A DNA stretch of 64,000 nt, from contig CBDFLF010000001.1 of assembly GCA_965249075.1 (NCBI GenBank), forward strand, positions 693,017 to 757,016, read 5' to 3'. Source of the stretch: an uncultured Methylophilus sp. (GTDB taxonomy: Bacteria > Pseudomonadota > Gammaproteobacteria > Burkholderiales > Methylophilaceae). Below, one piece after another: positions 1-64,000 of the stretch (its first letter is position 1; every line of letters begins with the position of its first letter). The notes under the pieces were generated by a model. It was given only the letters and a program-made list of their open reading frames with translations, did no database searches and had not been told where the DNA came from. The translations under genes were made by a program, and so were the position numbers.

Positions 1-2
1 CG

Positions 3-194
3 GCGGGGATTATGGCAGGCATGCTAGGTTTAGGCATCGTGATTGGCATGGTTGGTGCAGCTTTGCCCATGGTTGCCCAACTATTCATGCCTATGTTGGT
101 GCTTGGCGCATTGTTAGTCGCCAACTCACTGATGTTTGCTTTTCAATATATCAGCTACCGCGATGCGTTTAAAGCGGCGCCTGTCGCCGTATAG
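3..194 (+). CDS. 3' end of a hydrophobic membrane protein, truncated by the window start
   Basis: Frame is open from base 3 to TAG at 192-194. Translation is strongly hydrophobic (MLGLGIVIGMVGAALPMVAQLFMPMLVLGALLVANSLMFAFQYISYRDAF). Confidence 0.6.
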   Translation, partial: AGIMAGMLGLGIVIGMVGAALPMVAQLFMPMLVLGALLVANSLMFAFQYISYRDAFKAAPVAV

Positions 195-234
195 ACTTAC
201 TGTATAAAGCGAATGCTACGCTAATGTTCTAGCG

Positions 235-2406
235 TTAGATTTTTTCGAGTTTGGCATACTCCAGCATCAAAGTTTTCAAGCCCTCACGGCCAAAATTCAC
301 TTTAATCGCCAAGTCACTGGCATTGCCTTCATAACTCACCACCACGCCATCGCCAAATTTGGCATGACGCACGCTTTGGCCAATTTTAAAAGGGTAACTG
401 CTTTGTGCGCTGGCAGGCTGAGCGACTTGGTAATGCCCACCTGCGGCATAGCTTTTTGCCACAGGCTTGCTGTTAAGGCGCTTGATGAGGGCGTCTGGGA
501 TTTCATCCACAAAGCGCGAAGGGATGCCATAACGCACTTGCCCATGCAACATACGACTTTGCGCGTGGGTTAAATACAAACGCCGACGCGCGCGCGTCAC
601 CGCTACATACATCAAGCGGCGTTCTTCTTCTAAGCCACCGTTTTCATAAGCCGATTGCTCGTGCGGAAACAAGCCTTCTTCCACGCCACTGATAAACACG
701 GTATGAAACTCCAAGCCTTTGGCGGCGTGCACCGTCATTAGTTGTAGCGCCTCACGCCCAACATCGGCTTGGTGTTCCCCTGCTTCCAAGCTGGCATGGT
801 TTAAAAATTGGGTGAGCAAATCGGCTTCTTCATCCACATTGTGGTGGTTGCCAAAATCTTGGTTGCTAAACGCCACCGCCGCCGTCACCAACTCTTCCAA
901 GTTAGCAATGCGGTCTTCGCCTTCTTTGTCATTTTCGTAATGGGCTTTTAGGCCAGACAGTTGCGTGACCAGCTCGACCATTTCCGACAAACTCACGCCA
1001 TACGCTTGATTGATGATTTCACGCATCAAGCCGACAAAACCTTCGATGCCTTTTGCGCCGACTTGTCCATTGCCGACTTTATTGATGGCGGCTTGCCATA
1101 AACTGCAATCTTGTGCGCGGGCGGATTCTTGCAACTGTTCTAAACTGCGTGCACCGATGCCACGGGTGGGGAAGTTGATGATGCGCAACAAAGCGGTGTC
1201 GTCATGCGCGTTGGCGATTAAACGCATATAGGCCATGGCGTGTTTGACTTCGGCGCGCTCAAAAAAGCGCAACCCGCCATAGACGCGATACGGAATGTTG
1301 GAAGCAAACAAGGTGTGCTCTAAAATCCGCGATTGCGCATTGCTACGATAAAGCAAGGCAATGTCGCCCAGCGCCACGCCCTCGTTTTGCAACATATTCA
1401 CTTCGTCGACTATAAATTGTGCTTCGTCGGTGTCGTTATACGCATCATAAATGCGAATCGGCTCGCCTTGGCCTTCCGAGGTCCACAGATTTTTGCCTAA
1501 TCGGTGCTGATTGTGGCTGATGATAGCGTTGGCGGCATCGAGAATATTGCTATGCGAGCGGTAGTTTTCTTCGAGTTTGACGATATTTTGCACATTAAAA
1601 TCTTGCTCAAAGTCACGCATATTGCCCACACGCGCACCACGAAAACCATAAATACTTTGGTCGTCGTCACCCACGGCAAACAAACTATTGTGCGCGCCTG
1701 CCAATAGCTTCAGCCACAGGTATTGCAGGCGATTGGTGTCTTGAAACTCATCGACCAAAATATACAAAAAGCGCTGTTGATAATGGGCGCGGATGTGTGG
1801 TTCGCGCTCTAGCAACTCATAACAACGCAACAACAACTCGGCAAAATCAGCCACGCCTTCGCGGTTACATTGCACATCATACGCTTCGTAAATCTCGCGC
1901 AATTTTTGGCTGTGTCCGTCATAAGCCTCTACCGCATGCGCGCGCATGCCCTCTTCTTTACAGCCGTTGATATAGCCTTGCACTTGCTTGGGTGGATATT
2001 TTTCATCATCCACATTCATCAACTTCATCACGCGTTTAATGGCAGAAAGCTGGTCAGCGGTATCGAGAATTTGAAAGGTGCTAGGCAAGCCTGCCTCGCG
2101 ATAATGGGCGCGCAACAAGCGGTTACACAAGCCGTGAAAAGTGCCCACCCACATGCCTCGCGTGTTAATCGGCAACATGCTGGTTAAGCGTGTGAGCATC
2201 TCTTTGGCGGCTTTGTTGGTAAACGTTACCGCCATCAAACCCATGGGCGAAACCTGCCCCGTTTGAATCAACCAAGCAATGCGCGTAGTCAACACGCGGG
2301 TTTTGCCACTACCCGCCCCCGCCAAAATCAGGCCAGATTGTTGTGGCAACGTCACTGCTTCGAGTTGTTTATTGTTGAGACCTGCTAATAATGATTCGCT
2401 ATCCAT
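235..2406 (-). CDS. uvrD: DNA helicase II (UvrD/PcrA superfamily 1)
   Basis: Walker A AGAGSGKT, motifs TFTNKAA, DEFQD, VGDDDQSIY, LEENYRS, TVHAAKGLEF, EEERRLMYVAVTRA and a C-terminal Tudor-like tail. Start placed at ATG 2406 (MDSESLLAGLN) rather than the ORF-track start 2520. Confidence 0.97.
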   Translation of the reverse strand: MDSESLLAGLNNKQLEAVTLPQQSGLILAGAGSGKTRVLTTRIAWLIQTGQVSPMGLMAVTFTNKAAKEMLTRLTSMLPINTRGMWVGTFHGLCNRLLRAHYREAGLPSTFQILDTADQLSAIKRVMKLMNVDDEKYPPKQVQGYINGCKEEGMRAHAVEAYDGHSQKLREIYEAYDVQCNREGVADFAELLLRCYELLEREPHIRAHYQQRFLYILVDEFQDTNRLQYLWLKLLAGAHNSLFAVGDDDQSIYGFRGARVGNMRDFEQDFNVQNIVKLEENYRSHSNILDAANAIISHNQHRLGKNLWTSEGQGEPIRIYDAYNDTDEAQFIVDEVNMLQNEGVALGDIALLYRSNAQSRILEHTLFASNIPYRVYGGLRFFERAEVKHAMAYMRLIANAHDDTALLRIINFPTRGIGARSLEQLQESARAQDCSLWQAAINKVGNGQVGAKGIEGFVGLMREIINQAYGVSLSEMVELVTQLSGLKAHYENDKEGEDRIANLEELVTAAVAFSNQDFGNHHNVDEEADLLTQFLNHASLEAGEHQADVGREALQLMTVHAAKGLEFHTVFISGVEEGLFPHEQSAYENGGLEEERRLMYVAVTRARRRLYLTHAQSRMLHGQVRYGIPSRFVDEIPDALIKRLNSKPVAKSYAAGGHYQVAQPASAQSSYPFKIGQSVRHAKFGDGVVVSYEGNASDLAIKVNFGREGLKTLMLEYAKLEKI

Positions 2407-2548
2407 AGCGTTATTATCGCATGCGTGCATCCAAAGCCGTGAAAAAATCACGCAAACTATCACGCATAAAATCACGCAAGTGTGGGAACTAAAACAAGAC
2501 GGAATTGCTCTTACTTGCATGATGAATAATGCGATGCATGATTCATCT

Positions 2549-2632
2549 TTCCGCTTCTTTCCTCCCTGAGCGGAAGCCTTTACGATGAGGCTATTTCACC
2601 CCGATTTACTCCCCTTAATCGGGGTTTTTTTT
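2549..2632 (+). ncRNA. Candidate small RNA: three hairpins ending in an intrinsic terminator, two loops carrying CU-rich anti-SD motifs
   Basis: TTCCGCT(2549-2555)/AGCGGAA(2569-2575) with loop TCTTTCCTCCCTG; GCCT/AGGC hairpin 2576-2591; CCCCGATT(2599-2606)/AATCGGGG(2617-2624) with loop TACTCCCCTT, followed by T8. No plus-strand CDS precedes this plus-strand terminator. Confidence 0.55.
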
Positions 2633-2676
2633 GCCTATTTAAAACGTGTTTTTTAGAAGGCTTAAAGACTATAGAT

Positions 2677-4089
2677 TTAGAAACCAGGGTGCATCAACTG
2701 TTCCATACACTGCCTTATCGCAGGAATCGCTTGTTGTGATTGTGGCAAATGGCGAGTCAGCTTAGCCATCATGGCCAAGGCATTGCTCGGCTCTTGTTTG
2801 GCGCAATAGACTTCTATTAAATTACTCAGCGCGATACTCGGATTTTGCGCACGCTGAATGGCCTGCTCAAACAAAAACACGGCATCTTCCAAATTGCCTT
2901 CCGCAAACACGATACCGCCTAAATCGTTATAGACATGCCAGCATTGGGTTTTGGCTTGCACCAGCGGAATGAGTATGCGCATCGCTTCGACTTGTTGACC
3001 ACGGGCAATCAATGACTCTGCTAATTGATATACTTCATAATCTTTATCTACTTGCGCAGAAACAGGCGCATGCGGCAACGCTAGCCCTTGCAAGGCCGCT
3101 TCAAGGTTATCCATGATGGCAACGGCACTCTCGCCCAAGCATGAAAACTGATGTGCGCGCTGTGTTTGTACATCGGCTTGGTATTGCTGTTTGTTGTCTA
3201 AAATGGCTTGCACGGCCGTGGTCAAATCCACCTTGGTGGTTTTGGTCACATAGTCGTAAGGTACGCTGGCTGGTCGCGGCGGATCTTGGTCAGGAATCAA
3301 CCAATCTGTCACCGCCACGCCTGGCACATCTAATAAAAGCGCTTCGGTTAATACGCTAGATTCATCAGACACCATGACATCGGCCAAGCCCAAGCAATAC
3401 ATGATGCTGATTTCCGGATCGATGATATACACATTATCGGCACAGCCTTGATGCAAGGCGTTCATGGCGTGAATGTTGTCCCACACTTGGGTGTAACTCG
3501 GCGACCAAGGGGCTTGTTTTAACAGCAAGTTCACAGGCAAATGCTTGAGTGCTTGCACAAAGTCATCTTGCTTGCCGTGGTTTTCCCATGAAGGCGCATA
3601 TAACACGGATTGCGCGTGTTTCAACCCCAGCTGGGCGCGCAAAGTTTCGGCCTCTTGCTTAAAGTGGGCTTTGTTACGAAACACCAAATCGGCCTTGGGC
3701 CAGCCTAATTCAAACACGCCCAACTTAGGACGGGCATAGCTAAAGCCTGCTTGCGTTTGCCAGCGCTCCACCCATGCTTGCCCTGGCAAAATGCCCATGT
3801 CAAACGCCTGCCAAGGCTCATAATGCCAAAATTGTGGCCAAATATCATGGCGTTGCGCTAAGTCGTGCAACAAGATAATAGAAAAATCTGCATTGGGCTT
3901 GCAGGCATGCTCACAATACACACCTATCTCGGCACGTTGTTGACTGTTCATGCTCCACAATACATTAAACCCACGTTTTTCCGCCTCGTCGGCAATCGGC
4001 GCAATCGCTTGACGCTCGCAATTGTCGGTATAAAAAAAGGTGATGCTGGGGTTGAGATTGGATTTCTGGGTGGCGGTGGAAGTGGACAT
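2677..4089 (-). CDS. TagF/CDP-glycerol phosphotransferase-like (CMP/CDP-donor GT-B) transferase fused to C-terminal TPRs
   Basis: LGWPKAD, VLYAPSWE and ADVMVSDESSVLTEALLLDVP resemble the PF04464 motifs GYPRxD, LYAPTWR and DxLITDYSSvxxdxxllxkP. Residues ~351-465 are TPR-like (YNDLGGIVFAEGNLEDAVFLFEQAIQRAQNPSIALSNL). Last gene of the pepM operon. Confidence 0.7.
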   Translation of the reverse strand: MSTSTATQKSNLNPSITFFYTDNCERQAIAPIADEAEKRGFNVLWSMNSQQRAEIGVYCEHACKPNADFSIILLHDLAQRHDIWPQFWHYEPWQAFDMGILPGQAWVERWQTQAGFSYARPKLGVFELGWPKADLVFRNKAHFKQEAETLRAQLGLKHAQSVLYAPSWENHGKQDDFVQALKHLPVNLLLKQAPWSPSYTQVWDNIHAMNALHQGCADNVYIIDPEISIMYCLGLADVMVSDESSVLTEALLLDVPGVAVTDWLIPDQDPPRPASVPYDYVTKTTKVDLTTAVQAILDNKQQYQADVQTQRAHQFSCLGESAVAIMDNLEAALQGLALPHAPVSAQVDKDYEVYQLAESLIARGQQVEAMRILIPLVQAKTQCWHVYNDLGGIVFAEGNLEDAVFLFEQAIQRAQNPSIALSNLIEVYCAKQEPSNALAMMAKLTRHLPQSQQAIPAIRQCMEQLMHPGF

Positions 4090-4098
4090 CTTTGAATC

Positions 4099-4839
4099 CT
4101 ATTTTTTCAAAATCACACTAAAGCGAAAATCGCGTTGCGCGTAGTTGGGGATGCAACTGGTAAATACTGTTTTTTCAGAGACAGCAAACGCATCAAACCA
4201 GCTTACGTCATAATAAGTATGTGCATAACCCGCGTATTTTTCGTCATACTCGGCTTGCGTCATATTGGCAGAGGCCGCTTCACGACGTAAGGCCTCGCAG
4301 GCTTGCTTAGTGGCTAAGTTAGGCACATCGAGCACCGCCACCGCAACACGCGCTTTGGCGAGCATGGCAGTCAGCACCTGTTTGGCGTAAGGCAAATCAA
4401 AGTAATGAAACACACTGTTGGCAATCACCACGTCATATTGTGGCGTGGTAGCGAGAGCAAGCGCTTCAGCCACAGCAAAATCACCCTCTGGCATGGCGTG
4501 TTGCGCCGCTTCTATCAGGCCCGAGCTGTAATCCAATCCACCGACTTCTAGGTCGCGCACTTGTTGCAATGCGTACAAAAACGCGCCAGCACCGCAACCC
4601 ACTTCATAGACGCTATTGCCATCTTGCAAGTGCAATTTGTCAGCGATTAATTGTGCATAGTCCTGCCAATCTTCTGGTGCAATACGTCCTGCTCCGCTGT
4701 CAAAACCATCCAGCGCAATCAAGGCGGCTAAGTCGAGTGGTGCTTGCGTTTCTCTACGCCGCTTTTCCCACACCCCATGCCAGTGATTGGCTGTTGCAGG
4801 GGCTGTAGAGGGGCTTAAGTGCTGAGTGTGTGTCGTCAT
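4099..4839 (-). CDS. Class I SAM-dependent methyltransferase, probable N-methyltransferase
   Basis: Motif I VYEVGCGAG, motif II GLDYS, post-II YDVVIANSVFHYF. Start overlaps the upstream gene's stop by 4 nt. Confidence 0.85.
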   Translation of the reverse strand: MTTHTQHLSPSTAPATANHWHGVWEKRRRETQAPLDLAALIALDGFDSGAGRIAPEDWQDYAQLIADKLHLQDGNSVYEVGCGAGAFLYALQQVRDLEVGGLDYSSGLIEAAQHAMPEGDFAVAEALALATTPQYDVVIANSVFHYFDLPYAKQVLTAMLAKARVAVAVLDVPNLATKQACEALRREAASANMTQAEYDEKYAGYAHTYYDVSWFDAFAVSEKTVFTSCIPNYAQRDFRFSVILKK

Positions 4840-5285
4840 ACTTTACTTTCTAAGGTTTGCGCCACCGCTTGCAACACCTTGCCTCTTAAATAACTGCTAC
4901 TGACCCCTTCGGTGCGAGGCAACACATGCAAACGTGTTGGGGAAATCGGATTACTGTTGTCATGACCATGCACCAACAAATCAATCTGGTGGGCGTCTAA
5001 AAAGTCTTCTTCTATCAGCCACGGGCAAGGTACGATTTCATCTACATAGCGAATCGCGGACAGTATTTCGTGTCGCTGCGCGTAGTTCAGCTCAGGTTCA
5101 TAGCCTTTTTTAAGTTTAATTTCCTCATCAGTGGTGAGCGCGACGATGACTTTGCCAAGTGCGTGCGCGGCTTTGAGTAAACGGATGTGGCCGTGATGAA
5201 TCAGGGTGGCAGACATATCCACCATGATGCGTTTTTCTTGGTGAGAGTGAGGCTGAGAGCGATTTAGTTGTGAGGGTGCGTGCAT
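4836..5285 (-). CDS. Standalone HxGH-type cytidylyltransferase (TagD/glycerol-3-phosphate cytidylyltransferase-like)
   Basis: DMSATLIHHGHIRLL (HxGH), VIVALTTDE, KKG, RHEILSAIRYVDEIVP and VHGHD match the CTP_transf_like family layout. Confidence 0.88.
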   Translation of the reverse strand: MHAPSQLNRSQPHSHQEKRIMVDMSATLIHHGHIRLLKAAHALGKVIVALTTDEEIKLKKGYEPELNYAQRHEILSAIRYVDEIVPCPWLIEEDFLDAHQIDLLVHGHDNSNPISPTRLHVLPRTEGVSSSYLRGKVLQAVAQTLESKV

Positions 5286-5290
5286 GATAA

Positions 5291-6280
5291 TTACCCTATG
5301 CTGAGTGCGTTTAAAATCTCGGCTTGCGCCAGCGCACCCAAATGCGCTTCACCCAAGTGGCAGACCACACTACCTTGTTGCATACCCCGTGGTTGGTATA
5401 ACACCGCACGCGCATCAGCACTGCTCACTCTGGCATTGACCCAGGTGCATAAATTGGGTTGATGGGTGCTAGGACGCGTCTCGTAATCAGCAATGCGTTT
5501 TAAAAAAGCCGCTTTGTTAATCATCACCGCCTGTTTGAAATGCGCATGTTGTGGCAACACTTCATATAGCGAGCAAATAGCATGGTAAGGCCCTGTCATG
5601 CGTTTTTCGACATGGCTTTGCATGTCTAGATAAAACGAATCGACAGCCACGGTAGGTGGTTGATAATAGGCAATAAAAGCCGCCCCTGTGAGACCAAACA
5701 GGCCTTTGCAAGAGCTGTAAGCAATCACATCGGCTAGGTGGTGGTCGGGTTCTAGGCCTATCGAGGCGGTGGCATCTAACAACACTTTGGCCTGACAGCG
5801 TTGCGCCAATGCGTGTAAATCTTGCATAGGCAATTTAAGGCCAACACTGGTTTCGGTGTAACAAGCGACTATCCAATCAAACGCGGTGTTGATGGTGTTT
5901 AGACTTTGCCAATCGCAAACTTGCACCGACTGCACTTGTGCATATTGGCGCATGGCTGACTCCGCCAACGCTTGTAAGCGGGCTGAGTAGTAACCTGTTT
6001 GCACCACCAACACACGGCCATACAAAAAATTGAGGCTGGCGATTTCCAGTGCCAATGTCGCTGAACCTTGCAAACGGACAATATGTGCATGGCCTGTCAT
6101 CTGCTGTAGCGCACTCATCACAGATTGCTCTACATGGTCATAATCGGCATCACCACGGCCAAAACTGGGACGTAAGCCATATAAGTTTTCAGGGAGTAAA
6201 CTAGCCGGCCCTGCCGTGTATAAGAATTTATCTTGGTTGCGCTGACTGACTAGCGCTTGAATGGAAGCAGTGGCCGTCAT
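5291..6280 (-). CDS. Class V PLP aminotransferase, 2-aminoethylphosphonate transaminase-like (AepZ/PhnW-like), divergent
   Basis: YTAGPA, GSATLALE, CYTETSVG, LLDATASIG and the PLP-lysine motif SSCKGLFG. Lies directly after phosphonopyruvate decarboxylase. Confidence 0.8.
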   Translation of the reverse strand: MTATASIQALVSQRNQDKFLYTAGPASLLPENLYGLRPSFGRGDADYDHVEQSVMSALQQMTGHAHIVRLQGSATLALEIASLNFLYGRVLVVQTGYYSARLQALAESAMRQYAQVQSVQVCDWQSLNTINTAFDWIVACYTETSVGLKLPMQDLHALAQRCQAKVLLDATASIGLEPDHHLADVIAYSSCKGLFGLTGAAFIAYYQPPTVAVDSFYLDMQSHVEKRMTGPYHAICSLYEVLPQHAHFKQAVMINKAAFLKRIADYETRPSTHQPNLCTWVNARVSSADARAVLYQPRGMQQGSVVCHLGEAHLGALAQAEILNALSIG

Positions 6281-7470
6281 ATTGGCTCCCGCGTAACTTC
6301 GTGATGTGCGACATAGTGAATGCTCACTTGCTCAACAAAGTCCATGAATGCTTGTTTATTTTGCGCAGGCGTGCGGTCAGGCCGCCCCAAGTCTTCACGC
6401 GCGCCACATTTGCAAAGCACTTCAATAAAGCAACTACCATCGTAGGTAAGGGCTTCAAGCAAAGACGCTTTGACTTCAAAAATGGTGCGGGCGTTTAGAC
6501 ACAATCCATAACCACAAGCCTTGGCAATCTCGGTTAAATCGTGGCCTTTTGCCAACGTGGGTTGCCCGCCGACTGAATCATGTGCGCCATTGTTAATCAC
6601 CACATGAATCAAATTATCTTGCTTGGCGCTCAATAACAAACTGCCCATATGCATGAGCATGGCGCCATCCCCATCCAAACACAGCACTTTTCGGCGTGGC
6701 ATTTGCATGGCAATGCCGCAAGCAATTTGCGAGGCATGGCCCATGCCACCCACCGTTAAAAAGTCTTGTCCAGCATTGCGGTGCCCTTGTGCTTTACGGT
6801 ATTCGTGCAACTCGCGCGATGCCATGCCCGTGGTCGCCACCACAGGCACGTCTTCTGGCAGTACTTGCATCAGCGATGTAATCACTGTCTCACGGCTGAG
6901 CAGATTGATGATTGGGTTAGCATTGATATTTGTAGATACGAATTTAGCAAACGTCTGTTTGCGTACCAATAAGGCGACTGGGCCTTGTCGGGCTTCTGCT
7001 TGTGCGATGAGCGATTGCAACAACTTTGCAATATCTGTCGTTTGCGCATCAATGATTTGGTAAGGAATATCCAATAACTGCAACTGTTGTTCTGTCACTT
7101 GCCCTTGCTTGACATGCTGAGGCTCATCGTGTATTTGCTGGCCATCCGCTTGCATCTCGCCACGCCAACCCACCATCAATAGCATGGGCACACCGACCAC
7201 TTGCGGGTCAACCAAAGAGGTGATGGGGTTCACAATATTGCCCAAACCTGAGTTTTGCATATACACCAGCGCAGGTTGGCACGTGGCTAAATAATGCCCC
7301 AAGGCCAAAGCAACCGCCGCCCCTTCATTGGTGGCAATCACATGGTCATCGCTGGGCAAGTTTTGCGTGAAACAAGCACACACTTCCTTGAGCAAAGAGT
7401 CTGGCACACCAGTGACAAAACGGATGCCAGCTTGTGTCAGTGCGTGGGTAAAATCGTTAGGTGCGATCAT
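6277..7470 (-). CDS. aepY: Phosphonopyruvate decarboxylase (ThDP-dependent)
   Basis: TGVPDSLLK, NEGAAVALALGHYLAT, VYMQNSGLGN, EPQHVKQG, TTGMASREL, DFLTVGGMGHASQIA, ThDP motif DGDGAMLMHMG...NNGAHDSVGGQPT, and LGRP. Confidence 0.96.
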   Translation of the reverse strand: MIAPNDFTHALTQAGIRFVTGVPDSLLKEVCACFTQNLPSDDHVIATNEGAAVALALGHYLATCQPALVYMQNSGLGNIVNPITSLVDPQVVGVPMLLMVGWRGEMQADGQQIHDEPQHVKQGQVTEQQLQLLDIPYQIIDAQTTDIAKLLQSLIAQAEARQGPVALLVRKQTFAKFVSTNINANPIINLLSRETVITSLMQVLPEDVPVVATTGMASRELHEYRKAQGHRNAGQDFLTVGGMGHASQIACGIAMQMPRRKVLCLDGDGAMLMHMGSLLLSAKQDNLIHVVINNGAHDSVGGQPTLAKGHDLTEIAKACGYGLCLNARTIFEVKASLLEALTYDGSCFIEVLCKCGAREDLGRPDRTPAQNKQAFMDFVEQVSIHYVAHHEVTREPI

Positions 7471-7476
7471 GTTGCT

Positions 7477-8778
7477 CTACCTTGTACCAGGAATCAAAGC
7501 CAATACATCATTAATCGGCATCAAACTACTATCCACCTCGGCAGAACGGCCATTACGCAAAATCTCGCGAGCCACATGTTGCATGGCAGGGTAAGCAGCG
7601 CGTAATAAATGGTTGGCATAAATCACCAAATTAAAGCCATGCTCTGCCAACTCATCCTCGGTAGACTGACTGTAACTAGTCGGCACACACACCAAAGGCA
7701 CGTCAGGAAACTCGTCTTTAAAAGTATCGGCAAACTCATACACTTCAGCAGGCGATTTTTGGCGACTATGAATCATAATGCCGTCAACGCCTGCGCCCAC
7801 ATAGGCTTGCGCACGGGTAATGGCATCTTTCATGCCTTTTTCCAAAATCAGGCTCTCAATACGCGCAATCACCATAAAATCTTCGCTTACGCGGGCCGCG
7901 CGACCAGCAATAATCTTGTCGCAAAATGGCTCAATATCATCTTGCAACTGCGCCACCTCATTGCCAAATAAAGAATTCTTTTTTAAGCCTATCTTGTCTT
8001 CAATAATGGTCGCCGAAATCCCTAAACGCTCCATACTGCGCACGTTCAGTTCAAAATGTTCTAACTTGCCACCTGTATCTGCATCCATGATGAGCGGTTT
8101 GGTGGTCACATCAAAAATATCATTAATATTCGAAAGACGACTATTGATTTCCACCGCCTCAATATCAGGCTTCCCACGCGCCGTTGAATCAGTCAGTGAG
8201 CTCGACCAAAAGCCATCAAACTGGCAAGTTTTACCATTACGCTCCGCCGTCACATGCTCGGCAATCAAAGCAGAAATAGGGTTATGCGCTTCGATAAAGC
8301 GTGAAATCGGTTTAGCGGCGAGCAAACGTTTTAATGTGCGACGACGAATATCGGGCGTGGTGCCCAAAGCCTGCATTTGCCCGAGCATTTCGTTAGAAGA
8401 CACCCCACGTGTATAAGGAATCTCAATCAAATGACCGCCATACTCAGACAAAGCCTCACGCGCGCGCTCACGATAAGGCAACAACGGGCCATCTAACCAA
8501 TCGTCACCATGCACCATAATGTCAGGTTTGTATTTGCGTAAATTAGGCGCGTAATCCCATTCATCTTGTGGCACGACGTTCACCACCCCACGAATATTTT
8601 CAACAATGTGTTTACGATGCTCAAAGCTGAGATAAGGCAAACGCTTGTGGTCAGCCACGGCGGCATCTGAAAGCAAGCCTATCGTCACCTCGCCATACTT
8701 GCGTGCTTGCTCAATGATATTAATATGCCCATGGTGAAGAATATCCATGGTCATGCCCACATAAACAGAATTCGTCAT
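7477..8778 (-). CDS. aepX: Phosphoenolpyruvate mutase with N-terminal cytidylyltransferase domain
   Basis: Diagnostic PepM motif EDKIGLKKNS (EDKxxxxxNS), plus EAHNPISA, WSSSLTDS, DADTGG and ARIESLI. The N-terminal ~130 aa carry DILHHGH and VHGDDW. Confidence 0.98.
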   Translation of the reverse strand: MTNSVYVGMTMDILHHGHINIIEQARKYGEVTIGLLSDAAVADHKRLPYLSFEHRKHIVENIRGVVNVVPQDEWDYAPNLRKYKPDIMVHGDDWLDGPLLPYRERAREALSEYGGHLIEIPYTRGVSSNEMLGQMQALGTTPDIRRRTLKRLLAAKPISRFIEAHNPISALIAEHVTAERNGKTCQFDGFWSSSLTDSTARGKPDIEAVEINSRLSNINDIFDVTTKPLIMDADTGGKLEHFELNVRSMERLGISATIIEDKIGLKKNSLFGNEVAQLQDDIEPFCDKIIAGRAARVSEDFMVIARIESLILEKGMKDAITRAQAYVGAGVDGIMIHSRQKSPAEVYEFADTFKDEFPDVPLVCVPTSYSQSTEDELAEHGFNLVIYANHLLRAAYPAMQHVAREILRNGRSAEVDSSLMPINDVLALIPGTR

Positions 8779-8943
8779 CTGCCCGACCTTTCCTTACAAT
8801 CGGCTTTAAAACAAAGCCTATGATTGATATTTGGAATAATTATGGGCTATGAGGCTAGAGATAGATTGCGCAAATAAAGCAAGAAAAGTGGCTTATATCA
8901 GACACCAGCGTATCACAACAATTATCGCCAGAAATAGCACAAC

Positions 8944-8967
8944 AAAAAACCCGCCGAAGCGGGTTTT
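8944..8967 (-). terminator. Intrinsic terminator of the FKBP gene
   Basis: Minus strand reads AAAACCCGC-TTCG-GCGGGTTTTTT, 26 nt past the stop at 8994. Confidence 0.85.
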
Positions 8968-8993
8968 AGTCTGATTAAAATAGATATACGGTA

Positions 8994-9620
8994 TTACTCA
9001 ATATCTAACAACTCAACCTCAAACACCAAGGTCGCATCCGCGCCAATCACAGGGCCACTACCACGCTCGCCATAAGCCAAATCAGAAGGAATCGCCAATT
9101 CAAATTTACTGCCAACGCTCATCAACTGCAAACCTTCCACCCAACCTGCAATCACGCCAGTCACAGGGAAAACAATCGGCTCACCACGGTCATAAGAGCT
9201 ATCAAACACGGTGCCATCAATCAACGTGCCTTTGTAATGCACTTTTACGCGATCATTTTTGCTAGGTTTTGCGCCGTCACCAGCCACAAGCTCTTTATAC
9301 TGCAAACCACTGGCTGTGGTAATCACACCTTCTTTTTTAGCATTCTCAGCCAAGTAAGCCTCGCCTGCCGCTTTATTTTTAGCCGATTGCTCAGCCTGCA
9401 CCGCCATTTGGCGATCTTGGCTTTCTTTTTGCACTTGCTCAACGGTGCTACGTTTTTCAGCGTCAGACAAACGTGACGGATTACCCGCCATCACATCGTT
9501 AATCGCCAACACAATCGCGTCCGTGTCTAACTCAAGCCCATCATCCTTAAGTTGATGCGCCATGTTTTCACCCACGATATAACTTAAGCGTTGGGTTAAG
9601 GTATCTAATGCAGTCGTCAT
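8994..9620 (-). CDS. FKBP-type peptidyl-prolyl isomerase with N-terminal dimerisation domain (FklB/Mip-like)
   Basis: LSYIVG, TTASGLQY, VHYKGTLIDGTVFDSSYDRGEP, VIAGWVEGLQLM, IPSDLAYG, LVFEVELL. Confidence 0.95.
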   Translation of the reverse strand: MTTALDTLTQRLSYIVGENMAHQLKDDGLELDTDAIVLAINDVMAGNPSRLSDAEKRSTVEQVQKESQDRQMAVQAEQSAKNKAAGEAYLAENAKKEGVITTASGLQYKELVAGDGAKPSKNDRVKVHYKGTLIDGTVFDSSYDRGEPIVFPVTGVIAGWVEGLQLMSVGSKFELAIPSDLAYGERGSGPVIGADATLVFEVELLDIE

Positions 9621-9744
9621 GTATTTTACTTTCGTTGTTTAAGTTGGAAATGGAAAACGCGACATTATGAAGCAGATTGCGAGATAAAACAAAACCTGCC
9701 GTGGTGGGTATTGGCTGAGATGCAGAACTTAAACTCAGCGCTTA

Positions 9745-10056
9745 TTATTTTTCATGTTTTTTTCTAGATTCTGCCTCTATGGCTCGTAAACTGTAATTTG
9801 ATTCTGTCGGTTCCTTTGATTTTCGATTTAAGAAAGCATAAATCAATAATGCAGGCACTAGGCCAAACAAACCAAATAACAACCATAAAAAACCGCCCAT
9901 CTGACCTGCAGCAAGGACAGGGCCTATGGCGCCACAAGCAGAGGATGCACCAGCACCCTCGTCAACGGTACAGCCCGGAATTAATGCAGCAATCCCAAAA
10001 GATAAAAGCATGATACAAAAGGGCAGTAAAAGTGCAAGGTAATAATATAGTCGCAT
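9745..10056 (-). CDS. Small hypothetical two-TM membrane protein
   Basis: Two hydrophobic segments flank the loop PGCTVDEGAGASSACG; basic/charged C-terminus. GAAGAA purine run upstream. No family recognised. Confidence 0.6.
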   Translation of the reverse strand: MRLYYYLALLLPFCIMLLSFGIAALIPGCTVDEGAGASSACGAIGPVLAAGQMGGFLWLLFGLFGLVPALLIYAFLNRKSKEPTESNYSLRAIEAESRKKHEK

Positions 10057-10113
10057 ATCATTCTTTTCTTCAAAAAACCCATCGTAAATGACGCCTCAAG
10101 TTACGTCAAACAG

Positions 10114-10144
10114 AAAAACCCGCCGAAGCGGGTTTTGTTTTTTT
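10114..10144 (-). terminator. Intrinsic terminator downstream of groEL (potentially bidirectional)
   Basis: AAAAACCCGC-CGAA-GCGGGTTTT with T runs in both orientations. Confidence 0.8.
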
Positions 10145-10161
10145 AAACGCCGGTTAGGACG

Positions 10162-10265
10162 TTTTGCGTTAAGCAGGAAAGTGAGACAAGGCGCCTATCC
10201 GAAGACAATACATTAAGTATGGCAAGGATAGGCAACGCCGTATCACTGAACTGCTTGATGCAAAA
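10162..10265. repeat. ~104 bp long imperfect palindrome (ERIC/MITE-like) in the groEL 3' UTR
   Basis: Arms TTTTGCGTTAAGCAG (10162-10176) and CTGCTTGATGCAAAA (10251-10265) pair at 13/15. Nested stems AGTGA/TCACT, GGCG/CGCC, CCTATCC/GGATAGG, ATAC/GTAT. Confidence 0.6.
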
Positions 10266-10267
10266 AA

Positions 10268-11905
<1,638 letters not shown>

Positions 11906-11963
11906 TTAAATTCTCCTAAATTCTTATAACTTTTGATTGAATTTTTAAATTGAATAATTTGAA

Positions 11964-12251
11964 TTATTCAACAATCGCCATGATGTCTTCTTCACGCATG
12001 ACTAATAATTCCTCACCGTCAACTTTAACGGTTTGGCCTGCGTATTTGCCAAACAACACTTTGTCGCCAACTTTTACGTCTAGCGGAATCAATTTACCGC
12101 TGTCATCTTTTTTACCGTTACCCACGGCTTGCACCACACCTTGATCTGGCTTTTCAGTCGCGCTGTCTGGGATTACAATGCCAGAGGCTGTTGTGCGCTC
12201 TTCTGCTGCGCGTTTAACAATCACACGGTCGTGTAATGGACGAATTTTCAT
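11964..12251 (-). CDS. groES: Co-chaperonin GroES
   Basis: [38 protein letters not shown]. Confidence 0.99.
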
Positions 12252-12314
12252 TAGTTTCTCCTTAGTGTATGCTTAAACTATTAATATGTCGTTTAAAGTA
12301 AATGGTGCGAGATT

Positions 12315-12341
12315 TTAGCACTCTCCCACCTCGATTGCTAA
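12315..12341. promoter_or_regulatory. CIRCE element (HrcA operator)
   Basis: TTAGCACTC-N9-GATTGCTAA has one mismatch to TTAGCACTC-N9-GAGTGCTAA and lies upstream of groES. Confidence 0.9.
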
Positions 12342-12369
12342 CATTGGGATGATGCAATCCAATTTCAAG
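12341..12369 (-). promoter_or_regulatory. Sigma32 (RpoH)-type heat-shock promoter for groESL
   Basis: Minus strand CTTGAAA-14 nt-CCCAATGT versus consensus CTTGAAA-N13-17-CCCCATNT. Confidence 0.8.
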
Positions 12370-12399
12370 CGCTTGTTTGCAATTTTTTAGGAAAAAATT

Positions 12400-12963
12400 T
12401 TGGAACAATCCATACAACAACTGAATTTAGGCTATCACGCTGCGCAAGACCGCATGCTACTCAAAGCAGGCGTGGGCGAGACGCAAGAAGTGCAATTGTG
12501 GATTACGTTTCGGATTGCGCGTTTTTTGTTTGCGATTTTAAACAATGATGCCCACTTGCCTGTGGCCGTCCCTGCCCCAACCGAAAACCCAACGCAAGCG
12601 GTTGAGCAATTTGCGCAAGAGGCGCAAGCGATGGAAGCCTTAAAAAGCTTGGATTTTGAAACCGCTTACCAAGCCGAGCGTAAACCATTGATAGAAGCAG
12701 AAGAGTTATTGGTGACCGAGTTACACGTTGAACAAATCGAGCATGTGGAGCAGGGAACCAAAAGTCTGAAATCGCTCAAACTACAATGTGCCAATGGATT
12801 CAGCATACAACTCAATCTTTCAACCGAGTTGGTATTGGCCTTGGCTAACATGCTACAACTTGCGGCCAAAGATGCGCAATGGCCATTGGCTGGCGTGGCT
12901 GCGCCAACCGCCACCAGCGCATTTGTGATGGCAGAGCCCGCCAATAAACAGGTTTTACATTAA
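12400..12963 (+). CDS. Hypothetical protein
   Basis: 187-aa ORF with TTG start preceded by AGGA. Stop overlaps the next gene's ATG (TAATG), implying translational coupling. Confidence 0.75.
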   Translation: MEQSIQQLNLGYHAAQDRMLLKAGVGETQEVQLWITFRIARFLFAILNNDAHLPVAVPAPTENPTQAVEQFAQEAQAMEALKSLDFETAYQAERKPLIEAEELLVTELHVEQIEHVEQGTKSLKSLKLQCANGFSIQLNLSTELVLALANMLQLAAKDAQWPLAGVAAPTATSAFVMAEPANKQVLH

Positions 12964-14021
12964 TGGAATTTATCACGCTAGGCCACACCGACATTCGAGT
13001 CTCAAAAATCTGCTTGGGCACCATGACCTATGGTGACCAAAACACCCAACAAGATGCCAATAATCAGCTCGACTATGCGCTCAGTCAGGGCATCAACTTT
13101 ATTGATACCGCTGAAATGTACCCTGTGCCACCCAAAGCGGAAACCGTCACGCGTACCGAGACCATATTAGGAAATTGGATTAAAACCAAACCGCGCGATA
13201 GTTTTGTACTTGCCAGCAAAGTTGCTGGCCCGCGCCGTGGCATGCATTGGATACGCGGTGGACCCAGTGCGTTAGATAGAGACAACATTCGCAGTGCGGT
13301 GCACGACAGTTTGCAACGTCTGCAAACGGATTACTTGGATGTGTTTTATCTACATTGGCCTGAGCGCAATGTGCCAATGTTTGGGCAATATCAATTTGAC
13401 CCCAAGGCCGAGTTAGACCAAGACGGCAACCCCATAGAATGGGTGAGCGTACAAACGCAGTTGCAAGTGCTGGATGAATTAATTAAAGAAGGCAAAATCC
13501 GCTCGATTGGTTTAAGCAACGAACAACCTTGGGGCGTGATGGAATTTTTGCGTATTGCCAAAGAACACAATCTCCCGCGTATTGTGGCCTTGCAAAACTG
13601 CTACAACCTCATGAACCGTGGCATGGAATTTGGCATGGCTGAGATTTTGTACCGCGAAGGCATTAGTCTTAACGCCTACTCCCCCTTGGCATTTGGGCAC
13701 CTCACGGGCAAATATATCGACAACCCCAACGCCGTTGGGCGCGTCACCCAATTTTTAGGTTATGCGCAACGCTACAAAAAGCCTGGCGTGCCACTCGCTA
13801 GCAAACGTTATGCAGAACTCGCCCGCGCCCATGGCATGAGCCCAACACAACTCGCGCTCAGCTTTGTCTACCACCGTTGGTTTGTGAGTAGCACTATCAT
13901 CGGCGCGACCACCATGAACCAACTGGCAGAAAACGTCTCGGCTTATTTTGTTAAACTCAGCGACGAGGTACTGGCGGAAATCGAACAAATTCACCTCACC
14001 ATGATGAATCCTGCGCCTTAA
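12963..14021 (+). CDS. Aldo/keto reductase (Tas-like)
   Basis: VSKICLGTMTYG, GINFIDTAEMY, SLQRLQTDYLD, YLHWP, IGLSNE, QNCYNL, YSPLAFG, IIGAT. Confidence 0.93.
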   Translation: MEFITLGHTDIRVSKICLGTMTYGDQNTQQDANNQLDYALSQGINFIDTAEMYPVPPKAETVTRTETILGNWIKTKPRDSFVLASKVAGPRRGMHWIRGGPSALDRDNIRSAVHDSLQRLQTDYLDVFYLHWPERNVPMFGQYQFDPKAELDQDGNPIEWVSVQTQLQVLDELIKEGKIRSIGLSNEQPWGVMEFLRIAKEHNLPRIVALQNCYNLMNRGMEFGMAEILYREGISLNAYSPLAFGHLTGKYIDNPNAVGRVTQFLGYAQRYKKPGVPLASKRYAELARAHGMSPTQLALSFVYHRWFVSSTIIGATTMNQLAENVSAYFVKLSDEVLAEIEQIHLTMMNPAP

Positions 14022-14105
14022 GGCTTCATCAGCCTAGCCAGAAATGTGACCTAGACGGCATAACCATGTAAAATATAGGGTTTTAGCATATTTAGAAGGC
14101 GCCTT

Positions 14106-14447
14106 ATGTCATCACTCCCACCCTGCCCGCAATGCAATTCTGAATACACCTATGAAGATGGTGACAACTACGTTTGCCCCGAGTGCGCACACGAGTGGCC
14201 TAAAACCGCCAGTGCCAACAGCGAAGAAACGAGCAAAGTGGTGCGTGATGCCAATGGCAATATATTGCAAGATGGCGACACGATTACCGTCATTAAAGAC
14301 CTCAAGGTTAAAGGTTCCTCTTCGGTGGTCAAAGTCGGCACAAAAGTCAAAAATATACGATTAGTGGATGGCGACCACGATATTGACTGCAAAATAGAGG
14401 GTTTTGGCGCGATGAAACTCAAGTCTGAGTTTGTGAAAAAGGCTTGA
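14106..14447 (+). CDS. Zinc-ribbon protein YjdM (historically called PhnA)
   Basis: CPQC...CPEC zinc ribbon, [34 protein letters not shown]. Confidence 0.92.
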
Positions 14448-14738
14448 TTGACTTACTATTTCACTCAAATTTAGCGCAATTTAGGGCATAAAACACAAAA
14501 GCCCTAAATAAAAATGGAATTATTAAAAGATATTGCTTGCTTATATCGTTACTATCCCCCATAGTGTAGCTTGCGATTTTAAAGTAATGTTGTTGCTGTT
14601 TGATTTTGTACCCGTTGTTTCATGGTTTTCCACTAATTTAAGTGATTTCCTGAAGGTATTTTTCATCACCCCTTCTGCTTTGAGTTTCGCTCACAAGGGA
14701 AATCCCTTTTTATTAGTTTATTTTTTTAAGGATATAAC

Positions 14739-14945
14739 ATGGCAATTGGAACAGTTAAATGGTTTAACGATGCAAAAGGTTTTGGTTTTATTACGCCTGA
14801 AGATGGCGGCCAAGATTTGTTCGCTCACTTCTCAGCTATTCAAGCTTCTGGTTTCAAAACATTAAAAGAAAACCAACGCGTAAGCTACGATGTGACAACA
14901 GGCCCAAAAGGTCAACAAGCATCAAACATTCGCGAAGCCGAATAA
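14739..14945 (+). CDS. Cold-shock protein (CspA family)
   Basis: [15 protein letters not shown] (RNP1), LFAHFSAI (RNP2), GPKG. Confidence 0.96.
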
Positions 14946-14981
14946 TAAGTCTTTTGCCTACTTGGTAGGCATGGCTTAAAC

Positions 14982-15016
14982 AAAGCCCTAGGCGTCAAAA
15001 CCCCTAGGGTTTTTTT
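14982..15016 (+). terminator. Intrinsic terminator after the csp gene
   Basis: CCCTAGG(14986-14992)/CCTAGGG(15003-15009) followed by T7. Confidence 0.75.
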
Positions 15017-15046
15017 ATTGGATGCAAGCAAGTTGAGGAGAAGCTT

Positions 15047-15310
15047 TTGGCTAAAGAAGAATTGATTGAAATGAACGGGACGATTTTAGAAGTATTGCCC
15101 GATTCACGTTTTAAAGTGACTTTGGAAAATGGTCACGAGATTGTGGCTTACACAGGCGGTAAAATGCGCAAAAACCACATTCGTATTTTGGCGGGCGACA
15201 AAGTCACGCTGGAAATGTCACCTTACGACTTTAGCAAAGGTCGTATTATGTTTAGACATTTGGAAAAACGCGTGGGCGGCCCTGCACCACAACAAAAACG
15301 CAGATTCTAG
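15047..15310 (+). CDS. infA: Translation initiation factor IF-1 (extended, paralog-type copy)
   Basis: [39 protein letters not shown] start with GAGGAG RBS. Basic C-terminal extension. Confidence 0.92.
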
Positions 15311-15349
15311 AAAAGCAGTCTTTACTTGATGACCTTCGCCGAGTAAACC

Positions 15350-15835
15350 ATGCTGATTGCGATTGCCGTTTTATTATTGTTGAGTTTAACGCTGGCAGCA
15401 CTGATAGGCGTAGCAAGTGCCAACCTCGGCATAGAGCGCAATAGTTTAAAAATGAGTTTTTTGGTGTTTGTGCTCACTTACCTTAGTGCTTACGCCTACC
15501 ATCTATTTATCACACAACAATTACAGTTAAATCAAACGCTATCCATCCGTCTTTTTGCAGGGTTATCCACTCTGCTTGCCACGCTAGGCCTGTTGGTCAA
15601 AAGACGTTCGTCGAATAATCATGCGCCCGCTTCCAACTTTGTGGGGGTGAGTCGCGCCATGATTTCTGGCTTGATGTTGTGTTTACTGACGATAGTGTTT
15701 ATCAGCACACCCATAGACCAGTTTTTTCAGAATCTTAAACAAAATATCAGCCATCTGTTTGAAGCTGAATCCAATGGTGAAGACAACTACGAGCAAGCAC
15801 TCACGCCTAGCGAATCGAACTTAGAGAGCGATTAG
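15350..15835 (+). CDS. Hypothetical multi-pass membrane protein
   Basis: About four hydrophobic segments and an acidic tail. Converges on the U32 gene with a 4-nt overlap. Confidence 0.65.
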   Translation: MLIAIAVLLLLSLTLAALIGVASANLGIERNSLKMSFLVFVLTYLSAYAYHLFITQQLQLNQTLSIRLFAGLSTLLATLGLLVKRRSSNNHAPASNFVGVSRAMISGLMLCLLTIVFISTPIDQFFQNLKQNISHLFEAESNGEDNYEQALTPSESNLESD

Positions 15836-17751
15836 GCAGGCCGCTTTTCAAAAAACGTAATCGGTTGTGGCGGTGGCAAGTTAAGAATATTCTTCCGCAC
15901 TTTGCCCATCACGTGCATCTCACACGGTTTGCAATCAAATTTAAGCGTGTAGCGGTCATTGCCGCTAATCAGCGTCATCGGTTCTGCCGTCACAGTGCCT
16001 TGCACACCAATCACGCCTTTGGCTTCTTTGGGGCACAAGCCGTGACTAAAACGCAAACAATGTTTGGTAATCATCACAGGCACTTCGCCTAACTCTTCAT
16101 TAGCTTCATAGGCTTTGGCAATGAGCTTCACCCCATGTTTTTGGTAAAACGCATGGGCTTTTTTGTTATAGACGTTAGCGAGATAACTTAAGCTATCATC
16201 GGGGTAAATAGCGGGCGGTTCCACAGCTGGACGTAAAGCAGGACGCTCATAGCCGTGCGCACGCACATCGATTAGTTGCTCAATGGCCTCTCGGCGCAGG
16301 TTGTTGACCACTGAGGCAGGTACAAACCAAGCTTGCGCGATTTCCAAATGTACTTCTTTGGTTGTAAAGTCGGTATTCCCCAATTTACTTAAATTTTCTT
16401 TCAAACTTGTTTCGGCTTTGGCTGTGTCATTGGCGACTTGTTTTTCGGCTTCGCATTGCACAGTCGCGCTCAAATCTTGCTCATCGGTCACGGTCAAGGC
16501 AAAGCCATCACGGGTTTCATAAAACACCATTGTCACAGCTATTTTGCGGGTAGCAGAATCTTTCTCCAGCAAACGCATAAACGCGTGGTCGCGGTTGCGG
16601 TAGAGCATGGTGTTGTTGCGAATATCGGCAGGCATTTCATTGGGGAAGAGCTTGTTGCCTTGCACGGTATTCACGCGCAACCCCACTAGCTCTTTATGCA
16701 CATCAAAAAAGCACACGCCATCGCCATTGTGCAATTCAACATCTGTCGCGACTTCAATAAAACCTTTACCAACCTTGGTGACTTTACCCAACTCTTCACC
16801 CGCAAATTTAGGCGTATCAAACGCGCCAATATCGGCTTGTCTACCATTGGCAAAATAATCGGTCGCACTGCGGTTAAAGGTTTTTTCGGGTTGCGGAGTG
16901 AAGGTGTACGTGGCATGGCCAGCAGAAGATTTCGCCAAATCTGGACGCTCCTCTAAAATCTCATCCAGCAATAAACGGTAATGTGCAGTGGCGTTTTTCA
17001 CATAAGGCAAATCTTTGTAGCGACCTTCAATTTTAAAACTGCTCACCCCTGCATCAATCAAAGCGCGTAAATTGGCGCTTTGGTCATTGTCTTTCATGGA
17101 GAGGTAATGTTTGTCTTTACCGATGATGCGGCCTTTTTGGTCTTCTAGCGTGTAAGGCAAACGGCATTCTTGCGAGCATTCGCCACGGTTGGCGCTACGC
17201 CCCGTGTGCGCATGGCTGATAAAACATTGTCCGCTAAACGCCACGCATAATGCGCCATGAATAAAGTATTCCAAATTCGCCGTCGTGTTGTCGGCAATTT
17301 GTTTCACTGTGCGTATGTCTAATTCACGCGCCAATACCAGTTGGCTAAAGCCCACCTGGTCTAAAAACTGCGCTTTTTCCACGGTGCGAATATCGGTTTG
17401 CGTGCTAGCGTGGAGTTGGATAGGTGGTAAATCCATCTCCAGCAAACCCATGTCTTGCACAATCAGTGCGTCCACGCCCCCATCGTAAAGTTGATGCGCC
17501 AACTGGCGCACACCGTCTAACTCGTTGTCATGAAAAATGGTGTTCAATGCAACAAATACTTCAGCATGGTAACGGTGGGCATGAGCGACCAAGCGTGCAA
17601 TATCTTGCACCGTATTCGGCGCTTTGGCACGCGCACCGAAGGCAGGGCCGCCAATATAGACAGCATCTGCGCCGTGATGAATGGCCTCAATGCCGAAATC
17701 AGCATTTTTAGCGGGAGCGAGTAGTTCGAGGTGTTTACGGGTTTTTTGCAT
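15832..17751 (-). CDS. U32-family protein, RlhA-like (23S rRNA hydroxylation) with long C-terminal extension
   Basis: LELLAPA, GADAVYIG, HASTQ, LARE, HGALCVAFSGQC, NRGECSQECR (Fe-S cysteines), SFKIEGR. Confidence 0.88.
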   Translation of the reverse strand: MQKTRKHLELLAPAKNADFGIEAIHHGADAVYIGGPAFGARAKAPNTVQDIARLVAHAHRYHAEVFVALNTIFHDNELDGVRQLAHQLYDGGVDALIVQDMGLLEMDLPPIQLHASTQTDIRTVEKAQFLDQVGFSQLVLARELDIRTVKQIADNTTANLEYFIHGALCVAFSGQCFISHAHTGRSANRGECSQECRLPYTLEDQKGRIIGKDKHYLSMKDNDQSANLRALIDAGVSSFKIEGRYKDLPYVKNATAHYRLLLDEILEERPDLAKSSAGHATYTFTPQPEKTFNRSATDYFANGRQADIGAFDTPKFAGEELGKVTKVGKGFIEVATDVELHNGDGVCFFDVHKELVGLRVNTVQGNKLFPNEMPADIRNNTMLYRNRDHAFMRLLEKDSATRKIAVTMVFYETRDGFALTVTDEQDLSATVQCEAEKQVANDTAKAETSLKENLSKLGNTDFTTKEVHLEIAQAWFVPASVVNNLRREAIEQLIDVRAHGYERPALRPAVEPPAIYPDDSLSYLANVYNKKAHAFYQKHGVKLIAKAYEANEELGEVPVMITKHCLRFSHGLCPKEAKGVIGVQGTVTAEPMTLISGNDRYTLKFDCKPCEMHVMGKVRKNILNLPPPQPITFFEKRPA

Positions 17752-17857
17752 GGGCAGGGGACTGGTGACTGGGTAACAAATTGATTTAAGACGCTATTTT
17801 ACCCCATGCGCCTACAATCGCTATTGGGATTGTCGAAAAACATCGTACAATTTCATT

Positions 17858-19177
17858 ATGTCAAAAAATGATGTCCTTTTAAAACGCAGCCTTGCTTCAG
17901 TGTGGCACCCTTGCACGCAGATGAAGCACCACGAAACGTATCCGCTTACCCCCATCACTAGAGGTGAGGGCGTGTGGTTGGAGGATGCGGAGGGTAAACG
18001 CTATTTAGATGCGGTAAGCTCTTGGTGGGTGAATTTGTTTGGGCATAACAACCCACGCATTAAAGACGCGATTAAAGCGCAACTTGACCAATTAGAGCAT
18101 GTGATGCTGGCGGGTTTTACGCATGAACCTGTGGTGGCGTTGTCAGAAAAGCTAGGCGCGTTGACGGGTTTAGGGCATGCCTTTTACGGCAGTGATGGTG
18201 CGAGTGCGACTGAGATTGCGCTGAAGATGAGTTTTCATTATTGGCGCAATATCGGTCAATCGCAGAAAACACAATTTATCAGCCTGCAAAATAGTTATCA
18301 CGGTGAAACGCTAGGTGCGTTGAGTGTGACCGATGTGGCCATTTTTAAAGACACTTATGCGCCACTGCTCACCCAATCGGCGCAAATGCCCAGCCCTGAT
18401 TTTAGGCTGGCTGAAACAGGCGAGAGCGCAGAGAAGTTTGCTTTGCGTTGTGCGCAGTCATTAGAAACCTATATTGCAGCGCATCACAAGAGTTTGGCGG
18501 CGTTTATCATTGAGCCGTTGGTGCAATGCGCGGCGGGCATGGGCATCTATCATCCCGTCTATTTGCAACGCGCACGCGAGATTTGCACGCAGTATCAAGT
18601 GCATTTAATTGCGGATGAAATTGCGGTGGGTTTTGGACGCACGGGCACCATGTTTGCCTGTGAGCAAGCGGACAAAAAGGTAAGCGATATTGCTGATTTT
18701 GTGTGTTTATCCAAAGGCATCACGGGCGGCTATTTGCCTTTGTCTTGCGTGCTGACAACAGATAAAATCTACCAAGCGTTTTATCACGACCAAACTGCCA
18801 AAGGCTTTTTGCATAGTCATAGTTATACAGGCAATCCATTAGCGTGTAGCGCCGCTTTGGCGACTTTAAGTATTTTTGAAACGGATAATGTGATTGCCCG
18901 CAACCAACAAACATCCGCGTTGATACAAACACAAATGCAAGCACTCACTGACTTGCCTATCCAGCACCTGCGTCATCAAGGCATGATACATGCCTTTGAT
19001 GTGCAAACAGCCAAACCTACTTTTGCCCGCGATTGCTATGCAACCGCCCTACAACAAGGTATCTTGCTGCGCCCGATTGGAAACACGGTTTATTTCATGC
19101 CCCCTTATTGCATTACCCCAGAAGAAATCACAACAATGATACAAACAACGCAACAGGCGGTAAGCGCATGCTTGTAA
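17858..19177 (+). CDS. bioA: Adenosylmethionine-8-amino-7-oxononanoate transaminase
   Basis: VWHPCTQM, LDAVSSWWVNLFGH, DGASATEIALKM, YHGETLGA, IADEIAVGFGRTG, SKGITGGY, HSHSYTGNPLA. Confidence 0.95.
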   Translation: MSKNDVLLKRSLASVWHPCTQMKHHETYPLTPITRGEGVWLEDAEGKRYLDAVSSWWVNLFGHNNPRIKDAIKAQLDQLEHVMLAGFTHEPVVALSEKLGALTGLGHAFYGSDGASATEIALKMSFHYWRNIGQSQKTQFISLQNSYHGETLGALSVTDVAIFKDTYAPLLTQSAQMPSPDFRLAETGESAEKFALRCAQSLETYIAAHHKSLAAFIIEPLVQCAAGMGIYHPVYLQRAREICTQYQVHLIADEIAVGFGRTGTMFACEQADKKVSDIADFVCLSKGITGGYLPLSCVLTTDKIYQAFYHDQTAKGFLHSHSYTGNPLACSAALATLSIFETDNVIARNQQTSALIQTQMQALTDLPIQHLRHQGMIHAFDVQTAKPTFARDCYATALQQGILLRPIGNTVYFMPPYCITPEEITTMIQTTQQAVSACL

Positions 19178-20607
19178 GAAAATTGTTTTTCATCATCCTC
19201 AGTGTTATTAGCCTTAGCGCACAGGCAGGCTTACCAACAACGGTGTTAGAGGCTTTAAAGAAAGCAGGTATTCCACAAGAAAACGTAGCGGTGTATGTGC
19301 AAGCTTTAGATAGCGCAATGCCCGCCATTCAGCATAACGCTAGCAAATCTCTCAACCCCGCTAGCGTAATGAAGTTGGTGACCACTTACGCCGCGCTTGA
19401 GGCGCTGACACCTGACTATCGCTGGAAAACCGAGGTGTATCGAGATGGCTATGTGAGCAACGGTGTTTTAAACGGCGACTTGATTTTGAAAGGCTATGGC
19501 GACCCGAGTTTTAAAGCGCAAGAGTTTTGGCGTTTACTCATGAATATACAACAAGCGGGCATTAAGCAGATCACTGGTAATCTGGTGATTGATAAAAGCC
19601 TGTTTGCCAAAGAAGTTAGTAATCGCAATACCTTTGACGCAGAAACATGGCGCGCTTACAACGCCATGCCGAGCGCATTTTTGGTGAATGGTCGCAACAC
19701 CAGTTTTAAGTTTTATGTGCAAGACGGCGCGGTAAAGGTGGTGCAAGAGTTTGAGTTGCCTCAAATCAGCATCATTAACAAAATGCGCTTGCGCCAGGGT
19801 GCTTGCGGAAGCTGGCGAAATTATTTTAATTACACAGTCAAAACGACTGAAAGCAACCTGAGTAAAGATGCAAGTGCTAGCGCGCTAGTTACCTTTAATG
19901 GCACGTTTTCACCTGAGTGTGAAGAACGTTACTTAGAGCTGAGTGTCTTGAGTGATGAGCAGTATGCGTTTGCCACTTTTAAAAAGCTTTGGCAAGCATT
20001 GGGCGGGCAATTTAACGGGCAATTAAAAGTCAAAGAAACGCCACCCACAGCAATAAAAGTGCTGAGTCAACTCTCAGACCCTTTGGCCTATGCGATACGC
20101 GACATCAATAAATGGAGCCACAATTTGATGGCACGCCAACTGATGCTTACACTAGGCGCTGAAAAATTAGGCGTGCCTGCCAATGAAAGTAAAGGCGCAC
20201 AAGCGGTTAAAGAAGTGCTGAGTAGCAAGGGCTTGGTGTTTAATGAATTGGTGCTAGAAAATGGCTCAGGCTTATCGCGCATTGAACGAGTCAGTGCGGA
20301 GCATTTAGGACAACTATTAGTGAGCGCTTACCATAGCCCCATAATGCCAGAATTGCTGGCCTCCATGCCGATTTTGGGATTGGATGGCACGGTTAAAAAA
20401 CGCTTAGAAAGCACCCCAGCACAAGGGCGTGGGCACTTAAAAACCGGCTCTCTCGAAGGTGTGACCACCATTGCGGGCTATGTGTTCGACTTGCAAAAGA
20501 AACGCCATGTGTTGGTGATGATGGTGAACCACGCCAACGCTTCTGCATCCAAAGAGGCACAAGATGCGCTATTGCAATCAGTCATCATGGGCATGCCTGA
20601 CAATTAA
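19168..20607 (+). CDS. dacB: D-alanyl-D-alanine carboxypeptidase/endopeptidase (PBP4)
   Basis: PASVMK (SxxK), SHN (SxN), KTG. Signal peptide starts at ATG 19168, overlapping the bioA end. Confidence 0.93.
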   Translation: MLVRKLFFIILSVISLSAQAGLPTTVLEALKKAGIPQENVAVYVQALDSAMPAIQHNASKSLNPASVMKLVTTYAALEALTPDYRWKTEVYRDGYVSNGVLNGDLILKGYGDPSFKAQEFWRLLMNIQQAGIKQITGNLVIDKSLFAKEVSNRNTFDAETWRAYNAMPSAFLVNGRNTSFKFYVQDGAVKVVQEFELPQISIINKMRLRQGACGSWRNYFNYTVKTTESNLSKDASASALVTFNGTFSPECEERYLELSVLSDEQYAFATFKKLWQALGGQFNGQLKVKETPPTAIKVLSQLSDPLAYAIRDINKWSHNLMARQLMLTLGAEKLGVPANESKGAQAVKEVLSSKGLVFNELVLENGSGLSRIERVSAEHLGQLLVSAYHSPIMPELLASMPILGLDGTVKKRLESTPAQGRGHLKTGSLEGVTTIAGYVFDLQKKRHVLVMMVNHANASASKEAQDALLQSVIMGMPDN

Positions 20608-20708
20608 ACGCCATCATACTTGCGACACCGCATGCACTGAAGCGCAGAATTTTTGACCAAAACCGCGTATCATATTATTTTTTGAACTAGCCATCCCTAA
20701 GGAAGTTT

Positions 20709-21191
20709 ATGCGATTCAACCAATCAACCATTTCATTGACTGTGGCGATGATACTGAGCATGAGCATGGCAGGATGCCAAGCACAATCTAACTCATCAAC
20801 GCAATCAACAACATCAACAAAGGAAACTGCCAGCATGACAGCCGTGACTGAATTACAAAAAATCGACACCCAAGTAGGCACAGGCCGTGAAGCAGAAATT
20901 GGCTTTAACGTCACCGTGCATTACACAGGTTGGCTCTATGATGCAAACGCCAAAGACCATAAAGGCTCAAAGTTTGACAGCAGCTTGGATAGACGCGAAC
21001 CATTTAACTTCTTTTTGGGTGGTCAGCAAGTGATTCAGGGTTGGGACGAAGGTGTGCAAGGCATGAAAATAGGTGGCAAACGCACTTTAATCATCCCCTC
21101 TGAAATGGGGTATGGCGCACGTGGTGCTGGTGGCGTGATTCCGCCGAATGCAGCACTGGTGTTTGATGTAGAACTCCTCAACGTGAAGTAA
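20709..21191 (+). CDS. FKBP-type peptidyl-prolyl isomerase, probable lipoprotein
   Basis: Lipobox-like [42 protein letters not shown]. Confidence 0.93.
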
Positions 21192-21205
21192 CTCAGGAAA
21201 CCTGT

Positions 21206-21631
21206 ATGCAAGTCAAAGTAAAATGGATAGATGGCGTCAGCTTTGTTGGCGAGTCTGAAACTGGCCATGCGGTAGTACTCGACGGTGCGCCCGAAAATGG
21301 CGGTCGCAATATCGGCATGCGCCCGATGGAAATGTTGCTGATTGGCATGGGTGCTTGCACCTCGTTTGATGTCGTCACCATCCTCAAAAAAGCACGTCAG
21401 CCTATCGTCGATTGCGTGGCTGAAATCACAGCACAACGCGCTGATGAAATCCCAAAAGTGTTTACCAAGATTCATGTGCATTTTGTGGTGACTGGTGAGG
21501 GCTTGAACGAAACCCAAGTAGAGCGCGCCATTAAACTCTCAGCAGAAAAATACTGCTCTGCCAGCATCATGCTACAAAAAGCTTGCGAAATTACACATGA
21601 CTTCGAAATCAAAGCGCCTAATTTTGAATAA
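21206..21631 (+). CDS. OsmC family protein (YhfA-like)
   Basis: RPMEMLLIGMGACT and SAEKYCSAS (two conserved Cys). Confidence 0.92.
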   Translation: MQVKVKWIDGVSFVGESETGHAVVLDGAPENGGRNIGMRPMEMLLIGMGACTSFDVVTILKKARQPIVDCVAEITAQRADEIPKVFTKIHVHFVVTGEGLNETQVERAIKLSAEKYCSASIMLQKACEITHDFEIKAPNFE

Positions 21632-21661
21632 CTGGATTTTGAATAACCGAGTTTCGAGTAG

Positions 21662-22066
21662 ATGATGAGCGTTCCTGCTGGCATGTTGGGCATACGCCAC
21701 GTTGCCCTGTTTATCAAAGAACTAGAATCCGCGGTGGATTTTTACACCCGCGTGGTTGGCATGACCATTGAATGGCAACCCGATGCTGACAATGTGTATT
21801 TGACCAATCACGGTGATGTGTTTGCCTTGCATCGTGTGGATTATACGGCTGACCCCAAACAGAGATTAGACCACATTGGCTTTGTGCTGACGGATGAAAC
21901 TGCAGTGGATGCATGGCATGCGCATATGGTAGCGCATGGCGTAAAAATCACGGAAGCCCCCAAAAGCCATCGCGATGGCTCACGCGGTTTCTACTGCTTG
22001 GATAGCGTGGGGCACTTGTTAGAGTTTATTTATCACCCGCCGATTATTAAGCAACTCACTCACTAG
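21662..22066 (+). CDS. VOC/glyoxalase family protein
   Basis: IRHVAL, FYTRVVG, LDHIGF, FYCLDSVGHLLE. Confidence 0.88.
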   Translation: MMSVPAGMLGIRHVALFIKELESAVDFYTRVVGMTIEWQPDADNVYLTNHGDVFALHRVDYTADPKQRLDHIGFVLTDETAVDAWHAHMVAHGVKITEAPKSHRDGSRGFYCLDSVGHLLEFIYHPPIIKQLTH

Positions 22067-22099
22067 CCCCTTATTTTTGAGGCTAATGAGATTTTCTAC

Positions 22100-22837
22100 T
22101 TATATTTTCTTAGTAATAAATATCAAGGTATTACCGCCCATAATCACTTCGTTTCGCAACGTTAAATCATAGCGATGTTTCTTTTGTGATTTATCAGAAG
22201 ACAAATAAGCACCTAATTTAAACAACATTACAAACGGGTAAAGTAAGAGCTGTTTATTTTTCTTTTTATCAATCAATATATCCACCACTTCCAAGCCATT
22301 AATTTCAAACATAATATTTAATAGGGTGATGGTAAGTGGTGAATTATGAAAGTTAAATAAGTTGCTACCATCTCTTTTGTAGTCTTCCAAAGTTTTAGGC
22401 TTTGTGAGGTATCCGCGTAGAAAAAACTTCAATCGTTTTTCTATGTTGGAATAGTTGGGAATGCTAAATACGCCCGTGCCGCCTTTTTTGAGCACACGTG
22501 AAAACTCTTCGACAGCCCTGTATGGATTAGTCATATGCTCAAGACCATCTACACAGCAAGTGTAGTCATAAGTGCCATCTGGCGCATCAATTTTATTATT
22601 CAAATCAGTGTAAACGCATTGCTTACCCGTTAATTTGAAAATCGCGGTGTCTATTTCGCCAGATACCGTTTCGTAACCCATTCTATCCAAATGCATAGAA
22701 AGATGTCCCAAACCAGCTGGTGCATCTAAGACTATACCGCGCGGCTGTCCCTCAAAAAACTTAATAATGGTATCGTGTATACTTTTGCGAGCTTTGGGCG
22801 TGATTTCAGGTGAACTTGCTACTGGTTGCTGTGACAT
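22100..22837 (-). CDS. Class I SAM-dependent methyltransferase (AT-rich)
   Basis: VLDAPAGLG, YDYTCCVDGLEH, FSRVLKKGG, SIPN. Confidence 0.82.
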   Translation of the reverse strand: MSQQPVASSPEITPKARKSIHDTIIKFFEGQPRGIVLDAPAGLGHLSMHLDRMGYETVSGEIDTAIFKLTGKQCVYTDLNNKIDAPDGTYDYTCCVDGLEHMTNPYRAVEEFSRVLKKGGTGVFSIPNYSNIEKRLKFFLRGYLTKPKTLEDYKRDGSNLFNFHNSPLTITLLNIMFEINGLEVVDILIDKKKNKQLLLYPFVMLFKLGAYLSSDKSQKKHRYDLTLRNEVIMGGNTLIFITKKI

Positions 22838-22865
22838 TCTGTTGTTTTTCTGTAGGACTTATTGA

Positions 22866-23180
22866 TCAAAGATTGATAATTTTAACAGAAAGTGTTTTCT
22901 CTGAATCTAAAATATCCAGCAATCGATCAATGTTTGGATGTTTGCCAGGGTGGTTTTCTGCATCTTCAGTGTGCTCTGCGTATAAAGCCAAACCCTCTAC
23001 CGCTGCATCAACATTAATCTCACCATACATCTTGAATAAATGGTGATAGACCTTTACCGAGCCTTGGCTGCCTGGTTTGTTTTCTATCATTCCAGCCGCT
23101 TTGTCGCCATCATAAAGTTCTATGCGGAGCACATCGTCTGAACTATCTAGGGTCAACAAAATGTCGTTAAATTTTTGCAT
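22866..23180 (-). CDS. DUF2322-like protein
   Basis: IENKPGSQGS, ALYAEHTEDA, PGKHPNIDRL match my recollection of this family. Confidence 0.8.
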   Translation of the reverse strand: MQKFNDILLTLDSSDDVLRIELYDGDKAAGMIENKPGSQGSVKVYHHLFKMYGEINVDAAVEGLALYAEHTEDAENHPGKHPNIDRLLDILDSEKTLSVKIINL

Positions 23181-23217
23181 CTAATACTCTTTTTCAAAGC
23201 GAAGATTAAACAGACTA

Positions 23218-23847
23218 TCAAACATAGTACGCAGTACGTGTCATTAGGCGTGAGGCCAAACGCATGGCCGACTTGACTGGTGAAGGCAAAGATGCACCAC
23301 CTAACAGGGTAGCAGTTTGTGCGTGCGACTCTTCGTCCAGTTTCATCTGAGTCACAACTGCGCGTGATTCAATATCATTGGTTGGCAACAGGGACAAATG
23401 GCTTTGCAAGTGTGCCGATACTTGGTGCTCGGTTTCCGCTAAAAAGCCTAAATTCCAACGTTCGCCTAACAAGCCAGCTGTCATACCTAAACCAAAACTA
23501 CCCGCAAACCAGAATGGATTCAGCAAACTTTTACGCCCACCTAATGCTGCAATACGTTGCTCACACCAAGCGAGGTGGTCAACCTCTTCTTGCGAGGCTT
23601 GTTTAAGCGCTTGCACATGGGCAGGCTCTTTTGAAACCAAAGCTTGCCCCGCATAAAGCGCTTGCGCACACACCTCGCCTACATGGTTAATACGCATCAG
23701 TGCCGCCGCCTGTTTTTTTTCTTCTGCTGTTAGCGCAGTCAGTTCAACATTTTCAGGCTTGGGACAAGCACGGTTTGCCTGTGCTGGCGCAAACACGGTG
23801 CGTAAGCCTGTATCAAACACACTGATGAACTTGTCCAAACTTTGCAT
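23218..23847 (-). CDS. coq7: Demethoxyubiquinone hydroxylase (di-iron, Coq7)
   Basis: [39 protein letters not shown]. Confidence 0.95.
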
Positions 23848-23867
23848 ACTGTAATCGTCAATGCGCT

Positions 23868-25295
23868 TTATTTTGCTTTAACTTCACTCACCTTGGCTGG
23901 CTCTGGTGCTTTTTGCACAGGCATGCCTTTAAGCAAATTCATCGCTTGTACAAATTGGAAATCGTCTTTACTTGCAGGCTCTACAGGGCCTTTGGGCTCA
24001 GCAAATTTCTTCTCATTCAACTTTTCTTTCGCTAAGCGCGCTTTTTCTTCATCTGCCGCTTTGGTTTTTGCCTTTTCAGCTTCAGTTGGATTTGATAAGT
24101 GACGTTTCAAATCTGCTTCATGCAAATTAAAACTTGGGTCTGAGCCGTCTTCCACAATCACGTCAGGCACAATGCCTTTGGCTTGAATCGAGCGACCTTT
24201 TGGCGTGAAGTAACGGGCTGTGGTCAACTTAATCGCACTACCATTGTTCATCGGTAAAATAGTCTGCACAGAGCCTTTACCAAAACTTTGTATACCCAAA
24301 ATCGTCGCACGTTTATGGTCTTGCAAGGCACCCGCTACAATTTCTGAAGCGGAGGCTGATCCCGCGTTAATCAACACCACCATTGGTACAGATTTAAACT
24401 CTTCTGGCAAATCTTTCAAATAGTCTGACTTACCGCGTCTAGCGTAGTCCATTGGTGCCGCATTTAAACGCATTTTAGAGTCACTGATACGTCCTTCTGT
24501 GTATACCACCAACTCATTTTTAGGCAAGAAAGCGGCTGAAACACCCACTGCCGCATCCAACAAACCGCCTGGATTGTTACGCATATCTAACACCAAACCT
24601 TTGAATGGTGATTTGTTTTGAGCACTCAGCGATTTAAGTGCTTTTGCTAAATCCTCACCAGTATGGTCTTGGAACTGGGTAATCCGCACATAACCATAGC
24701 CCTGTTCTATCCATTTGTTTTTAACGCTTTGTGATTTGATGATGGCGCGGGTTAATTCAAACGTTAGCGGATTGGCTTCGCCTTTACGCAATACGCTCAA
24801 CACAATTTTAGTGTTAGGCACACCGCGCATTTTTTTAACCGCCTCATTCAAGGTTAAACCACGCACTTGCGTGTCATCCAACTTCATAATCAAGTCACCA
24901 GATTTCAAACCAGCCTTGTAAGCTGGGCTGTCTTCAATCGGCGTTACCACTTTGACCAAGCCATCTTCCATCGCCACCTCAATGCCCAAACCACCAAACT
25001 CGCCTTGCGTACCCGCTTGCAAGTCTTTGTAGGCATCTGCATCCATAAAAGTTGAGTGTGGATCTAAGCCTTGCAACATGCCTGATAGTGCCTCGTTAAT
25101 CAGTTTTTTGTCTTCCACAGGCTCAACATAATCTGATTTCACTTTGGCAAATACTTCTGCGAACACGCGCAACTCATCTATCGGCAATTGTGGTGACATA
25201 GAGCGGTCAGCCCAAGCAGATAGATTTAAACTAATCAATACCCCTACAAAAACGCCTGCCCCTAGTAATCCAAATTTTTCTGCTGTAGAACGCAT
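23868..25295 (-). CDS. C-terminal processing protease (S41, PDZ-containing; CtpA-like)
   Basis: LDPHS, GLGIEV PDZ loop, [33 protein letters not shown]. Start placed at ATG 25295 (MRSTAEK). Confidence 0.95.
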
Positions 25296-25448
25296 GTTGT
25301 GCCTTAATAATGTGAATGTTATATAAAGTGATTGAACCACTCTCACGAGAAAAGTAAGAGCAGGCATATAAGTAATAGTTTCATTTTCCGCTATTTCAAA
25401 AAAAATGACTATACTTTATGTCAAAATATTATTTTTAATGCCGTTTAG

Positions 25449-25784
25449 ATGAAAACAATGTCACTCAAACCTGTGGTGGAAATTGAATACTGTACCCAAT
25501 GTGGTTGGTTATTACGCGCCGCTTGGTTAGCCCAAGAGCTGCTCACTACTTTTGTTGATGATTTAGCCTCAGTCAATTTAGTGCCAAGCACTGGCGGCAT
25601 TCTTGAAGTGCGTCTCAATGGGCTTTGTGTGTTCTCAAGAAAAACGGCTGGACGCTTTCCTGAGGCAAAAGAATTAAAGCAACTCATTAGAGACCAGATA
25701 GATCCTGAGCGCTCATTGGGGCATAGCGATACTCCAGTTAACGTCAAAACAGTTAACGCCAAGCCCGAAACAGACCATCCTTAA
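25449..25784 (+). CDS. SelT/SelW/SelH (Rdx) family protein
   Basis: IEYCTQCGW (CxxC), AQELL, GGILEV, FPEAKELKQLIRD. Confidence 0.92.
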   Translation: MKTMSLKPVVEIEYCTQCGWLLRAAWLAQELLTTFVDDLASVNLVPSTGGILEVRLNGLCVFSRKTAGRFPEAKELKQLIRDQIDPERSLGHSDTPVNVKTVNAKPETDHP

Positions 25785-26380
25785 CGCGTTGCAGTTCTCG
25801 CCTCAACATCCATGCGTTTTGCCCCACGATAACGAGCACTCCAATAACTGTTATTGATACTCTCAATACGGATTCTAGCGCCCGTGCGCGGCGCATGAAT
25901 AAAGCGATTGTTACCCATGTAAATGCCCACGTGTGAAATCGCGGACTGTATGGTGTTAAAAAACACTACATCGCCTGGCTGCAACTCATCACGCGAGACT
26001 GCACGACCCACCTCGCTGATTGAACGCGCTGTAGGTGGCAAAGCGATATGTGCGGCTTGTCTAAATACATATTGCACAAAGCCACTGCAATCAAACCCTG
26101 TTTCGGGTGAACGTCCCCCGTATTTATATTCTAAGCCAGACAAAGTGAGGGCGTGCATCAACACCTCCTCTACTTTTTCTGCCCAACTACGGTCGTCTTG
26201 ATTGGTACTCGATTGCGCTTGTTCATTCAAACTTTGCAAAGTGCGGTCGATAGCGTTTTGCCACTCTGCATCTTGATCCACTGGCGCAGCGATGGTTTGA
26301 CAGCCACAGAGAAGCATCATTACTAGCAAGCCTATCTGAGGTAAGCGTAAAAAATCTTTTTTTATACTGTTTATATTCAT
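25781..26380 (-). CDS. NlpC/P60 (C40) peptidoglycan peptidase, probable lipoprotein
   Basis: GFDCSGFVQYV, PGDVVFF, SHVGIY, FIHA. Lipobox LCGC. Start placed at ATG 26380. Confidence 0.93.
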   Translation of the reverse strand: MNINSIKKDFLRLPQIGLLVMMLLCGCQTIAAPVDQDAEWQNAIDRTLQSLNEQAQSSTNQDDRSWAEKVEEVLMHALTLSGLEYKYGGRSPETGFDCSGFVQYVFRQAAHIALPPTARSISEVGRAVSRDELQPGDVVFFNTIQSAISHVGIYMGNNRFIHAPRTGARIRIESINNSYWSARYRGAKRMDVEARTATR

Positions 26381-26737
26381 GGCGTATTCTGAAATTACTC
26401 TTTTTATTTGTTCATCTACGTTAATAAGACGGCAATACTGCGATGCAAGAAAAATGCCATTTGTGAGCTTACATACCATTCGCTAAATATTATGCCAAAC
26501 AAACAACCAGAAAAATAAACTAAGTGATTGATTATAATTACATTAATTACAAATAAACACTATTTTTATAAGCGATTTAGCAAACCGTATTTCACCGTAT
26601 TTCTTAGGCGCACCAATAGACTAGCCAAGAATATCGCACAAAAAGTGTGCATTTTTCAACACATTTCTTTCATCGCTGACGCGATATCCCATCGGGCGCA
26701 ATGCGACTGCTTAATAATTCATGGGATAATATCGCAC

Positions 26738-28708
26738 ATGTCCGTCAATCAAACCACGCCTGTAATCCACACCTCACCGCTTGCACATCAAGTCGCACAA
26801 GCCTTTGATAGCAATGGCGCGTTAGCGGAAAGCATTACTGGTTTTCATGTGCGCGCACAACAAATTGAGATGGCGCAGGCCATTGCCCTTGCCATTGCGC
26901 AACAAACGCAATTGGTGGCCGAAGCGGGCACGGGCACGGGTAAAACGTTTGCCTACTTAGTACCCGCCCTGCTGTCTGGTGGCAAAGTCATCGTTTCCAC
27001 AGGCACAAAAACCCTACAAGACCAATTATTTAACCGCGACTTGCCCAATGTGCGCGAGGCGCTCAAAGTGCCTGTGAGCGTGAGCATGCTGAAAGGCCGC
27101 GCCAACTATATCTGCCACTACCATTTACAACGCGCCAGTGTTGAAGGCCGTTTTCAATCACGCGATGACGCGCAATACATTCCCATTATTCAAGCGTTTG
27201 CAGAGCATAGCAAAACGGGCGACAAAGCGGAGCTAACCGATGTCCCCGAAAATGCCACGGTTTGGCAAAGCGTTACCAGCACACGTGATAACTGCTTGGG
27301 GCAAGACTGCCAACATTACAAAGAATGCTTTGTAATGGAAGCGCGCAAACAAGCACTGGCTGCCGATGTGGTGGTGGTCAATCACCATTTGTTTTTTGCT
27401 GATGTGATGTTGCGCGATGAAGGGGTGGCCGAGCTGTTGCCCAGCGCCAATACCGTCATTTTTGACGAGGCACACCAACTGCCTGAAGTGGCTGGGCTAT
27501 TTTTTGGCGAAGATATTTCCACCAGCTTGCTGATGGATGTGGCGCGCGACACCACGATTGCCTATCTAAGTGCCGCCAAAGATTGTGTGGCTTTAGATGA
27601 CAGCGCCAAAAAACTAGAAAAAGCCTGCCGTGATTTTAGATTGGTGTTTAAGTTTGAAGGCTCGCGCATGCCCGCGCAAAAAGCACTCAGCTTGCCCAAC
27701 TTTGAATCTGCTTACACTGAGATGCAAGAAGCTTTAAGGGCCTTGAGTGCTGTGTTAGAAACCCAAGCCGCCCGCGACCCCATGCTAGAAAAATGCTGGC
27801 AACGCGCCGAACTCTTACTCGCACAACTGGATAGCTGGATGAAAGCCAGCAATCCCAATCTCGTGCGCTGGGTGGAAGTGTTTACGCAAAGTGTGCAACT
27901 ACACGCCACACCACTCAGTGTTGCGGATGGCTTTGGCAAACAACTCAATGCGCAACCAAGGGCTTGGATTTTCACCTCCGCCACACTGGCCGTCAAAAGT
28001 GATTTTAGCCACTACATTGGGCAAATGGGTTTAAATAACGCCACCACAGGCTTTTGGGAAAGCCCCTTTAATTACGGCGAGCAAGCGCTACTCTACGCGC
28101 CACAAAATATGCCTGACCCCAACTCGCCTGCCTACACCGCTGCGGTCGCCGCCATCAGTGTGCCCGTCATCCAAGCCAGCCAAGGCCGTGCCTTTGTGCT
28201 GTGTACCTCACTCAAAGCCATGCGCGAAGTCCATGCCCTGCTCAAAGAAGCCTTTGCGCAAGCGGGCATGGAGTACCCCCTGCTCATGCAAGGCGAAAGC
28301 ACACGCACTGAGCTGCTCGACCGTTTCCGTAGCCACGGCAATGCGGTGCTGGTCGGCTCACAAAGCTTTTGGGAAGGCGTCGATGTCCGTGGCGAAGCCC
28401 TCTCCTGCGTCATCATCGACAAACTCCCGTTTGCCCCGCCCGACGACCCCGTGTTATCTGCCCGCATTGATAAAATGAACCAAGAAGGCAAAAATGCGTT
28501 TATGGAATATCAACTGCCTTATTCCGTGATTACCCTCAAACAAGGCGCTGGCCGATTGATACGCGACGAAAACGACCGTGGCGTGTTGGTGATTTGCGAC
28601 CCGCGCTTGATTAGCAAACCTTATGGCAGACGCATTTGGCAAAGCTTGCCACCGTTTAGTCGCACCAAAGAGCTTAGCGATGTGGAAGCGTTTTTTGAAA
28701 CTCATTGA
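26738..28708 (+). CDS. ATP-dependent DNA helicase, DinG/YoaA family
   Basis: AEAGTGTGKT, LKGRANYIC (Fe-S), VVNHHLF, DEAH, TSATL, FWEGVDV, QGAGRLIR. Start placed at ATG 26738. Confidence 0.94.
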   Translation: MSVNQTTPVIHTSPLAHQVAQAFDSNGALAESITGFHVRAQQIEMAQAIALAIAQQTQLVAEAGTGTGKTFAYLVPALLSGGKVIVSTGTKTLQDQLFNRDLPNVREALKVPVSVSMLKGRANYICHYHLQRASVEGRFQSRDDAQYIPIIQAFAEHSKTGDKAELTDVPENATVWQSVTSTRDNCLGQDCQHYKECFVMEARKQALAADVVVVNHHLFFADVMLRDEGVAELLPSANTVIFDEAHQLPEVAGLFFGEDISTSLLMDVARDTTIAYLSAAKDCVALDDSAKKLEKACRDFRLVFKFEGSRMPAQKALSLPNFESAYTEMQEALRALSAVLETQAARDPMLEKCWQRAELLLAQLDSWMKASNPNLVRWVEVFTQSVQLHATPLSVADGFGKQLNAQPRAWIFTSATLAVKSDFSHYIGQMGLNNATTGFWESPFNYGEQALLYAPQNMPDPNSPAYTAAVAAISVPVIQASQGRAFVLCTSLKAMREVHALLKEAFAQAGMEYPLLMQGESTRTELLDRFRSHGNAVLVGSQSFWEGVDVRGEALSCVIIDKLPFAPPDDPVLSARIDKMNQEGKNAFMEYQLPYSVITLKQGAGRLIRDENDRGVLVICDPRLISKPYGRRIWQSLPPFSRTKELSDVEAFFETH

Positions 28709-28719
28709 AGGCAGAACCT

Positions 28720-29523
28720 ATGAGTACACCCGAGATTATTTATAAATACCAAAACTTTAATTCTGAGAGCCTTCAAAACCTAAAAGCTCAATCACTCTAT
28801 TTTAGTTCACCACTTAAATTTAACGACCCATACGATTGTGCAGTTTCTGCGACCGTTAAAGAATTAACTGACAAAGAGATTAATCTTATTCGTGATGCCT
28901 ACATCAAAAAAGCAGATGTGCCATCAGAAATTAAACAGCAACTGTCCATAGCAAGCAATGAAAAATTAAAAGCAATGTTTACTAATATTGCTGAAAGTGT
29001 AGTAGTTAATCATCGAGATGATTTTCTGAAAAATAGAGGCGTTACGTGTTTCTCTGAAAGAAATGATGACCTGCTGATGTGGTCTCATTACGGTGGTAAA
29101 TATAAGGGATTTTGTTTGGCATTCTCAACGAAATTTGAACCGTTTAATAAGATGAAAAAAGTAGAATATCAAGTGGATATGCCTAAATTAGATTTAGTGC
29201 CTATACTAGCTGAAGATGATTATGAACAATTAATACAACTTTTTTTCATAAAATCAAAGTCTTGGAATTATGAGAAAGAGTGGCGAAGCTTACATCAGAA
29301 GGCTGGAACTTTATTTACATATGAAATGGACGCTTTGAAAGCTGTATATTTTGGTCCTGATATTGATCCTCAATCTTTGGAAATTATCTGTTTAATATTA
29401 AAGGGGCAGAATGATAAAGTTGAATTCTGGCAAGGAACAAGAAGCGTTGATAAGTTTGAAGTTAACTTTCAAAAGTTTGATTACACAACTTATCTAGAGG
29501 CAAAGAAACTTGGTCTTAGATAG
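28720..29523 (+). CDS. DUF2971-like protein (AT-rich)
   Basis: IYKY, FNDPYD, CFSE, MWSHYG...GFC, KSKSWNYEKEWR, YFG. Visibly more AT-rich than flanking genes. Confidence 0.82.
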   Translation: MSTPEIIYKYQNFNSESLQNLKAQSLYFSSPLKFNDPYDCAVSATVKELTDKEINLIRDAYIKKADVPSEIKQQLSIASNEKLKAMFTNIAESVVVNHRDDFLKNRGVTCFSERNDDLLMWSHYGGKYKGFCLAFSTKFEPFNKMKKVEYQVDMPKLDLVPILAEDDYEQLIQLFFIKSKSWNYEKEWRSLHQKAGTLFTYEMDALKAVYFGPDIDPQSLEIICLILKGQNDKVEFWQGTRSVDKFEVNFQKFDYTTYLEAKKLGLR

Positions 29524-29532
29524 GTTGGAACG

Positions 29533-29952
29533 TTGCTTATAATCATATCTGAAACCGAATACACCCTCACCGCCATCCGCGCCCAAGGCGCAGGTGGGCA
29601 GAATGTGAATAAGGTCTCCTCGGCGATTCATTTGCGCTTTGATATTGTCGCTTCCAGTTTGAACGAAGCGCTGAAACAGCGACTCTTAAACAGCAAGGAT
29701 AAGCGCATCACGGCAGAAGGGGTGTTGGTGATTAAGGCGCAACAATTTCGCACGCAAGAAGCCAATAAAAAAGATGCGATTGCGCGTCTGCACGAGATTG
29801 TTAACGCAGCCAACCATATCCAAGCAACGCGATACGCCACGCGCCCAACCCGTGCCTCACAAAAACGGCGCGTGTCAGGCAAGTTGCTTCGAGGTGCGAT
29901 TAAACAAGCGCGAGGCAGGTTGGCACACAACAAGGTGAGTGAGGCTGATTAA
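29533..29952 (+). CDS. arfB: Alternative ribosome rescue peptidyl-tRNA hydrolase
   Basis: RAQGAGGQNVNKVSSA (GGQ) and the basic tail RYATRPTRASQKRR. Confidence 0.93.
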   Translation: MLIIISETEYTLTAIRAQGAGGQNVNKVSSAIHLRFDIVASSLNEALKQRLLNSKDKRITAEGVLVIKAQQFRTQEANKKDAIARLHEIVNAANHIQATRYATRPTRASQKRRVSGKLLRGAIKQARGRLAHNKVSEAD

Positions 29953-29964
29953 GTAAACCATTTG

Positions 29965-30168
29965 TAAGGGCGCTTCTATAAATACAAGTTGCTAACCGTA
30001 AAGGTCATCACCACCAATCTAAGTCGCCAATGCGACAAGATTGGTGCGATAAGCCAGACTAGGCGCGATTAAAAAATTTTGACGCAGTATATGTGTGATA
30101 TATAAGGATAAATTTTTTATGAGCAACGCCGTATGGCAACGGAAATTGAATTTATAGAAGTGCCCGTA
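29965..30168. mobile_element. ~204 bp MITE-like element with 19 bp terminal inverted repeats
   Basis: TAAGGGCGCTTCTATAAAT (29965-29983) versus the reverse complement of 30150-30168, TACGGGCACTTCTATAAAT (17/19). TA at both ends. Non-coding, with internal hairpins at 30012-30046 and 30062-30130. Confidence 0.7.
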
Positions 30169-30191
30169 AGATTGAGTATTAAGGAAATCGC

Positions 30192-30938
30192 ATGCCACAG
30201 TTTGGTATCTATATTATCGGTGATGAAATTTTGTCTGGTAGACGCCAAGACGCTCATCTTTCCAAGGTCATCTCGCTACTTTCTGCGCGCGGTTTGCAAT
30301 TGAGTTGGGCACATTTTTTGGGCGATGTGCCTGAGAAAATCACGACCATGTTTAAAGAAAGCATGGCGCAAAGCCAGCAAAATGGCGATGTGGTGTTTAG
30401 CTTTGGTGGCATTGGCGCGACGCCTGACGACTACACCCGCCAATGCGCGGCAGCGGCAGCAGGCGTGCCAATTGAGCGTCATGCAGGCGCAGTCGCCAAC
30501 ATCGAGGCGCAATATGGCGAGGGCGCTTACCCCAAGCGGGTGTTGATGGCAGACTTTCCCCAAGGTTGCGATTTAATCCCTAACCCGATTAACCGCGTGG
30601 CGGGTTTTAGCATCCACAACCACTACTTTGTGCCTGGCTTTCCCGAGATGGCGCACCCCATGGTGGAATGGGTGCTCGATACGCATTATGCGCACTTGTT
30701 TAACACGCAAGATTATGTGGAAGAATCGATTGTGGTGACCGAGGCGGGTGAAAGTGATTTGATTGATTTGATGAACGCCATGCTCGCCAAATACCCCATG
30801 CTCAAGTTGTTTAGCTTGCCTAGAACCAACCAACGCAGAACCACCGAACTCGGTATGAAAGGCGAAAGCGCGCAGGTAAAACTCGCCATGCAAGATTTAA
30901 AAGCGGGGGTTAGCGCTTTGGGTTACCCGTGGCAATAA
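30192..30938 (+). CDS. Molybdopterin-binding/CinA N-terminal domain protein
   Basis: IIGDEILSG, GGIGATPDDYT, PGFPEM. Confidence 0.88.
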   Translation: MPQFGIYIIGDEILSGRRQDAHLSKVISLLSARGLQLSWAHFLGDVPEKITTMFKESMAQSQQNGDVVFSFGGIGATPDDYTRQCAAAAAGVPIERHAGAVANIEAQYGEGAYPKRVLMADFPQGCDLIPNPINRVAGFSIHNHYFVPGFPEMAHPMVEWVLDTHYAHLFNTQDYVEESIVVTEAGESDLIDLMNAMLAKYPMLKLFSLPRTNQRRTTELGMKGESAQVKLAMQDLKAGVSALGYPWQ

Positions 30939-30944
30939 CGACAA

Positions 30945-31601
30945 ATGAACCGTTTTAGAATGGCTAAAAAGCGAAAAAAACTGCACCTAAAGCAGATCAC
31001 TAAGCCAGCCTTGCCTTCGCAAGCGTCAGTTTTTACACCGCCACGTTTTCGCAAAACCTTTTTGGGTTTATGCGCAATACAAGTGTTGCTGTTCATTTGG
31101 GCACTCGGCAATCACTTTATACCTAACGCTACGTGGCTGAGTCTTGGCTTCAAAATTAATATTGGGCTATGCGTCGTTGGTAATGCTTTTTTTATTTACT
31201 CGGCTTGCCTTAATCCGCGCGCGCTGGATAGCACACACTCTACATTCAAAAAATGGCTAGGATTTTTATTTGCGCCGATATTGATTTACTTTTTAGGCTA
31301 TTTCTCTGTGATATATGGTGCTGGAGATTTAATCACGCATCTCAAAAACGAACCCGCTATGATGCAAGATGTGTTTGAGAAAAATTATGTAGAAACGCGG
31401 AAAGGCTGTAAAACCCGCTTAAGTGGTGAGAAACTCAAAGGGGGGTTACCTAAATATTTTTGTGCATCCGCCGAAGTGTTTGAGAAGCTACCAGCCCGTG
31501 TTGCAGTCAACATTCATGGCTTGCGGAGCGCTTTGGGCTTTGATTTACAATCTATCGAATTTGATTGGTTGAAAACCGCATCGTTACCTGCATCGGATTA
31601 A
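30945..31601 (+). CDS. Hypothetical membrane protein
   Basis: Basic N-terminus, three hydrophobic segments and a soluble C-terminal region with two Cys. No family recognised. Confidence 0.7.
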   Translation: MNRFRMAKKRKKLHLKQITKPALPSQASVFTPPRFRKTFLGLCAIQVLLFIWALGNHFIPNATWLSLGFKINIGLCVVGNAFFIYSACLNPRALDSTHSTFKKWLGFLFAPILIYFLGYFSVIYGAGDLITHLKNEPAMMQDVFEKNYVETRKGCKTRLSGEKLKGGLPKYFCASAEVFEKLPARVAVNIHGLRSALGFDLQSIEFDWLKTASLPASD

Positions 31602-31607
31602 CGCAAT

Positions 31608-31868
31608 ATGGAATGTAGAAAACATTGTGGTGCTTGTTGCACCGCCCCTAGCATCAACAGCCCCATTCCCGGCATGCCCAACGGCAAACCCGCTGGCGTG
31701 CGTTGTGTGCAGTTGGATGAAGATAACCGCTGCATGATTTTTGGCCAAGCTGAGCGCCCCGCTTTTTGCGCCAGCTTGCAGCCCAATCTTGAGATGTGCC
31801 ACGACACCCGCGAACAGGCCATGGTTTGGCTCAGCACGCTCGAGCAACTGACGCGTCCGCATGCTTAA
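31608..31868 (+). CDS. YkgJ-family cysteine cluster protein
   Basis: [30 protein letters not shown]. Confidence 0.9.
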
Positions 31869-31886
31869 ATATTACGGTTAAATCGC

Positions 31887-33107
31887 ATGGCACTCAACGC
31901 GCTTTACGTCGACTTTAACTCCTACTTTGCCTCGGTTGAGCAACAACTGGTGCCCGAGTTGCGTGGCAAGCCAGTAGGCGTATTAGCGGTGATGGCGGAA
32001 ACCACCTGTTGCATCGCCGCCAGTTATGAAGCCAAAGCCTTTGGCATTAAAACAGGCACCGGCGTGCGCGATGCGCGTCAGTTGTGCCCTGACATGGTGT
32101 TTGTGCAAGCGCGCCCGCCTGTGTATGTGGAGATGCATCATCGCTTGATTGCCGTGGTGGAAAGTTGCACCCATGTGGAAAGGGTGCTGTCGATAGATGA
32201 AATGGTGTGCATGCTTACGGGCAGTCAACGTCAACGCGCCAATGCGCTCAAGCTGGCAGACAAGATTAAAACCAGCATTGCGCAACAAGTGGGCGAACAT
32301 TTGCGTTGCTCGATTGGCATTGCGCCCAACACCTTTTTGGCAAAACTGGCTTCTAATATGCAAAAGCCCGATGGCTGTGTGGTGATTGAATCGGAAGAGT
32401 TGCCCGAACGTTTATACCCACTCAAACTCAGCGCTTTAAATGGCGTGGGCAGACGCATGGAAGCAAGGCTAAATCAACAAGGCATCACCAGCTTGCAACA
32501 ACTGCATGCGCTTAACAAACAGCAAATGCGTGCGGCGTGGGGCAGTGTGGAAGGCGAGCGCATGCACGACAAACTGCGTGGCGTGGAATTACCTTTGGTG
32601 AAAAATGAGCGCGGCAGTTTAGGTCATTCGCACGTGTTACCGCCCGAACTCAGAACACATGCAGGCGCACATTCCGTCTTACATCGCCTGCTTCAAAAAG
32701 CCTGTATGCGCATGCGTAGCTATGGCTTGCTAGCAGGCGCCATGAGCTTGAAAGTCAAATTCACCAACCACCCGACTTGGGGCGTTGAAACTGCCCTCTC
32801 CCCCACCGACGACACGCTCACACTCACCCATGCGCTAGAAAGTTTGTGGCAACAATATCCCAATAAGAAAAATGTACCGATGGCGGTGGCGGTGCAATTC
32901 ACCCGTTTGCTCGACCCCGAGGAGACGGCCTACGATATGTTCACGCCCAAACGCAACAGCCAAAAACTCAACCAAGTGCTAGACAGCTTGAATTTAAAAT
33001 ATGGCAAAAATACGCTCTATTTAGGCGCTGCCCACCAAGCACTGAATGATGCACCGATGCGGATTGCGTTTAATCATGTGCCAGATTTGGATGTGGAGAG
33101 CGACTGA
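31887..33107 (+). CDS. Y-family (DinB/UmuC-like) DNA polymerase
   Basis: DFNSYFASVE, IAASYEAKAFG, SIDE, CSIGIAPN.FLAKLAS, and an HhH-like LNGVGRRM. Confidence 0.9.
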   Translation: MALNALYVDFNSYFASVEQQLVPELRGKPVGVLAVMAETTCCIAASYEAKAFGIKTGTGVRDARQLCPDMVFVQARPPVYVEMHHRLIAVVESCTHVERVLSIDEMVCMLTGSQRQRANALKLADKIKTSIAQQVGEHLRCSIGIAPNTFLAKLASNMQKPDGCVVIESEELPERLYPLKLSALNGVGRRMEARLNQQGITSLQQLHALNKQQMRAAWGSVEGERMHDKLRGVELPLVKNERGSLGHSHVLPPELRTHAGAHSVLHRLLQKACMRMRSYGLLAGAMSLKVKFTNHPTWGVETALSPTDDTLTLTHALESLWQQYPNKKNVPMAVAVQFTRLLDPEETAYDMFTPKRNSQKLNQVLDSLNLKYGKNTLYLGAAHQALNDAPMRIAFNHVPDLDVESD

Positions 33108-33197
33108 GGCAGATTGAGTTAAAGAAACGTGAAATAAATGACTTCGTTGTCATAGCAAAGGTATGTGCAACTCAGTGGTCTGCTTACCCCATCTGCC

Positions 33198-33380
33198 GCG
33201 CTGAGTAGCGCAAGCTTGGCGGGAGTAGTCGGCTATCATTGTTTGAGCGCTGAAAGCGCGAGTTTATGATAGACGCCCGACAAGCTGAGCAACGCAAGAA
33301 TAAAGCGGAAGTTGGGGTGCCTTTTCTTTTGGTTACTTTATCTTTGGGCAAGCAAAGAAAAGTAACTCGCCATCAGGCGA
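33198..33380. repeat. Multi-hairpin intergenic repeat element between convergent genes
   Basis: Nested stems AGCTTGGCGGG/CCCGACAAGCT (33213-33286), CTATCAT/ATGATAG and GCGCT/AGCGC. Second hairpin GTTACTTT..TCTTTG/CAAAGA..AAAGTAAC (33332-33366); TCGCC/GGCGA (33367-33380). Resembles a widespread proteobacterial dispersed repeat, from memory. Confidence 0.6.
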
Positions 33381-33462
33381 AAGGCATGGCCGCAACATAA
33401 AGTCCGCATTGTTCAGCAGTTAAACCACAAAGCTGTTCAATACCCCAATAACTTAACGCTCA

Positions 33463-34740
33463 CTAAATTTTTTCTTGCATATTAAAGACTGCGACCAAGC
33501 TAACTAAGGCCATTCCTGATACATAGTAACCCACCCAAACAAGCCCCCCTTGTGCGACCAATAATTGCGATACGCTAGGTGCAAACGAGGCGCCCAAAAT
33601 ACCGCCCAATTGATACGCCAAACCTGCGCCTGTGTAACGGACGGCAGGCGCAAACTGCTCTGGTAAAAACGCACCCATCGGTGCAAAAGTCGCGCCCATT
33701 AAAAACAAAGCCAATATTAAAAAGGTCGTCACAGGTAGCACTGCCGCAGTGCTTAACAAAGGTGACAAGGCAAATCCCAAGATGACTGCAAAACTGGCGC
33801 TAATTAACAAAACAGGACGACGGCCATAACGGTCAGATAACCAAGCAGACAGTGGTGTCGCTAAAGTCATAAACAGCACGGCAATGCACAACATGCCTAA
33901 AAAATCTGGGCGGGCGATACCTAGGTGTTGGGTGCCGTAACTTAAACAAAATACCGTGGCGGTATAAAACAAGTTGTAACACACACCCATGGCTAACGCA
34001 CCGAGTAATATCGGTTTGAGTGATTGCTTAAGCACGGCTTTTATGGGAAAAGCATGGGCTTGTTTTTGCTGCAACACTTGGCTAAACACAGGTGTTTCTG
34101 CCAATTTAAAACGCACATATAACCCAACGCACACCAGCAACGCGCTGGCAATAAACGGCAAACGCCAACCCCAATCGTTAAATTCCGCTTCGGTGAGACC
34201 TAGGGTTAACCCAAGAAAACTCAAGGTCGCCAATAAAAATCCTACCGAAGGCCCCAACTGTGGAAACATACCAAACCAAGCGCGTTTGCCTGCGGGCGCA
34301 TGTTCGGTTGCCAATAATGCGGCACCTGCCCACTCTCCGCCCAAGCCTAAGCCTTGACCAAAACGTAACACGCATAATGTGATAGGTGCCCATATCCCCC
34401 AGCTGGCATAACTTGGCAACAGACCAATACACAGGGTTGAAATGCCCATCACTAATAATGAGCTTGCCAAGGTGGCTTTACGACCAATTTTGTCGCCAAA
34501 ATGACCAAACAACACAGCGCCAAAGGGCCGCGCAACAAAGGCGATACCAAAGGTGAGAAAAGCATTGAGCGATTGCGCGGCGGGGTCGCTGGCGGGAAAG
34601 TACACTTGGCCGATGACCAGTGCCGCCGCCATGGCGTAGATGTAGAAATCGTAAAACTCGATTGCGGTGCCGATAAAGCTGGCAAAGGCAATATGGCTGA
34701 CGCTATGGGATGTGGTTTGGGGGTGATTTTTTGAAGTCAT
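33463..34740 (-). CDS. MFS transporter, metabolite:H+ symporter (MHS) family
   Basis: GTAIEFYDF, FGHFGDKIGRK, QGLGLGGEWAGA, SDRYGRRP; about 12 TM. Confidence 0.92.
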   Translation of the reverse strand: MTSKNHPQTTSHSVSHIAFASFIGTAIEFYDFYIYAMAAALVIGQVYFPASDPAAQSLNAFLTFGIAFVARPFGAVLFGHFGDKIGRKATLASSLLVMGISTLCIGLLPSYASWGIWAPITLCVLRFGQGLGLGGEWAGAALLATEHAPAGKRAWFGMFPQLGPSVGFLLATLSFLGLTLGLTEAEFNDWGWRLPFIASALLVCVGLYVRFKLAETPVFSQVLQQKQAHAFPIKAVLKQSLKPILLGALAMGVCYNLFYTATVFCLSYGTQHLGIARPDFLGMLCIAVLFMTLATPLSAWLSDRYGRRPVLLISASFAVILGFALSPLLSTAAVLPVTTFLILALFLMGATFAPMGAFLPEQFAPAVRYTGAGLAYQLGGILGASFAPSVSQLLVAQGGLVWVGYYVSGMALVSLVAVFNMQEKI

Positions 34741-34800
34741 CTCGCCATGATAAAGGCAAGATGACTTTTTGCAAACTTAGTTAGGCGTGAGTAAAAATAA

Positions 34801-36231
34801 TCAAGAAGCGGGTTTATTGTCTGACTTGTTCTGCCAACCACCGCCCAAAGCTTTAAACAAGGTCACGCTGGCGTTGAGCACTTCTTGGCGGGTTTGCACC
34901 AAGCCGAGTGCCGCCTCGTTGTGGCTACGTTGTGCTTCTAAAACGTCAAGATAACTGGAGTAACCTGCTTGGTAACGGCGTTGCGCGATTTCTAACATGC
35001 TGTTTGCCGTAGCTTTACGTGACTGCGCAATCTGCTCGCGCTCCCGATACAATCGCACATTGACCAAAGCATCGTTGACCTCGGTAAAGGCCGTTTGCAG
35101 AACGCCTTGGTAGTTGCCCAACGCTTGTTTTTGCTTGGCAGAAGCTTGCTCAACTTTGGCCTGAAGTTTGCCACCATTAAAAATAGGCAAACTCAAGCCT
35201 AAGCCCAGTGACCAAACACGGGCTGCGGATTTGAGTAAATCCCCCAACTCCACACTCTCGCCACCCCAGCTGCTAGTGAGTGAAAAGGATGGGTACATCG
35301 CAGCTTTGGCTATGCCGATATTGGCATTGGCAGCGATGAGTTGCTGTTCGGCTTGGCGCAGATCGGGACGTGCATCCATCAATCGTGACGGCAAGCCTGC
35401 GGGTGGCAAGGGTGGCTGTGGCAAGGCCATGACATCGCCTGTGGGCACAGTCAGACTCAGTTCACCAGTAAGTAACGCCAATTGATGCTGACTAAGCGCG
35501 CGCAAACGTTGCAACTCTACTCCTTGGGTTTTTAAATTGCCACGTACCAGCTTGGCTTGATGCACATCCAGAGCCGACACTACACCACCTGCTAGGCGCC
35601 TTTCGGTGAGCGCAAGGCTATCTTCTGCGGTTTTAATGCTATCTGCGTTGACGGCCAATTGCGCATCCAAACTGCGCAAATTGAGATAATGTTGCGCTAC
35701 CAAGCTGGCAAGCGACCACTGTATGGTCTCTTTAGCATATTGGCTGGCAAGCAAGTTGGCGCGGGCAGCTTCATTGGCGCGCTTGAGTTTACCCCACACA
35801 TCGAGCTCTATCGCTGCATTAAGTGCTAAATGATAAGTACTGCGTGGATTGCCATTAAACACAGGAAAAATACCTGCTTCAGTCACACGGTTACGCACGC
35901 CTGAACCATCTAGGCTGACGGTGGGCAGAATATTCGCCCCGATCTCACGCGCTTGGGCATCGGCTTCCTCTATGCGCGCCACTGCGACATGCACATTCGT
36001 ATTTTGACTGAGCGCCTTTTCTACCAAGCTGTTTAACTGCGCATCGTTAAACAAAGTCCACCAAGTGGCGAGGGCAATGTCTGTCTCGGCTTTTTGTTCG
36101 GCACTTGAAACTGACACTTGACCAAACTGTTCAGGCAAGTTTGGTGTCGGCCGTTGATAAATCTGGCCTAGGATTTGGCAGCCTGTCAGTTGGCTAATGA
36201 TGAATAAGCTAACAATTTTATTCCGCATCAT
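34801..36231 (-). CDS. RND efflux outer membrane lipoprotein (NodT/OprM family)
   Basis: Lipobox LTGC, WWTLFNDAQL, ELDVWGK, RPDLRQAE, YLDVLEAQR, LFKALGGGW. Confidence 0.93.
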   Translation of the reverse strand: MMRNKIVSLFIISQLTGCQILGQIYQRPTPNLPEQFGQVSVSSAEQKAETDIALATWWTLFNDAQLNSLVEKALSQNTNVHVAVARIEEADAQAREIGANILPTVSLDGSGVRNRVTEAGIFPVFNGNPRSTYHLALNAAIELDVWGKLKRANEAARANLLASQYAKETIQWSLASLVAQHYLNLRSLDAQLAVNADSIKTAEDSLALTERRLAGGVVSALDVHQAKLVRGNLKTQGVELQRLRALSQHQLALLTGELSLTVPTGDVMALPQPPLPPAGLPSRLMDARPDLRQAEQQLIAANANIGIAKAAMYPSFSLTSSWGGESVELGDLLKSAARVWSLGLGLSLPIFNGGKLQAKVEQASAKQKQALGNYQGVLQTAFTEVNDALVNVRLYREREQIAQSRKATANSMLEIAQRRYQAGYSSYLDVLEAQRSHNEAALGLVQTRQEVLNASVTLFKALGGGWQNKSDNKPAS

Positions 36232-39200
36232 TACTTCCTCACCACTTCTTTATTTTCATCCATGTCGTGCGTATGACCATGGTGTCTGACATGATTTTGA
36301 TCCGTTAACCAAGTAAAAAACAATGGAATAAAAATCGTTGCCACAAACGTCGCCAGTATCATACCGCCAAAGACGCCCGTACCCATGGATTGGCGGGCCG
36401 CCGCGCCTGCGCCAGTCGCCACTACTAAAGGCACAATGCCTAACACAAACGCCATCGAGGTCATGACGATGGGTCTAAACCGCAATCTAGCGGCCTCCAA
36501 AGCGGCTTCCACCACAGGCATGCCTTCTTCCATTTTTTGGCTAGCAAACTCCACAATCAAAATCGCGTTTTTGGCAGCGAGTCCGATTAAGGTAATCAGC
36601 CCGATTTGAAAGTAAATATCATTGGTCATGCCACGCGCCAACACCGCCAACAGCGCACCTGTTAGCGCAAATGGCACCGCCATAATCACCGCTAAAGGCA
36701 ATGCCCAAGTTTCAAATTGCGCGGCTAGAATTAAAAACACCATGATGATGGCAAAGCCAAAGGCGAACATGGCGGCATTGCCAGTGCGTTGCTCTTGGTA
36801 GGCTTGTCCTGTCCACGCAATTTGGTAGCCGTCGGGCAAACTGGCTTTGGCGGTGGCTTCGACCAAAGCCATGGCATCGCCAGAGCTAACATCTGCTGCG
36901 CCACTACCGAACACCTTGGCGGACAGCAAGCCGTTATAACGCTCTAATTGTTCAGCACCCATCATGCTCGTGACGGTGCTAAGTGCAGATAACGGAATCA
37001 TATTGCCATTGGGATTCTCCGCACTGGGTTGGCTACGCACATACACTTTGCCTAAATCACTTGGTTGCATGCGGTATGCCGCTTCTGCTTGTAATTGCAC
37101 GCGATATGTACGGCCGTTACGGTTAAAATCATTCACGTAAAACGAACCCATGGTGCTTTGCAAGGTGGTGTAAATGTCGGCTATGCGCACATGTTGTGAA
37201 ATGGCCTTGGCTTCATCCACCTCGATTTTTAACTGTGGCACAGTCGGTCTAAAAAAGCTGTTAATGCCTGTGAGTTGTGGGTTGGCGCGCATGGCATCCA
37301 TAAAATTGTTCATCACCGCCGCCAGTTTGATAGGGTCGGTATCACGCTGACTTTGCACATAAACTTCAAAACCACCCGCAGAGCCCAAGCCACGAATGGC
37401 GGGCGGATTGACGGCAAAGCCCAAGCCATCCGGCTGGCTCATGCCAATACCAAACAACTTAGCCACAATGTCTGAGGCGCTGGTGCTACGCTCTTTCCAG
37501 TCTTTTAGGCGCACAAACATAGTGGCGGCATTGGTTTTATTTGCGCCCGTCAGTAGTTCAAAACCGTTGACCGCAAACTCATGCGCCACCGCTGGGTCTT
37601 GCGAAATGGCAGCGCGGATGTTTTCTGTGGTCTTGGTGGTACGCGTCAGCGAAGCGCCATCAGGCATCACCACTACCGTGACCACATAACCTTGGTCTTC
37701 TGCGGGGACAAAGCTACTTGGCACGAGTTTGAACAAAATTAACATGGCGATAGCGATGCCAACAAACACTACACTTCCGATGATTTTGTGGTGCAAGGTC
37801 AAGTTGACCGTGCCTGTATAAAAGTGGGTGAACCGACCAAAGCCTCGGTTAAATTTCTTAAAAAAACCATTTTCATTGTGACTGCTTTTTAAAATCATGG
37901 CGCACAAGGCTGGTGTTAACGTCAGCGCCACCACACCAGAAATCACCACCGCAATCGCCACCGTAACGGCAAATTGGCGATACAACTCACCCGCAATGCC
38001 CCCTTGGAAAGCCACAGGCACAAACACCGCGCACAGCACCAGCACAATCGCCACCACCGCCGCTTGTACTTGTTGAATAGACTTTAAAGCCGCTTGGAAT
38101 GGGTTTAAGCCTTCTTCACGCATCAATCTCTCAGTGTTTTCCAACACCACAATCGCATCATCCACCACAATACCAATGGCCAAAATCATGGCAAACAAGG
38201 TCAGTAAATTGATGGAAAAGCCGAATAGATATAACCCAGCAAACGTGCCGATAATGGAAATAGGCACCGCAATCATCGGTATCAGCGTTGCGCGCCAACT
38301 TTGTAAGAATAAATACACCACCAACACCACCAAAATCAGCGCCTCAGCAAAGGTTTGAAACACTTCTTTAATAGTGGCTTTGACAAAATCACTGGTATCG
38401 TAGGGGATGGTATAGGTCATGCCTTCTGGAAAGCGCGCTTTAAGCTGCTCGACTTTTGCTTTGATGGCAGTGGCGGTTTCAAGCGCATTGGCACCGTTTT
38501 GTAAGAAGATAGGAATCGCCACCCCTGTTTGACCGTCTAGCGCCGAGGTCACATTGTAGTTTTGCGCGCCCAACTCAAGTCGCGCCACGTCTTTTAGATA
38601 TAACACGCCGTTTGGCCCATCGGCGCGCACAATAATATTGCCAAACTGCGCGGGGTCGACCAAGCGTCCTTTGGCGGTGACGGTATACACCAATTGCTGA
38701 CTGGCTGGCGCAGGCTCTTGTCCTATTTTGCCTGCGGCATATTGGTTATTTTGTGCATTGATGGCGGCGGCAATATCACTGGTGCTCACGCCGAGTTGTG
38801 CCATTCGGTCAGGACGCAACCACACGCGCATGGCGTAATCTTGCCCACCAAAAATCGTTGAATCGCCCACGCCTTTCACGCGCTTGAATTCATCCAACAT
38901 GTTCAGTGTGGCGTAATTACTCAAATACAAACGGTCATGCGCTTTGTTTTTGGAGGTCAACATCACCACCAGCAAAATATCATTCGAGCGTTTTTGCACC
39001 ATCACACCATTACGACGCACCTCTTCAGGCAGTCGTGGGGAAGCAATACTCACACGGTTGCTGACATTAAAGGTCGCTTGGTCAACATCGGTGCCGACAT
39101 CAAAGGTCGCCGTAATCACCAACGTACCGCTGGAATCGGCACTGGAATTAAAATACAACAAATTATCCACGCCACTGAGTTGCTCCTCAATCGGCGCAGC

Positions 39201-39383
39201 CACGGTTTTTGACAACGTATCGGCACTCGCACCTGGGTAGATTGCCGTAATGGTCACGGTGGGCGGCGCGATTTGTGGGTATTGTGCAATCGGCAACTTA
39301 AATGCAGCCGCCAAGCCTGCCAACACAATAATGATAGAGAGCACGCTGGCAAAAATCGGGCGTGTAATAAAAAATTTAGTCAT
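36231..39383 (-). CDS. RND efflux permease (AcrB/MexB family)
   Basis: FFITRPIFA, IAQYPQIAPP, AIGIVVDDAIVV, IGLAAKNAILIVEFA, RFRPIVMTS. Confidence 0.97.
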   Translation of the reverse strand: MTKFFITRPIFASVLSIIIVLAGLAAAFKLPIAQYPQIAPPTVTITAIYPGASADTLSKTVAAPIEEQLSGVDNLLYFNSSADSSGTLVITATFDVGTDVDQATFNVSNRVSIASPRLPEEVRRNGVMVQKRSNDILLVVMLTSKNKAHDRLYLSNYATLNMLDEFKRVKGVGDSTIFGGQDYAMRVWLRPDRMAQLGVSTSDIAAAINAQNNQYAAGKIGQEPAPASQQLVYTVTAKGRLVDPAQFGNIIVRADGPNGVLYLKDVARLELGAQNYNVTSALDGQTGVAIPIFLQNGANALETATAIKAKVEQLKARFPEGMTYTIPYDTSDFVKATIKEVFQTFAEALILVVLVVYLFLQSWRATLIPMIAVPISIIGTFAGLYLFGFSINLLTLFAMILAIGIVVDDAIVVLENTERLMREEGLNPFQAALKSIQQVQAAVVAIVLVLCAVFVPVAFQGGIAGELYRQFAVTVAIAVVISGVVALTLTPALCAMILKSSHNENGFFKKFNRGFGRFTHFYTGTVNLTLHHKIIGSVVFVGIAIAMLILFKLVPSSFVPAEDQGYVVTVVVMPDGASLTRTTKTTENIRAAISQDPAVAHEFAVNGFELLTGANKTNAATMFVRLKDWKERSTSASDIVAKLFGIGMSQPDGLGFAVNPPAIRGLGSAGGFEVYVQSQRDTDPIKLAAVMNNFMDAMRANPQLTGINSFFRPTVPQLKIEVDEAKAISQHVRIADIYTTLQSTMGSFYVNDFNRNGRTYRVQLQAEAAYRMQPSDLGKVYVRSQPSAENPNGNMIPLSALSTVTSMMGAEQLERYNGLLSAKVFGSGAADVSSGDAMALVEATAKASLPDGYQIAWTGQAYQEQRTGNAAMFAFGFAIIMVFLILAAQFETWALPLAVIMAVPFALTGALLAVLARGMTNDIYFQIGLITLIGLAAKNAILIVEFASQKMEEGMPVVEAALEAARLRFRPIVMTSMAFVLGIVPLVVATGAGAAARQSMGTGVFGGMILATFVATIFIPLFFTWLTDQNHVRHHGHTHDMDENKEVVRK

Positions 39384-39431
39384 CTACTTTCCTTTAAAAA
39401 CGGCAACGCTTGCTATATAAGGCTTGCTATA

Positions 39432-40697
39432 TTAAGCCTGCGTTTTGCCTGTTTTCTTCATGGGCATATTGGATGATTTTGATGGCACACCCGCTGGTTC
39501 ACCCCATAAATGTGGCGCAATCTCAGCGCCGGGGCGGACTTTGATCAAGTTATCCACCAACACTTGGTCGCCCGCTTGGATGCCAGACAGCACCACCCAT
39601 TGCCCTTGATACCAACCCGCCTCAGTAATCGGTCGCACCCCTGCGGTAGATTTACCTGCTTTATCTTTTTCTACCACATACACAAACTTGCCCTGCTCAC
39701 CGGTCAACACTGCGGTTTGTGGCAACAAAAACACGCCATCACGCATGCCTGTGCTAATGCTCACACGCACAAACTGGCCAGGTAACAATGATTTATCGCC
39801 ATTAGAAAACTCTGCCCGCATTTGCTGTGTGCCCAAGTTTGGGTCTATCACGCTGGCGCTGTAATTGAGCTTGCCAGATTCATGGTAAATACTGCCATCA
39901 GGCAAATGCAGTGAAATATGCTTCACCTGTTGTGGGCTTAATTTGCCGCCTAAGCCCGCCAGCTCAGATTCAGACAAACTAAAACGTACCCAAATCGGTG
40001 AAATTTGTGACACCGTTGTTAACAAGCTGGTGTTAGCCGCCACCAACGCACCTTCAGACAACACAAAGCGACCTGCCACGCCACTAGTTGGTGAATTCAC
40101 CGTGGTATAAGATACATTTAATTCCGCTTCGCGTAATTGCGCTTGCGCTTGCATCAAATTGGCTTGCGTAATCGCCTGCTCCGAAGCCGCATTGTCATAC
40201 TCACGTTGGCTAATCGACTGTGTATCCAACAAGCCTTTCAAGCGTGTCGCCTCACGTTGCGCTTGTTCTATACGCGCATGTTGCTGTGCCACTTGCGCCC
40301 GTGCTTGATCAGCTGCCAGTTTGAAAGGCGCAGGGTCAATCAAAAACATGGCTTGACCTGCTTTAATCGGCGCGCCTTCAGTGAACAGTTTCTTGAGCAA
40401 AATACCGCCAACGCGCGGACGAATTTCCACCTCTTTCGCCCCCTCGGTTTGCGCCACCACTTCGGTCTCCACAGGCACTGAGCGCGCTTCCACATTCAAC
40501 ACACTCACAGACAACGGCGGCATTGCGCCCGCACCCTGTTGAGGCGCTTGCGATGACCCACAACCCACCAAACCCAATACCAGTGTCACCATGAGCAATG
40601 CCGTTGGCGTCGATTGGAATAGCTTCGTTTGATTAGGCAATCTCATTGAACGGCATGGTTTTGAAAGGTAGGGTTTCGAAAGATAGGCGATAGACAT
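39432..40697 (-). CDS. RND periplasmic adaptor (AcrA/MexA family)
   Basis: Lipobox LVGC, EIRPRVGG, LFTEGAPIKAGQAMF, LLPGQFVRV. True start probably downstream of 40697. Confidence 0.92.
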   Translation of the reverse strand: MSIAYLSKPYLSKPCRSMRLPNQTKLFQSTPTALLMVTLVLGLVGCGSSQAPQQGAGAMPPLSVSVLNVEARSVPVETEVVAQTEGAKEVEIRPRVGGILLKKLFTEGAPIKAGQAMFLIDPAPFKLAADQARAQVAQQHARIEQAQREATRLKGLLDTQSISQREYDNAASEQAITQANLMQAQAQLREAELNVSYTTVNSPTSGVAGRFVLSEGALVAANTSLLTTVSQISPIWVRFSLSESELAGLGGKLSPQQVKHISLHLPDGSIYHESGKLNYSASVIDPNLGTQQMRAEFSNGDKSLLPGQFVRVSISTGMRDGVFLLPQTAVLTGEQGKFVYVVEKDKAGKSTAGVRPITEAGWYQGQWVVLSGIQAGDQVLVDNLIKVRPGAEIAPHLWGEPAGVPSKSSNMPMKKTGKTQA

Positions 40698-40729
40698 AAA
40701 AACCTCAAAATGAATAGCAAGCGCTTGCT

Positions 40730-40776
40730 TACATACAAGAATGGATGTATATTACATACAAACAAGCTTGTATGTA
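40730..40776. promoter_or_regulatory. Tandem AcrR-type operators
   Basis: TACATACA-N8-TGTATGTA perfect at 40753-40776 and with 2 mismatches at 40730-40753. Same arms as the E. coli acrAB operator TACATACA-N8-TGTATGTA. Confidence 0.8.
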
Positions 40777-40810
40777 AATAGCTATCCGCAAATATTCAAA
40801 AAAAATTAAT

Positions 40811-41431
40811 ATGGTACGTAAAACAAAAGAAGATGCAGAACTCACTCGCCAGAAGATTATTCACGCGGCGCGTGAAATGTTTTTGCTCAAAGGCGTGAGC
40901 CGCACCAGCTTAGAACAAATCGCTACGCATGCTGGCGTGACACGTGGCGCGGTCTATTGGCATTTTAAAAACAAAACCGAACTATTTTATGCCATGCGAG
41001 AGCAAGTATTCTTGCCACTGATTGACCGCATGGATGACGCCTTAGTGTCAGAACATGCTGATTTAGACCCACTCTCGCGTATCCAACAGTTTTTAGAAAC
41101 GACCATCCACATTCTCAACGACGACACGCAAACCCGCCAAACCTATGAAGTCATGATGTCAAAATGCGAATATGTGGATGAGTTTAGCGAAGTGTTGCAA
41201 GATATTCTCAACAACTGCAACAGCCTCATCGGCAAACTCGAACACGCCTACCAACAAGCACAGAGAGGTCAGCAAGTGTCAGACAAACTCTCTGCGCGCG
41301 ACTTAGCTAACGACACCCATCTATTTTTCAGCGGTTTACTTCACATGTGGGTCAAAGACGCAGATGGCACCCGCTTTAGAAACCAAGCTATCCCCTTGAT
41401 ACAAAAACACATTCAGTTACGTCGTCGTTAA
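40811..41431 (+). CDS. TetR/AcrR-family transcriptional repressor
   Basis: MVRKTKEDAELTRQKII, GVTRGAVYWHFKNK; divergent from the RND operon. Confidence 0.95.
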   Translation: MVRKTKEDAELTRQKIIHAAREMFLLKGVSRTSLEQIATHAGVTRGAVYWHFKNKTELFYAMREQVFLPLIDRMDDALVSEHADLDPLSRIQQFLETTIHILNDDTQTRQTYEVMMSKCEYVDEFSEVLQDILNNCNSLIGKLEHAYQQAQRGQQVSDKLSARDLANDTHLFFSGLLHMWVKDADGTRFRNQAIPLIQKHIQLRRR

Positions 41432-41565
41432 ATTTTCGTTCTCATACAGCGTCATCAAACAGGCTTAAAATCCTAAATTTCAGTTCCCACCAAGCCCGTT
41501 TGCGTATAAAATAAGCAACTTTCCGTCGTCAAAGCTTTGCTTAAAAGCTGCATCATTTAAAACCC

Positions 41566-42594
41566 ATGCAAATTGGCAATCACATCTTAAAAAACAACCT
41601 AGTCGTCGCACCCATGGCGGGCGTGACAGACCGTCCTTTCCGCATGCTGTGCAAGCAATTGGGCGCAGGCTTGGCGGTGTCCGAGATGGTGACTTCCAAC
41701 TCTTTGTTATATGGCAGTGAAAAAACCAAACGCCGCGCCAACCACGAGGGCGAAGTCAGCCCGATTAGCGTACAAATTGCAGGCGCAGACCCCAAAATGA
41801 TGGCAGAGGCCGCCAAGTACAATGTGGATCACGGTGCACAAATCATCGACATCAACATGGGTTGCCCAGCCAAAAAAATCTGTAATGTGATGGCGGGCTC
41901 AGCACTCCTCAAAGACGAGCCCTTGGTGGCGCAAATTTTAAAAGCTGTCGTCGGCGCTGTGGATGTGCCTGTGACGCTAAAAATCCGTACAGGTTGGGAC
42001 AAACAAAATCGCAACGCCATTCAAGTGGCCAAAATGGCAGAAGACATTGGTGTGCAAGCGCTTGCCATGCACGGTCGCACCCGCGCTTGTTTATACAACG
42101 GCAATGCCGAATACGACACCATCGCCGCCGTCAAACAGTCGATTAACATCCCCCTGATTGCCAACGGCGACATCACCACCCCAGAAAAAGCAAAATACGT
42201 CTTGGATTACACCAAAGCGGATGCCGTGATGATAGGCCGTGCCGCGCAAGGCAGACCTTGGATTTTTAGAGAAATAGAACATTACTTAAAAACGGGCGAA
42301 CACATGCTTGCCCCAACGGTGGATGAAATTCACAGCGTGATGTTAGGCCATCTGCATGATTTGTATGCTTTTTACGGCGACCTCACGGGCATGCGTGTGG
42401 CACGCAAGCATATTTCTTGGTACACCAAAGGCTTGGCAGGTTCTGCCGCTTTCCGACACAACATGAATACCTTGCAAACCATTGAATTGCAACTTGATGC
42501 GATTAATGGGTTTTTTGCTGAACTGAAAGAGAAAAATGAGCGCTTGGTATATATAGAACCTACCGATGACGCAAGCGAGGAGCTCGCTGCTTAA
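41566..42594 (+). CDS. dusB: tRNA-dihydrouridine synthase B
   Basis: APMAGVTD, DINMGCP, GSALL, HGRTR, IANGDI, VMIGRA; upstream of fis. Confidence 0.96.
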   Translation: MQIGNHILKNNLVVAPMAGVTDRPFRMLCKQLGAGLAVSEMVTSNSLLYGSEKTKRRANHEGEVSPISVQIAGADPKMMAEAAKYNVDHGAQIIDINMGCPAKKICNVMAGSALLKDEPLVAQILKAVVGAVDVPVTLKIRTGWDKQNRNAIQVAKMAEDIGVQALAMHGRTRACLYNGNAEYDTIAAVKQSINIPLIANGDITTPEKAKYVLDYTKADAVMIGRAAQGRPWIFREIEHYLKTGEHMLAPTVDEIHSVMLGHLHDLYAFYGDLTGMRVARKHISWYTKGLAGSAAFRHNMNTLQTIELQLDAINGFFAELKEKNERLVYIEPTDDASEELAA

Positions 42595-42830
42595 TGTCCA
42601 CCTCCAGCAAACTCACAGTTGCCGTCAAAGAATCACTCGAAGACTACTTCACACATTTGGATGGCCAACCTCCGCATGCGGTGTATGACATGGTGTTAAG
42701 TTGCGTGGAAAAACCGATGTTGGAATATATCCTCAACCAGGTCGGTGGCAATCAAAGCAAAGCGGCCGAAGTGTTGGGCATTAACCGCAACACCTTACGC
42801 AAAAAAATGGCGCAATACGGCTTGGAGTAA
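42594..42830 (+). CDS. fis: Fis-family nucleoid protein
   Basis: VEKPML, GNQSKAAEVLGINRNTLRKK; canonical dusB-fis-purH order. Confidence 0.92.
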   Translation: MSTSSKLTVAVKESLEDYFTHLDGQPPHAVYDMVLSCVEKPMLEYILNQVGGNQSKAAEVLGINRNTLRKKMAQYGLE

Positions 42831-42906
42831 TCTCCAATTCCCTGCCCTCAATGAATACATTTCTTTCAATATCCACTTCCCTATTATTTCATTTGTTATT
42901 TAAATC

Positions 42907-44508
42907 ATGATTAAAAGAGCACTCATCAGCGTTTCTGACAAAACTGGCGTCCTAGAACTCGCCGCCGCTTTGCAACAACTTGGCGTAGAAATTCTCTCCA
43001 CAGGTGGCACCGCCAAATTGTTCCGTGACCACAATATTCCTGTCAAAGAAGTGAGTGACTTCACTGGCTTTCCAGAAATGCTCGATGGCCGCGTGAAAAC
43101 CCTTCATCCAAAAGTGCATGGTGGTTTGTTAGGTCGTCGTGAATTACCTGAGCATGTGGCGGCGATGCAAGAATATGGCATTGAAAATATTGATTTATTG
43201 GCGGTGAATTTGTATCCGTTTGAAGCCACCGTGGCTAAACCAAACTGCACCTTAGAAGACGCGATTGAAAATATCGACATTGGTGGCCCCGCCATGGTGC
43301 GCTCCGCCGCGAAAAACTGGAACGATGTAGCGGTGCTGACCGATGCCAGCCAATACGCGGACGTGGTCGCTGAGATGAAAGCGAATAATGGCGCTGTTTC
43401 AAAAGCCACCCGTTTTAAATTATCGGTGGCTGCTTTCAATAGAATTGCCCAATATGATGGCGCGATTAGTAACTATTTATCTGCGATTGATTTTGAGGCG
43501 ACTGAAGAAGCCAACAAACCCGTGTTGAGCCAGTTCCCAGCGCAAATGAACAGCAACTTTGTCAAAATGCAAGATTTGCGTTATGGCGAAAACAGCCATC
43601 AACAAGCCGCGTTTTACCGTGACCTATACCCCGCGCCTGGCAGTTTGGCAAACGCACAACAATTGCAAGGCAAAGAACTCAGTTACAACAATATTGCCGA
43701 TGCCGATGCCGCTTGGGAAGCGGTTAAATCATTCACAGGCAATGCTTGTGTGATTGTGAAACACGCCAACCCATGTGGTGTGGCTTTAGGTGCCAATGCG
43801 CTAGAAGCCTACAGCAAAGCCTTTAAAACTGACCCAACAAGTGCATTCGGTGGCATCATTGCCTTTAACTGCACCTTAGATGGCGCAGCCGCAGAAGTCG
43901 TCTCAAAACAATTTGTAGAAGTGTTGATTGCGCCTGACTTTACCTCTGAAGCGTTGGCTGTATTTGCCGCCAAAACCAATGTACGCGTACTGAAAATCGC
44001 ATTACCTCAAGGTGGCGACACGCCTTGGGCACAAGGCCGTAATGCCATGGATAGCAAGCGCATCGGCTCAGGCATCTTGATTCAAAGTGCAGACAACCAT
44101 GATTTGCAAATGAGCGACATTAAAGTCGTCACCAAAAAACAACCAAGCCCAAGCCAAATGGCCGATTTGCTATTTGCTTGGAATGTGGCGAAATACGTCA
44201 AATCAAACGCGATTGTATTCTGTGGCGACAGCATGACTTTGGGCGTGGGCGCGGGCCAAATGAGCCGCGTGGATAGCACCAAAATTGCCGCGATTAAAGC
44301 GCAAAATGCAGGCTTAAGCTTGCAAGGTTCGGTGGTCGCTTCTGATGCCTTCTTCCCGTTCCGTGATGGTGTGGATGTGTTGGCAGATGCAGGCGCGAGT
44401 TGCGTGATTCACCCAGGCGGTAGCATGCGCGATGAAGAAGTGATTGCCGCCGCAGATGAACGTGGTTTAGCAATGGTAGTCACAGGCATTCGCCATTTCC
44501 GTCACTAA
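42907..44508 (+). CDS. purH: Bifunctional AICAR transformylase/IMP cyclohydrolase
   Basis: [46 protein letters not shown]. Confidence 0.99.
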
Positions 44509-44544
44509 CCCGCAACACACAAGAGTCTCATCAGGGAGAACCAT

Positions 44545-45813
44545 ATGAAAGTTTTAGTGATAGGTAGTGGTGGACGCGAGCATGCCTTGGCATGGAAGGC
44601 GACGCAAAACCCAAAAGCAAGTTTGGTGTATGTCGCCCCTGGCAATGCGGGCACGGCGACGAATCCAGACATGGTGAATGTGCCAATTACCGATGTGGAT
44701 GCCTTGGTAAAATTTGCCCAAGACGAGCAAATTGCACTGACGATTGTTGGCCCAGAAGCACCACTCAGCAAAGGCGTGGTCGATGCTTTCCGCGCAGAAG
44801 GTCTTAAAATTTTTGGCCCCACCAAAGCAGCGGCGCAACTCGAGTCTTCTAAAGATTTTGCCAAAGCGTTTATGTTCCGCCACGGCATCCCCACTGCCAA
44901 ATATGAGACCTTTAGCGACGCACAAAAAGCGCATGCATATGTAAAAGCCAATAGCGCACCCATCGTGATTAAAGCCGACGGTTTAGCGGCTGGTAAAGGC
45001 GTGGTGGTTGCCATGACGCTAGACGAAGCACATGCTGCGATTGATGCCATGCTCTCTGACAATAAATTGGGAGACGCTGGCGCACGCGTAGTCATTGAAG
45101 AGTTCTTAGAAGGTGAAGAAGCCAGCTTTATGGTGATGGTGGATGGCAAAAACATTCTTGCACTTGCCACCAGCCAAGACCATAAACGCTTGTTAGACGC
45201 AGACAAAGGCCCGAACACGGGCGGCATGGGCGCATATTCACCAGCGCCAGTCGTCACGCCAGAAATCCACGCCAAAGTGATGCGCGAAATTATCAAACCC
45301 ACCGTGGAAGGCATGGCCAAAGATGGCATCCCTTACACAGGCTTTTTATATGCAGGCTTGATGATTAGCCCAGATGGCGATGTAAAAACTTTAGAATTTA
45401 ACTGCCGCATGGGCGACCCAGAAACACAGCCAATCATGATGCGCCTCAAATCAGATTTGGTTAATCTAGCCATGCACGCTGTCGATGGCACCCTAGACCA
45501 AGTGGAAGCAGAATGGGATAGACGTTTTGCGCTCGGCGTTGTGATGGCGAGCGCCAACTACCCAGAAACGCCAAAACTTGGCGATGAAATCACTGGCCTG
45601 CCCGCCGCCACAGAAGACACCCATGTGTTTCATGCAGGCACCACCCTCAAAGACGGCAAAGTCGTCACCAGCGGTGGCCGCGTATTGTGCGTCACTGCCC
45701 TAGGCGAAACGGTTAAATTCGCCCAACAACAAGTGTATCGCGCCATCGAGGATATTCAGTTTAAAGGCGCGCAATACCGCAAAGACATTGGTTACCGCGC
45801 CGTTAAAGGCTAG
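44545..45813 (+). CDS. purD: Phosphoribosylamine-glycine ligase
   Basis: GSGGREHAL, KADGLAAGKGV, QDHKR, GPNTGGMG, EFNCRMGDPE. Confidence 0.99.
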   Translation: MKVLVIGSGGREHALAWKATQNPKASLVYVAPGNAGTATNPDMVNVPITDVDALVKFAQDEQIALTIVGPEAPLSKGVVDAFRAEGLKIFGPTKAAAQLESSKDFAKAFMFRHGIPTAKYETFSDAQKAHAYVKANSAPIVIKADGLAAGKGVVVAMTLDEAHAAIDAMLSDNKLGDAGARVVIEEFLEGEEASFMVMVDGKNILALATSQDHKRLLDADKGPNTGGMGAYSPAPVVTPEIHAKVMREIIKPTVEGMAKDGIPYTGFLYAGLMISPDGDVKTLEFNCRMGDPETQPIMMRLKSDLVNLAMHAVDGTLDQVEAEWDRRFALGVVMASANYPETPKLGDEITGLPAATEDTHVFHAGTTLKDGKVVTSGGRVLCVTALGETVKFAQQQVYRAIEDIQFKGAQYRKDIGYRAVKG

Positions 45814-45819
45814 TTTTAA

Positions 45820-46734
45820 ATGGCTGAAACACTGAATACCCAAGCGGTTTACGACTACCTACAAGGGCTACAAGCGCGCATTATTGAAGCCATCGAATTA
45901 GTAGACGGCAAAACCTTTTTGCATGATGGCTGGCAACGCCCAGAAGGCGGTGGTGGCAACTCTTGCATGTTAGAAAACGGCAATGTGTTTGAGCGTGCTG
46001 GCATCGGTTTTTCACATGTATTGGGCAATAAACTCCCCCCTGCCGCCAGCGTGGCGCATCCTGAAGCGGCTGGTCGCCCTTGGGAAGCCATGGGCGTGTC
46101 TTTGGTGTTTCATCCTCGCAATCCATACATCCCCACCGTGCATATGAATGTGCGTTTTTTTGTGGCGAAAGCGCAACAGGCTGACGAGCAAGATATTTGG
46201 TGGTTTGGTGGTGGTATGGACTTAACGCCTTACTACGGTTTTGAAGAAGACTGCGTGCACTTTCACCGCGTGAATAAAGAAGCGCTGGCTCCCTTTGGCA
46301 ACGATTACTATGCCAAGTTTAAAAAAGACTGCGACGAGTATTTTTATCTAAAACACCGCAAAGAACCACGCGGTATTGGTGGCGTATTTTTTGACGACTT
46401 TCACCAACTCGGCTTTGAGCAAAGCTTTGCCCTGCAACGCGCCGTCGGTGATGCGTTTATCAATGCTTACTTGCCGATTGTGCAACGTCGCAAAGACACA
46501 AGCTACGGGGAACGTGAGCGCGATTTCCAGGCTTATCGCCGTGGTCGCTATGTTGAGTTTAATTTGATTTTCGACCGTGGCACCATTTTTGGCTTACAAT
46601 CCAACGGACGCACCGAGTCTATTCTGCTTTCTATGCCACCGATTGTGAAATGGCGCTACGATTGGAAGCCAGAAAATGGCAGTGCGGAATCTAAACTCTA
46701 TACTGACTTTTTGATTGATAAAAACTGGGTATAA
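45820..46734 (+). CDS. hemF: Oxygen-dependent coproporphyrinogen III oxidase
   Basis: [44 protein letters not shown]. Confidence 0.98.
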
Positions 46735-46736
46735 CC

Positions 46737-48041
46737 ATGATGACATCCGTAAACGCTCAAACACCCGCGCAACAACTCTTGACGTTTATTGATGCCAGCC
46801 CCAGCCCTTGGCACGCGGTGGAAACCACCAAAGCCATGCTCGACACCAACGGCTTCAAACCGTTGATTGAAAACCAGCCTTGGCAATTTAGAAAAAACGG
46901 CAAATATTATGTGGTGCGCGATGGCGCATCGATAATTGCGTTTATTGTCGGCGAAAAACCGATTGCCGACACAGGCTTTAAAATTGTCGGTGCGCATACC
47001 GATTCTCCAGGACTCCGCCTCAAACCCAAAGCCGCAGTGGCTAACCAAGGCATTGCGCAGTTGGGCGTAGAAGTCTATGGTGGCCCCATTTTAGCCACCT
47101 TTACTGACCGCGACTTAAGCCTAGCTGGACGCGTCATGGTAAAAACAAGCAATGGCGTTACTAGCCATTTTGTGTGGCTGACCGAACCCATGGTGCGTTT
47201 ACCCAACCTCGCCATCCACATGAACCGCGAAGTGAATGACAAAGGTTTGTTGCTGAATAAACAAACAGGCTTGCCTTTGATTTTTGGGTTTGCTGCCGAC
47301 ACCGCACAAGCGCACGATTTACTTACACAAGCTTTAGCTAAAGCCATGGATGTACAGGCGGCAGACATCCTCACTTGGGATTTAAACGTCTACGACACCC
47401 AAGCAGGTGTGTTATGGGGGCTAAATCAAGAGTTTATTGCCGACAGCCAATTAGATAATTTGGCCTCATGCCATGCCGCGATTGAAGCGCTGATTGCCAC
47501 TCAAAAACCTGACTCCACCTGTATTTGTGCTTTGTTTGATCACGAAGAAGTCGGCTCAGAAAGCGCCACGGGCGCGAGTGGTAGTTTTATGATGGATGTT
47601 ATCGCACGCATCTGCGCCTCGACTAACACCAGCGCCGAAGACCGCTTGCGTGGCATCGCCAATAGTTTTTTTATCAGCGCAGACATGGCGCATGCCTTTC
47701 ACCCCAATCACGCAGGCAGTTACGAGCCTTGTCATCATGTCATGGTCAATCAAGGCCCCGTGATTAAAACCAATGCCAATCAACGTTACAGCACCAATGC
47801 CGACACCGCCGCGCGCTTTATTCAGTTGTGCGCGCAAGCCAATGTGCCTTACCAGCAATATGCACATCGCACCGATTTAGGCTGTGGAAGTACGATTGGG
47901 CCGATTTTAGCAGCGCAACTGGGCATGGCCAGCGTCGATGTCGGTAACCCCATGTGGGCGATGCACAGCATCCGTGAAAGTGCGGGCGCGCTCGATCATG
48001 CGTATATGATTAAAGTGCTCAATCAACATTACGCCAACTAA
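46737..48041 (+). CDS. M18-family aspartyl aminopeptidase
   Basis: GAHTDSP, LDNL, FDHEEVGS, SADMAHA, GSTIGP, MHSIRE. Confidence 0.94.
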   Translation: MMTSVNAQTPAQQLLTFIDASPSPWHAVETTKAMLDTNGFKPLIENQPWQFRKNGKYYVVRDGASIIAFIVGEKPIADTGFKIVGAHTDSPGLRLKPKAAVANQGIAQLGVEVYGGPILATFTDRDLSLAGRVMVKTSNGVTSHFVWLTEPMVRLPNLAIHMNREVNDKGLLLNKQTGLPLIFGFAADTAQAHDLLTQALAKAMDVQAADILTWDLNVYDTQAGVLWGLNQEFIADSQLDNLASCHAAIEALIATQKPDSTCICALFDHEEVGSESATGASGSFMMDVIARICASTNTSAEDRLRGIANSFFISADMAHAFHPNHAGSYEPCHHVMVNQGPVIKTNANQRYSTNADTAARFIQLCAQANVPYQQYAHRTDLGCGSTIGPILAAQLGMASVDVGNPMWAMHSIRESAGALDHAYMIKVLNQHYAN

Positions 48042-48115
48042 CGCGCCATTTTACTGATTGACGTACGCCCCATAATTGCTTTACCCTTAAGTCAATAAAA
48101 AAGGGGAGAGTTTTC

Positions 48116-49522
48116 ATGTTAAAGCAATTATTCCGCACCAAAGCCATCGCGCCTCACGCGCAGACAGGCCTCAAACAATGTTTAACCGCCTTTGATTTGG
48201 CTTTACTAGGCATAGGCTGTGCCATCGGCACAGGCATTTTCGTCCTCACAGGCATCGCCGCTGCCACCCAATCTGGCCCAGCCGTCGTACTCTCGTTTAT
48301 TTTTGCAGGCATTGCGTCTGCATTTGCCGCTTTATCTTACGCAGAACTGGCTTCTTCTGTCGGCGGCTCGGGTAGCGCTTATGGCTACAGCTATGTGGCT
48401 TTTGGTGAATTTATCGCTTGGCTCATGGGCTGGATGCTTTTGCTCGAATACGGCGTTGGCGCAGCCGCGGTGGCCAACGGTTGGGCGGGTTACTTTATCA
48501 ACACACTGGCTAACTTTGGCGTTTACCTACCAGAGCAACTCACCAAAGCGCCTATGATGGGTGGCACCATTAACTTGCCCGCCTTTGCCATTATTTGGGT
48601 ACTCACAGTTTTACTCATGGTTGGCGTGAAAGAAAGCGCCCGCGTCAACAACATCATCGTCGCCATTAAAATTTCCACCATCATCATTTTCTTGGCATTA
48701 GCCGTCGGTCATATTTCTACTGACAACTGGCATCCATTTATGCCTTTTGGCTGGTTTGAGACTTTAGACAATGGTAAAAACATAGGCGTACTTGCAGGCG
48801 CATCATTGGTGTTCTTTGCTTATTTTGGCTTTGATGCGGTTTCAACCGCAGCAGAAGAATGCAAAAACCCACAACGCGATTTGCCCATCGGCCTCATCGC
48901 CTCACTCAGCTTTTGTACCATTATCTACATTATCGTGTCAGCCACACTGACAGGCGTGGTGCCTTATGCGGAACTCAACACCGCCTCGCCAGTGGCTTAC
49001 GCACTCACTAAACTCGGTCACACTTGGTCGTCCACTTTAGTGGCAACAGGGGTGCTGGCAGGCTTAATCACCGTGTTATTGGTATTGCTATATGGCCTCA
49101 CCCGCATTTTATTTGCCATGAGCCGAGATGGTTTGATTTCGCCCGTGTTTTCAGCTGTGAATCCAGACCGTCAGACGCCAAGCAAAATCATTCTCATGTG
49201 TGGGGTGGTGGTGTCGATTGTGGCTGGCTTTATTCCACTGGGTGAGTTGGCGGAGACTGTGAACATTGGCACGCTCGCCAGCTTTGTGATGGTGTGTGTT
49301 GGCGTGATTCGATTACGTCAAACCCATCCTGACTTAGCACGCCCGTTTAAAAACCCTTGGAACCCTCTGATTCCAGTGCTTGGGATTCTGTCTTGTGGCG
49401 CCTTGATGACTTTCTTGCCTGCGTCAACATGGCATCGCTTTGGCCTATGGTTGATTGCTGGCGTAGTTTTTTACTTTGTGTATTCAATGCATCACAGCAA
49501 GCTAAACAAGGCATCTAAATAG
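48116..49522 (+). CDS. APC-family amino acid permease
   Basis: GIGCAIGTGIF, YAELAS, GSAYGY, FFAYFGFDAV, RILFAMSRDG. Confidence 0.94.
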   Translation: MLKQLFRTKAIAPHAQTGLKQCLTAFDLALLGIGCAIGTGIFVLTGIAAATQSGPAVVLSFIFAGIASAFAALSYAELASSVGGSGSAYGYSYVAFGEFIAWLMGWMLLLEYGVGAAAVANGWAGYFINTLANFGVYLPEQLTKAPMMGGTINLPAFAIIWVLTVLLMVGVKESARVNNIIVAIKISTIIIFLALAVGHISTDNWHPFMPFGWFETLDNGKNIGVLAGASLVFFAYFGFDAVSTAAEECKNPQRDLPIGLIASLSFCTIIYIIVSATLTGVVPYAELNTASPVAYALTKLGHTWSSTLVATGVLAGLITVLLVLLYGLTRILFAMSRDGLISPVFSAVNPDRQTPSKIILMCGVVVSIVAGFIPLGELAETVNIGTLASFVMVCVGVIRLRQTHPDLARPFKNPWNPLIPVLGILSCGALMTFLPASTWHRFGLWLIAGVVFYFVYSMHHSKLNKASK

Positions 49523-49633
49523 TACTAACGGATTTAGAAAATAAAAAAACCAGCTTTTCACAATCGACTTAGTGCGAAAGCACTTAGCGAGATTGGGGAA
49601 GACCCATGCGGTCTTGCTGGCATCCTTTAAAGT

Positions 49634-49663
49634 AAAAAAGCCAGCTTTTTGAGCTGGCTTTTT
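49634..49663. terminator. Bidirectional intrinsic terminator between the permease and cytochrome c genes
   Basis: AAAAAAGCCAGCT-TTTTG-AGCTGGCTTTTT. Confidence 0.85.
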
Positions 49664-49683
49664 ATTAACTCTAAATCGGTAAA

Positions 49684-50001
49684 TTAGAGTGACAATACCC
49701 AATGAACGATCGTTTTGATGTCTTCGTCTTTAACTTGTGGGCTGTTAGCTGGCATAGGCATAGGACCCCAAACACCGCTACCACCTTTTTTAACTTTTTC
49801 TACTAACTTGGCTTCAGCAGTTTTGTCGCCTTTGTATTTAGCAGCAACATCTTTGTATGATGGGCCTAATACTTTTTTATCGATACTGTGGCAAGCTAAG
49901 CAACCACTTTTTTGTGCCAATGCTTTAGCAGCTTCATCAGCTTGGGCTGTACCAGCAAATAATACGGCTGCAGCAGCGATTGTTGATAATAAAACTTTCA
50001 T
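49684..50001 (-). CDS. Class I c-type cytochrome (c551/c552-like)
   Basis: Signal peptide, CLACH heme motif, GPSY, GVWGPMPMP axial Met. Confidence 0.95.
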   Translation of the reverse strand: MKVLLSTIAAAAVLFAGTAQADEAAKALAQKSGCLACHSIDKKVLGPSYKDVAAKYKGDKTAEAKLVEKVKKGGSGVWGPMPMPANSPQVKDEDIKTIVHWVLSL

Positions 50002-50208
50002 GCTATCTCCTTGAATTACCTAAAATAAACCCCAAATTTGCATTTTTTGCATGTGGGATGATACAGGACATTTAAATTTCTACAAGTGACCTAGCGCAGA
50101 ATTTTACACTTTTGTATCATTTGGCATGTATCAACCGTCTATGCAAGTGTTGGCAAATGACCAACAACTCTCAATCAACGCGCGGTGATATCAGCCGTTG
50201 ACATGTAT

Positions 50209-51141
50209 TTAGGTGGTTTCGACGGAATACTCAGCGCTCAATATATGCTTACGCCCAGGGTTAATCACCACCATATTTTCTAGCGCATTTGTCGTTTCTA
50301 CGCAGATGGTTTTGCGCCACTCGTCTGGCGCACCCATGTCCGCCATTTGAGATGCTTTTTCCGCGCCTGGATTCCACACGACGGTGGTGTCACTGCCCGA
50401 TTTAGAAACATGAATCGTGCGTTTAAAGCCCGTATCATGAATGGCGCAATCACTGCTGTGATGAATATACACACGGTCATATTCGGTGCCATCAAATTTT
50501 AGAGCGTTATGCTCAACATTGCGCTCATACTTGAGGATTTTATCTGCAAATACGCAGTCTTCCATCCCCGTAATCTGCACATTGCTCAAATCACTGATAT
50601 TAAAATAAGTGTGGAACGCCTCACCAATCACAAACGGATGATCCGCATGGTTGGTGGTCGCTAAATCAATACGCAAACGACGACCTATGGTAATCGTCAA
50701 GGTTAATTCATAAGGGTAAGATAACTGACGCTTGGCTTCTGCGGTTTCTTGCATATTTAAAATAATGCGGGTTGCGCCTGTTGGCGTGGCATCGATATCT
50801 ACCACACGCCACGGAATCACACGCGCAAAACCATGTGGGCAGAATGTACTGTCGGTTGGGTGCGCGCCAAACCAAGGCCAGCAGATAGGCACGCCACCAC
50901 GAATCGAACGGCCTTTGACAAAACGCGCATTGCTCGACATCCACAACACAGGGTTGGCCAAAAACTTGGGTTGCCACGCCATGATGTGTGCGCCTTGCAA
51001 AGCAATTTTGCCAGTGGCGAGCGGGTTATCAATTTCCAAATACTGCAAGCCAGACTCATCTTGCGTCTGGTTCACATGCGCATGCAACTTCAATCGTTTT
51101 TCAGTCGAAGGCATACCTGCATCTATCGTTTCAGTCGTCAT
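50209..51141 (-). CDS. D-hexose-6-phosphate mutarotase (YeaD-like)
   Basis: IRGGVPICWPWFG, HGFAR, AFHTYF, VVWNPG, CVET. Confidence 0.92.
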   Translation of the reverse strand: MTTETIDAGMPSTEKRLKLHAHVNQTQDESGLQYLEIDNPLATGKIALQGAHIMAWQPKFLANPVLWMSSNARFVKGRSIRGGVPICWPWFGAHPTDSTFCPHGFARVIPWRVVDIDATPTGATRIILNMQETAEAKRQLSYPYELTLTITIGRRLRIDLATTNHADHPFVIGEAFHTYFNISDLSNVQITGMEDCVFADKILKYERNVEHNALKFDGTEYDRVYIHHSSDCAIHDTGFKRTIHVSKSGSDTTVVWNPGAEKASQMADMGAPDEWRKTICVETTNALENMVVINPGRKHILSAEYSVETT

Positions 51142-51144
51142 GTT

Positions 51145-52998
51145 TTACTTTCTTTCAATTTGGGTCACGTCACGCACCGCACCTTTGGCGGCACTGGTGC
51201 TCATGGCAGCATAAGCACGTAAGGCAGGTGAAACACTACGCTCACGGTTAAACGGTTTCCACGCATCTTTGCCTTTGGCTTCCATCGCGCTACGGCGTTG
51301 CGCCATCACTTCGTCAGTCACAGCCAAATGGATGGTGCGATTAGGAATATCGATTTCTATCGTATCGCCTTCCTCTACCAAGCCAATCGCGCCACCTTCT
51401 GCCGCCTCAGGTGAGGCATGGCCAATACTCAAGCCAGATGTCCCTCCTGAAAAACGACCATCGGTCAGCAAAGCACACGCCTTGCCCAAACCTTTTGATT
51501 TTAAGTAAGAGGTTGGGTACAGCATTTCTTGCATGCCTGGGCCACCGCGTGGACCTTCATAACGAATCACCACCACATCGCCTGCTACTACGTTATCGGC
51601 AAGAATTGCGTCAACTGCAGCGTCTTGGCTCTCAAAAATGCGCGCACGGCCTGTAAATTTCAAAATACTATCATCCACGCCTGCGGTTTTGACAATACAT
51701 CCATCGAGCGCAATGTTACCGTAAAGCACGGCTAAGCCGCCGTCTTGTGAGTAAGCATGCGCTTTGTCACGAATACAGCCCTCTGCACGGTCAATATCCA
51801 ATTCAGGCCACAACATGCTTTGTGAGAAAGCTATGGTTGTTCTAATGCCACCCGGTGCGGCTTTAAATAATTTATGCGCCTCTTCATCTTGTGAGGCCGC
51901 AATATCCCACTTAGCCAACGCTTCGCTCATGCTTGGGCTATGCACGGTTGGTACATCCCCATGAATCACGCCCGCGCGATTGAGTTCGCCCAAAATCCCC
52001 ATCACGCCACCTGCGCGGTGTACGTCTTCCATGTGATATTTAGCGGTAGCTGGCGCCACTTTACACACACAAGGCACTTTGCGTGACATGCGGTCAATGT
52101 CTTTCATGGTGAAATCCACACCCGCTTCATGCGCGGCTGCTAACAAATGCAACACCGTGTTGGTAGAGCCACCCATCGCCACATCCAGTGCCATCGCGTT
52201 TTCAAACGCTTTAAATGTCGCAATATTGCGTGGCAACACGCTGTAATCGTCTTGCTCATAATGGCGTTTTGCCAAATCCACAATCAAGCGCCCTGCTTTT
52301 AAAAACAACTCTTTACGCGCGGCGTGTGTGGCTAAGGTAGAACCATTGCCCGGCAAGCTCAACCCAAGCGCCTCAGTTAAACAGTTCATCGAGTTAGCGG
52401 TAAACATGCCAGAGCAAGAGCCACAGGTTGGGCAAGCCTCGCGCTCAATCGCATCAGCTTCTGCATCGCTTACTTTATCATCCGCCGCCGCCACCATCGC
52501 ATCCACCAAATCTAACTTATGCGCATTGCCTTGCCAGTTCACCTTACCCGCTTCCATCGGGCCACCAGACACAAACACCACTGGGATATTCAAGCGCAAG
52601 GCCGCCATCAACATCCCCGGCGTGATTTTGTCGCAGTTAGAAATACACACCAGCGCATCGGCACAGTGCGCATTGACCATATATTCCACGCTATCTGCAA
52701 TCAAATCGCGGCTAGGCAAGCTATACAACATCCCGCCGTGACCCATCGCAATGCCATCATCCACCGCAATCGTGTTGAACTCCTTGGCAACGCCACCCGC
52801 TTTTTCAATCTCACGCGCCACCAATTGACCTAAATCTTTTAAGTGAACGTGACCTGGCACAAATTGCGTAAATGAATTAGAAATCGCAATAATCGGCTTA
52901 GAAAAATCCTCATCTTTCATCCCCGTGGCGCGCCAAAGCGCACGCGCCCCCGCCATATTTCGACCTTGCGTAGTAGTGTGTGAACGGTATTTAGGCAT
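51145..52998 (-). CDS. ilvD: Dihydroxy-acid dehydratase
   Basis: [64 protein letters not shown]. Start placed at ATG 52998. Confidence 0.98.
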
Positions 52999-53105
52999 TA
53001 CGAAATCTTTTGCTAGAAAATAAAACAATATTCTAACTGAAACACGGCGTGTCTGCTTAATTCAGACAGCAGACAAGTGGGGAAGTTTGGCAATAAATCT
53101 TGGAT

Positions 53106-53137
53106 GTTGGGCGCACCTGTTTACGGTGCGCCGTATG
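53106..53137 (+). repeat. REP-like hairpin, copy A
   Basis: GTTG-GGCGCACC-TGTTTAC-GGTGCGCC-GTATG. Confidence 0.7.
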
Positions 53138-53152
53138 AGATTGCGTGAGTTT

Positions 53153-53184
53153 CATGCGGCGGACTGTCAACGAGTCCGCCCTAC
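53153..53184 (-). repeat. GTAG-type REP-like hairpin, copy B
   Basis: Minus strand GTAG-GGCGGACT-CGTTGAC-AGTCCGCC-GCATG. Confidence 0.75.
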
Positions 53185-53193
53185 GCGCGCTGT

Positions 53194-53895
53194 TTAAATT
53201 GCACCCTCAGATAAGTTGGAAAACTTTTCATTAAATAACTCCCATTCAGAGGGGTTGCCTAATTGACGATGATACTCAGTGATAAAGTTTCTGCTAGTTT
53301 TTAAGACCCATAAGCAATAGCTGTAAGAAGCCCATGCTAATTGGAAAAGTTGCTTTTCATTTGCTAAAATCGGTGAGGGTTTAATCGTCTTGATTTCCTC
53401 AAGTTTTTTACTCAACACCACATGCTTGCCTTCTTCACCATACCATTCTGGACAAAAGTGAATGAGCTTATCTCTAACATCAATAAGCGTTTTCGTATGT
53501 GGCCACCAATACTCTTCTTTATTGAGTTTCTGACTTTTTATGATTTCATAAATTACTGAGTATTTATCTAGAGTAGGTTTCCGCTCAATTTTTTCAACAA
53601 TACAATTAGCGTAATCTTTACTTTTTCCATGACTAGTCAATATTTGCCCTTCAAAGGTCAATTCATTGTAATAAGCCTCTAATGCCGCAACACTCATCAT
53701 GGTTACCGCCATCGCAAGATGGAGAATCTCATCAAAATATTCTCCCAATTCTTTATTTTCATTCTCAAGCTCTAGATTTTTGAGTTGTGTTGCAAAACGG
53801 CATGCAGCCATCATATAGTGCATCGAGAATTGATGTCTGAGATTAAGTTCCATACTTATATCCAGTGCGGGAAGAGTTAAACGTATTGCGTTCAT
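53194..53895 (-). CDS. AT-rich hypothetical protein with HEPN-like motifs
   Basis: SVAALEAYYNE helix and VRDKLIH (R-X4-H). GAAGGA RBS. Visibly AT-rich relative to ilvD and lgt. Confidence 0.75.
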   Translation of the reverse strand: MNAIRLTLPALDISMELNLRHQFSMHYMMAACRFATQLKNLELENENKELGEYFDEILHLAMAVTMMSVAALEAYYNELTFEGQILTSHGKSKDYANCIVEKIERKPTLDKYSVIYEIIKSQKLNKEEYWWPHTKTLIDVRDKLIHFCPEWYGEEGKHVVLSKKLEEIKTIKPSPILANEKQLFQLAWASYSYCLWVLKTSRNFITEYHRQLGNPSEWELFNEKFSNLSEGAI

Positions 53896-53989
53896 ATCAT
53901 TTCCTTCAAATTATGAGGTGAAGGAAGCACAATAGCTTAAAAATTGTGCGTTGTATTTTGTGATTTTTTCTATTTGAAATCCAAGCTCG

Positions 53990-54024
53990 GTAGCTTGGGG
54001 GACTCGTTTACAGTCCGCCGCATG
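53990..54024 (+). repeat. REP-like hairpin, copy C (degenerate left arm)
   Basis: GTAG-CTTG-GGGGACT-CGTTTAC-AGTCCGCC-GCATG. 54000-54024 is the reverse complement of 53153-53177 at 24/25. Confidence 0.7.
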
Positions 54025-54209
54025 TTATTGATTAACATCACTCTTCACTTTTTGTAGCTCAACATTTTATTTAATAATTCAAACACTAAGACATAACAAA
54101 CTTTTAAAATTATTCTAATCACACAAACTTCACCCCCTTATGTTTAAATTGGGCGTTGCCAGTATAATCACCACCTACCTGCAATTTAAGATAAAAGATT
54201 GAGATTGTT

Positions 54210-55007
54210 ATGCTTTTGACCCACCCACAATTTAACCCGATTGCTTTGCAAATTACTGATGGTTTTGGTGTGCATTGGTATGGGTTAATGTATTTGACGG
54301 CGTTTATGGGGTTTTTGTGGTTTGGGCGTTTGCAGTTAAAGCAAAAGCCTTGGTTTGCTTGGAACTTGCAGATGTTGGACGATGCGATGTTTTACGGGGC
54401 CTTGGGCGTGGTGTTGGGCGGGCGCTTGGGGTATGTGTTGTTTTATCAGCCTGTTTATTTTTTAAGCCACCCCGCTGAGATTTTTGCAGTGTGGCAAGGT
54501 GGAATGAGTTTTCATGGGGGATTTTTAGGGGTGTTGGTGGCGATGGCGTTGTTTACGCGCAAATACCCTCAGCCGTGGTTAAAAGTAATGGATTTTGTTG
54601 CGCCTTTGGTGCCGTTTGGCTTGGGGGCGGGGCGCATGGGCAATTTTATTAATGGTGAGCTTTGGGGCAGACCGACCAATGCGGATTGGGGCATGATTTT
54701 TCCACAAGTGGATGCGGTGCCGCGCTACCCTTCGCAGTTGTTTCAGTTTGCGCTAGAAGGCGTGGCTTTGTTTGCTTTGCTTTGGTGGTTTTCTAAAAAG
54801 CAACGCCCTGTGGGAGCGATTTCTGCACTGTTTTTAATGGGCTATGGTAGCTTTAGATTTTTGGCTGAATTTACCCGCCAACCCGATGACTTTTTGGGCT
54901 TGCTCTCGTTTGGCTTGAGCATGGGACAATGGTTGAGTTTGCCGATGGTGTTGATAGGGATTTGGATGATGTGGGCGACGTATCAAGGGCGTTTTGAAAA
55001 AGCCTAG
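54210..55007 (+). CDS. lgt: Prolipoprotein diacylglyceryl transferase
   Basis: [51 protein letters not shown]. Confidence 0.98.
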
Positions 55008-55204
55008 GCCGCTTGTCGAAAGCCTGACACACCCGCATAAAAGCCAACATTTCACCATACACGGCATTTTGTAGTTGTTTTTTGCGAGGCTTTAAAATCA
55101 GTGAGTTAGCTTGATTTTTTGAGGCGATTTCACGTATTTGGCTTGGGCATATTCTTTGCAAGCAATTAAACATCTGACTTAACCGTATGTGATTGATAAG
55201 CGCT

Positions 55205-55399
55205 ATGAATATGTGGAACTGGTTAAAACGTTTGTTTGGCTTTGCCCCCAACACGCAAGAGGCTAATTATGTGATTGCGGAATTTAAGGGCAAACGCAAA
55301 AAGCGCTTTGAAGACACCGTCGTTGAAAGCTTGCTGGATATGCAACGCAAGTCGCGCCAGCCTTATATGCATATTGATGATTTACACCAAAATCGCTAG
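55205..55399 (+). CDS. Small hypothetical protein (64 aa)
   Basis: ATG at 55205, MNMWNWLKRLFGF amphipathic start, occupies an otherwise empty gap. No family recognised. Confidence 0.45.
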   Translation: MNMWNWLKRLFGFAPNTQEANYVIAEFKGKRKKRFEDTVVESLLDMQRKSRQPYMHIDDLHQNR

Positions 55400-55455
55400 G
55401 GCTTTTCAAACCTAAGTTGATTAAAGCCAACGTTGATTAAACCCAAAGCCAACGC

Positions 55456-55746
55456 CTAAGGCCGATGATTTTTTAGATGTTGCGAGCAACGATGGCGACT
55501 GACTTCTGGGTTGCGTAGTTGCAGGTGCTTGGTGGTTTGTCCGTGCGTTCTGGCGCGCCACGATTCAAACGATTTACGATTTAAATGCTGCCGCATGAGT
55601 TGTATGACTTTGTCTTGATTGAGTCCAAACTGGACTTCAATCGCCTCGAATGGCGTGCGGTCTTCCCATGCCATTTCTATCACACGCGAAACGTCTGCGT
55701 CATTTAGCAACAACGTTTCACCCCTTGCCATTTGTTGTCTTGCCAT
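55456..55746 (-). CDS. TIGR03643/DUF2805-like protein
   Basis: RVIEMAWEDRTPFEAIEVQFGL...SFESWRAR..G..TKH. Start uncertain because the ORF overlaps the ybdD-like gene by up to 43 nt. Confidence 0.85.
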   Translation of the reverse strand: MARQQMARGETLLLNDADVSRVIEMAWEDRTPFEAIEVQFGLNQDKVIQLMRQHLNRKSFESWRARTHGQTTKHLQLRNPEVSRHRCSQHLKNHRP

Positions 55747-55907
55747 AGTTTAAAAAACGCTTTTCTATCCAAGGCGGGTGCGCCGTCTGGTGTGTTGGCA
55801 TGAAACTCGGCATGGTGCTTTAAATATTGCTCGTAGGCGTCGTCACCCGACACATGCCGAATAAAGCACCAAATTTTTTTAAAGGGTTGTTTGAGTGTTT
55901 GCCACAT
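55704..55907 (-). CDS. YbdD/YjiX (DUF466) small protein associated with CstA
   Basis: GDDAYEQYLKH and C-terminal RCC, directly downstream of cstA. Confidence 0.88.
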   Translation of the reverse strand: MWQTLKQPFKKIWCFIRHVSGDDAYEQYLKHHAEFHANTPDGAPALDRKAFFKLWQDNKWQGVKRCC

Positions 55908-55939
55908 CGCCTTTTATATCTTAAGCCTACGCGTTTAAT

Positions 55940-57994
55940 TTAGACTTCAGCCAGTTGTGTTCGTTCATAAGGCGCTTCCGTAGTGGCAAGTTTTACATTG
56001 CCACGCACGGCTTGCACACATACTTTGAGCATATCCAACACCACCACCCACAGCACCAGCACAAAGAACATGGTGAGGTAGGCATCAAGATGTTGGTTGA
56101 AGATGAGTTGTGGCGCGACAGCAGCTTTATCTGGTGGCAATGCGCCTGTCGCAAGCTTGCTACTTAAATCGTTAGCGGCGGCAAAAAAGCCCACGCGCAC
56201 GTCGTCGCTCATTAATTTTTCAAACGAGGCAGTGGTGGTGATGGTTACCAGCCATGCCAATGGCAAGGCGGTAATCCAAGCAAATTTGCGTTTGCCTGAT
56301 TTGACCAAAATGCCTGTCGCCACGCAAAGCGCAATCGCCGCCAGCATTTGGTTGGCGATGCCAAACAAGGGCCAGAGAATGTTCACGCCACCGTTTGGGT
56401 CAATCACGCCGATATATAAAAAGTAGCCCCAACCTGCCACCACCATCGCGCTAGTGAACACCACGGAAGGCATGTAAGAGGTCTCGCCGAGTTTTTTGTT
56501 AAAGTTGCCTAGCATGTCTTGCAACATAAAGCGCCCCACGCGCGTGCCTGCATCTAAAGTGGTGAGGATAAAAATGGCCTCGAACATGATGGCGAAGTGA
56601 TACCACAAAGCGAGCAAGTGCTTGCCAAAGGCGTTGCCGAAAATGCTCGCCATGCCCACCGCCAAACTTGGCGCGCCTCCCGTGCGGGCAAATAGTGTGC
56701 TTTCGCCCATGTCTTTTGCCAACTGCTCCATTTGCTCCACGGTTACCGCAAAGCCCCAGCTGTTGATTTTAGCCACGGCGTCTATCGCCTCTTTGCCGAC
56801 CACACCTGCTGGGCTGTTGATGGCAAAAAAGACACCTGGCTCTAGCACACAGGCGGCTATCATTGCCATGATGGCAACAAAGGATTCTAGCAACATGCCG
56901 CCATAGCCTATCATGCGGATGTCGCGCTCGTTCATCAGCAACTTAGGCGTGGTGCCAGAGGAAATCAGCGCATGAAAGCCCGAGATTGCGCCACAAGCAA
57001 TGGTGATAAATACAAACGGAAACAACTTACCACCAAAAATAGGGCCTGTGCCATCAATAAATTGGGTCACGGCGGGCATGTGCATGTCGGGGCGCAAGAC
57101 GATAATCGCCACTGCCAACAACATAATGGTGCCCAATTTCATAAAGGTGGATAAATAATCACGAGGCGCTAACAACAGCCACACTGGCAATACCGCGGCG
57201 GCAAATCCGTAAGCAATAATCGCATAGGCCAATGGCAAACCTTCGTGGTCAAATAATATTCGTAAACTTGCATTGTGGTCTATCCAACCGCCCGCAAACA
57301 CTGAGAACAACAGTAATGCAACGCCTAACAACGAAGCCTCAAGCACTCGCCCAGGGCGAATATTGCGCATATACACACCAACAATCATGGCGATGGGAAT
57401 GGTCGCCGCCACGGTAGATGTCGCCCACGGGCTGTGCTTCATCGCGTTGACCACCACCAAACCAAGCACGGCGATTAAGATAATCATGATTAAAAAAGTG
57501 CCGACTAAGGCAGCCGTACCACCGATGACACCAATTTCATCACGCGCCATTTGCCCTAAACTGCGACCATTTCTGCGTGTTGAAAAAAACAACGTCACCA
57601 TGTCTTGCACAGCACCGCCCAACACAGCACCAACCAGAATCCAAAGCGTGCCAGGTAAGTAACCAAATTGCGCCGCCAATGTCGGCCCCACCAAAGGCCC
57701 AGGCCCTGCAATCGCAGCAAAATGGTGCCCAAACACCACCCACTTGTTGGTGGGGATAAAGTCGCGACCGTTGTTTAAACGCTCCGCAGGCGTGGCGCGT
57801 GTATCGTCCACCAGCAATACTTTGGTCGCAATCCAAGTTGCATAAAAACGATAAGCAATCGCATACACACATAAGGCGGATGTGATTAACCAAAGCGCGT
57901 TAATACTCTCCCCACGGCTGGTCGCCACGGTGGTCACCGCCACCAAGCCCAATAAAACAACACATCCCCATATTAATTTTTTTGTCACGTTCAT
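55940..57994 (-). CDS. cstA: Carbon starvation protein A family transporter (CstA/BtsT-like)
   Basis: TPAERLNNGRDF, FGHHFAAIAGPGPLVGP, IACGAISGFHAL, GGAPSLAVG, LWPLFGIANQML. Confidence 0.96.
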   Translation of the reverse strand: MNVTKKLIWGCVVLLGLVAVTTVATSRGESINALWLITSALCVYAIAYRFYATWIATKVLLVDDTRATPAERLNNGRDFIPTNKWVVFGHHFAAIAGPGPLVGPTLAAQFGYLPGTLWILVGAVLGGAVQDMVTLFFSTRRNGRSLGQMARDEIGVIGGTAALVGTFLIMIILIAVLGLVVVNAMKHSPWATSTVAATIPIAMIVGVYMRNIRPGRVLEASLLGVALLLFSVFAGGWIDHNASLRILFDHEGLPLAYAIIAYGFAAAVLPVWLLLAPRDYLSTFMKLGTIMLLAVAIIVLRPDMHMPAVTQFIDGTGPIFGGKLFPFVFITIACGAISGFHALISSGTTPKLLMNERDIRMIGYGGMLLESFVAIMAMIAACVLEPGVFFAINSPAGVVGKEAIDAVAKINSWGFAVTVEQMEQLAKDMGESTLFARTGGAPSLAVGMASIFGNAFGKHLLALWYHFAIMFEAIFILTTLDAGTRVGRFMLQDMLGNFNKKLGETSYMPSVVFTSAMVVAGWGYFLYIGVIDPNGGVNILWPLFGIANQMLAAIALCVATGILVKSGKRKFAWITALPLAWLVTITTTASFEKLMSDDVRVGFFAAANDLSSKLATGALPPDKAAVAPQLIFNQHLDAYLTMFFVLVLWVVVLDMLKVCVQAVRGNVKLATTEAPYERTQLAEV

Positions 57995-58031
57995 ACTTAC
58001 TCCATCCCTTTATGACTCAAGCACTTGTGCG

Positions 58032-58061
58032 ACTTAAGCTTTGTATAACCCAAGCTTAAGT
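58032..58061. promoter_or_regulatory. Perfect 10-bp inverted repeat upstream of cstA
   Basis: ACTTAAGCTT-TGTATAACCC-AAGCTTAAGT, 38-67 nt upstream of the cstA ATG. Function not assignable. Confidence 0.4.
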
Positions 58062-58284
58062 ATAAATCACTCGCGCCACGAATAACACTTGATAACAGTT
58101 TAATGCGCTAAACCAACTCGATAAATCCTTGCTGATTTAGTGCGCACGCACTCTTTTCGTGCGTACTCGCCTTGATGTCACACGCAAATCGGCAGCTATA
58201 TTTTTGTAAATTATCTTTTAAATACATATAGTTAATTAATTTTTTTAATATGGCACACGCTTTGCTATTTAACATACAAAGACA

Positions 58285-58611
58285 GTGATTCAACAACAGA
58301 CGTTTACTCTAAAAATGTTTGATGCACTTGATGTTGAATTCTTTAAGATTTTTGAAAGGCGATATGTTGTGATTGACCGTACTATATCAACAATCAGTGA
58401 AGCCAAGCTGAATAGTCTAGACTTTGCAGAGACATTTGAAAACGACGCGAATGCGTTGATTCAACGCGCTAAAGAAATACTCATGCGCCAGAGAGGCTTA
58501 GATGACCATGCCGCTTATTTACTATTGGCGGACATTGCTGAGAAACGACGCATGAGCGTGATTAGTATTGCACAGCAACTGATTGAGACCGCGAACCGGC
58601 TGACTATTTGA
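58285..58611 (+). CDS. Small ANTAR-domain RNA-binding protein
   Basis: C-terminal LIQRAKEILMRQRGLDDHAAYLLLADIAEKRRMSVISIAQQLI matches the ANTAR pattern (I.RAK.ILM....LSE.EAY..L...A......+..+A..+). Start GTG 58285 or ATG 58315. Confidence 0.8.
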   Translation: MIQQQTFTLKMFDALDVEFFKIFERRYVVIDRTISTISEAKLNSLDFAETFENDANALIQRAKEILMRQRGLDDHAAYLLLADIAEKRRMSVISIAQQLIETANRLTI

Positions 58612-58701
58612 CCCGCTTTATGCTAGCTTGAAGGCCTTTGGCTAGCCCTATACTTTTCTGACACTTTAGACTTCTCCCAGAGATTTTCTTCCTGCAAACA
58701 C

Positions 58702-58729
58702 TTGCAAATTCTCAATTTTAGGGTAATAT
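58702..58729 (+). promoter_or_regulatory. Sigma70-type promoter of tRNA-Val
   Basis: TTGCAA-16 nt-TAATAT followed by a GC-rich discriminator GCGCGC. Confidence 0.55.
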
Positions 58730-58750
58730 GCGCGCTTCGTTTCACGGCAC

Positions 58751-58826
58751 GGGTGCTTAGCTCAGTTGGTAGAGCGTCGCCCTTACAAGGCGAATGTCAG
58801 CGGTTCGACCCCGTTAGCACCCACCA
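58751..58826 (+). tRNA. tRNA-Val (anticodon TAC)
   Basis: Acceptor GGGTGCT/AGCACCC, D-arm GCTC/GAGC, anticodon stem TCGCC-CTTACAA-GGCGA, T-loop GGTTCGA, encoded CCA; 76 nt. Confidence 0.98.
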
Positions 58827-58863
58827 CTCCCCTGCCTAAACTATTTCCAAAACATCCTAAAGC

Positions 58864-59538
58864 TTACAACAAACCTTGCTCCATAAAAGAATAGGTTTGA
58901 TTGCCTGCCACCACAATGTGGTCTAACACTTTAATATCCATCAGTTGTAGTGCTTGTTGCAATTGTTTGGTAATCATTTCATCTGCTCGACTCGGTTGCG
59001 CCACGCCCGTGGGATGGTTATGCGCAAAAATCACGGCAGCGGCATTGTGTGCAATGGCGTATTTGACGACTTCACGCGGATAAACGCTGGTTTGCATTAA
59101 ACTACCTTCAAACAAAATTTGGCTATCTAGCATACGGTTTTGTGTGTCCATCAACATCACCATAAACACCTCGTGTGGCAAATGTCCGATTTTCATCTTT
59201 AAATAATTGCTCACTGCTGTGGGTGAGTTAAAGGTTTCACCTTGCGATAAATCTTCATACAGCGCCCGTTTGCACATTTCCAAAATCGCCTGTAGCTGGC
59301 AATATTTGCTGATGCCCATGCCATGCACCGCTTGCATCTCTTTTGCGCTGGCGTTAAAAATGCCATTCAAACTTTTAAAGCGTAACAATAAATCCCGCGC
59401 CAAATCCACTGCACTCTTGCCTTTAACCCCGACCCGCAAAAATATCGCAAGCAACTCGGCGTCAGAAAGCGCCTGCGCACCTTGTTGCAATAGTTTTTCT
59501 CTTGGTCGCTCGCCTTCTGGCCAATCAGTAATCGCCAC
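58864..59538 (-). CDS. radC: RadC family JAB-domain protein
   Basis: [36 protein letters not shown]...DH. Start placed at GTG 59538. Confidence 0.95.
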
Positions 59539-59642
59539 TCCACTCTCCCAACACGCTTGCATTTTAAATAGTTTAACATCTTTAAATTTAATACAAAACG
59601 CAAGCTAACTATTCAAGACTATATTGAGTTAAAATCCGCAAC

Positions 59643-60827
59643 ATGGATGCGCATAAAAAACCCAAACTATTGTTAGGCATCACTGGCGGTATAGCGGCTT
59701 ATAAAACCGCAGAATTGGTGCGCCTGCTGACCAAAGCGAATATCAATACTCAAGTAGTCATGACCGATGCCGCTACGCAATTTATCACACCCACAACCTT
59801 GCAAGCGCTTTCTGGTAAACCCGTGTTTATCAATCAATGGGATAACCGAATTGCGAATGGCATGCCTCATATTGAGCTTAGCCGAGATGCCGATGCGATT
59901 TTAATTGCCCCAGCCAGTGCCGACTTTATTGCCAAGCTAGCGCATGGCTTTGCCAATGACCTGCTCTCTACCTTGTGTTTGGCGCGCGAATGCCCGTTGC
60001 TGGTCGCGCCCGCCATGAACAAGCAAATGTGGGAGAACCCTGCCACGCAACGTAATATCGCGCAAATCAAGCAAGATAAAATTACCGTACTAGGCCCTGC
60101 AGCAGGCGAGCAAGCTTGTGGTGAAGTCGGGTTGGGACGCATGCTAGAGCCAGAAGAACTAATCCAATCTATTGAAGTGCTACTCACTGCCCCTTTGCTT
60201 AAAGATAAAAAGATTTTAATCACCGCAGGCGCGACGCTGGAAATGATAGACCCCGTGCGTGGCATTACCAATTTAAGCTCAGGCAAAATGGGCTATGCTT
60301 TAGCTAAAATTGCCGCCAATATGGGCGCGCAAGTCACGCTAATTTCTGGCACCAGCACACAACAACCGCCTGCGATGGTGAACACCCTGTTTGCCACCAG
60401 CGCAGAAGCCATGTATCAAAGCGTGATGGCACATGTCACAACACAAGATATTTTTATCAGCGTGGCGGCAGTGGCGGATTACAGCCCTGCACACCCATCT
60501 AAACAAAAAATCAAAAAAAGTGAAGACACACTCACCATCGAAATCAAACGCAACAAAGATATTTTGGCCGATGTCGCCAGCTTGCCCAATGCGCCTTACT
60601 GTGTTGGCTTTGCCGCCGAAACCGAGCACGTGATTGAATACGCCAAACAAAAACGCATCGCAAAAAAAATACCCATGATTATCGCCAACCATGCCATCAG
60701 CACCATGGGCAAAGACGTGAATCAAGTCACCATTATTGACGAGCAAGGCGCTCACACCTTAGCGCTTGCGGACAAAACTGCCATCGCCACACAAATTCTG
60801 CAACACCTCAGCTCGCAGATTATTTAA
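59643..60827 (+). CDS. coaBC: Phosphopantothenoylcysteine decarboxylase/ligase
   Basis: GITGGIAAYK, PHIEL, APASADFIAK, PAMNKQMW, CGEVGLGRM, TNLSSGKMG, AAVADY, VGFAAET. Confidence 0.98.
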   Translation: MDAHKKPKLLLGITGGIAAYKTAELVRLLTKANINTQVVMTDAATQFITPTTLQALSGKPVFINQWDNRIANGMPHIELSRDADAILIAPASADFIAKLAHGFANDLLSTLCLARECPLLVAPAMNKQMWENPATQRNIAQIKQDKITVLGPAAGEQACGEVGLGRMLEPEELIQSIEVLLTAPLLKDKKILITAGATLEMIDPVRGITNLSSGKMGYALAKIAANMGAQVTLISGTSTQQPPAMVNTLFATSAEAMYQSVMAHVTTQDIFISVAAVADYSPAHPSKQKIKKSEDTLTIEIKRNKDILADVASLPNAPYCVGFAAETEHVIEYAKQKRIAKKIPMIIANHAISTMGKDVNQVTIIDEQGAHTLALADKTAIATQILQHLSSQII

Positions 60828-60851
60828 GTCCACATCAAACCACAATAACAT

Positions 60852-60866
60852 TCATGATTATCATGA
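60852..60866. promoter_or_regulatory. 7-1-7 palindrome upstream of the TonB receptor (possible repressor site, partial Fur-box resemblance)
   Basis: TCATGAT-T-ATCATGA. Confidence 0.35.
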
Positions 60867-60927
60867 GTGTTTTTTTTTGCTTATCCTTTAAAATCGCGCA
60901 ACTCTAATTTTATGAACAATCATTCAA

Positions 60928-63057
60928 ATGCAAGCTTTTAAACTTACGCCTATTTCAGTTGCAGTCTTAGCAACACTATCCACAATCCAACCAGTCTCGG
61001 CAGAAGAAAATAACCTTAACATCGCCCCAGTTGTAGTCACAGCTACACGTAATGCGGTAAATAGTTTTGACTTACCTGTGGCGATTGATGTTGTTGAGCA
61101 AAAAGACATACAAGATGGTCAATTGCAAATGACGCTCTCAGAAAGCCTCATTCGCGTTCCAGGCATCACAGCCCAAAATAGAACCCAACAAGCACAAGAC
61201 CCGCAAATTTCCAGTCGCGGCTTTGGTTCACGGTCCAGCTTTGGTGTGCGTGGCGTTCGCATCTATGTAGACGGTATCCCACTCACCATGCCAGATGGTC
61301 AAGGTCAACCCGGTGTGGTAGATTTATCTGCCATAAAAAGCATAGAAGTCATGCGCGGTCCTTTCTCAGCTTTATACGGCAACTCGTCAGGCGGTGTGAT
61401 TCAAATGATTACGGAAGACTCGCCAAAGACACCACAAGTCGGTGGTACCGTCATGTTTGGTAGTTACGATACTAAGCGCAATATTCTAGAAGCAGCGGGC
61501 AATGCAGATGGCGTTGATTATTTGTTGAACTTATCCAATTTTGAGAGTGATGGCTACCGCGACAACAGCAAGAGCGACAAACAACAAGCCACTGCAAAAT
61601 TTAAATTTAATATTAGTCAGGACACGAAAGTCACGGCTTTAGTGAACTGGTTTGAGCAAGACGCACAAGATCCGATTGGCTTAGACCGCGCACGAGCATT
61701 TAACAATAGTACGCGCGACACTATCGTTCCTGCTGCCTTGTTTGCTAATACTAGTGTGAGTAGAGATCACACTCAAATTGGATTTAATTTAGAACATAGC
61801 TTTAATGAAAACAATAAAGTGAGTTTTACCCCTTATGTAGGCACCCGAAAGAATGCTCAAATACTGACGACCACGCCTACAGCAACAACATTGGCTACGA
61901 CCAATGCACGCTTAAGCGAGATTGATCGCGATTTTCATGGGATTGACACTCGTTGGGACAATAGTGGCAGCTTAGGCATGATGCCTTACACTTTGAGCAT
62001 GGGTTTAACTTATGGAGAATCTAGCGACGATAGATTGGATACAAACATTCTGACTAATGGTGTACGTACATCAGTGTTAAACAGAAGAGAAGAAAATATC
62101 TCAAGTAATTTTGACCAATATATTCAAGGCAAGTTAAGCATCAACCCTGGTTTCGATATTCATGCAGGGACAAGACATACCAAAGTAAAATTAAAAGTGA
62201 ATGATGATTTGCTAACCGTCAATGGTGATAACAGCGGCGATGTAGAGTATCAAAAGACCACGCCAGTGATTGGTGCTGTATGGAAAGCGACAGAAACGCT
62301 GAATTTTTATGCCAACATGGGCAAAGGCTTTGAAACGCCTACTTTTATTGAAGCTGCTTTTGATAACGTAGCTGGCGGTATAGCAAGCAAACCTAATTTA
62401 TCACTCAAAGCCGCAGAAAGCCGTAACTTCGAGTTAGGCGCAAAAGCTTTTATTGGTGATAGCATGAAAGCCAATCTAACCCTTTTCAAAGTTGATACTA
62501 AAAATGAGATCGTTACTCGTCAGACGATTGCTGGCCGCTCTAGCTTCCAAAATGCAGGGGATACTAAACGCACTGGCATAGAAGCGTCACTTGAAGCATC
62601 TTTCGAAAACAACATTACTGCCTATGCATCATACACATTACTCAACGCCAAATTTGAAGACTCTTTCAGCACTGTCATTAATGGTGCTGGTACGCTAGGC
62701 ACAGTACTTTCTGGAAACAAAATACCAGGCACTTATCGTAGCCAAATTTACGGGGAAGTTGCATGGAAAGCACCATCTATTGGTTTCAGCACGGCATTAG
62801 AGGGGCGCCACAATAGCAAAGTGTATGTGAATGATATAAATACGGATACAGCACCAAGCTATACCATCTTCAACTTACGCGCTGGTTTTGAGCAGAACCT
62901 TGCCCACTGGCAATTTCAAGAATACGTGCGCATCGAAAACATGTTTGACAAAGACTATATCGGTTCAGTCCGCGTCAATGATGGTAACGCTTTATTTTTT
63001 GAACCGGGTGCTGATCGAAACTACTTAGTTGGCTTAGGCGCAAAATACAAGTTCTAA
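60928..63057 (+). CDS. TonB-dependent outer membrane receptor, YncD/PqqU-like
   Basis: Signal peptide, TonB box VVVTA, plug LSESL..VPG, RGFGSRSSFGVRGVRIYVDGIPLTMPDGQGQ and EVMRGPFSALYGNSSGGVI, C-terminal FEP..RNY and terminal Phe. Confidence 0.9.
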   Translation: MQAFKLTPISVAVLATLSTIQPVSAEENNLNIAPVVVTATRNAVNSFDLPVAIDVVEQKDIQDGQLQMTLSESLIRVPGITAQNRTQQAQDPQISSRGFGSRSSFGVRGVRIYVDGIPLTMPDGQGQPGVVDLSAIKSIEVMRGPFSALYGNSSGGVIQMITEDSPKTPQVGGTVMFGSYDTKRNILEAAGNADGVDYLLNLSNFESDGYRDNSKSDKQQATAKFKFNISQDTKVTALVNWFEQDAQDPIGLDRARAFNNSTRDTIVPAALFANTSVSRDHTQIGFNLEHSFNENNKVSFTPYVGTRKNAQILTTTPTATTLATTNARLSEIDRDFHGIDTRWDNSGSLGMMPYTLSMGLTYGESSDDRLDTNILTNGVRTSVLNRREENISSNFDQYIQGKLSINPGFDIHAGTRHTKVKLKVNDDLLTVNGDNSGDVEYQKTTPVIGAVWKATETLNFYANMGKGFETPTFIEAAFDNVAGGIASKPNLSLKAAESRNFELGAKAFIGDSMKANLTLFKVDTKNEIVTRQTIAGRSSFQNAGDTKRTGIEASLEASFENNITAYASYTLLNAKFEDSFSTVINGAGTLGTVLSGNKIPGTYRSQIYGEVAWKAPSIGFSTALEGRHNSKVYVNDINTDTAPSYTIFNLRAGFEQNLAHWQFQEYVRIENMFDKDYIGSVRVNDGNALFFEPGADRNYLVGLGAKYKF

Positions 63058-63073
63058 ACAATCCAATAGACTC

Positions 63074-63100
63074 AAAGCCAGCTACCATGCTGGCTTTTTT
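63074..63100 (+). terminator. Intrinsic terminator after the TonB receptor
   Basis: AAAGCCAGC-TACCAT-GCTGGCTTTTTT. Confidence 0.8.
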
Positions 63101-63186
63101 ATGCATGGTAGTTTGCGATTGGATAGTGATTTATCCTTGCTTTTAGTGTTTAATATCATCTCTATTTCACACGTTAGATTACTGCC

Positions 63187-63639
63187 ATGTCCATCACCGT
63201 TGATTTAAAAATTCTCGACAACCGCTTACATCACATGATGCCAAGTTACGCCACCCCTGGCTCTGCAGGCTTGGACTTGCGAGCATGCATTGAACACACG
63301 CAAACCATACAACCTGGGGAAACGGTGATGATTCCGACGGGGATGGCGATTCATATTGATAACGCTTATTACGCGGCACTAATTTTGCCACGCTCTGGTT
63401 TGGGTCATAAACACGGCATCGTGTTAGGTAATTTGGTCGGCTTAATCGACTCAGATTATCAAGGACAACTCTTGGTTTCTTGCTGGAACCGTAGCAAAGA
63501 TGCGTTTATTCTCAATCCTTTAGAACGCATTGCGCAATTGGTGATTGTGCCTGTGGTGCAAGCAGATTTTCACATTGTGGATGAGTTTACGAGTAGCGAG
63601 CGCGGTGAAGGTGGCTTTGGCAGCACTGGAAAACACTAA
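63187..63639 (+). CDS. dut: dUTP diphosphatase
   Basis: [38 protein letters not shown]. Confidence 0.99.
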
Positions 63640-63665
63640 ATATCTATAAAAAATAAAGATTTGTC

Positions 63666-63695
63666 TTGAAAAGATATCGATTTTCATAATATAAT
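63666..63695 (+). promoter_or_regulatory. Sigma70-type promoter candidate for rpmB
   Basis: TTGAAA-18 nt-TATAAT. Confidence 0.5.
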
Positions 63696-63751
63696 CTCGG
63701 TCTTTCTCAAAAGCACAAGTATTTGAGACAGTTTCTGTCTTAGGAGCAATT

Positions 63752-63988
63752 ATGGCACGTGTATGTCAAGTAACTGGCAAAAAGCCAATGGTGGGTAACA
63801 ATGTTTCTCACGCACAAAACAAAACAAGACGTCGTTTTTTACCAAATTTACAAAACCGTAAATTTTGGGTTGAGAGCGAAAACCGTTGGGTAAGCTTACG
63901 CATTACTAACGCTGCTTTGCGTACTATTGATAAAAATGGTATCGATGCTGTGTTGGCTAAATTGCGCGCTGCTGGCGAAAAAATCTAA
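63752..63988 (+). CDS. rpmB: 50S ribosomal protein L28
   Basis: [34 protein letters not shown]. Confidence 0.99.
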
Positions 63989-64000
63989 GTCATTAGACTA

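What the first reader, a model, noticed from the sequence alone, without database searches (positions are those of the whole stretch)
2677..8778. Complete phosphonate operon predicting a CMP-activated, methylated aminoethylphosphonate surface modification
Seen: six contiguous minus-strand genes with 4-nt overlaps or 5-9 nt gaps. Order: cytidylyltransferase-PepM, Ppd, class V aminotransferase, second cytidylyltransferase, SAM methyltransferase, TagF-like transferase-TPR. Established: PepM (EDKxxxxxNS) makes phosphonopyruvate, Ppd gives phosphonoacetaldehyde, and AepZ-type transaminases give 2-aminoethylphosphonate (AEP), as in the Bacteroides fragilis aepXYZ polysaccharide locus. Cytidylyl activation is a common step before transfer to glycans or lipids. 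Inference: a self-contained make-activate-methylate-attach module whose product is N-methylated AEP, a hydrolysis-resistant C-P mimic of phosphoethanolamine/phosphocholine. The operon carries no polysaccharide polymerase, flippase or sugar genes and sits between uvrD and an FKBP gene with no mobility genes, so its acceptor is made elsewhere. I do not recognise this exact architecture as characterised. Best candidate for an undescribed system in the window.
Basis: partly seen in the sequence, partly recalled or inferred. Interest (0 to 1): 0.88.

Follow-up and report, generated by a model that had tools for sequence, protein, structure and literature searches.

The report
Methylated phosphonate glycan-tailoring cassette, probably flagellar
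Six tightly packed genes in a Methylophilus-like bacterium encode everything needed to make a carbon-phosphorus compound (aminoethylphosphonate), activate it with CMP, methylate it and attach it to a sugar; in almost all relatives the same cassette sits beside the flagellin gene, so the decorated target is probably the sugar coat of the flagellum, a use of phosphonates I found in no paper.

Summary
Six intact minus-strand genes (2677-8778) have 4-nt overlaps or 5-9-nt gaps. They encode a cytidylyltransferase-PepM fusion, Ppd, a short AEP-transaminase-like PLP enzyme, a second cytidylyltransferase, a class I SAM methyltransferase and a TagF-like transferase with C-terminal TPRs.

The make-activate-methylate-attach reading is reasonable but only partly tested. 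N-methylation is inferred. Several parts are already described, including PF01467-PepM fusions and clusters with two nucleotidyltransferases.

The new information is comparative. The same six genes in the same order occur in Methylophilus, Methylotenera, Dechloromonas and Pseudolabrys. In 15 of 16 long Methylophilaceae loci the cassette lies within 10 kb of flagellar filament genes (fliC-flaG-fliD-fliS). Related cassettes sit by flagellin or by Wzm/Wzt O-antigen exporters in other phyla.

The window and one 96-99% identical relative are the exception. Their cassette fills a variable slot between an FKBP gene and an anti-hemB sRNA/uvrD, and is under purifying selection.

The closest characterised analogue is C. 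difficile FtaABCD: a CDP-linked donor, an N-methyltransferase acting on it, and a TagF-like transfer onto the flagellin O-glycan.

Verdict: an uncharacterised phosphonate variant of a known kind of glycan tailoring. The acceptor in this organism is unproven.

The parts
8946..8967 (-). Intrinsic terminator of the upstream FKBP gene. It marks the upstream boundary of the operon. The promoter must lie in the about 165-nt spacer 8779-8945.
   Evidence: 9-bp stem with 5 GC pairs, followed by a T-run. The sequence was read.
7477..8778 (-). Bifunctional cytidylyltransferase (residues about 1-135, Fom1-type CyTase) fused to PEP phosphomutase (residues about 148-433). It makes phosphonopyruvate from PEP.
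   Evidence: PF01467 + PF13714. TIGR02320 410.9 bits against cut-off 319.55. EDKIGLKKNS at residue 260 and HHGH at residue 15. Best PDB match of the N-domain is the Fom1 CyTase 5x3d, E 2.4e-45. 84-90% identical across Methylophilaceae.
6277..7470 (-). Phosphonopyruvate decarboxylase (ThDP-dependent). It converts phosphonopyruvate to phosphonoacetaldehyde.
   Evidence: TIGR03297 443.9 bits against cut-off 312.5. TPP_enzyme_N and TPP_enzyme_C domains.
5291..6280 (-). Short (about 330 aa) class V-fold PLP enzyme from a divergent AEP-transaminase-like subfamily. Inferred role: phosphonoacetaldehyde to 2-aminoethylphosphonate.
   Evidence: Best NCBIfam hit is PhnW-AepZ, but only 63.7 bits against cut-off 360.8. 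Best PDB hits are AEP transaminases: 7e7g at 1e-12 with the single sequence and 2.3e-17 with the family profile. Lys192 (SSCKG) and Asp169 are invariant in the family.
4836..5285 (-). Stand-alone cytidylyltransferase of the GCT/ECT type (CT2).
   Evidence: PF01467. Best PDB match is human ethanolamine-phosphate cytidylyltransferase 3elb, E 5.4e-23. HHGH at residue 30 and RTEGVSS at residue 124. Only 31% identical to the PepM-fused domain.
4099..4839 (-). Class I SAM-dependent methyltransferase. Its family was found only inside PepM cassettes in every context examined. Inferred role: N-methylation of (CMP-)AEP.
   Evidence: Pfam Methyltransf_12/25/11. Motif I EVGCGAG at residue 79. AF2 model with pLDDT 93. 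Homologues examined in their genomic context all lie between the second nucleotidyltransferase and the TagF-like gene.
2677..4089 (-). TagF-like GT-B transferase (residues about 15-335) with a C-terminal TPR domain (about 346-466). Inferred role: transfer of the (methyl)aminoethylphosphonyl group from the CMP-linked donor to a sugar hydroxyl, releasing CMP.
   Evidence: PF04464 + TPR_19. The family profile hits Cps3D at 1.9e-8, TagF at 1.1e-6 and TarL. AF2 model with pLDDT 93.8. Top Foldseek hits are TagF 3l7k at 6.5e-11, Cps3D and TarL. Family motifs GWPKAD at 129, YAPSWE at 164 and SDESS at 241.

Best explanation
The operon is a self-contained phosphonate tailoring cassette that works in the cytoplasm.

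Shown by strong homology:
- PepM converts PEP to phosphonopyruvate.
- Ppd pulls that unfavourable equilibrium forward by decarboxylation to phosphonoacetaldehyde.

Inferred:
- The short PhnW/AepZ-like PLP enzyme transaminates phosphonoacetaldehyde to 2-aminoethylphosphonate (AEP).
- A cytidylyltransferase makes CMP-AEP from CTP. This could be the ECT-like stand-alone CT2, the Fom1-type domain fused to PepM, or both.
- The class I methyltransferase N-methylates the amine. By analogy with FtaC it most likely acts on the CMP-linked intermediate.
- The TagF-like enzyme transfers the (methyl)aminoethylphosphonyl group to a hydroxyl of an acceptor sugar and releases CMP.
- The TPR domain docks the transferase on its protein or glycoprotein partner.

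Most likely acceptor: the O-glycan of flagellin, which is modified in the cytoplasm before export. That would explain why no flippase, polymerase or sugar genes are needed.

In this genome the cassette has been moved out of the flagellar locus. It now fills a variable slot between the FKBP gene and the anti-hemB sRNA/uvrD pair, and it is still maintained by selection.
For: Enzymology:
- equivalog-level PepM and Ppd; all catalytic motifs present.
- the third enzyme is nearest to AEP transaminases and keeps invariant Lys192 and Asp169.
- there are two distinct classes of cytidylyltransferase. One is Fom1-type (5x3d, 2.4e-45); the other is ECT-like (3elb, 5.4e-23). ECT's natural substrate, phosphoethanolamine, is the phosphate analogue of AEP.
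- TagF-like by profile and by fold.
- none of the six proteins has a membrane-spanning segment.

Cassette conservation:
- the same six genes in the same order occur in Methylophilus, Methylotenera, Dechloromonas and Pseudolabrys.
- dN/dS is 0.02-0.39 for all six genes against the 96-99% identical relative L037.

Flagellar link:
- the cassette lies between fliC-flaG-fliD-fliS and a giant protein with TPR, GT41 and methyltransferase domains.
- flagellar genes lie within 10 kb in 15 of 16 Methylophilaceae loci of at least 18 kb.
- related cassettes lie by flagellin or other flagellar filament genes (fliS, fliD) in Andreprevotia, Vogesella, Planktomarina, Niveibacterium, Nitrospira, Thiotrichales and Clostridia.

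Precedent:
- C. difficile FtaC methylates CDP-threonine, and TagF-like FtaD transfers it to O-GlcNAc on FliC.
- AEP itself has been seen on the C. difficile flagellin glycan (PMC8861647).
Against: - In the window itself no flagellar gene is nearby (tblastn; Pfam). I could not establish whether this organism is flagellated.
- Related cassettes also sit next to Wzm/Wzt O-antigen exporters (Methyloglobulus, Accumulibacter, Pseudolabrys), in a nonulosonic-acid/capsule cluster, and in non-motile SAR11. The acceptor class is therefore not fixed.
- The transaminase-like protein scores far below the curated PhnW-AepZ cut-off (63.7 against 360.8), and its C-terminal domain does not align to solved AEP transaminases.
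- What the methyltransferase methylates cannot be read from sequence or fold.
- The need for two cytidylyltransferases is unexplained.
- No chemistry, expression or phenotype data exist for any member.
Confidence: 0.6

Rival explanations
1. Same chemistry, different acceptor. The (methyl)AEP group decorates or caps a polysaccharide such as the O-antigen, a capsule or an exopolysaccharide made elsewhere in the genome. It could act as a chain-terminating cap read by a Wzt-type exporter, in the way the E. coli O9a methyl-phosphate cap works (this comparison is from my own knowledge).
For: Related cassettes lie directly after Wzm and Wzt (with a Wzt_C domain) in Methyloglobulus, Accumulibacter and Pseudolabrys, and inside a NeuB/Capsule_synth cluster in Desulfonatronum. 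The window cassette has left the flagellar locus.
Against: The window's TagF-like protein carries the TPR domain. That domain was seen in the flagellar-locus forms (Methylophilaceae, Vogesella) and not in the Wzm/Wzt-linked forms (394 aa in Accumulibacter; alignment ending near residue 365 in Pseudolabrys). Its nearest relatives (62-67% identity) all lie in flagellar loci.
Confidence: 0.25
2. The methyltransferase does not N-methylate AEP. It might O-methylate the phosphonate after transfer to give a methyl phosphonate ester, C-methylate, or methylate the acceptor sugar. The attached group would then be plain AEP or a different derivative.
For: Profile and fold searches match only the generic class I core, and the hits mix N-, O- and C-methyltransferases. 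Cassettes without this methyltransferase exist (SAR11 L024 and Fibrobacteria L022; Accumulibacter L119), so methylation is an optional add-on.
Against: The gene lies between CT2 and the transferase with a 4-nt overlap, and its family was found only inside PepM cassettes. Several of the better sequence matches are amine N-methyltransferases: plant phosphoethanolamine N-methyltransferases, BamL and CalS10. FtaC sets a precedent for N-methylation of a CDP-linked amine.
Confidence: 0.2
3. The product is a phosphonolipid head group or a free small-molecule phosphonate (a fosfomycin-like or dehydrofosmidomycin-like natural product), not a glycan decoration.
For: The PepM-fused domain is closest to the Fom1 CyTase of fosfomycin biosynthesis. 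Burkholderiales clusters predicted to make phosphonolipids also carry two cytidylyltransferases (PMC8942020). N-methylated AEP is an intermediate of dehydrofosmidomycin (PMC9296572).
Against: There is no CDP-alcohol phosphatidyltransferase, oxygenase, radical-SAM enzyme, exporter or resistance gene in the operon. The last enzyme has a TagF-type fold. Its neighbours in other genomes are glycan or flagellar genes.
Confidence: 0.07

Closest known systems
C. difficile FtaABCD (CD0241-CD0244) and P. aeruginosa PA1088-PA1091, flagellin post-glycosylation modification
   Same: The logic is the same: make a small zwitterionic unit, activate it on cytidine nucleotide, N-methylate it with a small class I SAM methyltransferase acting on the nucleotide-linked intermediate (FtaC), and transfer it with a soluble TagF-like enzyme (FtaD) to the O-glycan of flagellin. 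The genes lie beside fliC. In relatives of the window, the cassette is also beside fliC.
   Different: The unit here is a phosphonate (AEP, made by PepM, Ppd and a transaminase), not phosphothreonine made by a ThrH-like enzyme. The activating enzymes here are PF01467 cytidylyltransferases, whereas FtaB is modelled on GDP-mannose pyrophosphorylase. The donor would be a CMP-phosphonate rather than a CDP-phosphate. The transferase here carries a TPR domain. In the window the cassette is not beside fliC.
Bacteroides fragilis aepXYZ (AEP on capsular polysaccharide B)
   Same: PF01467-PepM fusion (AepX), Ppd (AepY) and a class V transaminase (AepZ) make AEP for a glycan (PMC8942020).
   Different: The B. 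fragilis genes lie in a large polysaccharide locus. The window cassette adds a second cytidylyltransferase, a methyltransferase and a TagF-like/TPR transferase, and its transaminase belongs to a short divergent subfamily.
PntC phosphonyl-tailoring cytidylyltransferase systems (Atopobium rimae, Olsenella uli, Treponema denticola)
   Same: AEP is activated as CMP-AEP before attachment to the cell surface. Clusters carry both a Ppm-fused and a free nucleotidyltransferase (PMC6697681).
   Different: The characterised PntCs are LicC-like PF12804 enzymes, and their clusters carry LicD-like phosphotransferases or glycosyltransferases. The window has PF01467 enzymes and a TagF-like transferase. Versions of the same cassette with PF12804 enzymes do exist (Andreprevotia, Vogesella, Accumulibacter).
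Fom1 (Streptomyces fosfomycin pathway)
   Same: The domain order is the same: N-terminal CyTase fused to PepM. The N-domain is the window protein's best PDB match (5x3d, E 2.4e-45). Cytidylylation precedes a methylation step.
   Different: Fom1 acts on 2-hydroxyethylphosphonate. The methylation there is a radical-SAM C-methylation (Fom3), and the product is a free antibiotic (PMC6697681, for the Fom1 activity and pathway; the radical-SAM C-methylation by Fom3 is from my own knowledge).
TagF/TarL/Cps3D teichoic-acid and capsule polymerases
   Same: GT-B fold and shared sequence motifs around the donor site. These enzymes transfer a substituted phosphoryl group from a CDP-linked donor with release of CMP.
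   Different: The window protein consists only of a small catalytic core plus TPRs. Motifs are altered: GYPRND becomes GWPKAD, YAPTWR becomes YAPSWE and DYSS becomes DESS. The acidic substitutions may suit an ammonium-bearing donor, which is an inference. Nothing suggests polymerisation.

Membership tests
PEP phosphomutase (PepM/Ppm) | EDKxxxxxNS active-site motif | tested here: met
   EDKIGLKKNS at residue 260.
PEP phosphomutase (PepM/Ppm) | Score above the curated equivalog cut-off (TIGR02320) | tested here: met
   410.9 bits against cut-off 319.55.
Phosphonopyruvate decarboxylase (Ppd) | Score above the curated equivalog cut-off (TIGR03297), with ThDP N- and C-domains | tested here: met
   443.9 bits against cut-off 312.5. 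PF02776 + PF02775.
AEP transaminase (PhnW/AepZ, TIGR03301) | Score above the curated cut-off | tested here: not met
   63.7 bits against cut-off 360.8. The protein is about 40 residues shorter than PhnW, and its C-terminal domain does not align to solved AEP transaminases.
AEP transaminase (PhnW/AepZ, TIGR03301) | PLP-binding lysine and the aspartate that pairs with the pyridine nitrogen | tested here: met
   Lys192 (SSCKG) aligns with the Schiff-base lysine of 7e7g and 1m32, and Asp169 aligns with their DAMSS aspartate. Both are invariant in 26 family members.
GCT-type cytidylyltransferase (PF01467) | HxGH and RTxGIS(T)T nucleotide-binding motifs | tested here: met
   Fused domain: HHGH at residue 15 and TRGVSS near residue 122. 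CT2: HHGH at residue 30 and RTEGVSS at residue 124.
PntC as characterised (Rice 2019) | LicC-like PF12804 fold | tested here: not met
   Both window enzymes are PF01467. They may work like PntC but are not members of that fold family.
PntC as characterised (Rice 2019) | Preference for AEP plus CTP as substrates | not testable with these tools
   Requires an enzyme assay.
TagF-like CDP-alcohol phosphotransferase (PF04464) | Pfam score above gathering threshold and GT-B TagF-like fold | tested here: met
   24.6 bits against cut-off 22.1. Family profile against Cps3D 1.9e-8 and TagF 1.1e-6. Top Foldseek hits are TagF, Cps3D and TarL.
TagF-like CDP-alcohol phosphotransferase (PF04464) | Catalytic histidines (mutated in the TagF structures labelled H444N and H548A) | tested here: inconclusive
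   Invariant His75-Asp76 follow a strand of the N-domain, but I could not superpose structures. The HMM alignment places no histidine opposite the TagF H548A mutation site.
FtaABCD-type flagellin post-glycosylation system | Located in the flagellar locus next to fliC | tested here: not met
   There are no flagellar genes in the 64-kb window. The criterion is met in 15 of 16 long Methylophilaceae loci and in several other taxa.
FtaABCD-type flagellin post-glycosylation system | Sequence homology of the methyltransferase and transferase to FtaC and FtaD | not tested
   FtaC and FtaD sequences were not obtainable with the tools. Both FtaD and the window protein resemble TagF.
FtaABCD-type flagellin post-glycosylation system | Nucleotide-linked donor that is methylated and then transferred to a flagellin O-glycan | not testable with these tools
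   Requires metabolite mass spectrometry and in vitro reconstitution.

The most novel reading that the evidence does not exclude
This cassette installs N-methyl-aminoethylphosphonate on the flagellin O-glycan. That would be the first dedicated phosphonate modification of a flagellum. Its TagF-like/TPR protein would be the long-missing CMP-phosphonate:glycan phosphonyl transferase. The system would be widespread, spanning Methylophilaceae, Nitrospira, Chromobacteriaceae-like betaproteobacteria and gut Lachnospiraceae. It could also explain where the AEP found on C. difficile flagellin comes from, since C. difficile has no pepM.
Probability: 0.4. Interest if true: 0.75.

Novelty: new variant of a known kind. 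Interest (0 to 1): 0.6.

Why it matters
Most bacterial phosphonate capacity is thought to go into cell-surface tailoring, yet the steps after CMP-AEP formation have no assigned enzymes (PMC6697681). This cassette offers two concrete, soluble and easily expressed candidates for those steps: a methyltransferase and a TagF-like transferase.

Its position in relatives points to flagellin as a target for phosphonates, a link I found in no paper in the searchable library. If correct, it would:
- extend the newly defined CDP-linked flagellin modification chemistry of C. difficile and P. aeruginosa to C-P compounds;
- identify a phosphatase-resistant zwitterionic decoration on flagella of common freshwater methylotrophs, nitrifiers and gut Clostridia;
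- add a protein-bound sink to the environmental phosphonate cycle.

Tried and rejected
1. Assigning what the methyltransferase methylates. The PDB sequence search, the family-profile search and Foldseek on a pLDDT-93 model returned only generic class I cores (TM-scores about 0.5-0.6) with mixed N-, O- and C-methyltransferases. No assignment was possible.

2. Using methyltransferase-TagF fusion proteins (P0162, P0197) as a Rosetta-stone link. BLASTP shows that their methyltransferase domains are not related to the window's methyltransferase. I dropped this as evidence.

3. Asking whether the window organism has flagellar genes. I laid contigs of run X1, which holds 98% of the operon's sampled words, on a Methylophilus flagellar locus. 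The run is a complex sample with mixed depths, so no attribution was possible.

4. Expression evidence. No run could be identified as RNA: the run type was not on record for any run returned.

5. A riboswitch or leader upstream of the operon. Rfam found nothing there. The only hit is the anti-hemB sRNA beyond the 3' end of the operon.

6. Recent horizontal transfer into the window lineage. The cassette is about equally distant (54-68% identity for the five non-PepM proteins, CT2 up to 79%) from the Methylophilus and Methylotenera clades. That is similar to the distance between those two clades. GC content is unremarkable. Relocation within the family and replacement from outside cannot be told apart.

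7. Literature searches for a pepM-flagellin link or for Methylophilus flagellin glycosylation. Nothing relevant was found apart from the C. difficile AEP observation.

Full report
**Observation**

The junctions are a 6-nt gap, a 4-nt overlap, a 5-nt gap, a 4-nt overlap and a 9-nt gap. A strong intrinsic terminator belonging to the upstream FKBP gene lies at 8946-8967. It is followed by a spacer of about 165 nt before the first start codon, so the operon has its own promoter region.

None of the six proteins has a hydrophobic stretch compatible with a membrane helix. GC content is unremarkable.

**What each gene is**

- **Gene 1 (7477-8778)** is a PF01467 cytidylyltransferase fused to PEP mutase.
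  - It scores 410.9 bits on TIGR02320 (cut-off 319.55) and carries the diagnostic EDKIGLKKNS motif.
  - Its N-domain is closest to the CyTase domain of Fom1 (5x3d, E 2.4e-45).
- **Gene 2 (6277-7470)** is phosphonopyruvate decarboxylase (TIGR03297, 443.9 bits against cut-off 312.5).
- **Gene 3 (5291-6280)** is the least certain.
  - It falls far below the curated PhnW-AepZ cut-off (63.7 against 360.8).
  - Its best PDB matches are nevertheless AEP transaminases: 7e7g at 1e-12 for the single sequence and 2.3e-17 for a family profile.
  - The Schiff-base lysine (K192 in SSCKG) and the PLP aspartate (D169) are invariant in the family.
  - It belongs to a large family of short (about 330 aa) proteins, with 1660 database hits, mostly unannotated.
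- **Gene 4 (4836-5285)** is a second PF01467 enzyme.
  - It is only 31% identical to the fused domain.
  - Its best solved relative is human ethanolamine-phosphate cytidylyltransferase (3elb, 5.4e-23). That enzyme's substrate is the phosphate analogue of AEP.
  - Both cytidylyltransferases keep HxGH and the RTxGxS-type motifs.
- **Gene 5 (4099-4839)** is a class I SAM methyltransferase.
  - Neither sequence nor a confident model (pLDDT 93) assigns what it methylates.
- **Gene 6 (2677-4089)** is TagF-like.
  - The evidence is Pfam (marginal), a family profile (Cps3D 1.9e-8, TagF 1.1e-6, TarL) and the predicted fold (pLDDT 93.8; top Foldseek hits TagF, Cps3D, TarL).
  - It has three and a half C-terminal TPRs.
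  - TagF-family motifs are recognisable but altered: GWPKAD, YAPSWE and SDESS.

**The cassette elsewhere**

The organism is a member of the Methylophilaceae. Its uvrD is at most 86% identical to any Methylophilus genome in the collection.

The same six genes in the same order occur in Methylophilus, Methylotenera, a Dechloromonas MAG and a Pseudolabrys MAG. Partial or rearranged versions occur in Fibrobacteria, Ignavibacteriota and SAR11. A functionally equivalent version uses LicC-type PF12804 nucleotidyltransferases, again one fused to PepM and one free. It occurs in Andreprevotia, Vogesella, Niveibacterium and Accumulibacter.

Every methyltransferase homologue I examined in its genomic context lies in such a cassette.

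**The flagellar link**

In Methylophilus rhizosphaerae and a Methylophilaceae MAG the cassette lies between fliC-flaG-fliD-fliS-fliT and a giant protein of about 2500 aa with TPR, GT41 (OGT-like) and methyltransferase domains. A tblastn survey shows the same layout across the family.

I then took a census of loci encoding the TagF-like subfamily:

| Group (loci of at least 18 kb) | PepM/Ppd | This methyltransferase | Flagellar genes within 10 kb | Wzm/Wzt |
|---|---|---|---|---|
| Methylophilaceae (16) | 16 | 16 | 15 | 0 |
| Other taxa (32) | 19 | 11 | 11 | 4 |

- The other taxa with flagellar neighbours include Dechloromonas, Niveibacterium, Andreprevotia, Nitrospira, Thiotrichales and Clostridia.
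- The marker proteins were proteobacterial, so the counts for Firmicutes are underestimates.
- Other contexts are a nonulosonic-acid/capsule cluster in Desulfonatronum, and Wzm/Wzt in Methyloglobulus and Accumulibacter.

The cassette is therefore a portable unit that plugs into glycoconjugate systems. In this bacterial family the system is the flagellin glycosylation island.

**The window is the exception**

Here, and in a 96-99% identical metagenomic relative (L037), the cassette lies between an FKBP gene and uvrD. No flagellar genes occur anywhere in the 64 kb.

Among 80 uvrD loci from the family, GroEL-(FKBP)-uvrD synteny is common and none carries the cassette. The slot is variable:
- L089 has FKBP-ung-uvrD.
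- L038 has FKBP, an NRPS-like gene of 1401 aa, ung and uvrD.
- The window has no ung at all.

The downstream edge of the slot is a conserved anti-hemB sRNA (RF02837, window 2548-2632 on the plus strand). It is also present in L037, L038 and L089.

The relocated genes are under purifying selection, with dN/dS of 0.02-0.39 against L037. They keep every family-invariant residue.

The five non-PepM proteins are 54-68% identical (CT2 up to 79%) to those of both the Methylophilus and the Methylotenera clades, roughly equidistant from the two. Relocation within the family and replacement from outside cannot be distinguished.

**Mechanism**

Shown by strong homology: PEP to phosphonopyruvate to phosphonoacetaldehyde.

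Inferred:
- Transamination to AEP.
- Cytidylylation to CMP-AEP.
- N-methylation.
- TagF-like transfer of the phosphonyl group to a sugar hydroxyl, with release of CMP.

All six proteins are soluble, and flagellin is glycosylated in the cytoplasm.

The order 'activate, then methylate, then transfer' is proposed by analogy with C. difficile. There FtaC methylates CDP-threonine, and the TagF-like FtaD transfers it to O-GlcNAc on FliC (bioRxiv 10.64898/2026.02.12.704994; PMC10714395).

Why two cytidylyltransferases are needed remains unexplained. The pairing is conserved across two unrelated enzyme folds and does not depend on the methyltransferase. It is also known from other phosphonate clusters (PMC6697681; PMC8942020).

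**Comparison with what is known, and novelty**

Already described:
- PF01467-PepM fusions, which make up 23.6% of Ppm proteins and include B. fragilis AepX.
- CMP activation of AEP.
- Clusters with two nucleotidyltransferases.
- TagF-like transfer of a nucleotide-activated, N-methylated zwitterion to the flagellin glycan.
- AEP on the C. difficile flagellin glycan, although that species has no pepM (PMC8861647).

Not found in the searchable literature:
- This six-gene cassette.
- Its methyltransferase and transferase families.
- Any link between pepM clusters and flagellar loci.

I therefore rate it a new variant of a known kind. The chemistry proposed is plausible but unproven for the methyl group. 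The acceptor can be narrowed to a testable hypothesis. The claim of an unrecognised architecture is only partly justified.

**Confidence**

- About 0.8 that this is a make-activate-modify-attach phosphonate cassette for a glycoconjugate.
- About 0.45-0.5 that the acceptor in this particular organism is the flagellin glycan.
- About 0.6-0.7 that the methyl group goes on the AEP nitrogen.

Noticed in passing
window 2548-2632 (+): An anti-hemB sRNA (Rfam RF02837, 57.6 bits against gathering score 49.5) with its own terminator lies between the end of the operon and uvrD. The same sRNA is conserved just upstream of uvrD in L037, L038 and L089, so it marks the fixed edge of the variable slot.
   Followed up: partly
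window 2521-8993; L089 8990-10140; L038 4431-10010: The interval between the FKBP gene and the sRNA/uvrD pair is a variable cargo slot in Methylophilaceae. It holds ung in L089, an NRPS-like gene of 1401 aa plus ung in L038, and the phosphonate cassette in the window. No ung homologue was found anywhere in the 64-kb window.
   Followed up: partly
L035 12400-19911; L036 1-4638 and 12149-13882: Methylophilaceae flagellar loci encode giant proteins (about 2500 aa) that combine TPRs, two GT41 (OGT-like) domains and methyltransferase domains, next to short (about 270 aa) flagellins. These are presumably the flagellin glycosyltransferases that build the acceptor glycan.
   Followed up: partly
L016 16109-17788; L027 16541-18274; L119 11182-12966; inside the 2061-aa protein of L030: A conserved module of about 560-590 aa follows the TagF-like gene in many genomes. 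It has an N-terminal methyltransferase domain and about 370 residues with no Pfam match. In Methylophilus it forms the C-terminal part of the giant protein. It is absent from the window.
   Followed up: partly
L035 6139-7437 (= L001 10001-11290): In Methylophilus rhizosphaerae an in-frame stop, immediately followed by ATG, sits exactly at the linker between the cytidylyltransferase and PepM (G*MQALG, against GQMQALG in the window). This splits the fusion into two genes. All of the other Methylophilaceae loci checked are fused.
   Followed up: yes
L158-L196 (Roseburia, Eubacterium, Blautia and other Lachnospiraceae; Bacteroides intestinalis): Many gut Firmicutes encode the same TagF-like subfamily (39-51% identity), often with PepM/Ppd nearby and sometimes with fliC nearby. 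They are candidate producers of AEP-decorated glycans in the gut, where AEP was found on C. difficile flagellin although that species has no pepM.
   Followed up: partly
window 235-2520 (-): The uvrD ORF as listed (761 aa) begins with a hydrophobic, cysteine-rich stretch. Homologues align only from about residue 25-35 and the relative's gene call is 723 aa, so the true start is probably an internal codon.
   Followed up: no
window 9745-10056 (-): A 103-aa ORF between GroEL and the FKBP gene has no Pfam match and a strongly hydrophobic N-terminus (Kyte-Doolittle 2.57), so it is possibly a small secreted or membrane protein.
   Followed up: no
window 26528-29523 (+): A DinG-like helicase (DEAD + Helicase_C_2, 726 aa) overlaps the start of a DUF2971 protein (272 aa). 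The function of the pair is not obvious, and it was not pursued.
   Followed up: no

What the first reader, a model, noticed from the sequence alone, without database searches (positions are those of the whole stretch)
2677..4089. TagF-like phosphotransferase fused to TPRs: possible protein phosphonylation enzyme
Seen: residues ~70-260 carry LLHD, GWPKAD, LYAPSWE, LKQAP and DVMVSDESS; residues ~351-465 form about three TPR-like repeats. Established: GYPR.D, YAPTWR, K.HP and DYSS are hallmarks of CDP-glycerol phosphotransferases (TagF/TagB, PF04464) and related CMP-donor GT-B enzymes. TPR-fused GT-B enzymes often modify proteins (OGT-like and flagellin-type glycosyltransferases). The usual K.HP histidine is replaced here (KQAP). 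Inference: it transfers a phosphonate group from a CMP-phosphonate to an acceptor chosen by the TPRs, possibly a pilin, flagellin or glycoprotein, analogous to phosphoethanolamine/phosphocholine decoration of Neisseria pilin but with a C-P bond. This could alter phage receptor recognition or resist phosphodiesterases.
Basis: partly seen in the sequence, partly recalled or inferred. Interest (0 to 1): 0.72.

Follow-up and report, generated by a model that had tools for sequence, protein, structure and literature searches.

The report
Phosphonate transferase, TagF-like, TPR-tailed
The gene encodes a soluble TagF-like transferase with a three-repeat TPR tail that ends a six-gene operon making activated 2-aminoethylphosphonate; in related bacteria the same enzyme family sits inside flagellin-glycosylation islands, so it most likely puts a carbon-phosphorus group on a sugar, probably one carried by flagellin.

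Summary
Window 2677-4089 on the minus strand encodes a 470-aa protein. It has a GT-B/TagF-like catalytic domain (Pfam PF04464 just above its cut-off; AlphaFold pLDDT 93; best PDB fold matches TagF, TarL and Cps3D) and a C-terminal three-repeat TPR module. All quoted motifs are present. The second "invariant" TagF histidine is replaced by alanine, and this holds across the family (K-Q-A).

The gene closes a tight operon: cytidylyltransferase-PEP mutase fusion, phosphonopyruvate decarboxylase, an AEP-transaminase-like enzyme, an ethanolamine-phosphate-cytidylyltransferase-like enzyme, and a methyltransferase. A CMP-(N-methyl)AEP donor is therefore the best reading.

The family is compact, about 200 clusters at 50% identity. 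Of 77 genome loci, 47 have Ppm or Ppd within 10 kb. Thirty, from at least nine lineages, have flagellar filament genes within 10 kb, often alongside TPR-bearing glycosyltransferases or Maf/NeuB. Other members sit in an O-antigen locus or in non-flagellated Bacteroidota.

The likely acceptor is therefore a glycan hydroxyl, often on flagellin, rather than a protein side chain. In this genome (Methylotenera-like) the operon stands alone between fklB and uvrD, so its acceptor is unresolved.

The parts
2677..4089 (-). Whole ORF, 470 aa: TagF-like GT-B phosphotransferase with a C-terminal TPR module. It is the last gene of the operon.
   Evidence: ORF list and translation; Pfam PF04464 and TPR_19; AlphaFold2 pLDDT 93.3; Foldseek TagF, TarL and Cps3D.
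3070..4089 (-). GT-B catalytic domain, residues 1-340. N-terminal Rossmann half is about residues 1-128, with invariant H61 and H75-D76. C-terminal half is about residues 129-340, with GWPKAD, YAPSWE, K191-Q192-A193, H213 and D237..E243-S244.
   Evidence: Secondary structure; invariant columns in 48- and 81-member alignments; profile alignment to TagF and Cps3D.
2692..3045 (-). TPR module, residues 349-466: seven helices forming three TPR pairs plus a cap.
   Evidence: TPR_19 at 34.9 bits; helices in the model. It is present only in the betaproteobacterial branch (Methylophilaceae, Vogesella, Dechloromonas, Niveibacterium); most relatives of 330-375 aa lack it.
4099..4839 (-). Class I SAM methyltransferase, 246 aa; candidate AEP N-methyltransferase.
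   Evidence: Methyltransf_12/25/11; weak PDB sequence hits to phosphoethanolamine N-methyltransferases 5WP4 and 5WP5, E about 1e-4; conserved next to the transferase in Methylophilaceae, Vogesella, Planktomarina and Pseudolabrys.
4836..5285 (-). Small stand-alone cytidylyltransferase, 149 aa. Its stop overlaps the methyltransferase start.
   Evidence: PF01467. Best PDB sequence hit is human ethanolamine-phosphate cytidylyltransferase 3ELB (5e-23); then TagD (2e-15) and the Fom1 cytidylyltransferase domain 5X3D (2e-10).
5291..6280 (-). Divergent class V aminotransferase, 329 aa; probable phosphonoacetaldehyde to AEP transaminase.
   Evidence: Aminotran_5 at 22.6 bits; TIGR03301 PhnW-AepZ at 63.7 bits, far below the 360.8 cut-off; best PDB hit is AEP-pyruvate transaminase 7E7G, 1e-12.
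6277..7470 (-). Phosphonopyruvate decarboxylase (Ppd), 397 aa.
   Evidence: TIGR03297 at 443.9 bits against a cut-off of 312.5.
7477..8778 (-). Fusion of a PF01467 cytidylyltransferase (residues about 1-140) with PEP mutase (residues about 146-433). First gene of the operon.
   Evidence: TIGR02320 at 410.9 bits against a cut-off of 319.55, plus CTP_transf_like. The Ppm signature EDKxxxxxNS is present as EDKIGLKKNS in the translation (motif definition from PMC6697681).
8779..8967 (-). Upstream non-coding region of the operon. The fklB terminator hairpin is at 8946-8967. About 165 nt follow before the start codon, including an AAGGAAAGG ribosome-binding site.
   Evidence: Terminator scan; sequence. 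The last ~125 nt are identical in the ≥90% relative L081. No convincing sigma-28 motif was found.

Best explanation
The protein is a soluble, acidic member of a compact, uncharacterised subfamily of TagF-like GT-B phosphotransferases. The subfamily signature is LHD ... G[WY]PK.D ... YAPSWE ... KQA[PH]W ... SDESS.

Inferred pathway. The five upstream genes convert PEP to phosphonopyruvate (Ppm), then to phosphonoacetaldehyde (Ppd), then to 2-aminoethylphosphonate (the transaminase-like enzyme). AEP is N-methylated to some degree by the methyltransferase and activated with CTP to CMP-AEP or CMP-N-methyl-AEP by the two cytidylyltransferases. The TagF-like enzyme binds the CMP-phosphonate in its C-terminal Rossmann half. 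An invariant histidine of the N-terminal half (H75 or H61) deprotonates an acceptor hydroxyl. The hydroxyl attacks the phosphonate phosphorus and CMP leaves. The product is a glycan-O-P(O2)-CH2CH2-NHx(CH3)y phosphonate monoester.

Likely acceptor. From the genomic company the family keeps elsewhere, the acceptor is a sugar of a glycoconjugate. In flagellated relatives it is an O-glycan on flagellin, modified in the cytoplasm before export. The C-terminal TPR module is proposed to dock the enzyme on flagellin or on the TPR-rich flagellin glycosyltransferase complex.

Shown: fold, motifs, operon content and family context. Inferred: donor identity, methylation, acceptor and TPR role.
For: Fold and motifs.

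Operon. There are six co-directional genes with 4-nt overlaps or gaps of at most 9 nt. Ppm and Ppd score above their equivalog cut-offs. The second cytidylyltransferase is closest to ethanolamine-phosphate cytidylyltransferase, whose substrate has AEP as its C-P analogue. The methyltransferase weakly resembles phosphoethanolamine N-methyltransferases. No other transferase is in the operon.

Co-occurrence with phosphonate genes. Of 77 genome loci, 47 have Ppm or Ppd within 10 kb. These include Methylophilaceae, Dechloromonas, Niveibacterium, Andreprevotia, Accumulibacter, Fibrobacterota, Pseudolabrys, Clostridium and Bacteroides. The partner nucleotidyltransferase can be PF01467- or LicC-type, while the TagF-like gene stays.

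Flagellar context. Thirty of 77 loci have flagellar filament genes within 10 kb. Examples:
- Methylophilaceae MAG L006: fliC - pnt operon - TagF-TPR - TPR/GT41 - fliC - flaG - fliD - fliS.
- Methylophilus: fliS-fliD-flaG-fliC, divergent from the operon.
- Vogesella: fliD-fliS-fliT-fliK...operon...FliB_C.
- Clostridium: fliC - GT2/TPR - ... - TagF-like - PntC - Ppm - Ppd.
- Roseburia: fliC - Maf - TagF-like - NeuB.
- Planktomarina: fliS next door.

Precedents. 2-AEP has been found on the GlcNAc of C. difficile flagellin (PMC8861647). A glycerophosphotransferase gene lies in that flagellin-modification locus (PMC10889297). FlmG's TPR binds flagellin (PMC7591256).

Protein properties. It has pI 5.2 and no hydrophobic segment. 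TarL, by contrast, is membrane-associated and carries conserved basic clusters.
Against: - In this window, and in a relative at least 90% identical, the operon lies between fklB-groEL and uvrD. No flagellar, glycosyltransferase or polysaccharide genes are nearby.
- The roughly 500-aa methyltransferase module that follows the TagF-like gene in nearly all other proteobacterial and Nitrospira loci is absent here.
- Some family members sit in an O-antigen ABC-transporter locus or in non-flagellated Bacteroidota, so flagellin is not the universal acceptor.
- About 30 of the 77 loci, mostly Lachnospiraceae, show no Ppm within 10 kb. One member is flanked by choline-kinase/NTase/BCCT and TarI/TarJ-like genes. 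The family is therefore not strictly phosphonate-specific.
- The histidine that is essential in TagB, TagF and TarL for CMP departure is missing.
- No biochemical data exist for any member, as far as the searched literature shows.
Confidence: 0.5

Rival explanations
1. The chemistry is the same (aminoalkylphosphonyl transfer from a CMP-phosphonate), but in this organism the acceptor is a cell-envelope polysaccharide such as O-antigen, capsule or EPS. The TPR module serves oligomerisation or polymer handling, as in TagF-like capsule polymerases.
For: The Accumulibacter homologue lies directly after wzm-wzt (with Wzt_C) and next to a WbsX glycosyltransferase. Members occur in Bacteroides and Paludibacter, which lack flagella. 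Most TagF-like capsule polymerases carry a TPR domain used for dimerisation and acceptor elongation (PMC11666461), and Cps3D is among the best fold and sequence matches. No flagellar genes lie near the operon in this window.
Against: Every lineage that carries the TPR-fused form and was seen with long flanks has the gene in a flagellar locus or next to the GT41/TPR giant glycosyltransferase. The window has no polysaccharide genes either. The protein is acidic and lacks membrane-binding features expected for a lipid-linked acceptor. It has only three TPRs, against 14-20 helices in Cps3D and Cps7D.
Confidence: 0.27
2. Direct protein O-phosphonylation, the first reader's headline: the enzyme puts AEP straight onto Ser/Thr (or Tyr) of a protein selected by the TPRs, by analogy with PptA-type phosphoethanolamine or phosphocholine decoration of pilin.
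For: No glycosyltransferase accompanies the operon in this genome. TPRs are protein-binding modules. The chemistry needs only a hydroxyl nucleophile.
Against: All characterised TagF-like enzymes use polyol or sugar hydroxyls. In relatives the gene is always embedded among glycosyltransferases and sugar-nucleotide genes. It also occurs in polysaccharide loci. The one known AEP on flagellin is on GlcNAc, not on the peptide.
Confidence: 0.07
3. The TagF-like enzyme transfers a conventional phospho-alcohol, such as glycerol phosphate from CDP-glycerol made by the TagD-like small cytidylyltransferase. AEP would then be attached by a transferase encoded elsewhere.
For: The small cytidylyltransferase also matches TagD (TIGR01518 at 61.9 bits; PDB 2B7L at 2e-15). 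Two cytidylyltransferases in one operon could mean two donors. A family member sits beside TarI/TarJ-like and choline-activation genes.
Against: The cytidylyltransferase is closer to ethanolamine-phosphate cytidylyltransferase (5e-23) than to TagD and is far below the TagD equivalog cut-off of 165.4 bits. In other genomes the second nucleotidyltransferase is LicC-type, the type shown to make CMP-AEP (PMC6697681). No alternative AEP transferase (LicD or EptA-like) was seen in the operon or in the annotated relatives' loci. The family lacks the H584-equivalent of polyol-phosphate transferases.
Confidence: 0.1
4. It is a catalytically dead TagF-like scaffold, because the second essential histidine is lost.
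For: H584A in TagF and H433A in TarL abolish activity. Here the position is alanine.
Against: The substitution is family-wide and sits within an invariant K-Q motif. More than 20 further positions are invariant across 81 members from distant phyla, including nucleotide-binding motifs and two N-domain histidines. Repeated gene fusions to methyltransferase and GT2 domains argue for an active enzyme.
Confidence: 0.03

Closest known systems
TagF / TarL / TagB wall-teichoic-acid polyol-phosphate transferases (PF04464; PDB 3L7I-3L7M, 8VA1)
   Same: Same GT-B fold (best Foldseek hits). Conserved G-x-P-[RK]-x-D, YAP[ST]W and [DE]..SS nucleotide-binding motifs. The expected SN2-type attack of a hydroxyl on the phosphorus distal to CMP is the same.
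   Different: - The N-terminal half does not align by sequence, and there is no WHG motif.
- The second essential histidine (TagF H584 / TarL H433) is alanine.
- The protein is acidic and soluble-looking, rather than membrane-associated with conserved basic clusters.
- There is no polymerase N-terminal domain.
- The donor is inferred to be a CMP-phosphonate (a single transfer, since AEP has no hydroxyl to extend) rather than a CDP-polyol.
TagF-like capsule polymerases with TPR domains (Cps3D/Cps7D of Actinobacillus pleuropneumoniae; PDB 8QOY)
   Same: A TagF-like GT-B domain is fused to TPRs. It is the best PDB sequence-profile hit (2e-8) and among the top fold hits.
   Different: Cps3D is a 1,149-aa polymerase with a 14-helix N-terminal TPR and a second glycosyltransferase domain, encoded in a group 2 capsule locus. 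The protein here has three C-terminal TPRs, a single catalytic domain and no capsule genes nearby.
Phosphonyl-tailoring (Pnt) clusters with PntC cytidylyltransferases (Rice et al. 2019, PMC6697681)
   Same: Ppm carries the EDKxxxxxNS motif and is fused to a cytidylyltransferase. Ppd and an AEP transaminase are present. CMP-AEP is the activated donor for cell-surface decoration.
   Different: The transferases noted there were LicD-like or glycosyltransferases; here the transferase is TagF-like. Both cytidylyltransferases are PF01467-type. An extra methyltransferase is present. The comparative context is flagellar.
Clostridioides difficile type A flagellin modification locus (CD0240-CD0244) and Pseudomonas aeruginosa PAO1 PA1088-PA1091
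   Same: The logic matches: a sugar on flagellin Ser/Thr is extended through a phosphorus bridge to a small N-methylated amino compound. The locus contains a nucleotidyltransferase, a methyltransferase and a 'glycerophosphotransferase' next to fliC. 2-AEP has been detected on that GlcNAc (PMC8861647).
   Different: The attached group there is phospho-N-methylthreonine, a phosphodiester. C. difficile has no pepM. Sequence relatedness of CD0244 to this subfamily could not be tested with the tools available.
FlmG / GT41 (OGT-like) TPR-glycosyltransferases of flagellin
   Same: A TPR module is fused to a GT-B catalytic domain. FlmG's TPR binds flagellin. TPR+GT41 proteins flank this enzyme's orthologues in Methylophilaceae.
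   Different: Those enzymes transfer sugars to protein Ser/Thr and carry long N-terminal TPR arrays. The protein here has no GT41 match, a short C-terminal TPR, and phosphotransferase-type motifs.

Membership tests
TagF-like polyol-phosphate transferases (PF04464) | GT-B fold of two Rossmann-like domains | tested here: met
   AlphaFold2 pLDDT 93.3. Foldseek top hits are TagF 3L7x (E 1e-10, probability 1.0, TM 0.55-0.57 on target), TarL, Cps3D and Bcs3.
TagF-like polyol-phosphate transferases (PF04464) | Pfam PF04464 score above the gathering threshold | tested here: met
   24.6 bits against 22.1, which is marginal and covers only profile positions 160-291 of 367.
TagF-like polyol-phosphate transferases (PF04464) | Nucleotide-binding motifs GYPR.D, YAPTWR and DYSS in the C-terminal half | tested here: met
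   GWPKAD, YAPSWE and SDESS align to TagF 508-513, 543-548 and the TDYSS segment. They are invariant or nearly so in 81 members.
TagF-like polyol-phosphate transferases (PF04464) | Catalytic-base histidine in a WHG motif of the N-terminal half (TagF H444 / TarL H300) | tested here: inconclusive
   There is no WHG motif. The invariant candidates are H75 (LLHD, after strand 67-73) and H61 ([QE]H, after strand 53-58). The N-domain profile finds no TagF in PDB sequences, and hhalign aligns this part with near-zero confidence.
TagF-like polyol-phosphate transferases (PF04464) | Second invariant histidine contacting the alpha-phosphate (TagF H584 / TarL H433), essential for activity | tested here: not met
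   By strand register the position reads K191-Q192-A193. Alanine is present in 73 of 81 members, and histidine appears one residue later in 17. The role of the histidine is taken from PMC10901376.
TagF-like polyol-phosphate transferases (PF04464) | Monotopic membrane association and basic patches for an anionic polymer or lipid-linked acceptor | tested here: inconclusive
   pI is 5.2, with 52 D+E against 33 K+R. The maximum 19-residue hydropathy is 1.45, so no transmembrane segment is indicated. This rests on sequence-level indicators only.
TagF-like capsule polymerases with TPR (Cps3D type) | Multi-domain polymerase (TPR + polyol-phosphate transferase + second glycosyltransferase) in a group 2 capsule locus | tested here: not met
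   There is a single catalytic domain in 470 aa. No kps or capsule genes are among the Pfam-scanned ORFs of the window (about 0.2-42.6 kb).
Phosphonyl-tailoring (Pnt) AEP cluster | True Ppm with the EDKxxxxxNS motif, plus Ppd | tested here: met
   EDKIGLKKNS is in the translation. TIGR02320 scores 410.9 against 319.55, and TIGR03297 scores 443.9 against 312.5.
Phosphonyl-tailoring (Pnt) AEP cluster | AEP transaminase | tested here: inconclusive
   Only 63.7 bits against the 360.8 cut-off for TIGR03301. The best PDB hit is nevertheless AEP-pyruvate transaminase 7E7G at 1e-12. The gene is conserved in position across relatives.
Phosphonyl-tailoring (Pnt) AEP cluster | Phosphonate-specific cytidylyltransferase producing CMP-AEP | not testable with these tools
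   Two PF01467 domains are present, and the closest solved relative is ethanolamine-phosphate cytidylyltransferase. Substrate preference needs an assay.
Flagellin glycosylation island component | Location within or next to fliC/flaG/fliD/fliS together with a flagellin glycosyltransferase | tested here: not met
   This is not met in this window or in the ≥90% relative L081. It is met for orthologues and paralogues in 30 of 77 genome loci and in L003, L084 and L085.
OGT-like (GT41) TPR protein glycosyltransferases | GT41 catalytic domain preceded by a TPR superhelix | tested here: not met
   There is no PF13844 match and the TPR is C-terminal. GT41+TPR proteins are separate neighbours in relatives.

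The most novel reading that the evidence does not exclude
This enzyme family is the missing transferase that installs a C-P-bonded aminoalkylphosphonate (AEP or N-methyl-AEP, a 'phosphono' analogue of phosphoethanolamine/phosphocholine) on flagellin O-glycans across Proteobacteria, Nitrospira and Clostridia. It would use a TagF-like active site rebuilt without the second catalytic histidine. The TPR tail of the betaproteobacterial form would be a flagellin or flagellin-glycosyltransferase docking module. That would make 'phosphono-flagellin' a widespread, genetically defined modification. It would also suggest candidate enzymes for the unexplained AEP on C. difficile flagellin.
Probability: 0.4. 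Interest if true: 0.75.

Novelty: new variant of a known kind. Interest (0 to 1): 0.58.

Why it matters
The step that moves an activated phosphonate onto a cell-surface molecule is the least understood part of phosphonate 'tailoring'. In the searched literature I found no characterised bacterial AEP transferase.

This subfamily of about 200 clusters at 50% identity is a concrete candidate, with a distinctive active-site signature (K-Q-A in place of R/K-x-H). Its repeated placement inside flagellin-glycosylation islands links two fields that the searched papers do not connect: phosphonate biosynthesis and flagellin glycosylation.

A C-P linked, zwitterionic cap on the filament surface would resist phosphodiesterases. 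It could also change phage adsorption, filament bundling, immune recognition and phosphorus budgets.

The hypothesis is directly testable in cultivable methylotrophs (Methylophilus, Methylotenera) with flagellin mass spectrometry and 31P NMR.

Tried and rejected
1. An N-domain-only profile (A2) against PDB sequences found no TagF relative, only chance-level HGPRT hits.

2. A database search with the TagF 504-637 fragment, meant to collect full-length TagF proteins for a profile-profile alignment, returned only fragments of at most 235 aa. Five of them contain WHG. However, hhalign aligned the N-terminal half with near-zero confidence, onto a non-conserved 'WH' at residues 88-89. The catalytic-base assignment stays open.

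3. Exact look-up of the window protein's contig failed because it is not on record. The ≥90% relative (L081) gave the flanks instead.

4. I tried to learn whether the source organism has flagellin by laying run X1 on a Methylotenera flagellar locus. X1 proved to be a metagenome (6.1 million contigs), so the hits cannot be assigned to this organism.

5. I looked for a sigma-28 (TAAA-N15-GCCGATAA) promoter upstream of the operon in the window and relatives. None was convincing.

6. Base composition gives no sign of a foreign island. GC is about 0.50 across the operon (range 0.45-0.51) and 0.43-0.52 in the flanks.

8. The idea that H213 replaces the missing histidine was set aside. It lies at the C-terminal end of helix 200-213, which by Rossmann topology points away from the nucleotide site. 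This is an inference, not a measurement.

9. The pseudo-enzyme reading was rejected on conservation grounds.
Full report
WHAT IS THERE

The interval 2677-4089 holds one long ORF, on the minus strand (470 aa). The plus-strand frame is full of stops.

Pfam gives PF04464 (CDP-glycerol glycerophosphotransferase) at 24.6 bits, just above its 22.1 cut-off. The match covers only residues 125-259. TPR_19 scores 34.9 bits over residues 395-452.

An AlphaFold2 model built on 48 homologues is confident (pLDDT 93.3, pTM 0.80). It shows two Rossmann-like halves followed by seven helices between 349 and 466, which is three TPR pairs plus a cap. Foldseek against the PDB puts TagF first (3L7x, E 1e-10), then TarL, the TPR-bearing capsule polymerase Cps3D, and Bcs3. 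UDP-GlcNAc 2-epimerases follow. A family profile also finds Cps3D (2e-8) and TagF (5e-6) by sequence, aligning GWPKAD/GYPRND, YAPSWE/YAPTWR and SDESS/TDYSS.

ACTIVE SITE

TagF-like enzymes have two histidines that are essential. The first is the base, TagF H444 / TarL H300, in a WHG motif. The second, TagF H584 / TarL H433, contacts the alpha-phosphate and is proposed to help CMP leave (PMC10901376; PMC11666461).

The TagF segment places H584 directly after the strand YVILLR. The equivalent strand here is VNLLLK (187-191), followed by Q192-A193. Across 81 members from 77 genomes, K191 and Q192 are invariant and A193 occurs in 73. Seventeen members, mostly Lachnospiraceae, have a histidine one residue later.

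The N-terminal half has no WHG. Two invariant histidines, H61 and H75-D76, end adjacent strands. I could not decide which one is the base. The N-domain does not align to TagF by sequence, and model coordinates are not exposed.

The protein is acidic (pI 5.2) and has no hydrophobic segment. TarL, by contrast, is membrane-associated and carries conserved basic clusters.

THE OPERON

Five co-directional genes lie upstream, with 4-nt overlaps or gaps of at most 9 nt:
- A PF01467 cytidylyltransferase fused to PEP mutase. TIGR02320 scores 411 bits, and the Ppm signature EDKIGLKKNS is present.
- Phosphonopyruvate decarboxylase (TIGR03297, 444 bits).
- A divergent class V aminotransferase. Its best solved relative is AEP-pyruvate transaminase (1e-12).
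- A 149-aa cytidylyltransferase. Its best solved relative is human ethanolamine-phosphate cytidylyltransferase (5e-23), ahead of TagD.
- A SAM methyltransferase with weak similarity to phosphoethanolamine N-methyltransferases.

AEP is the C-P analogue of phosphoethanolamine. The operon therefore reads like a phosphonate version of the route from phosphoethanolamine through N-methylation to a CDP-activated donor.

The TagF-like protein is the only transferase in the operon. An intrinsic terminator of fklB (8946-8967) precedes the operon.

THE FAMILY AND THE COMPANY IT KEEPS

A word-indexed search gave 417 homologues. An exhaustive HMMER search of 1.84 billion representatives gave 199 proteins at E<=1e-30, 293 at E<=1e-10 and 744 at E<=1e-3. 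The subfamily is therefore compact.

The TPR-fused form (460-495 aa) is confined to Methylophilaceae, Vogesella, Dechloromonas and Niveibacterium. Most members are 330-375 aa without a TPR. Others are fused to methyltransferase or GT2 domains, or carry extensions of 250-300 aa.

In 77 species-representative genome loci, 47 have Ppm or Ppd within 10 kb and 30 have flagellar filament genes within 10 kb. A random gene should lie that close to a flagellin gene in roughly 1% of cases; this figure is my estimate from genome size. The association also recurs in independent lineages and in different arrangements:
- Methylophilaceae MAG L006: GT41/GT2/TPR/MTase giant - fliC - operon - TagF-TPR - TPR+GT41 - fliC - flaG - fliD - fliS - fliK.
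- Methylophilus: fliS-fliD-flaG-fliC divergent from the operon, with a 2,521-aa GT41/MTase protein downstream.
- Vogesella: fliD-fliS-fliT-fliK ... operon ... a FliB_C protein.
- Clostridium: fliC - GT2/TPR - TPR/GT2/MTase - GT2/MTase - TagF-like - LicC-type PntC - CT/Ppm - Ppd - transaminase.
- Nitrospira: the TagF-like domain is fused to MTase+GT2+TPR in a 1,436-aa protein, with fliC 9 kb away.
- Roseburia: fliC - Maf - TagF-like - glycosyltransferases - NeuB.
- Planktomarina: fliS next door.

Counter-examples matter. In Accumulibacter the cluster follows wzm-wzt, an O-antigen ABC transporter with Wzt_C. Bacteroidota members cannot be flagellar. About 30 loci, mostly Lachnospiraceae, show no Ppm within 10 kb. 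One flagellar-island member is flanked instead by choline-kinase/NTase/BCCT and TarI/TarJ-like genes.

The common denominator is a glycan hydroxyl as acceptor and a CMP/CDP-activated small phospho(no)-compound as donor. Flagellin O-glycans are the most frequent context.

THIS GENOME

GroEL is at least 90% identical to that of Methylotenera sp. G11. Here, and in a ≥90% relative (L081), the six-gene operon sits alone between groES-groEL-fklB and uvrD-...-polA.

The ORFs of at least 150 aa between about 12 and 43 kb, which were Pfam-scanned, are housekeeping genes, and tblastn finds no flagellin, FliD, FliS, FlaG or GT41 anywhere in the 64-kb window. The roughly 500-aa methyltransferase module that follows the TagF-like gene almost everywhere else is also absent. 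Composition gives no hint of recent import.

All family-invariant residues are intact, so the enzyme is presumably active. Its acceptor in this organism cannot be read from the window.

MECHANISM PROPOSED

The steps are: PEP to phosphonopyruvate, to phosphonoacetaldehyde, to AEP; then N-methylation and CTP activation; then TagF-like transfer of the aminoalkylphosphonyl group to a sugar hydroxyl with loss of CMP. Because AEP has no hydroxyl, this is a single capping transfer, not a polymerisation.

The TPR tail may dock on flagellin or on the TPR-rich glycosyltransferases, by analogy with FlmG, whose TPR binds flagellins (PMC7591256). The alternative is the oligomerisation or acceptor-handling role seen in Cps3D (PMC11666461).

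Fold, motifs, operon content and family context are shown. Donor, methylation state, acceptor and TPR function are inferred.

COMPARISON WITH WHAT IS KNOWN

The protein works like a TagF-family phosphotransferase, but it fails one defining feature (the second histidine) and leaves another undecided (the WHG base). It should be filed as a divergent subfamily, not as a TagF/TagB orthologue.

It fits the Pnt logic of Rice et al. (CMP-AEP as donor; PMC6697681). That paper mentions LicD-like transferases, not TagF-like ones.

The nearest biological precedent is the C. difficile type A flagellin modification. There, GlcNAc is linked through phosphate to N-methylthreonine, the locus includes a nucleotidyltransferase, a methyltransferase and a glycerophosphotransferase, and 2-AEP was detected by MS on the same GlcNAc with no known genetic source (PMC8861647, PMC10889297).

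My literature searches found no paper linking ppm clusters to flagellin islands and no characterised bacterial AEP transferase. The library is limited to open-access papers, so this is absence of evidence only.

VERDICT

The TagF-like fold, the phosphonate donor and the flagellin idea gain support. 'Protein phosphonylation' should be read as phosphonylation of a glycan, probably on flagellin in relatives. For this genome the acceptor remains open.

This is a new variant of a known kind. Interest is moderate to high, because it gives a testable candidate for an unassigned enzymatic step and an unexpected link to flagella.

Noticed in passing
window 8946-8967 and 10115-10136: An identical 22-nt palindromic terminator hairpin (AAAACCCGCCGAAGCGGGTTTT) occurs twice. 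One copy lies just downstream of fklB. The other lies between the 103-aa ORF at 9745-10056 and groEL. A 74% copy is at 9690-9712. None is expected by chance (0 in 100 shuffles). It may be a small repeated terminator or REP-like element.
   Followed up: partly
L001 9182-10966; L004 11471-13186; L082 11502-13181; L028 within 10732-15042; L059 within 6835-9984: A module of about 500 aa (class I methyltransferase plus roughly 300 aa with no Pfam match) lies directly after, or is fused to, the TagF-like gene in nearly all proteobacterial, Nitrospira and many Firmicute loci. It is absent from this window. It is probably the enzyme's functional partner.
   Followed up: partly
L085 236-5884 and 10001-11854: A 617-aa family member sits in a flagellar island of an uncultured Firmicute. 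It lies beside choline-kinase-like, NTP-transferase, BCCT transporter, IspD/TarI-like and ADH/TarJ-like genes, with no ppm. This suggests the family also handles CDP-choline- or CDP-ribitol-type donors.
   Followed up: no
L001 923-9185 (Candidatus Accumulibacter): The phosphonate genes and the TagF-like gene follow wzm-wzt (with a Wzt_C carbohydrate-binding domain). This raises the idea that a methylated phosphonate could be a chain-terminating cap recognised by the O-antigen ABC transporter.
   Followed up: no
L028 10732-15042 (Nitrospira): A 1,436-aa single polypeptide combines TagF-like, methyltransferase, GT2 and TPR domains. It is a Rosetta-stone fusion of functions that are encoded separately in other genomes.
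   Followed up: partly
window 235-2520 (-): The uvrD ORF as listed (761 aa) begins with a cysteine- and hydrophobic-rich 38-residue extension. The orthologue in the ≥90% relative is called at 723 aa, so the real start is probably the internal ATG near 2406.
   Followed up: no
window 26528-29523 (+): A DinG-like helicase (DEAD + Helicase_C_2, 726 aa) is followed, with overlapping stop and start, by a DUF2971 protein (272 aa). The role of the pair is unknown and was not examined.
   Followed up: no
window 34801-40697 (-): A complete RND efflux operon is present: a HlyD-type adaptor, an AcrB-family pump of 1,050 aa, and an OEP outer-membrane factor. An MFS transporter lies next to it.
   Followed up: no
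L084 11506-12774 (Vogesella): A protein with a FliB_C domain (flagellin lysine methylase family) lies immediately downstream of the TagF-TPR orthologue. This links the operon to another flagellin-modifying enzyme.
   Followed up: no

What the first reader, a model, noticed from the sequence alone, without database searches (positions are those of the whole stretch)
53106..54024. Foreign gene bracketed by REP hairpins showing compensatory base changes: possible REP/RAYT-mediated cargo capture
Seen: three copies of one 32-nt unit. A: GTTG-GGCGCACC-TGTTTAC-GGTGCGCC-GTATG. B: GTAG-GGCGGACT-CGTTGAC-AGTCCGCC-GCATG. C: GTAG-cttg-GGGGACT-CGTTTAC-AGTCCGCC-GCATG. A and B differ by two fully compensatory stem changes (C-G to G-C, C-G to T-A). 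B and C are inverted (24/25 over 25 bp) with their GTAG feet facing the AT-rich gene between them. A+B form a REPIN-like doublet. Established: GTAG-footed palindromes are substrates of RAYT (TnpA-REP) HUH nucleases, and REPs flank RAYT genes. Inference: the REP pair delimits a mobilisable or recombination-inserted cassette carrying a putative defence gene instead of the transposase, making the ilvD-lgt gap a variable slot.
Basis: partly seen in the sequence, partly recalled or inferred. Interest (0 to 1): 0.68.

Follow-up and report, generated by a model that had tools for sequence, protein, structure and literature searches.

The report
REP hairpins in a variable gene slot
Three copies of a genuine bacterial repeat (REP hairpins) sit in a gap between two housekeeping genes that holds different small accessory or defence genes in closely related strains, but the repeats look like punctuation or recombination scars, not the ends of a jumping gene cassette.

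Summary
Three GTAG-type REP hairpins lie at 53106-53137 (+), 53153-53184 (-) and 53990-54024 (+). They are the only such elements in the 64 kb. They bracket an AT-rich 233-aa gene (53194-53895, -) between ilvD and lgt.

The family is real. 27 metagenome loci and Methylophilus sp. DW102 carry the same REP, with fully compensatory stem variants. In relatives the REPs flank a bona fide RAYT (E. coli TnpA-REP E=2e-49).

The ilvD-lgt gap is a variable slot. Relatives 91-95% identical in the flanks carry an HpaII restriction-modification pair, or a pilin-like gene plus a 196-aa orphan, or 119 nt, or one REP. A more distant relative has a 63-bp gap.

RAYT-mediated cargo capture is not supported:
- B and C have their feet facing inward, the opposite of every RAYT-flanking pair.
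- A (GTTG) and C (foot displaced by 3 nt, one stem mismatch) are degenerate.
- Allele boundaries lie at about 53176-53196 and at 54092/54093, not at the REP ends.
- Cargo homologues elsewhere have no REPs.
- REP C plus 42 nt is copied from another locus.

Best reading: a defence/accessory islet in which REPs are co-resident punctuation and probable recombination junctions. The cargo is an unclassified protein with an invariant Rx4H (HEPN-like) motif.

The parts
51145..52998 (-). ilvD (dihydroxy-acid dehydratase), the conserved left flank of the slot. The likely start is the ATG at 52998 (MPKYRS...).
   Evidence: ORF. Synteny and Pfam ILVD_EDD in L040 and L044. 91% nt identity to L044 and L012 up to 53062 and 53176 respectively.
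53106..53137 (+). REP A: degenerate foot GTTG, 8-bp stem GGCGCACC/GGTGCGCC, loop TGTTTAC, tail GTATG.
   Evidence: Orthologous copy in L012. A single REP occupies this position in the X2 allele.
53138..53152 (.). 15-nt tail-to-tail spacer of the A/B doublet (REPIN-like, feet outward).
   Evidence: The doublet recurs at other loci: L019 764-831 and an X1 contig of 1656 nt.
53153..53196 (-). REP B unit: the canonical copy GTAG GGCGGACT CGTTGAC AGTCCGCC GCATG (53153-53184) plus a 12-nt 5' extension (53185-53196) that overlaps the cargo stop codon.
   Evidence: A 45-nt block, 93% identical, is the only slot sequence shared with allele L044. Depth spike and many different flanks in metagenomes.
53194..53895 (-). 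Cargo gene, 233 aa, AT-rich. It belongs to an unclassified family with invariant R141 and near-invariant H146 (Rx4H, HEPN-like).
53896..53965 (-). Cargo 5' region (putative promoter/5'UTR) that travels with the gene. It ends with the conserved block CAAAATACAACGCAC.
   Evidence: Alignment of four contexts. blastn limits 53960-53971.
53981..53998 (.). Small palindrome CCAAGCT-cggt-AGCTTGG overlapping the foot of REP C, at the junction between cargo and REP C.
   Evidence: Sequence. Predicted 7-bp hairpin (third sequence).
53983..54024 (+). REP C: family-type 5' extension AAGCTCG, GTAG 53990-93, 3-nt insert CTT, stem GGGGGACT/AGTCCGCC with one mismatch, loop CGTTTAC, tail GCATG.
54025..54066 (+). 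42-nt tail that, together with REP C, is also found at a different locus in related genomes. It is a mosaic piece.
   Evidence: an X1 contig of 2158 nt and an X5 contig of 769 nt match 54000/4-54066 and have different flanks on both sides.
54067..54092 (.). 26 nt found only in this allele. It is the end of the variable segment.
54093..54209 (+). Conserved lgt upstream region. Every allele resumes homology at 54093.
   Evidence: L012 2603 = 54093 and L044 7884 = 54093. Joints in X1 and X4.
54210..55007 (+). lgt (prolipoprotein diacylglyceryl transferase), the conserved right flank.

Best explanation
The window comes from a Methylophilaceae bacterium. The three hairpins are members of a low-to-moderate copy GTAG-footed REP family. 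The cognate enzyme of that family is an E. coli-type (group 2-like) RAYT.

The space between the ilvD 5' region and the lgt promoter is a strain-variable islet. Unrelated small modules have been inserted or exchanged there: an HEPN-like gene in this genome, and in sister lineages an HpaII-type R-M pair, a pilin-like gene plus a 196-aa orphan, or almost nothing.

The alleles probably spread by homologous recombination through the conserved ilvD and lgt flanks. The original insertions were probably made by illegitimate or short-homology recombination. REPs are the recurrent punctuation of this islet, in alternating, BIME-like orientation. They most likely serve as portable short homologies or hairpin break points where junctions form. 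At the RNA level they may act as 3' hairpins that insulate ilvD from read-through.

The cargo was not transposed by a RAYT as a REP-bounded unit.

Shown: REP family membership, RAYT association in relatives, slot variability, the mosaic structure and the junction coordinates. Inferred: the recombination mechanism and any role of the REPs in it. The cargo as an HEPN-type RNase is a hypothesis.
For: REP family and covariation.

RAYT flanked by the same REPs: L023, L034 and L018, Methylophilus sp. DW102.

Dispersed multicopy repeat: REP B core depth is 118 (X1), 820 (X2) and 2145 (X5), against 7.2 single-copy depth in X1. There are 32-37-nt unitigs and more than 10 different flanks.

Slot variability:
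- L012 has an R-M pair.
- L044 has a pilin-like gene plus a 196-aa gene.
- X4 has 119 nt.
- X2 has a single REP.
- L040 has a 63-bp gap with identical synteny.

Foreign, mobile cargo: low GC. Homologues at 57-82% identity sit in a different locus among PemK/DUF4926/zeta-like genes.

Junctions at or in REPs:
- L012 breaks inside the B stem at 53176.
- The cargo stop codon abuts the B unit.
- Homology to another locus starts inside C.
- In L016 the insertion ends 2 nt from a REP foot.

All 3 REPs of the 64 kb lie in this 1.2-kb gap.
Against: No direct evidence shows that REPs promoted any of the joins. The common right boundary, 54093, may simply mark where selection on the lgt promoter begins. 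With only a few alleles, breakpoints near REPs could be chance, because REPs fill much of the short non-coding space.

In Pseudomonas, recently acquired DNA is typically REP-poor (PMC3390384), so REP enrichment here is unusual and unexplained.

The whole source genome could not be searched, so its REP count and RAYT status are unknown. An X1 contig at similar depth carries a diverged RAYT-like segment, but the sample holds several strains.

Copy-number estimates come from assembler word depth and are rough.
Confidence: 0.58

Rival explanations
1. RAYT/REP-mediated cargo capture. The B/C pair forms the ends of a unit in which the HEPN-like gene replaces the transposase. A RAYT acting in trans cuts at the GTAG feet and mobilises or inserts the cassette as single-stranded DNA.
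For: B and C are inverted and nearly identical. They bracket the transferred unit tightly, with 0-10 nt on the left and about 20-25 nt on the right. A second allele (L044) has another gene in the same REP(-)...REP(+) frame. Cognate RAYTs exist in the family. A conserved CT lies 3 nt 5' of GTAG in the family extension AGCTCGC-GTAG. CT is the RAYT cleavage dinucleotide (PMC8266576).
Against: The polarity is the reverse of all REPtrons seen: feet inward here, outward there.

C has its foot displaced by 3 nt and a stem mismatch, and A has GTTG. GTAG mutations abolish activity in the E. coli-type system (PMC8266576).

There is no CT within 20 nt 5' of B's foot.

Allele boundaries are not at the REP pair. 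The R-M allele lacks a right REP and truncates B inside the stem. Cargo homologues in 5 other contexts have no REPs.

REP C plus 42 nt derives from another locus by ordinary recombination. The literature reports no evidence that REPtrons move (PMC8266576).
Confidence: 0.07
2. Bystander REPs. The gap is a permissive, unconstrained intergenic region. Cargo arrived by unrelated means. REPs or REPINs colonised the free non-coding DNA independently, or were imported as passengers with DNA from REP-bearing relatives. They had no part in cargo insertion.
For: REPs elsewhere sit preferentially just 3' of genes and in non-essential spacers (PMC3733652). A single-REP allele without cargo exists (X2), so a REP predates the cargo. 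REP C came in with 42 nt of foreign flank. The A and C copies are decayed, which suggests age rather than recent activity. A distant relative has neither REP nor cargo.
Against: All three REPs of 64 kb are in this one gap, and both REPs of the 9.8-kb L044 locus lie in the same gap. Several independent junctions fall within or a few nt from REPs. A 45-nt REP B unit is the only block shared between two otherwise unrelated alleles. That pattern is what crossing-over inside the REP would leave.
Confidence: 0.28
3. The hairpins are primarily functional RNA or DNA signals, such as transcription terminators, mRNA stabilisers or uptake sequences. They are selected at this site rather than being repeat elements.
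For: A/B lies between the cargo 3' end and the co-directional ilvD, and forms two stable hairpins.
Against: No T-run follows any copy. The conserved GTAG foot, the dispersed copies with unrelated flanks, and the flanking of RAYT genes identify them as REPs. A secondary insulating role is not excluded.
Confidence: 0.05

Closest known systems
GTAG-type REP / BIME elements with their RAYT (TnpA-REP; E. coli REPtron, PDB 4ER8; NCBIfam NF047646)
   Same: A 32-nt unit with a 5' GTAG foot, a GC-rich 8-bp stem and compensatory stem variants. It is extragenic, arranged in alternating orientation, and occurs as a doublet with outward feet. Relatives carry a RAYT 175 aa long (E=2e-49 to 4ER8, 202 bits to NF047646) flanked by inverted copies.
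   Different: Copy number appears low, roughly 3-20 per genome equivalent from depth ratios, not hundreds. The stem is perfect, without the bulge of E. coli REPs. In this window the copies are confined to one hypervariable gap, and two of the three have defective feet.
REPINs (Bertels and Rainey 2011, PMC3116915)
   Same: A/B is two inverted REPs with a short spacer, in the same polarity as the REPs around the RAYT. The doublet recurs at other loci. Decayed RAYTs between inverted REPs (L013, L032) look like intermediates.
   Different: The spacer is only 15 nt. The two arms carry different stem variants, so they cannot form one long hairpin. The cargo lies outside the doublet, not inside it.
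Defence or accessory hotspots ('islets') between conserved core genes, including Neisseria minimal mobile elements flanked by small repeats (from my own knowledge)
   Same: Conserved flanking core genes. Alternative unrelated cargos, including an R-M system. Near-empty alleles. No integrase or transposase in the slot. Spread by flank homology is plausible.
   Different: The slot is very small (0.06-2.3 kb) with single-gene modules. REP hairpins recur at the module boundaries.
Integron gene cassettes with attC hairpins
   Same: Single promoter-proximal genes separated by imperfect palindromes that fold in single-stranded DNA. A dedicated single-strand-specific enzyme exists for the hairpins.
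   Different: There is no integrase, attI or array. The REPs are not consistently 3' of each gene and their orientation alternates. The cargo occurs elsewhere without REPs. This is resemblance only and is not supported as a mechanism.
HEPN-domain toxins and RNases (RiboL-PSP-HEPN PF18735; HEPN-MNT toxins such as 7BXO, 7AE6, 5YEP)
   Same: An invariant Rx4H motif (R141, H146), an all-alpha fold, and neighbours in toxin-antitoxin-rich islands. There are weak Pfam and Foldseek hits to HEPN proteins.
   Different: No hit reaches significance: Pfam 15 bits against a cutoff of 28, Foldseek E>=0.8. There is no MNT partner or antitoxin gene. PADLOC finds nothing. The family (1888 representative clusters) has no Pfam model.

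Membership tests
REP (GTAG-type repetitive extragenic palindrome) | Short GC-rich palindrome able to form a stem-loop | tested here: met
   8-bp stems, 7-nt loop. DNA folding gives -10.4 (A) and -8.9 (B) kcal/mol, z -4.2 and -3.3. C has one stem mismatch.
REP (GTAG-type repetitive extragenic palindrome) | Conserved GTAG tetranucleotide immediately 5' of the palindrome | tested here: met
   16 of 20 distinct family copies have GTAG abutting the stem. In the window B has GTAG, A has GTTG, and C has GTAG displaced by 3 nt.
REP (GTAG-type repetitive extragenic palindrome) | Many dispersed extragenic copies in a genome | tested here: inconclusive
   The repeat is dispersed in related genomes and metagenomes: 27 loci, depth spikes and more than 10 distinct flanks. 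Depth ratios suggest only about 3-20 copies per genome. The source genome beyond 64 kb could not be searched.
REP (GTAG-type repetitive extragenic palindrome) | Cognate RAYT gene flanked by inverted copies of the same REP | tested here: met
   L023 (REP 4582-4609 +, RAYT 4633-5160, REP 5165-5192 -). Methylophilus sp. DW102 L045 (9946-9973 +, RAYT 10001-10528, 10548-10575 -).. No RAYT in the window itself (tblastn). For the source genome this could not be tested.
REP (GTAG-type repetitive extragenic palindrome) | Stem maintained by compensatory substitutions among copies | tested here: met
   Pairs 9-23 (CG:11, GC:9) and 12-20 (UA:13, CG:7) with no broken cell. 0/500 shuffles reach the observed value.
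REPIN (REP doublet as replicative unit) | Two inverted REPs with a short spacer, recurring as a unit at several loci | tested here: inconclusive
   The A/B layout fits (15-nt spacer, feet outward). Doublet-like matches occur in L019 (half decayed) and in an X1 contig. There are too few copies to show replication as a unit. The arms differ at two stem pairs.
RAYT-mobilised REP-bounded cassette (REPtron-like unit with cargo) | Flanking REPs in the same polarity as around RAYT genes (GTAG feet outward) | tested here: not met
   B and C have their feet inward. L023, L045 and L013 have their feet outward.
RAYT-mobilised REP-bounded cassette (REPtron-like unit with cargo) | Empty or alternative alleles whose joints coincide with the REP ends | tested here: not met
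   Joints lie at 53176 (inside the B stem), 53182, 53196 and always 54092/54093, which is 68 nt past C.
RAYT-mobilised REP-bounded cassette (REPtron-like unit with cargo) | The same gene with the same REP ends at other loci | tested here: not met
   Homologues in L001-L007, L042 and L043 have no REP within <=7 mismatches.
RAYT-mobilised REP-bounded cassette (REPtron-like unit with cargo) | Cleavage and strand transfer by the RAYT at the junctions | not testable with these tools
   This needs biochemistry, for example the CST assay of PMC8266576.
Variable islet / defence hotspot between core genes | Conserved flanking genes with different cargo in close relatives, and an empty state | tested here: met
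   HEPN-like gene (window). HpaII R-M (L012). Pilin-like gene plus 196-aa gene (L044). 119 nt (X4). One REP (X2). 63 bp (L040)..
HEPN domain | Rx4-6H catalytic motif conserved across the family | tested here: met
   R141 is invariant and H146 is >=90% conserved in 49 diverse members. The consensus is LRNALVHF.
HEPN domain | Significant sequence or structure match to a known HEPN family | tested here: not met
   PF18735 at E=0.022, 15 bits against a cutoff of 28.4. 2 of 49 members hit it weakly. The AF2 model has pLDDT 94.9, yet the best PDB Foldseek E-value is 0.8. HEPN toxins appear only among weak hits, with TM 0.36-0.52.

The most novel reading that the evidence does not exclude
REP hairpins, together with their RAYT, could work as an integron-like recombination system. 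In that reading, single-gene defence or accessory modules are joined and exchanged at REP feet in a fixed chromosomal slot, giving a 'REP-punctuated cassette array'. The recurrent REP(-)-gene-REP(+) frame holds different genes in two alleles, and several junctions fall at REPs. These would be its footprints.
Probability: 0.07. Interest if true: 0.85.

Novelty: new member of a known kind. Interest (0 to 1): 0.42.

Why it matters
This work documents a REP family and its RAYT in Methylophilaceae. As far as the two REP surveys I checked go (PMC3733652, PMC2817692: no 'Methylo' entries), this family has not been described there.

It also shows a very compact hypervariable islet between ilvD and lgt that carries defence-type cargo. 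REPs are usually treated as markers of old, stable DNA, and recently acquired genes usually fall in REP deserts (PMC3390384). Here the only REPs in 64 kb cluster around foreign genes, and several allele junctions touch them.

If that association holds across many genomes, it would point to REPs as recombination sites that help small accessory genes enter bacterial chromosomes without any integrase. Separately, the cargo belongs to a sizeable unannotated protein family. That family has a confident predicted fold, no structural neighbour and an HEPN-like motif, which makes it a reasonable candidate for functional tests.

Tried and rejected
1. My only genome-contig scan used a faulty pattern (GGNAC...). 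It matches copy C but not A or B. It returned 4 chance-level hits in unrelated phyla. It shows only that the source genome is not in that collection.

2. Exact look-ups of the window's own cargo and lgt proteins found nothing.

3. PADLOC, NCBIfam and PHROGs give nothing useful for the cargo. The PDB sequence profile search gives nothing.

4. The AF2 model from a 5-sequence alignment was poor (pLDDT 57.6). I replaced it with a 49-sequence model. Foldseek against PDB and BFVD found no significant match.

5. A hairpin upstream of the L006 homologue (GAGGACTGTTAAAAGTCCGCC) looked like a REP remnant travelling with the gene. It does not align with REP C and fails the relaxed REP search, so I dropped it.

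6. I looked for target-site duplications and direct repeats at the cargo ends. I found only a weak AT-rich similarity (CTGTTTAAAT / CTATTTGAAAT). The similarity of 53190-53205 to a REP half (D1) lies in conserved coding sequence and is chance.

7. I first read the X4 and X1 joints as clean empty sites. A re-run showed 119 nt of unknown sequence in X4. The X1 contig is the L044-type allele.

8. The 176-aa protein in L016 is not related to the cargo family (hhalign probability 5%).
Full report
**What is in the sequence.**

The interval lies between two divergent core genes: ilvD (51145-52998, minus) and lgt (54210-55007, plus). It contains three copies of one 32-nt unit.
- A (53106-53137, +): GTTG GGCGCACC TGTTTAC GGTGCGCC GTATG.
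- B (53153-53184, read on the minus strand): GTAG GGCGGACT CGTTGAC AGTCCGCC GCATG.
- C (53990-54024, +): GTAG ctt GGGGGACT CGTTTAC AGTCCGCC GCATG.

A degenerate pattern finds exactly these three sites in 64 kb, against 0.02 expected. B and C form a 28-nt inverted repeat, 93% complementary. A and B fold as 8-bp hairpins. No other GTAG-footed hairpin occurs in the window.

Between B and C lies a 233-aa ORF on the minus strand (53194-53895). Its GC content is 35-37%, against about 50% in the flanks.

**The hairpins are true REPs.**

lgt homologues are annotated as Methylophilus, Methylotenera or Methylophilaceae, so the source is a Methylophilaceae bacterium.

A corrected pattern scan of metagenome contigs returned 27 loci. 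A relaxed search gave the family consensus (a)gctcgc GTAG GGCG[C/G]AC[T/C] CGTTTAC [A/G]GT[G/C]CGCC G[C/T]ATG. There are three stem variants, each perfectly complementary.

On 20 distinct copies, 98.1% of stem cells pair. Two pairs covary (CG:11/GC:9 and UA:13/CG:7) with no broken cell, and no shuffle in 500 reaches the observed value. The scan pattern left these positions free to mismatch.

Contigs from four metagenomes were laid on the locus. The REP B core reaches depths of 118, 820 and 2145, where unique flanks have 7.2 or zero. There are 32-37-nt unitigs and many different flanking sequences. This marks a dispersed repeat. The depth ratios suggest only some 3-20 copies per genome equivalent.

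**A cognate RAYT exists.**

In L023, two inverted REPs with their feet outward enclose a 175-aa ORF. That ORF matches E. coli TnpA-REP (4ER8) at E=2e-49 and NCBIfam REP_Tyr_transpos at 202 bits against a cutoff of 80.

Further intact copies lie in L034 and L018. Decayed copies lie in L013/L039, L032 and L024.

A 77%-identical RAYT in the complete genome of Methylophilus sp. DW102 is flanked by B-type REPs, again with feet outward. No RAYT lies in the 64-kb window. The probable source sample, X1, holds a diverged RAYT-like contig at similar depth. It cannot be assigned to this strain.

**The gap is a variable slot.**

A relative with 77% lgt identity has the same synteny, a 63-bp ilvD-lgt gap and no REP (L040). 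Lineages 91-95% identical in the flanks show these alleles:
- L012: A, a B truncated inside its stem, then an HpaII endonuclease and a C5 methyltransferase, with no right-hand REP.
- L044: a pilin-like gene, a REP B unit, a 196-aa orphan gene, then a canonical REP(+).
- X4: A, B and 119 unrelated nucleotides.
- X2: a single REP.

Every allele resumes homology with the window at 54093. That point is 68 nt beyond REP C.

**The window allele is a mosaic.**

- ilvD upstream, A and B are shared with L012 and X4.
- The gene and about 70 nt upstream of it (53194 to about 53965) are shared, at 77-87% nt identity, with homologues that sit elsewhere. Those homologues lie upstream of a flavin reductase gene, among PemK, DUF4926, DUF6883 and zeta-like genes. 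They have no REPs nearby.
- REP C plus 42 nt occurs at a different locus in X1 and X5, where it has a canonical foot.
- 54067-54092 is unique to this allele.

**Why RAYT-mediated capture is unlikely.**

- In every REPtron seen, the feet point outward. B and C point inward, so the gene lies outside the REPIN-like A/B doublet and not in the place of the transposase.
- A has GTTG. C has a displaced foot and a stem mismatch. In the E. coli-type system GTAG mutations are not tolerated. RAYTs cut at CT dinucleotides outside the hairpin (PMC8266576), and no CT lies within 20 nt 5' of B's foot.
- Allele junctions fall at 53176 (inside the stem), 53182, 53196 and 54092/54093, not at the REP pair.
- The gene travels without REPs elsewhere.

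**What the REPs may still be doing.**

All three REPs of the window, and both REPs of L044, lie in this one gap. A 45-nt REP B unit is the only block shared by the window and L044 alleles. Several junctions lie in or next to REPs.

Downstream of groEL, a relative (L016) carries an insertion of about 820 nt that is absent from the window. It holds a small ORF, a REP, and a doublet of a second GTAG-REP family. It ends 2 nt from a REP foot.

This pattern fits REPs as short portable homologies or hairpin break points. It is inference, and the bystander explanation keeps substantial weight. The pattern runs against the Pseudomonas rule that new DNA is REP-poor (PMC3390384).

**The cargo protein.**

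The 233-aa protein has few close relatives. A profile search finds 1888 representative clusters. R141 is invariant and H146 nearly so (Rx4H). No Pfam, NCBIfam or PADLOC family applies.

A 49-sequence AlphaFold model is confident (pLDDT 94.9) and all-alpha. It has no significant PDB or viral match. HEPN toxins and MtlR appear only among weak hits. I regard the HEPN-like RNase reading as about an even bet.

**Verdict.**

The REP identity, the RAYT link in relatives and the variable slot are supported. Cassette mobilisation by RAYT is not supported. This is a new member of known kinds (a REP/RAYT family and a defence islet), with an unusual co-localisation of REPs and foreign genes that deserves a pangenome test.

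Noticed in passing
L013 6647-7102, L039 1198-1653, L032 7875-8145, L024 about 1200-1360: RAYT genes decayed in place between their inverted REPs. L013 and L039 have an internal deletion leaving a 64-aa ORF. L032 has a 47-aa stump. They look like intermediates between a REPtron and a REPIN-like doublet.
   Followed up: partly
L016 about 320-1141 (corresponds to window about 10180-10266, downstream of groEL): A relative carries an insertion of about 820 nt that is absent from the window. It holds a 176-aa ORF with an LRDMLEH (Rx4H-like) motif, one REP of this family, and a doublet of a second GTAG-REP family (GTAGGGTGGGCAAACTCGGCCCACGCG...). The right junction lies 2 nt from the CTAC foot. The ORF is not related to the cargo family (hhalign probability 5%).
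   Followed up: partly
window 53981-53998: A 7-bp palindrome, CCAAGCT-cggt-AGCTTGG, overlaps the GTAG foot of REP C and contains the 3-nt 'insert'. It may be a scar of the join between cargo and REP C, or it may be chance.
   Followed up: no
window 53194-53895 (protein family): The cargo belongs to a family of about 1900 representative clusters of 200-240-aa proteins. The family has no Pfam model. It has a very confident AF2 fold (pLDDT 94.9) and no significant structural neighbour in PDB or BFVD.
   Followed up: partly
L023 3869-4570: An HNH endonuclease gene (233 aa) ends 12 nt before the left REP of the REPtron.
   Followed up: no
L001/L002 (glnS to flavin reductase interval) and L006: In other Methylophilaceae-like contigs the cargo homologue sits in a run of small toxin-antitoxin-type genes (DUF6883, DUF4926, PemK, a zeta/AAA_33-like gene) between glnS and a flavin reductase gene. 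This is a second variable island.
   Followed up: no
L044 6503-6973 and 7118-7708: The same ilvD-lgt slot in a sister strain holds a type IV pilin-like gene (N_methyl motif) and an AT-rich 196-aa orphan with no family match.
   Followed up: partly
L045 8528-9754: In Methylophilus sp. DW102 an IS256-type transposase gene (Transposase_mut) lies about 190 nt upstream of the REPtron, next to an IstB fragment. The RAYT neighbourhood there is rich in IS elements.
   Followed up: no
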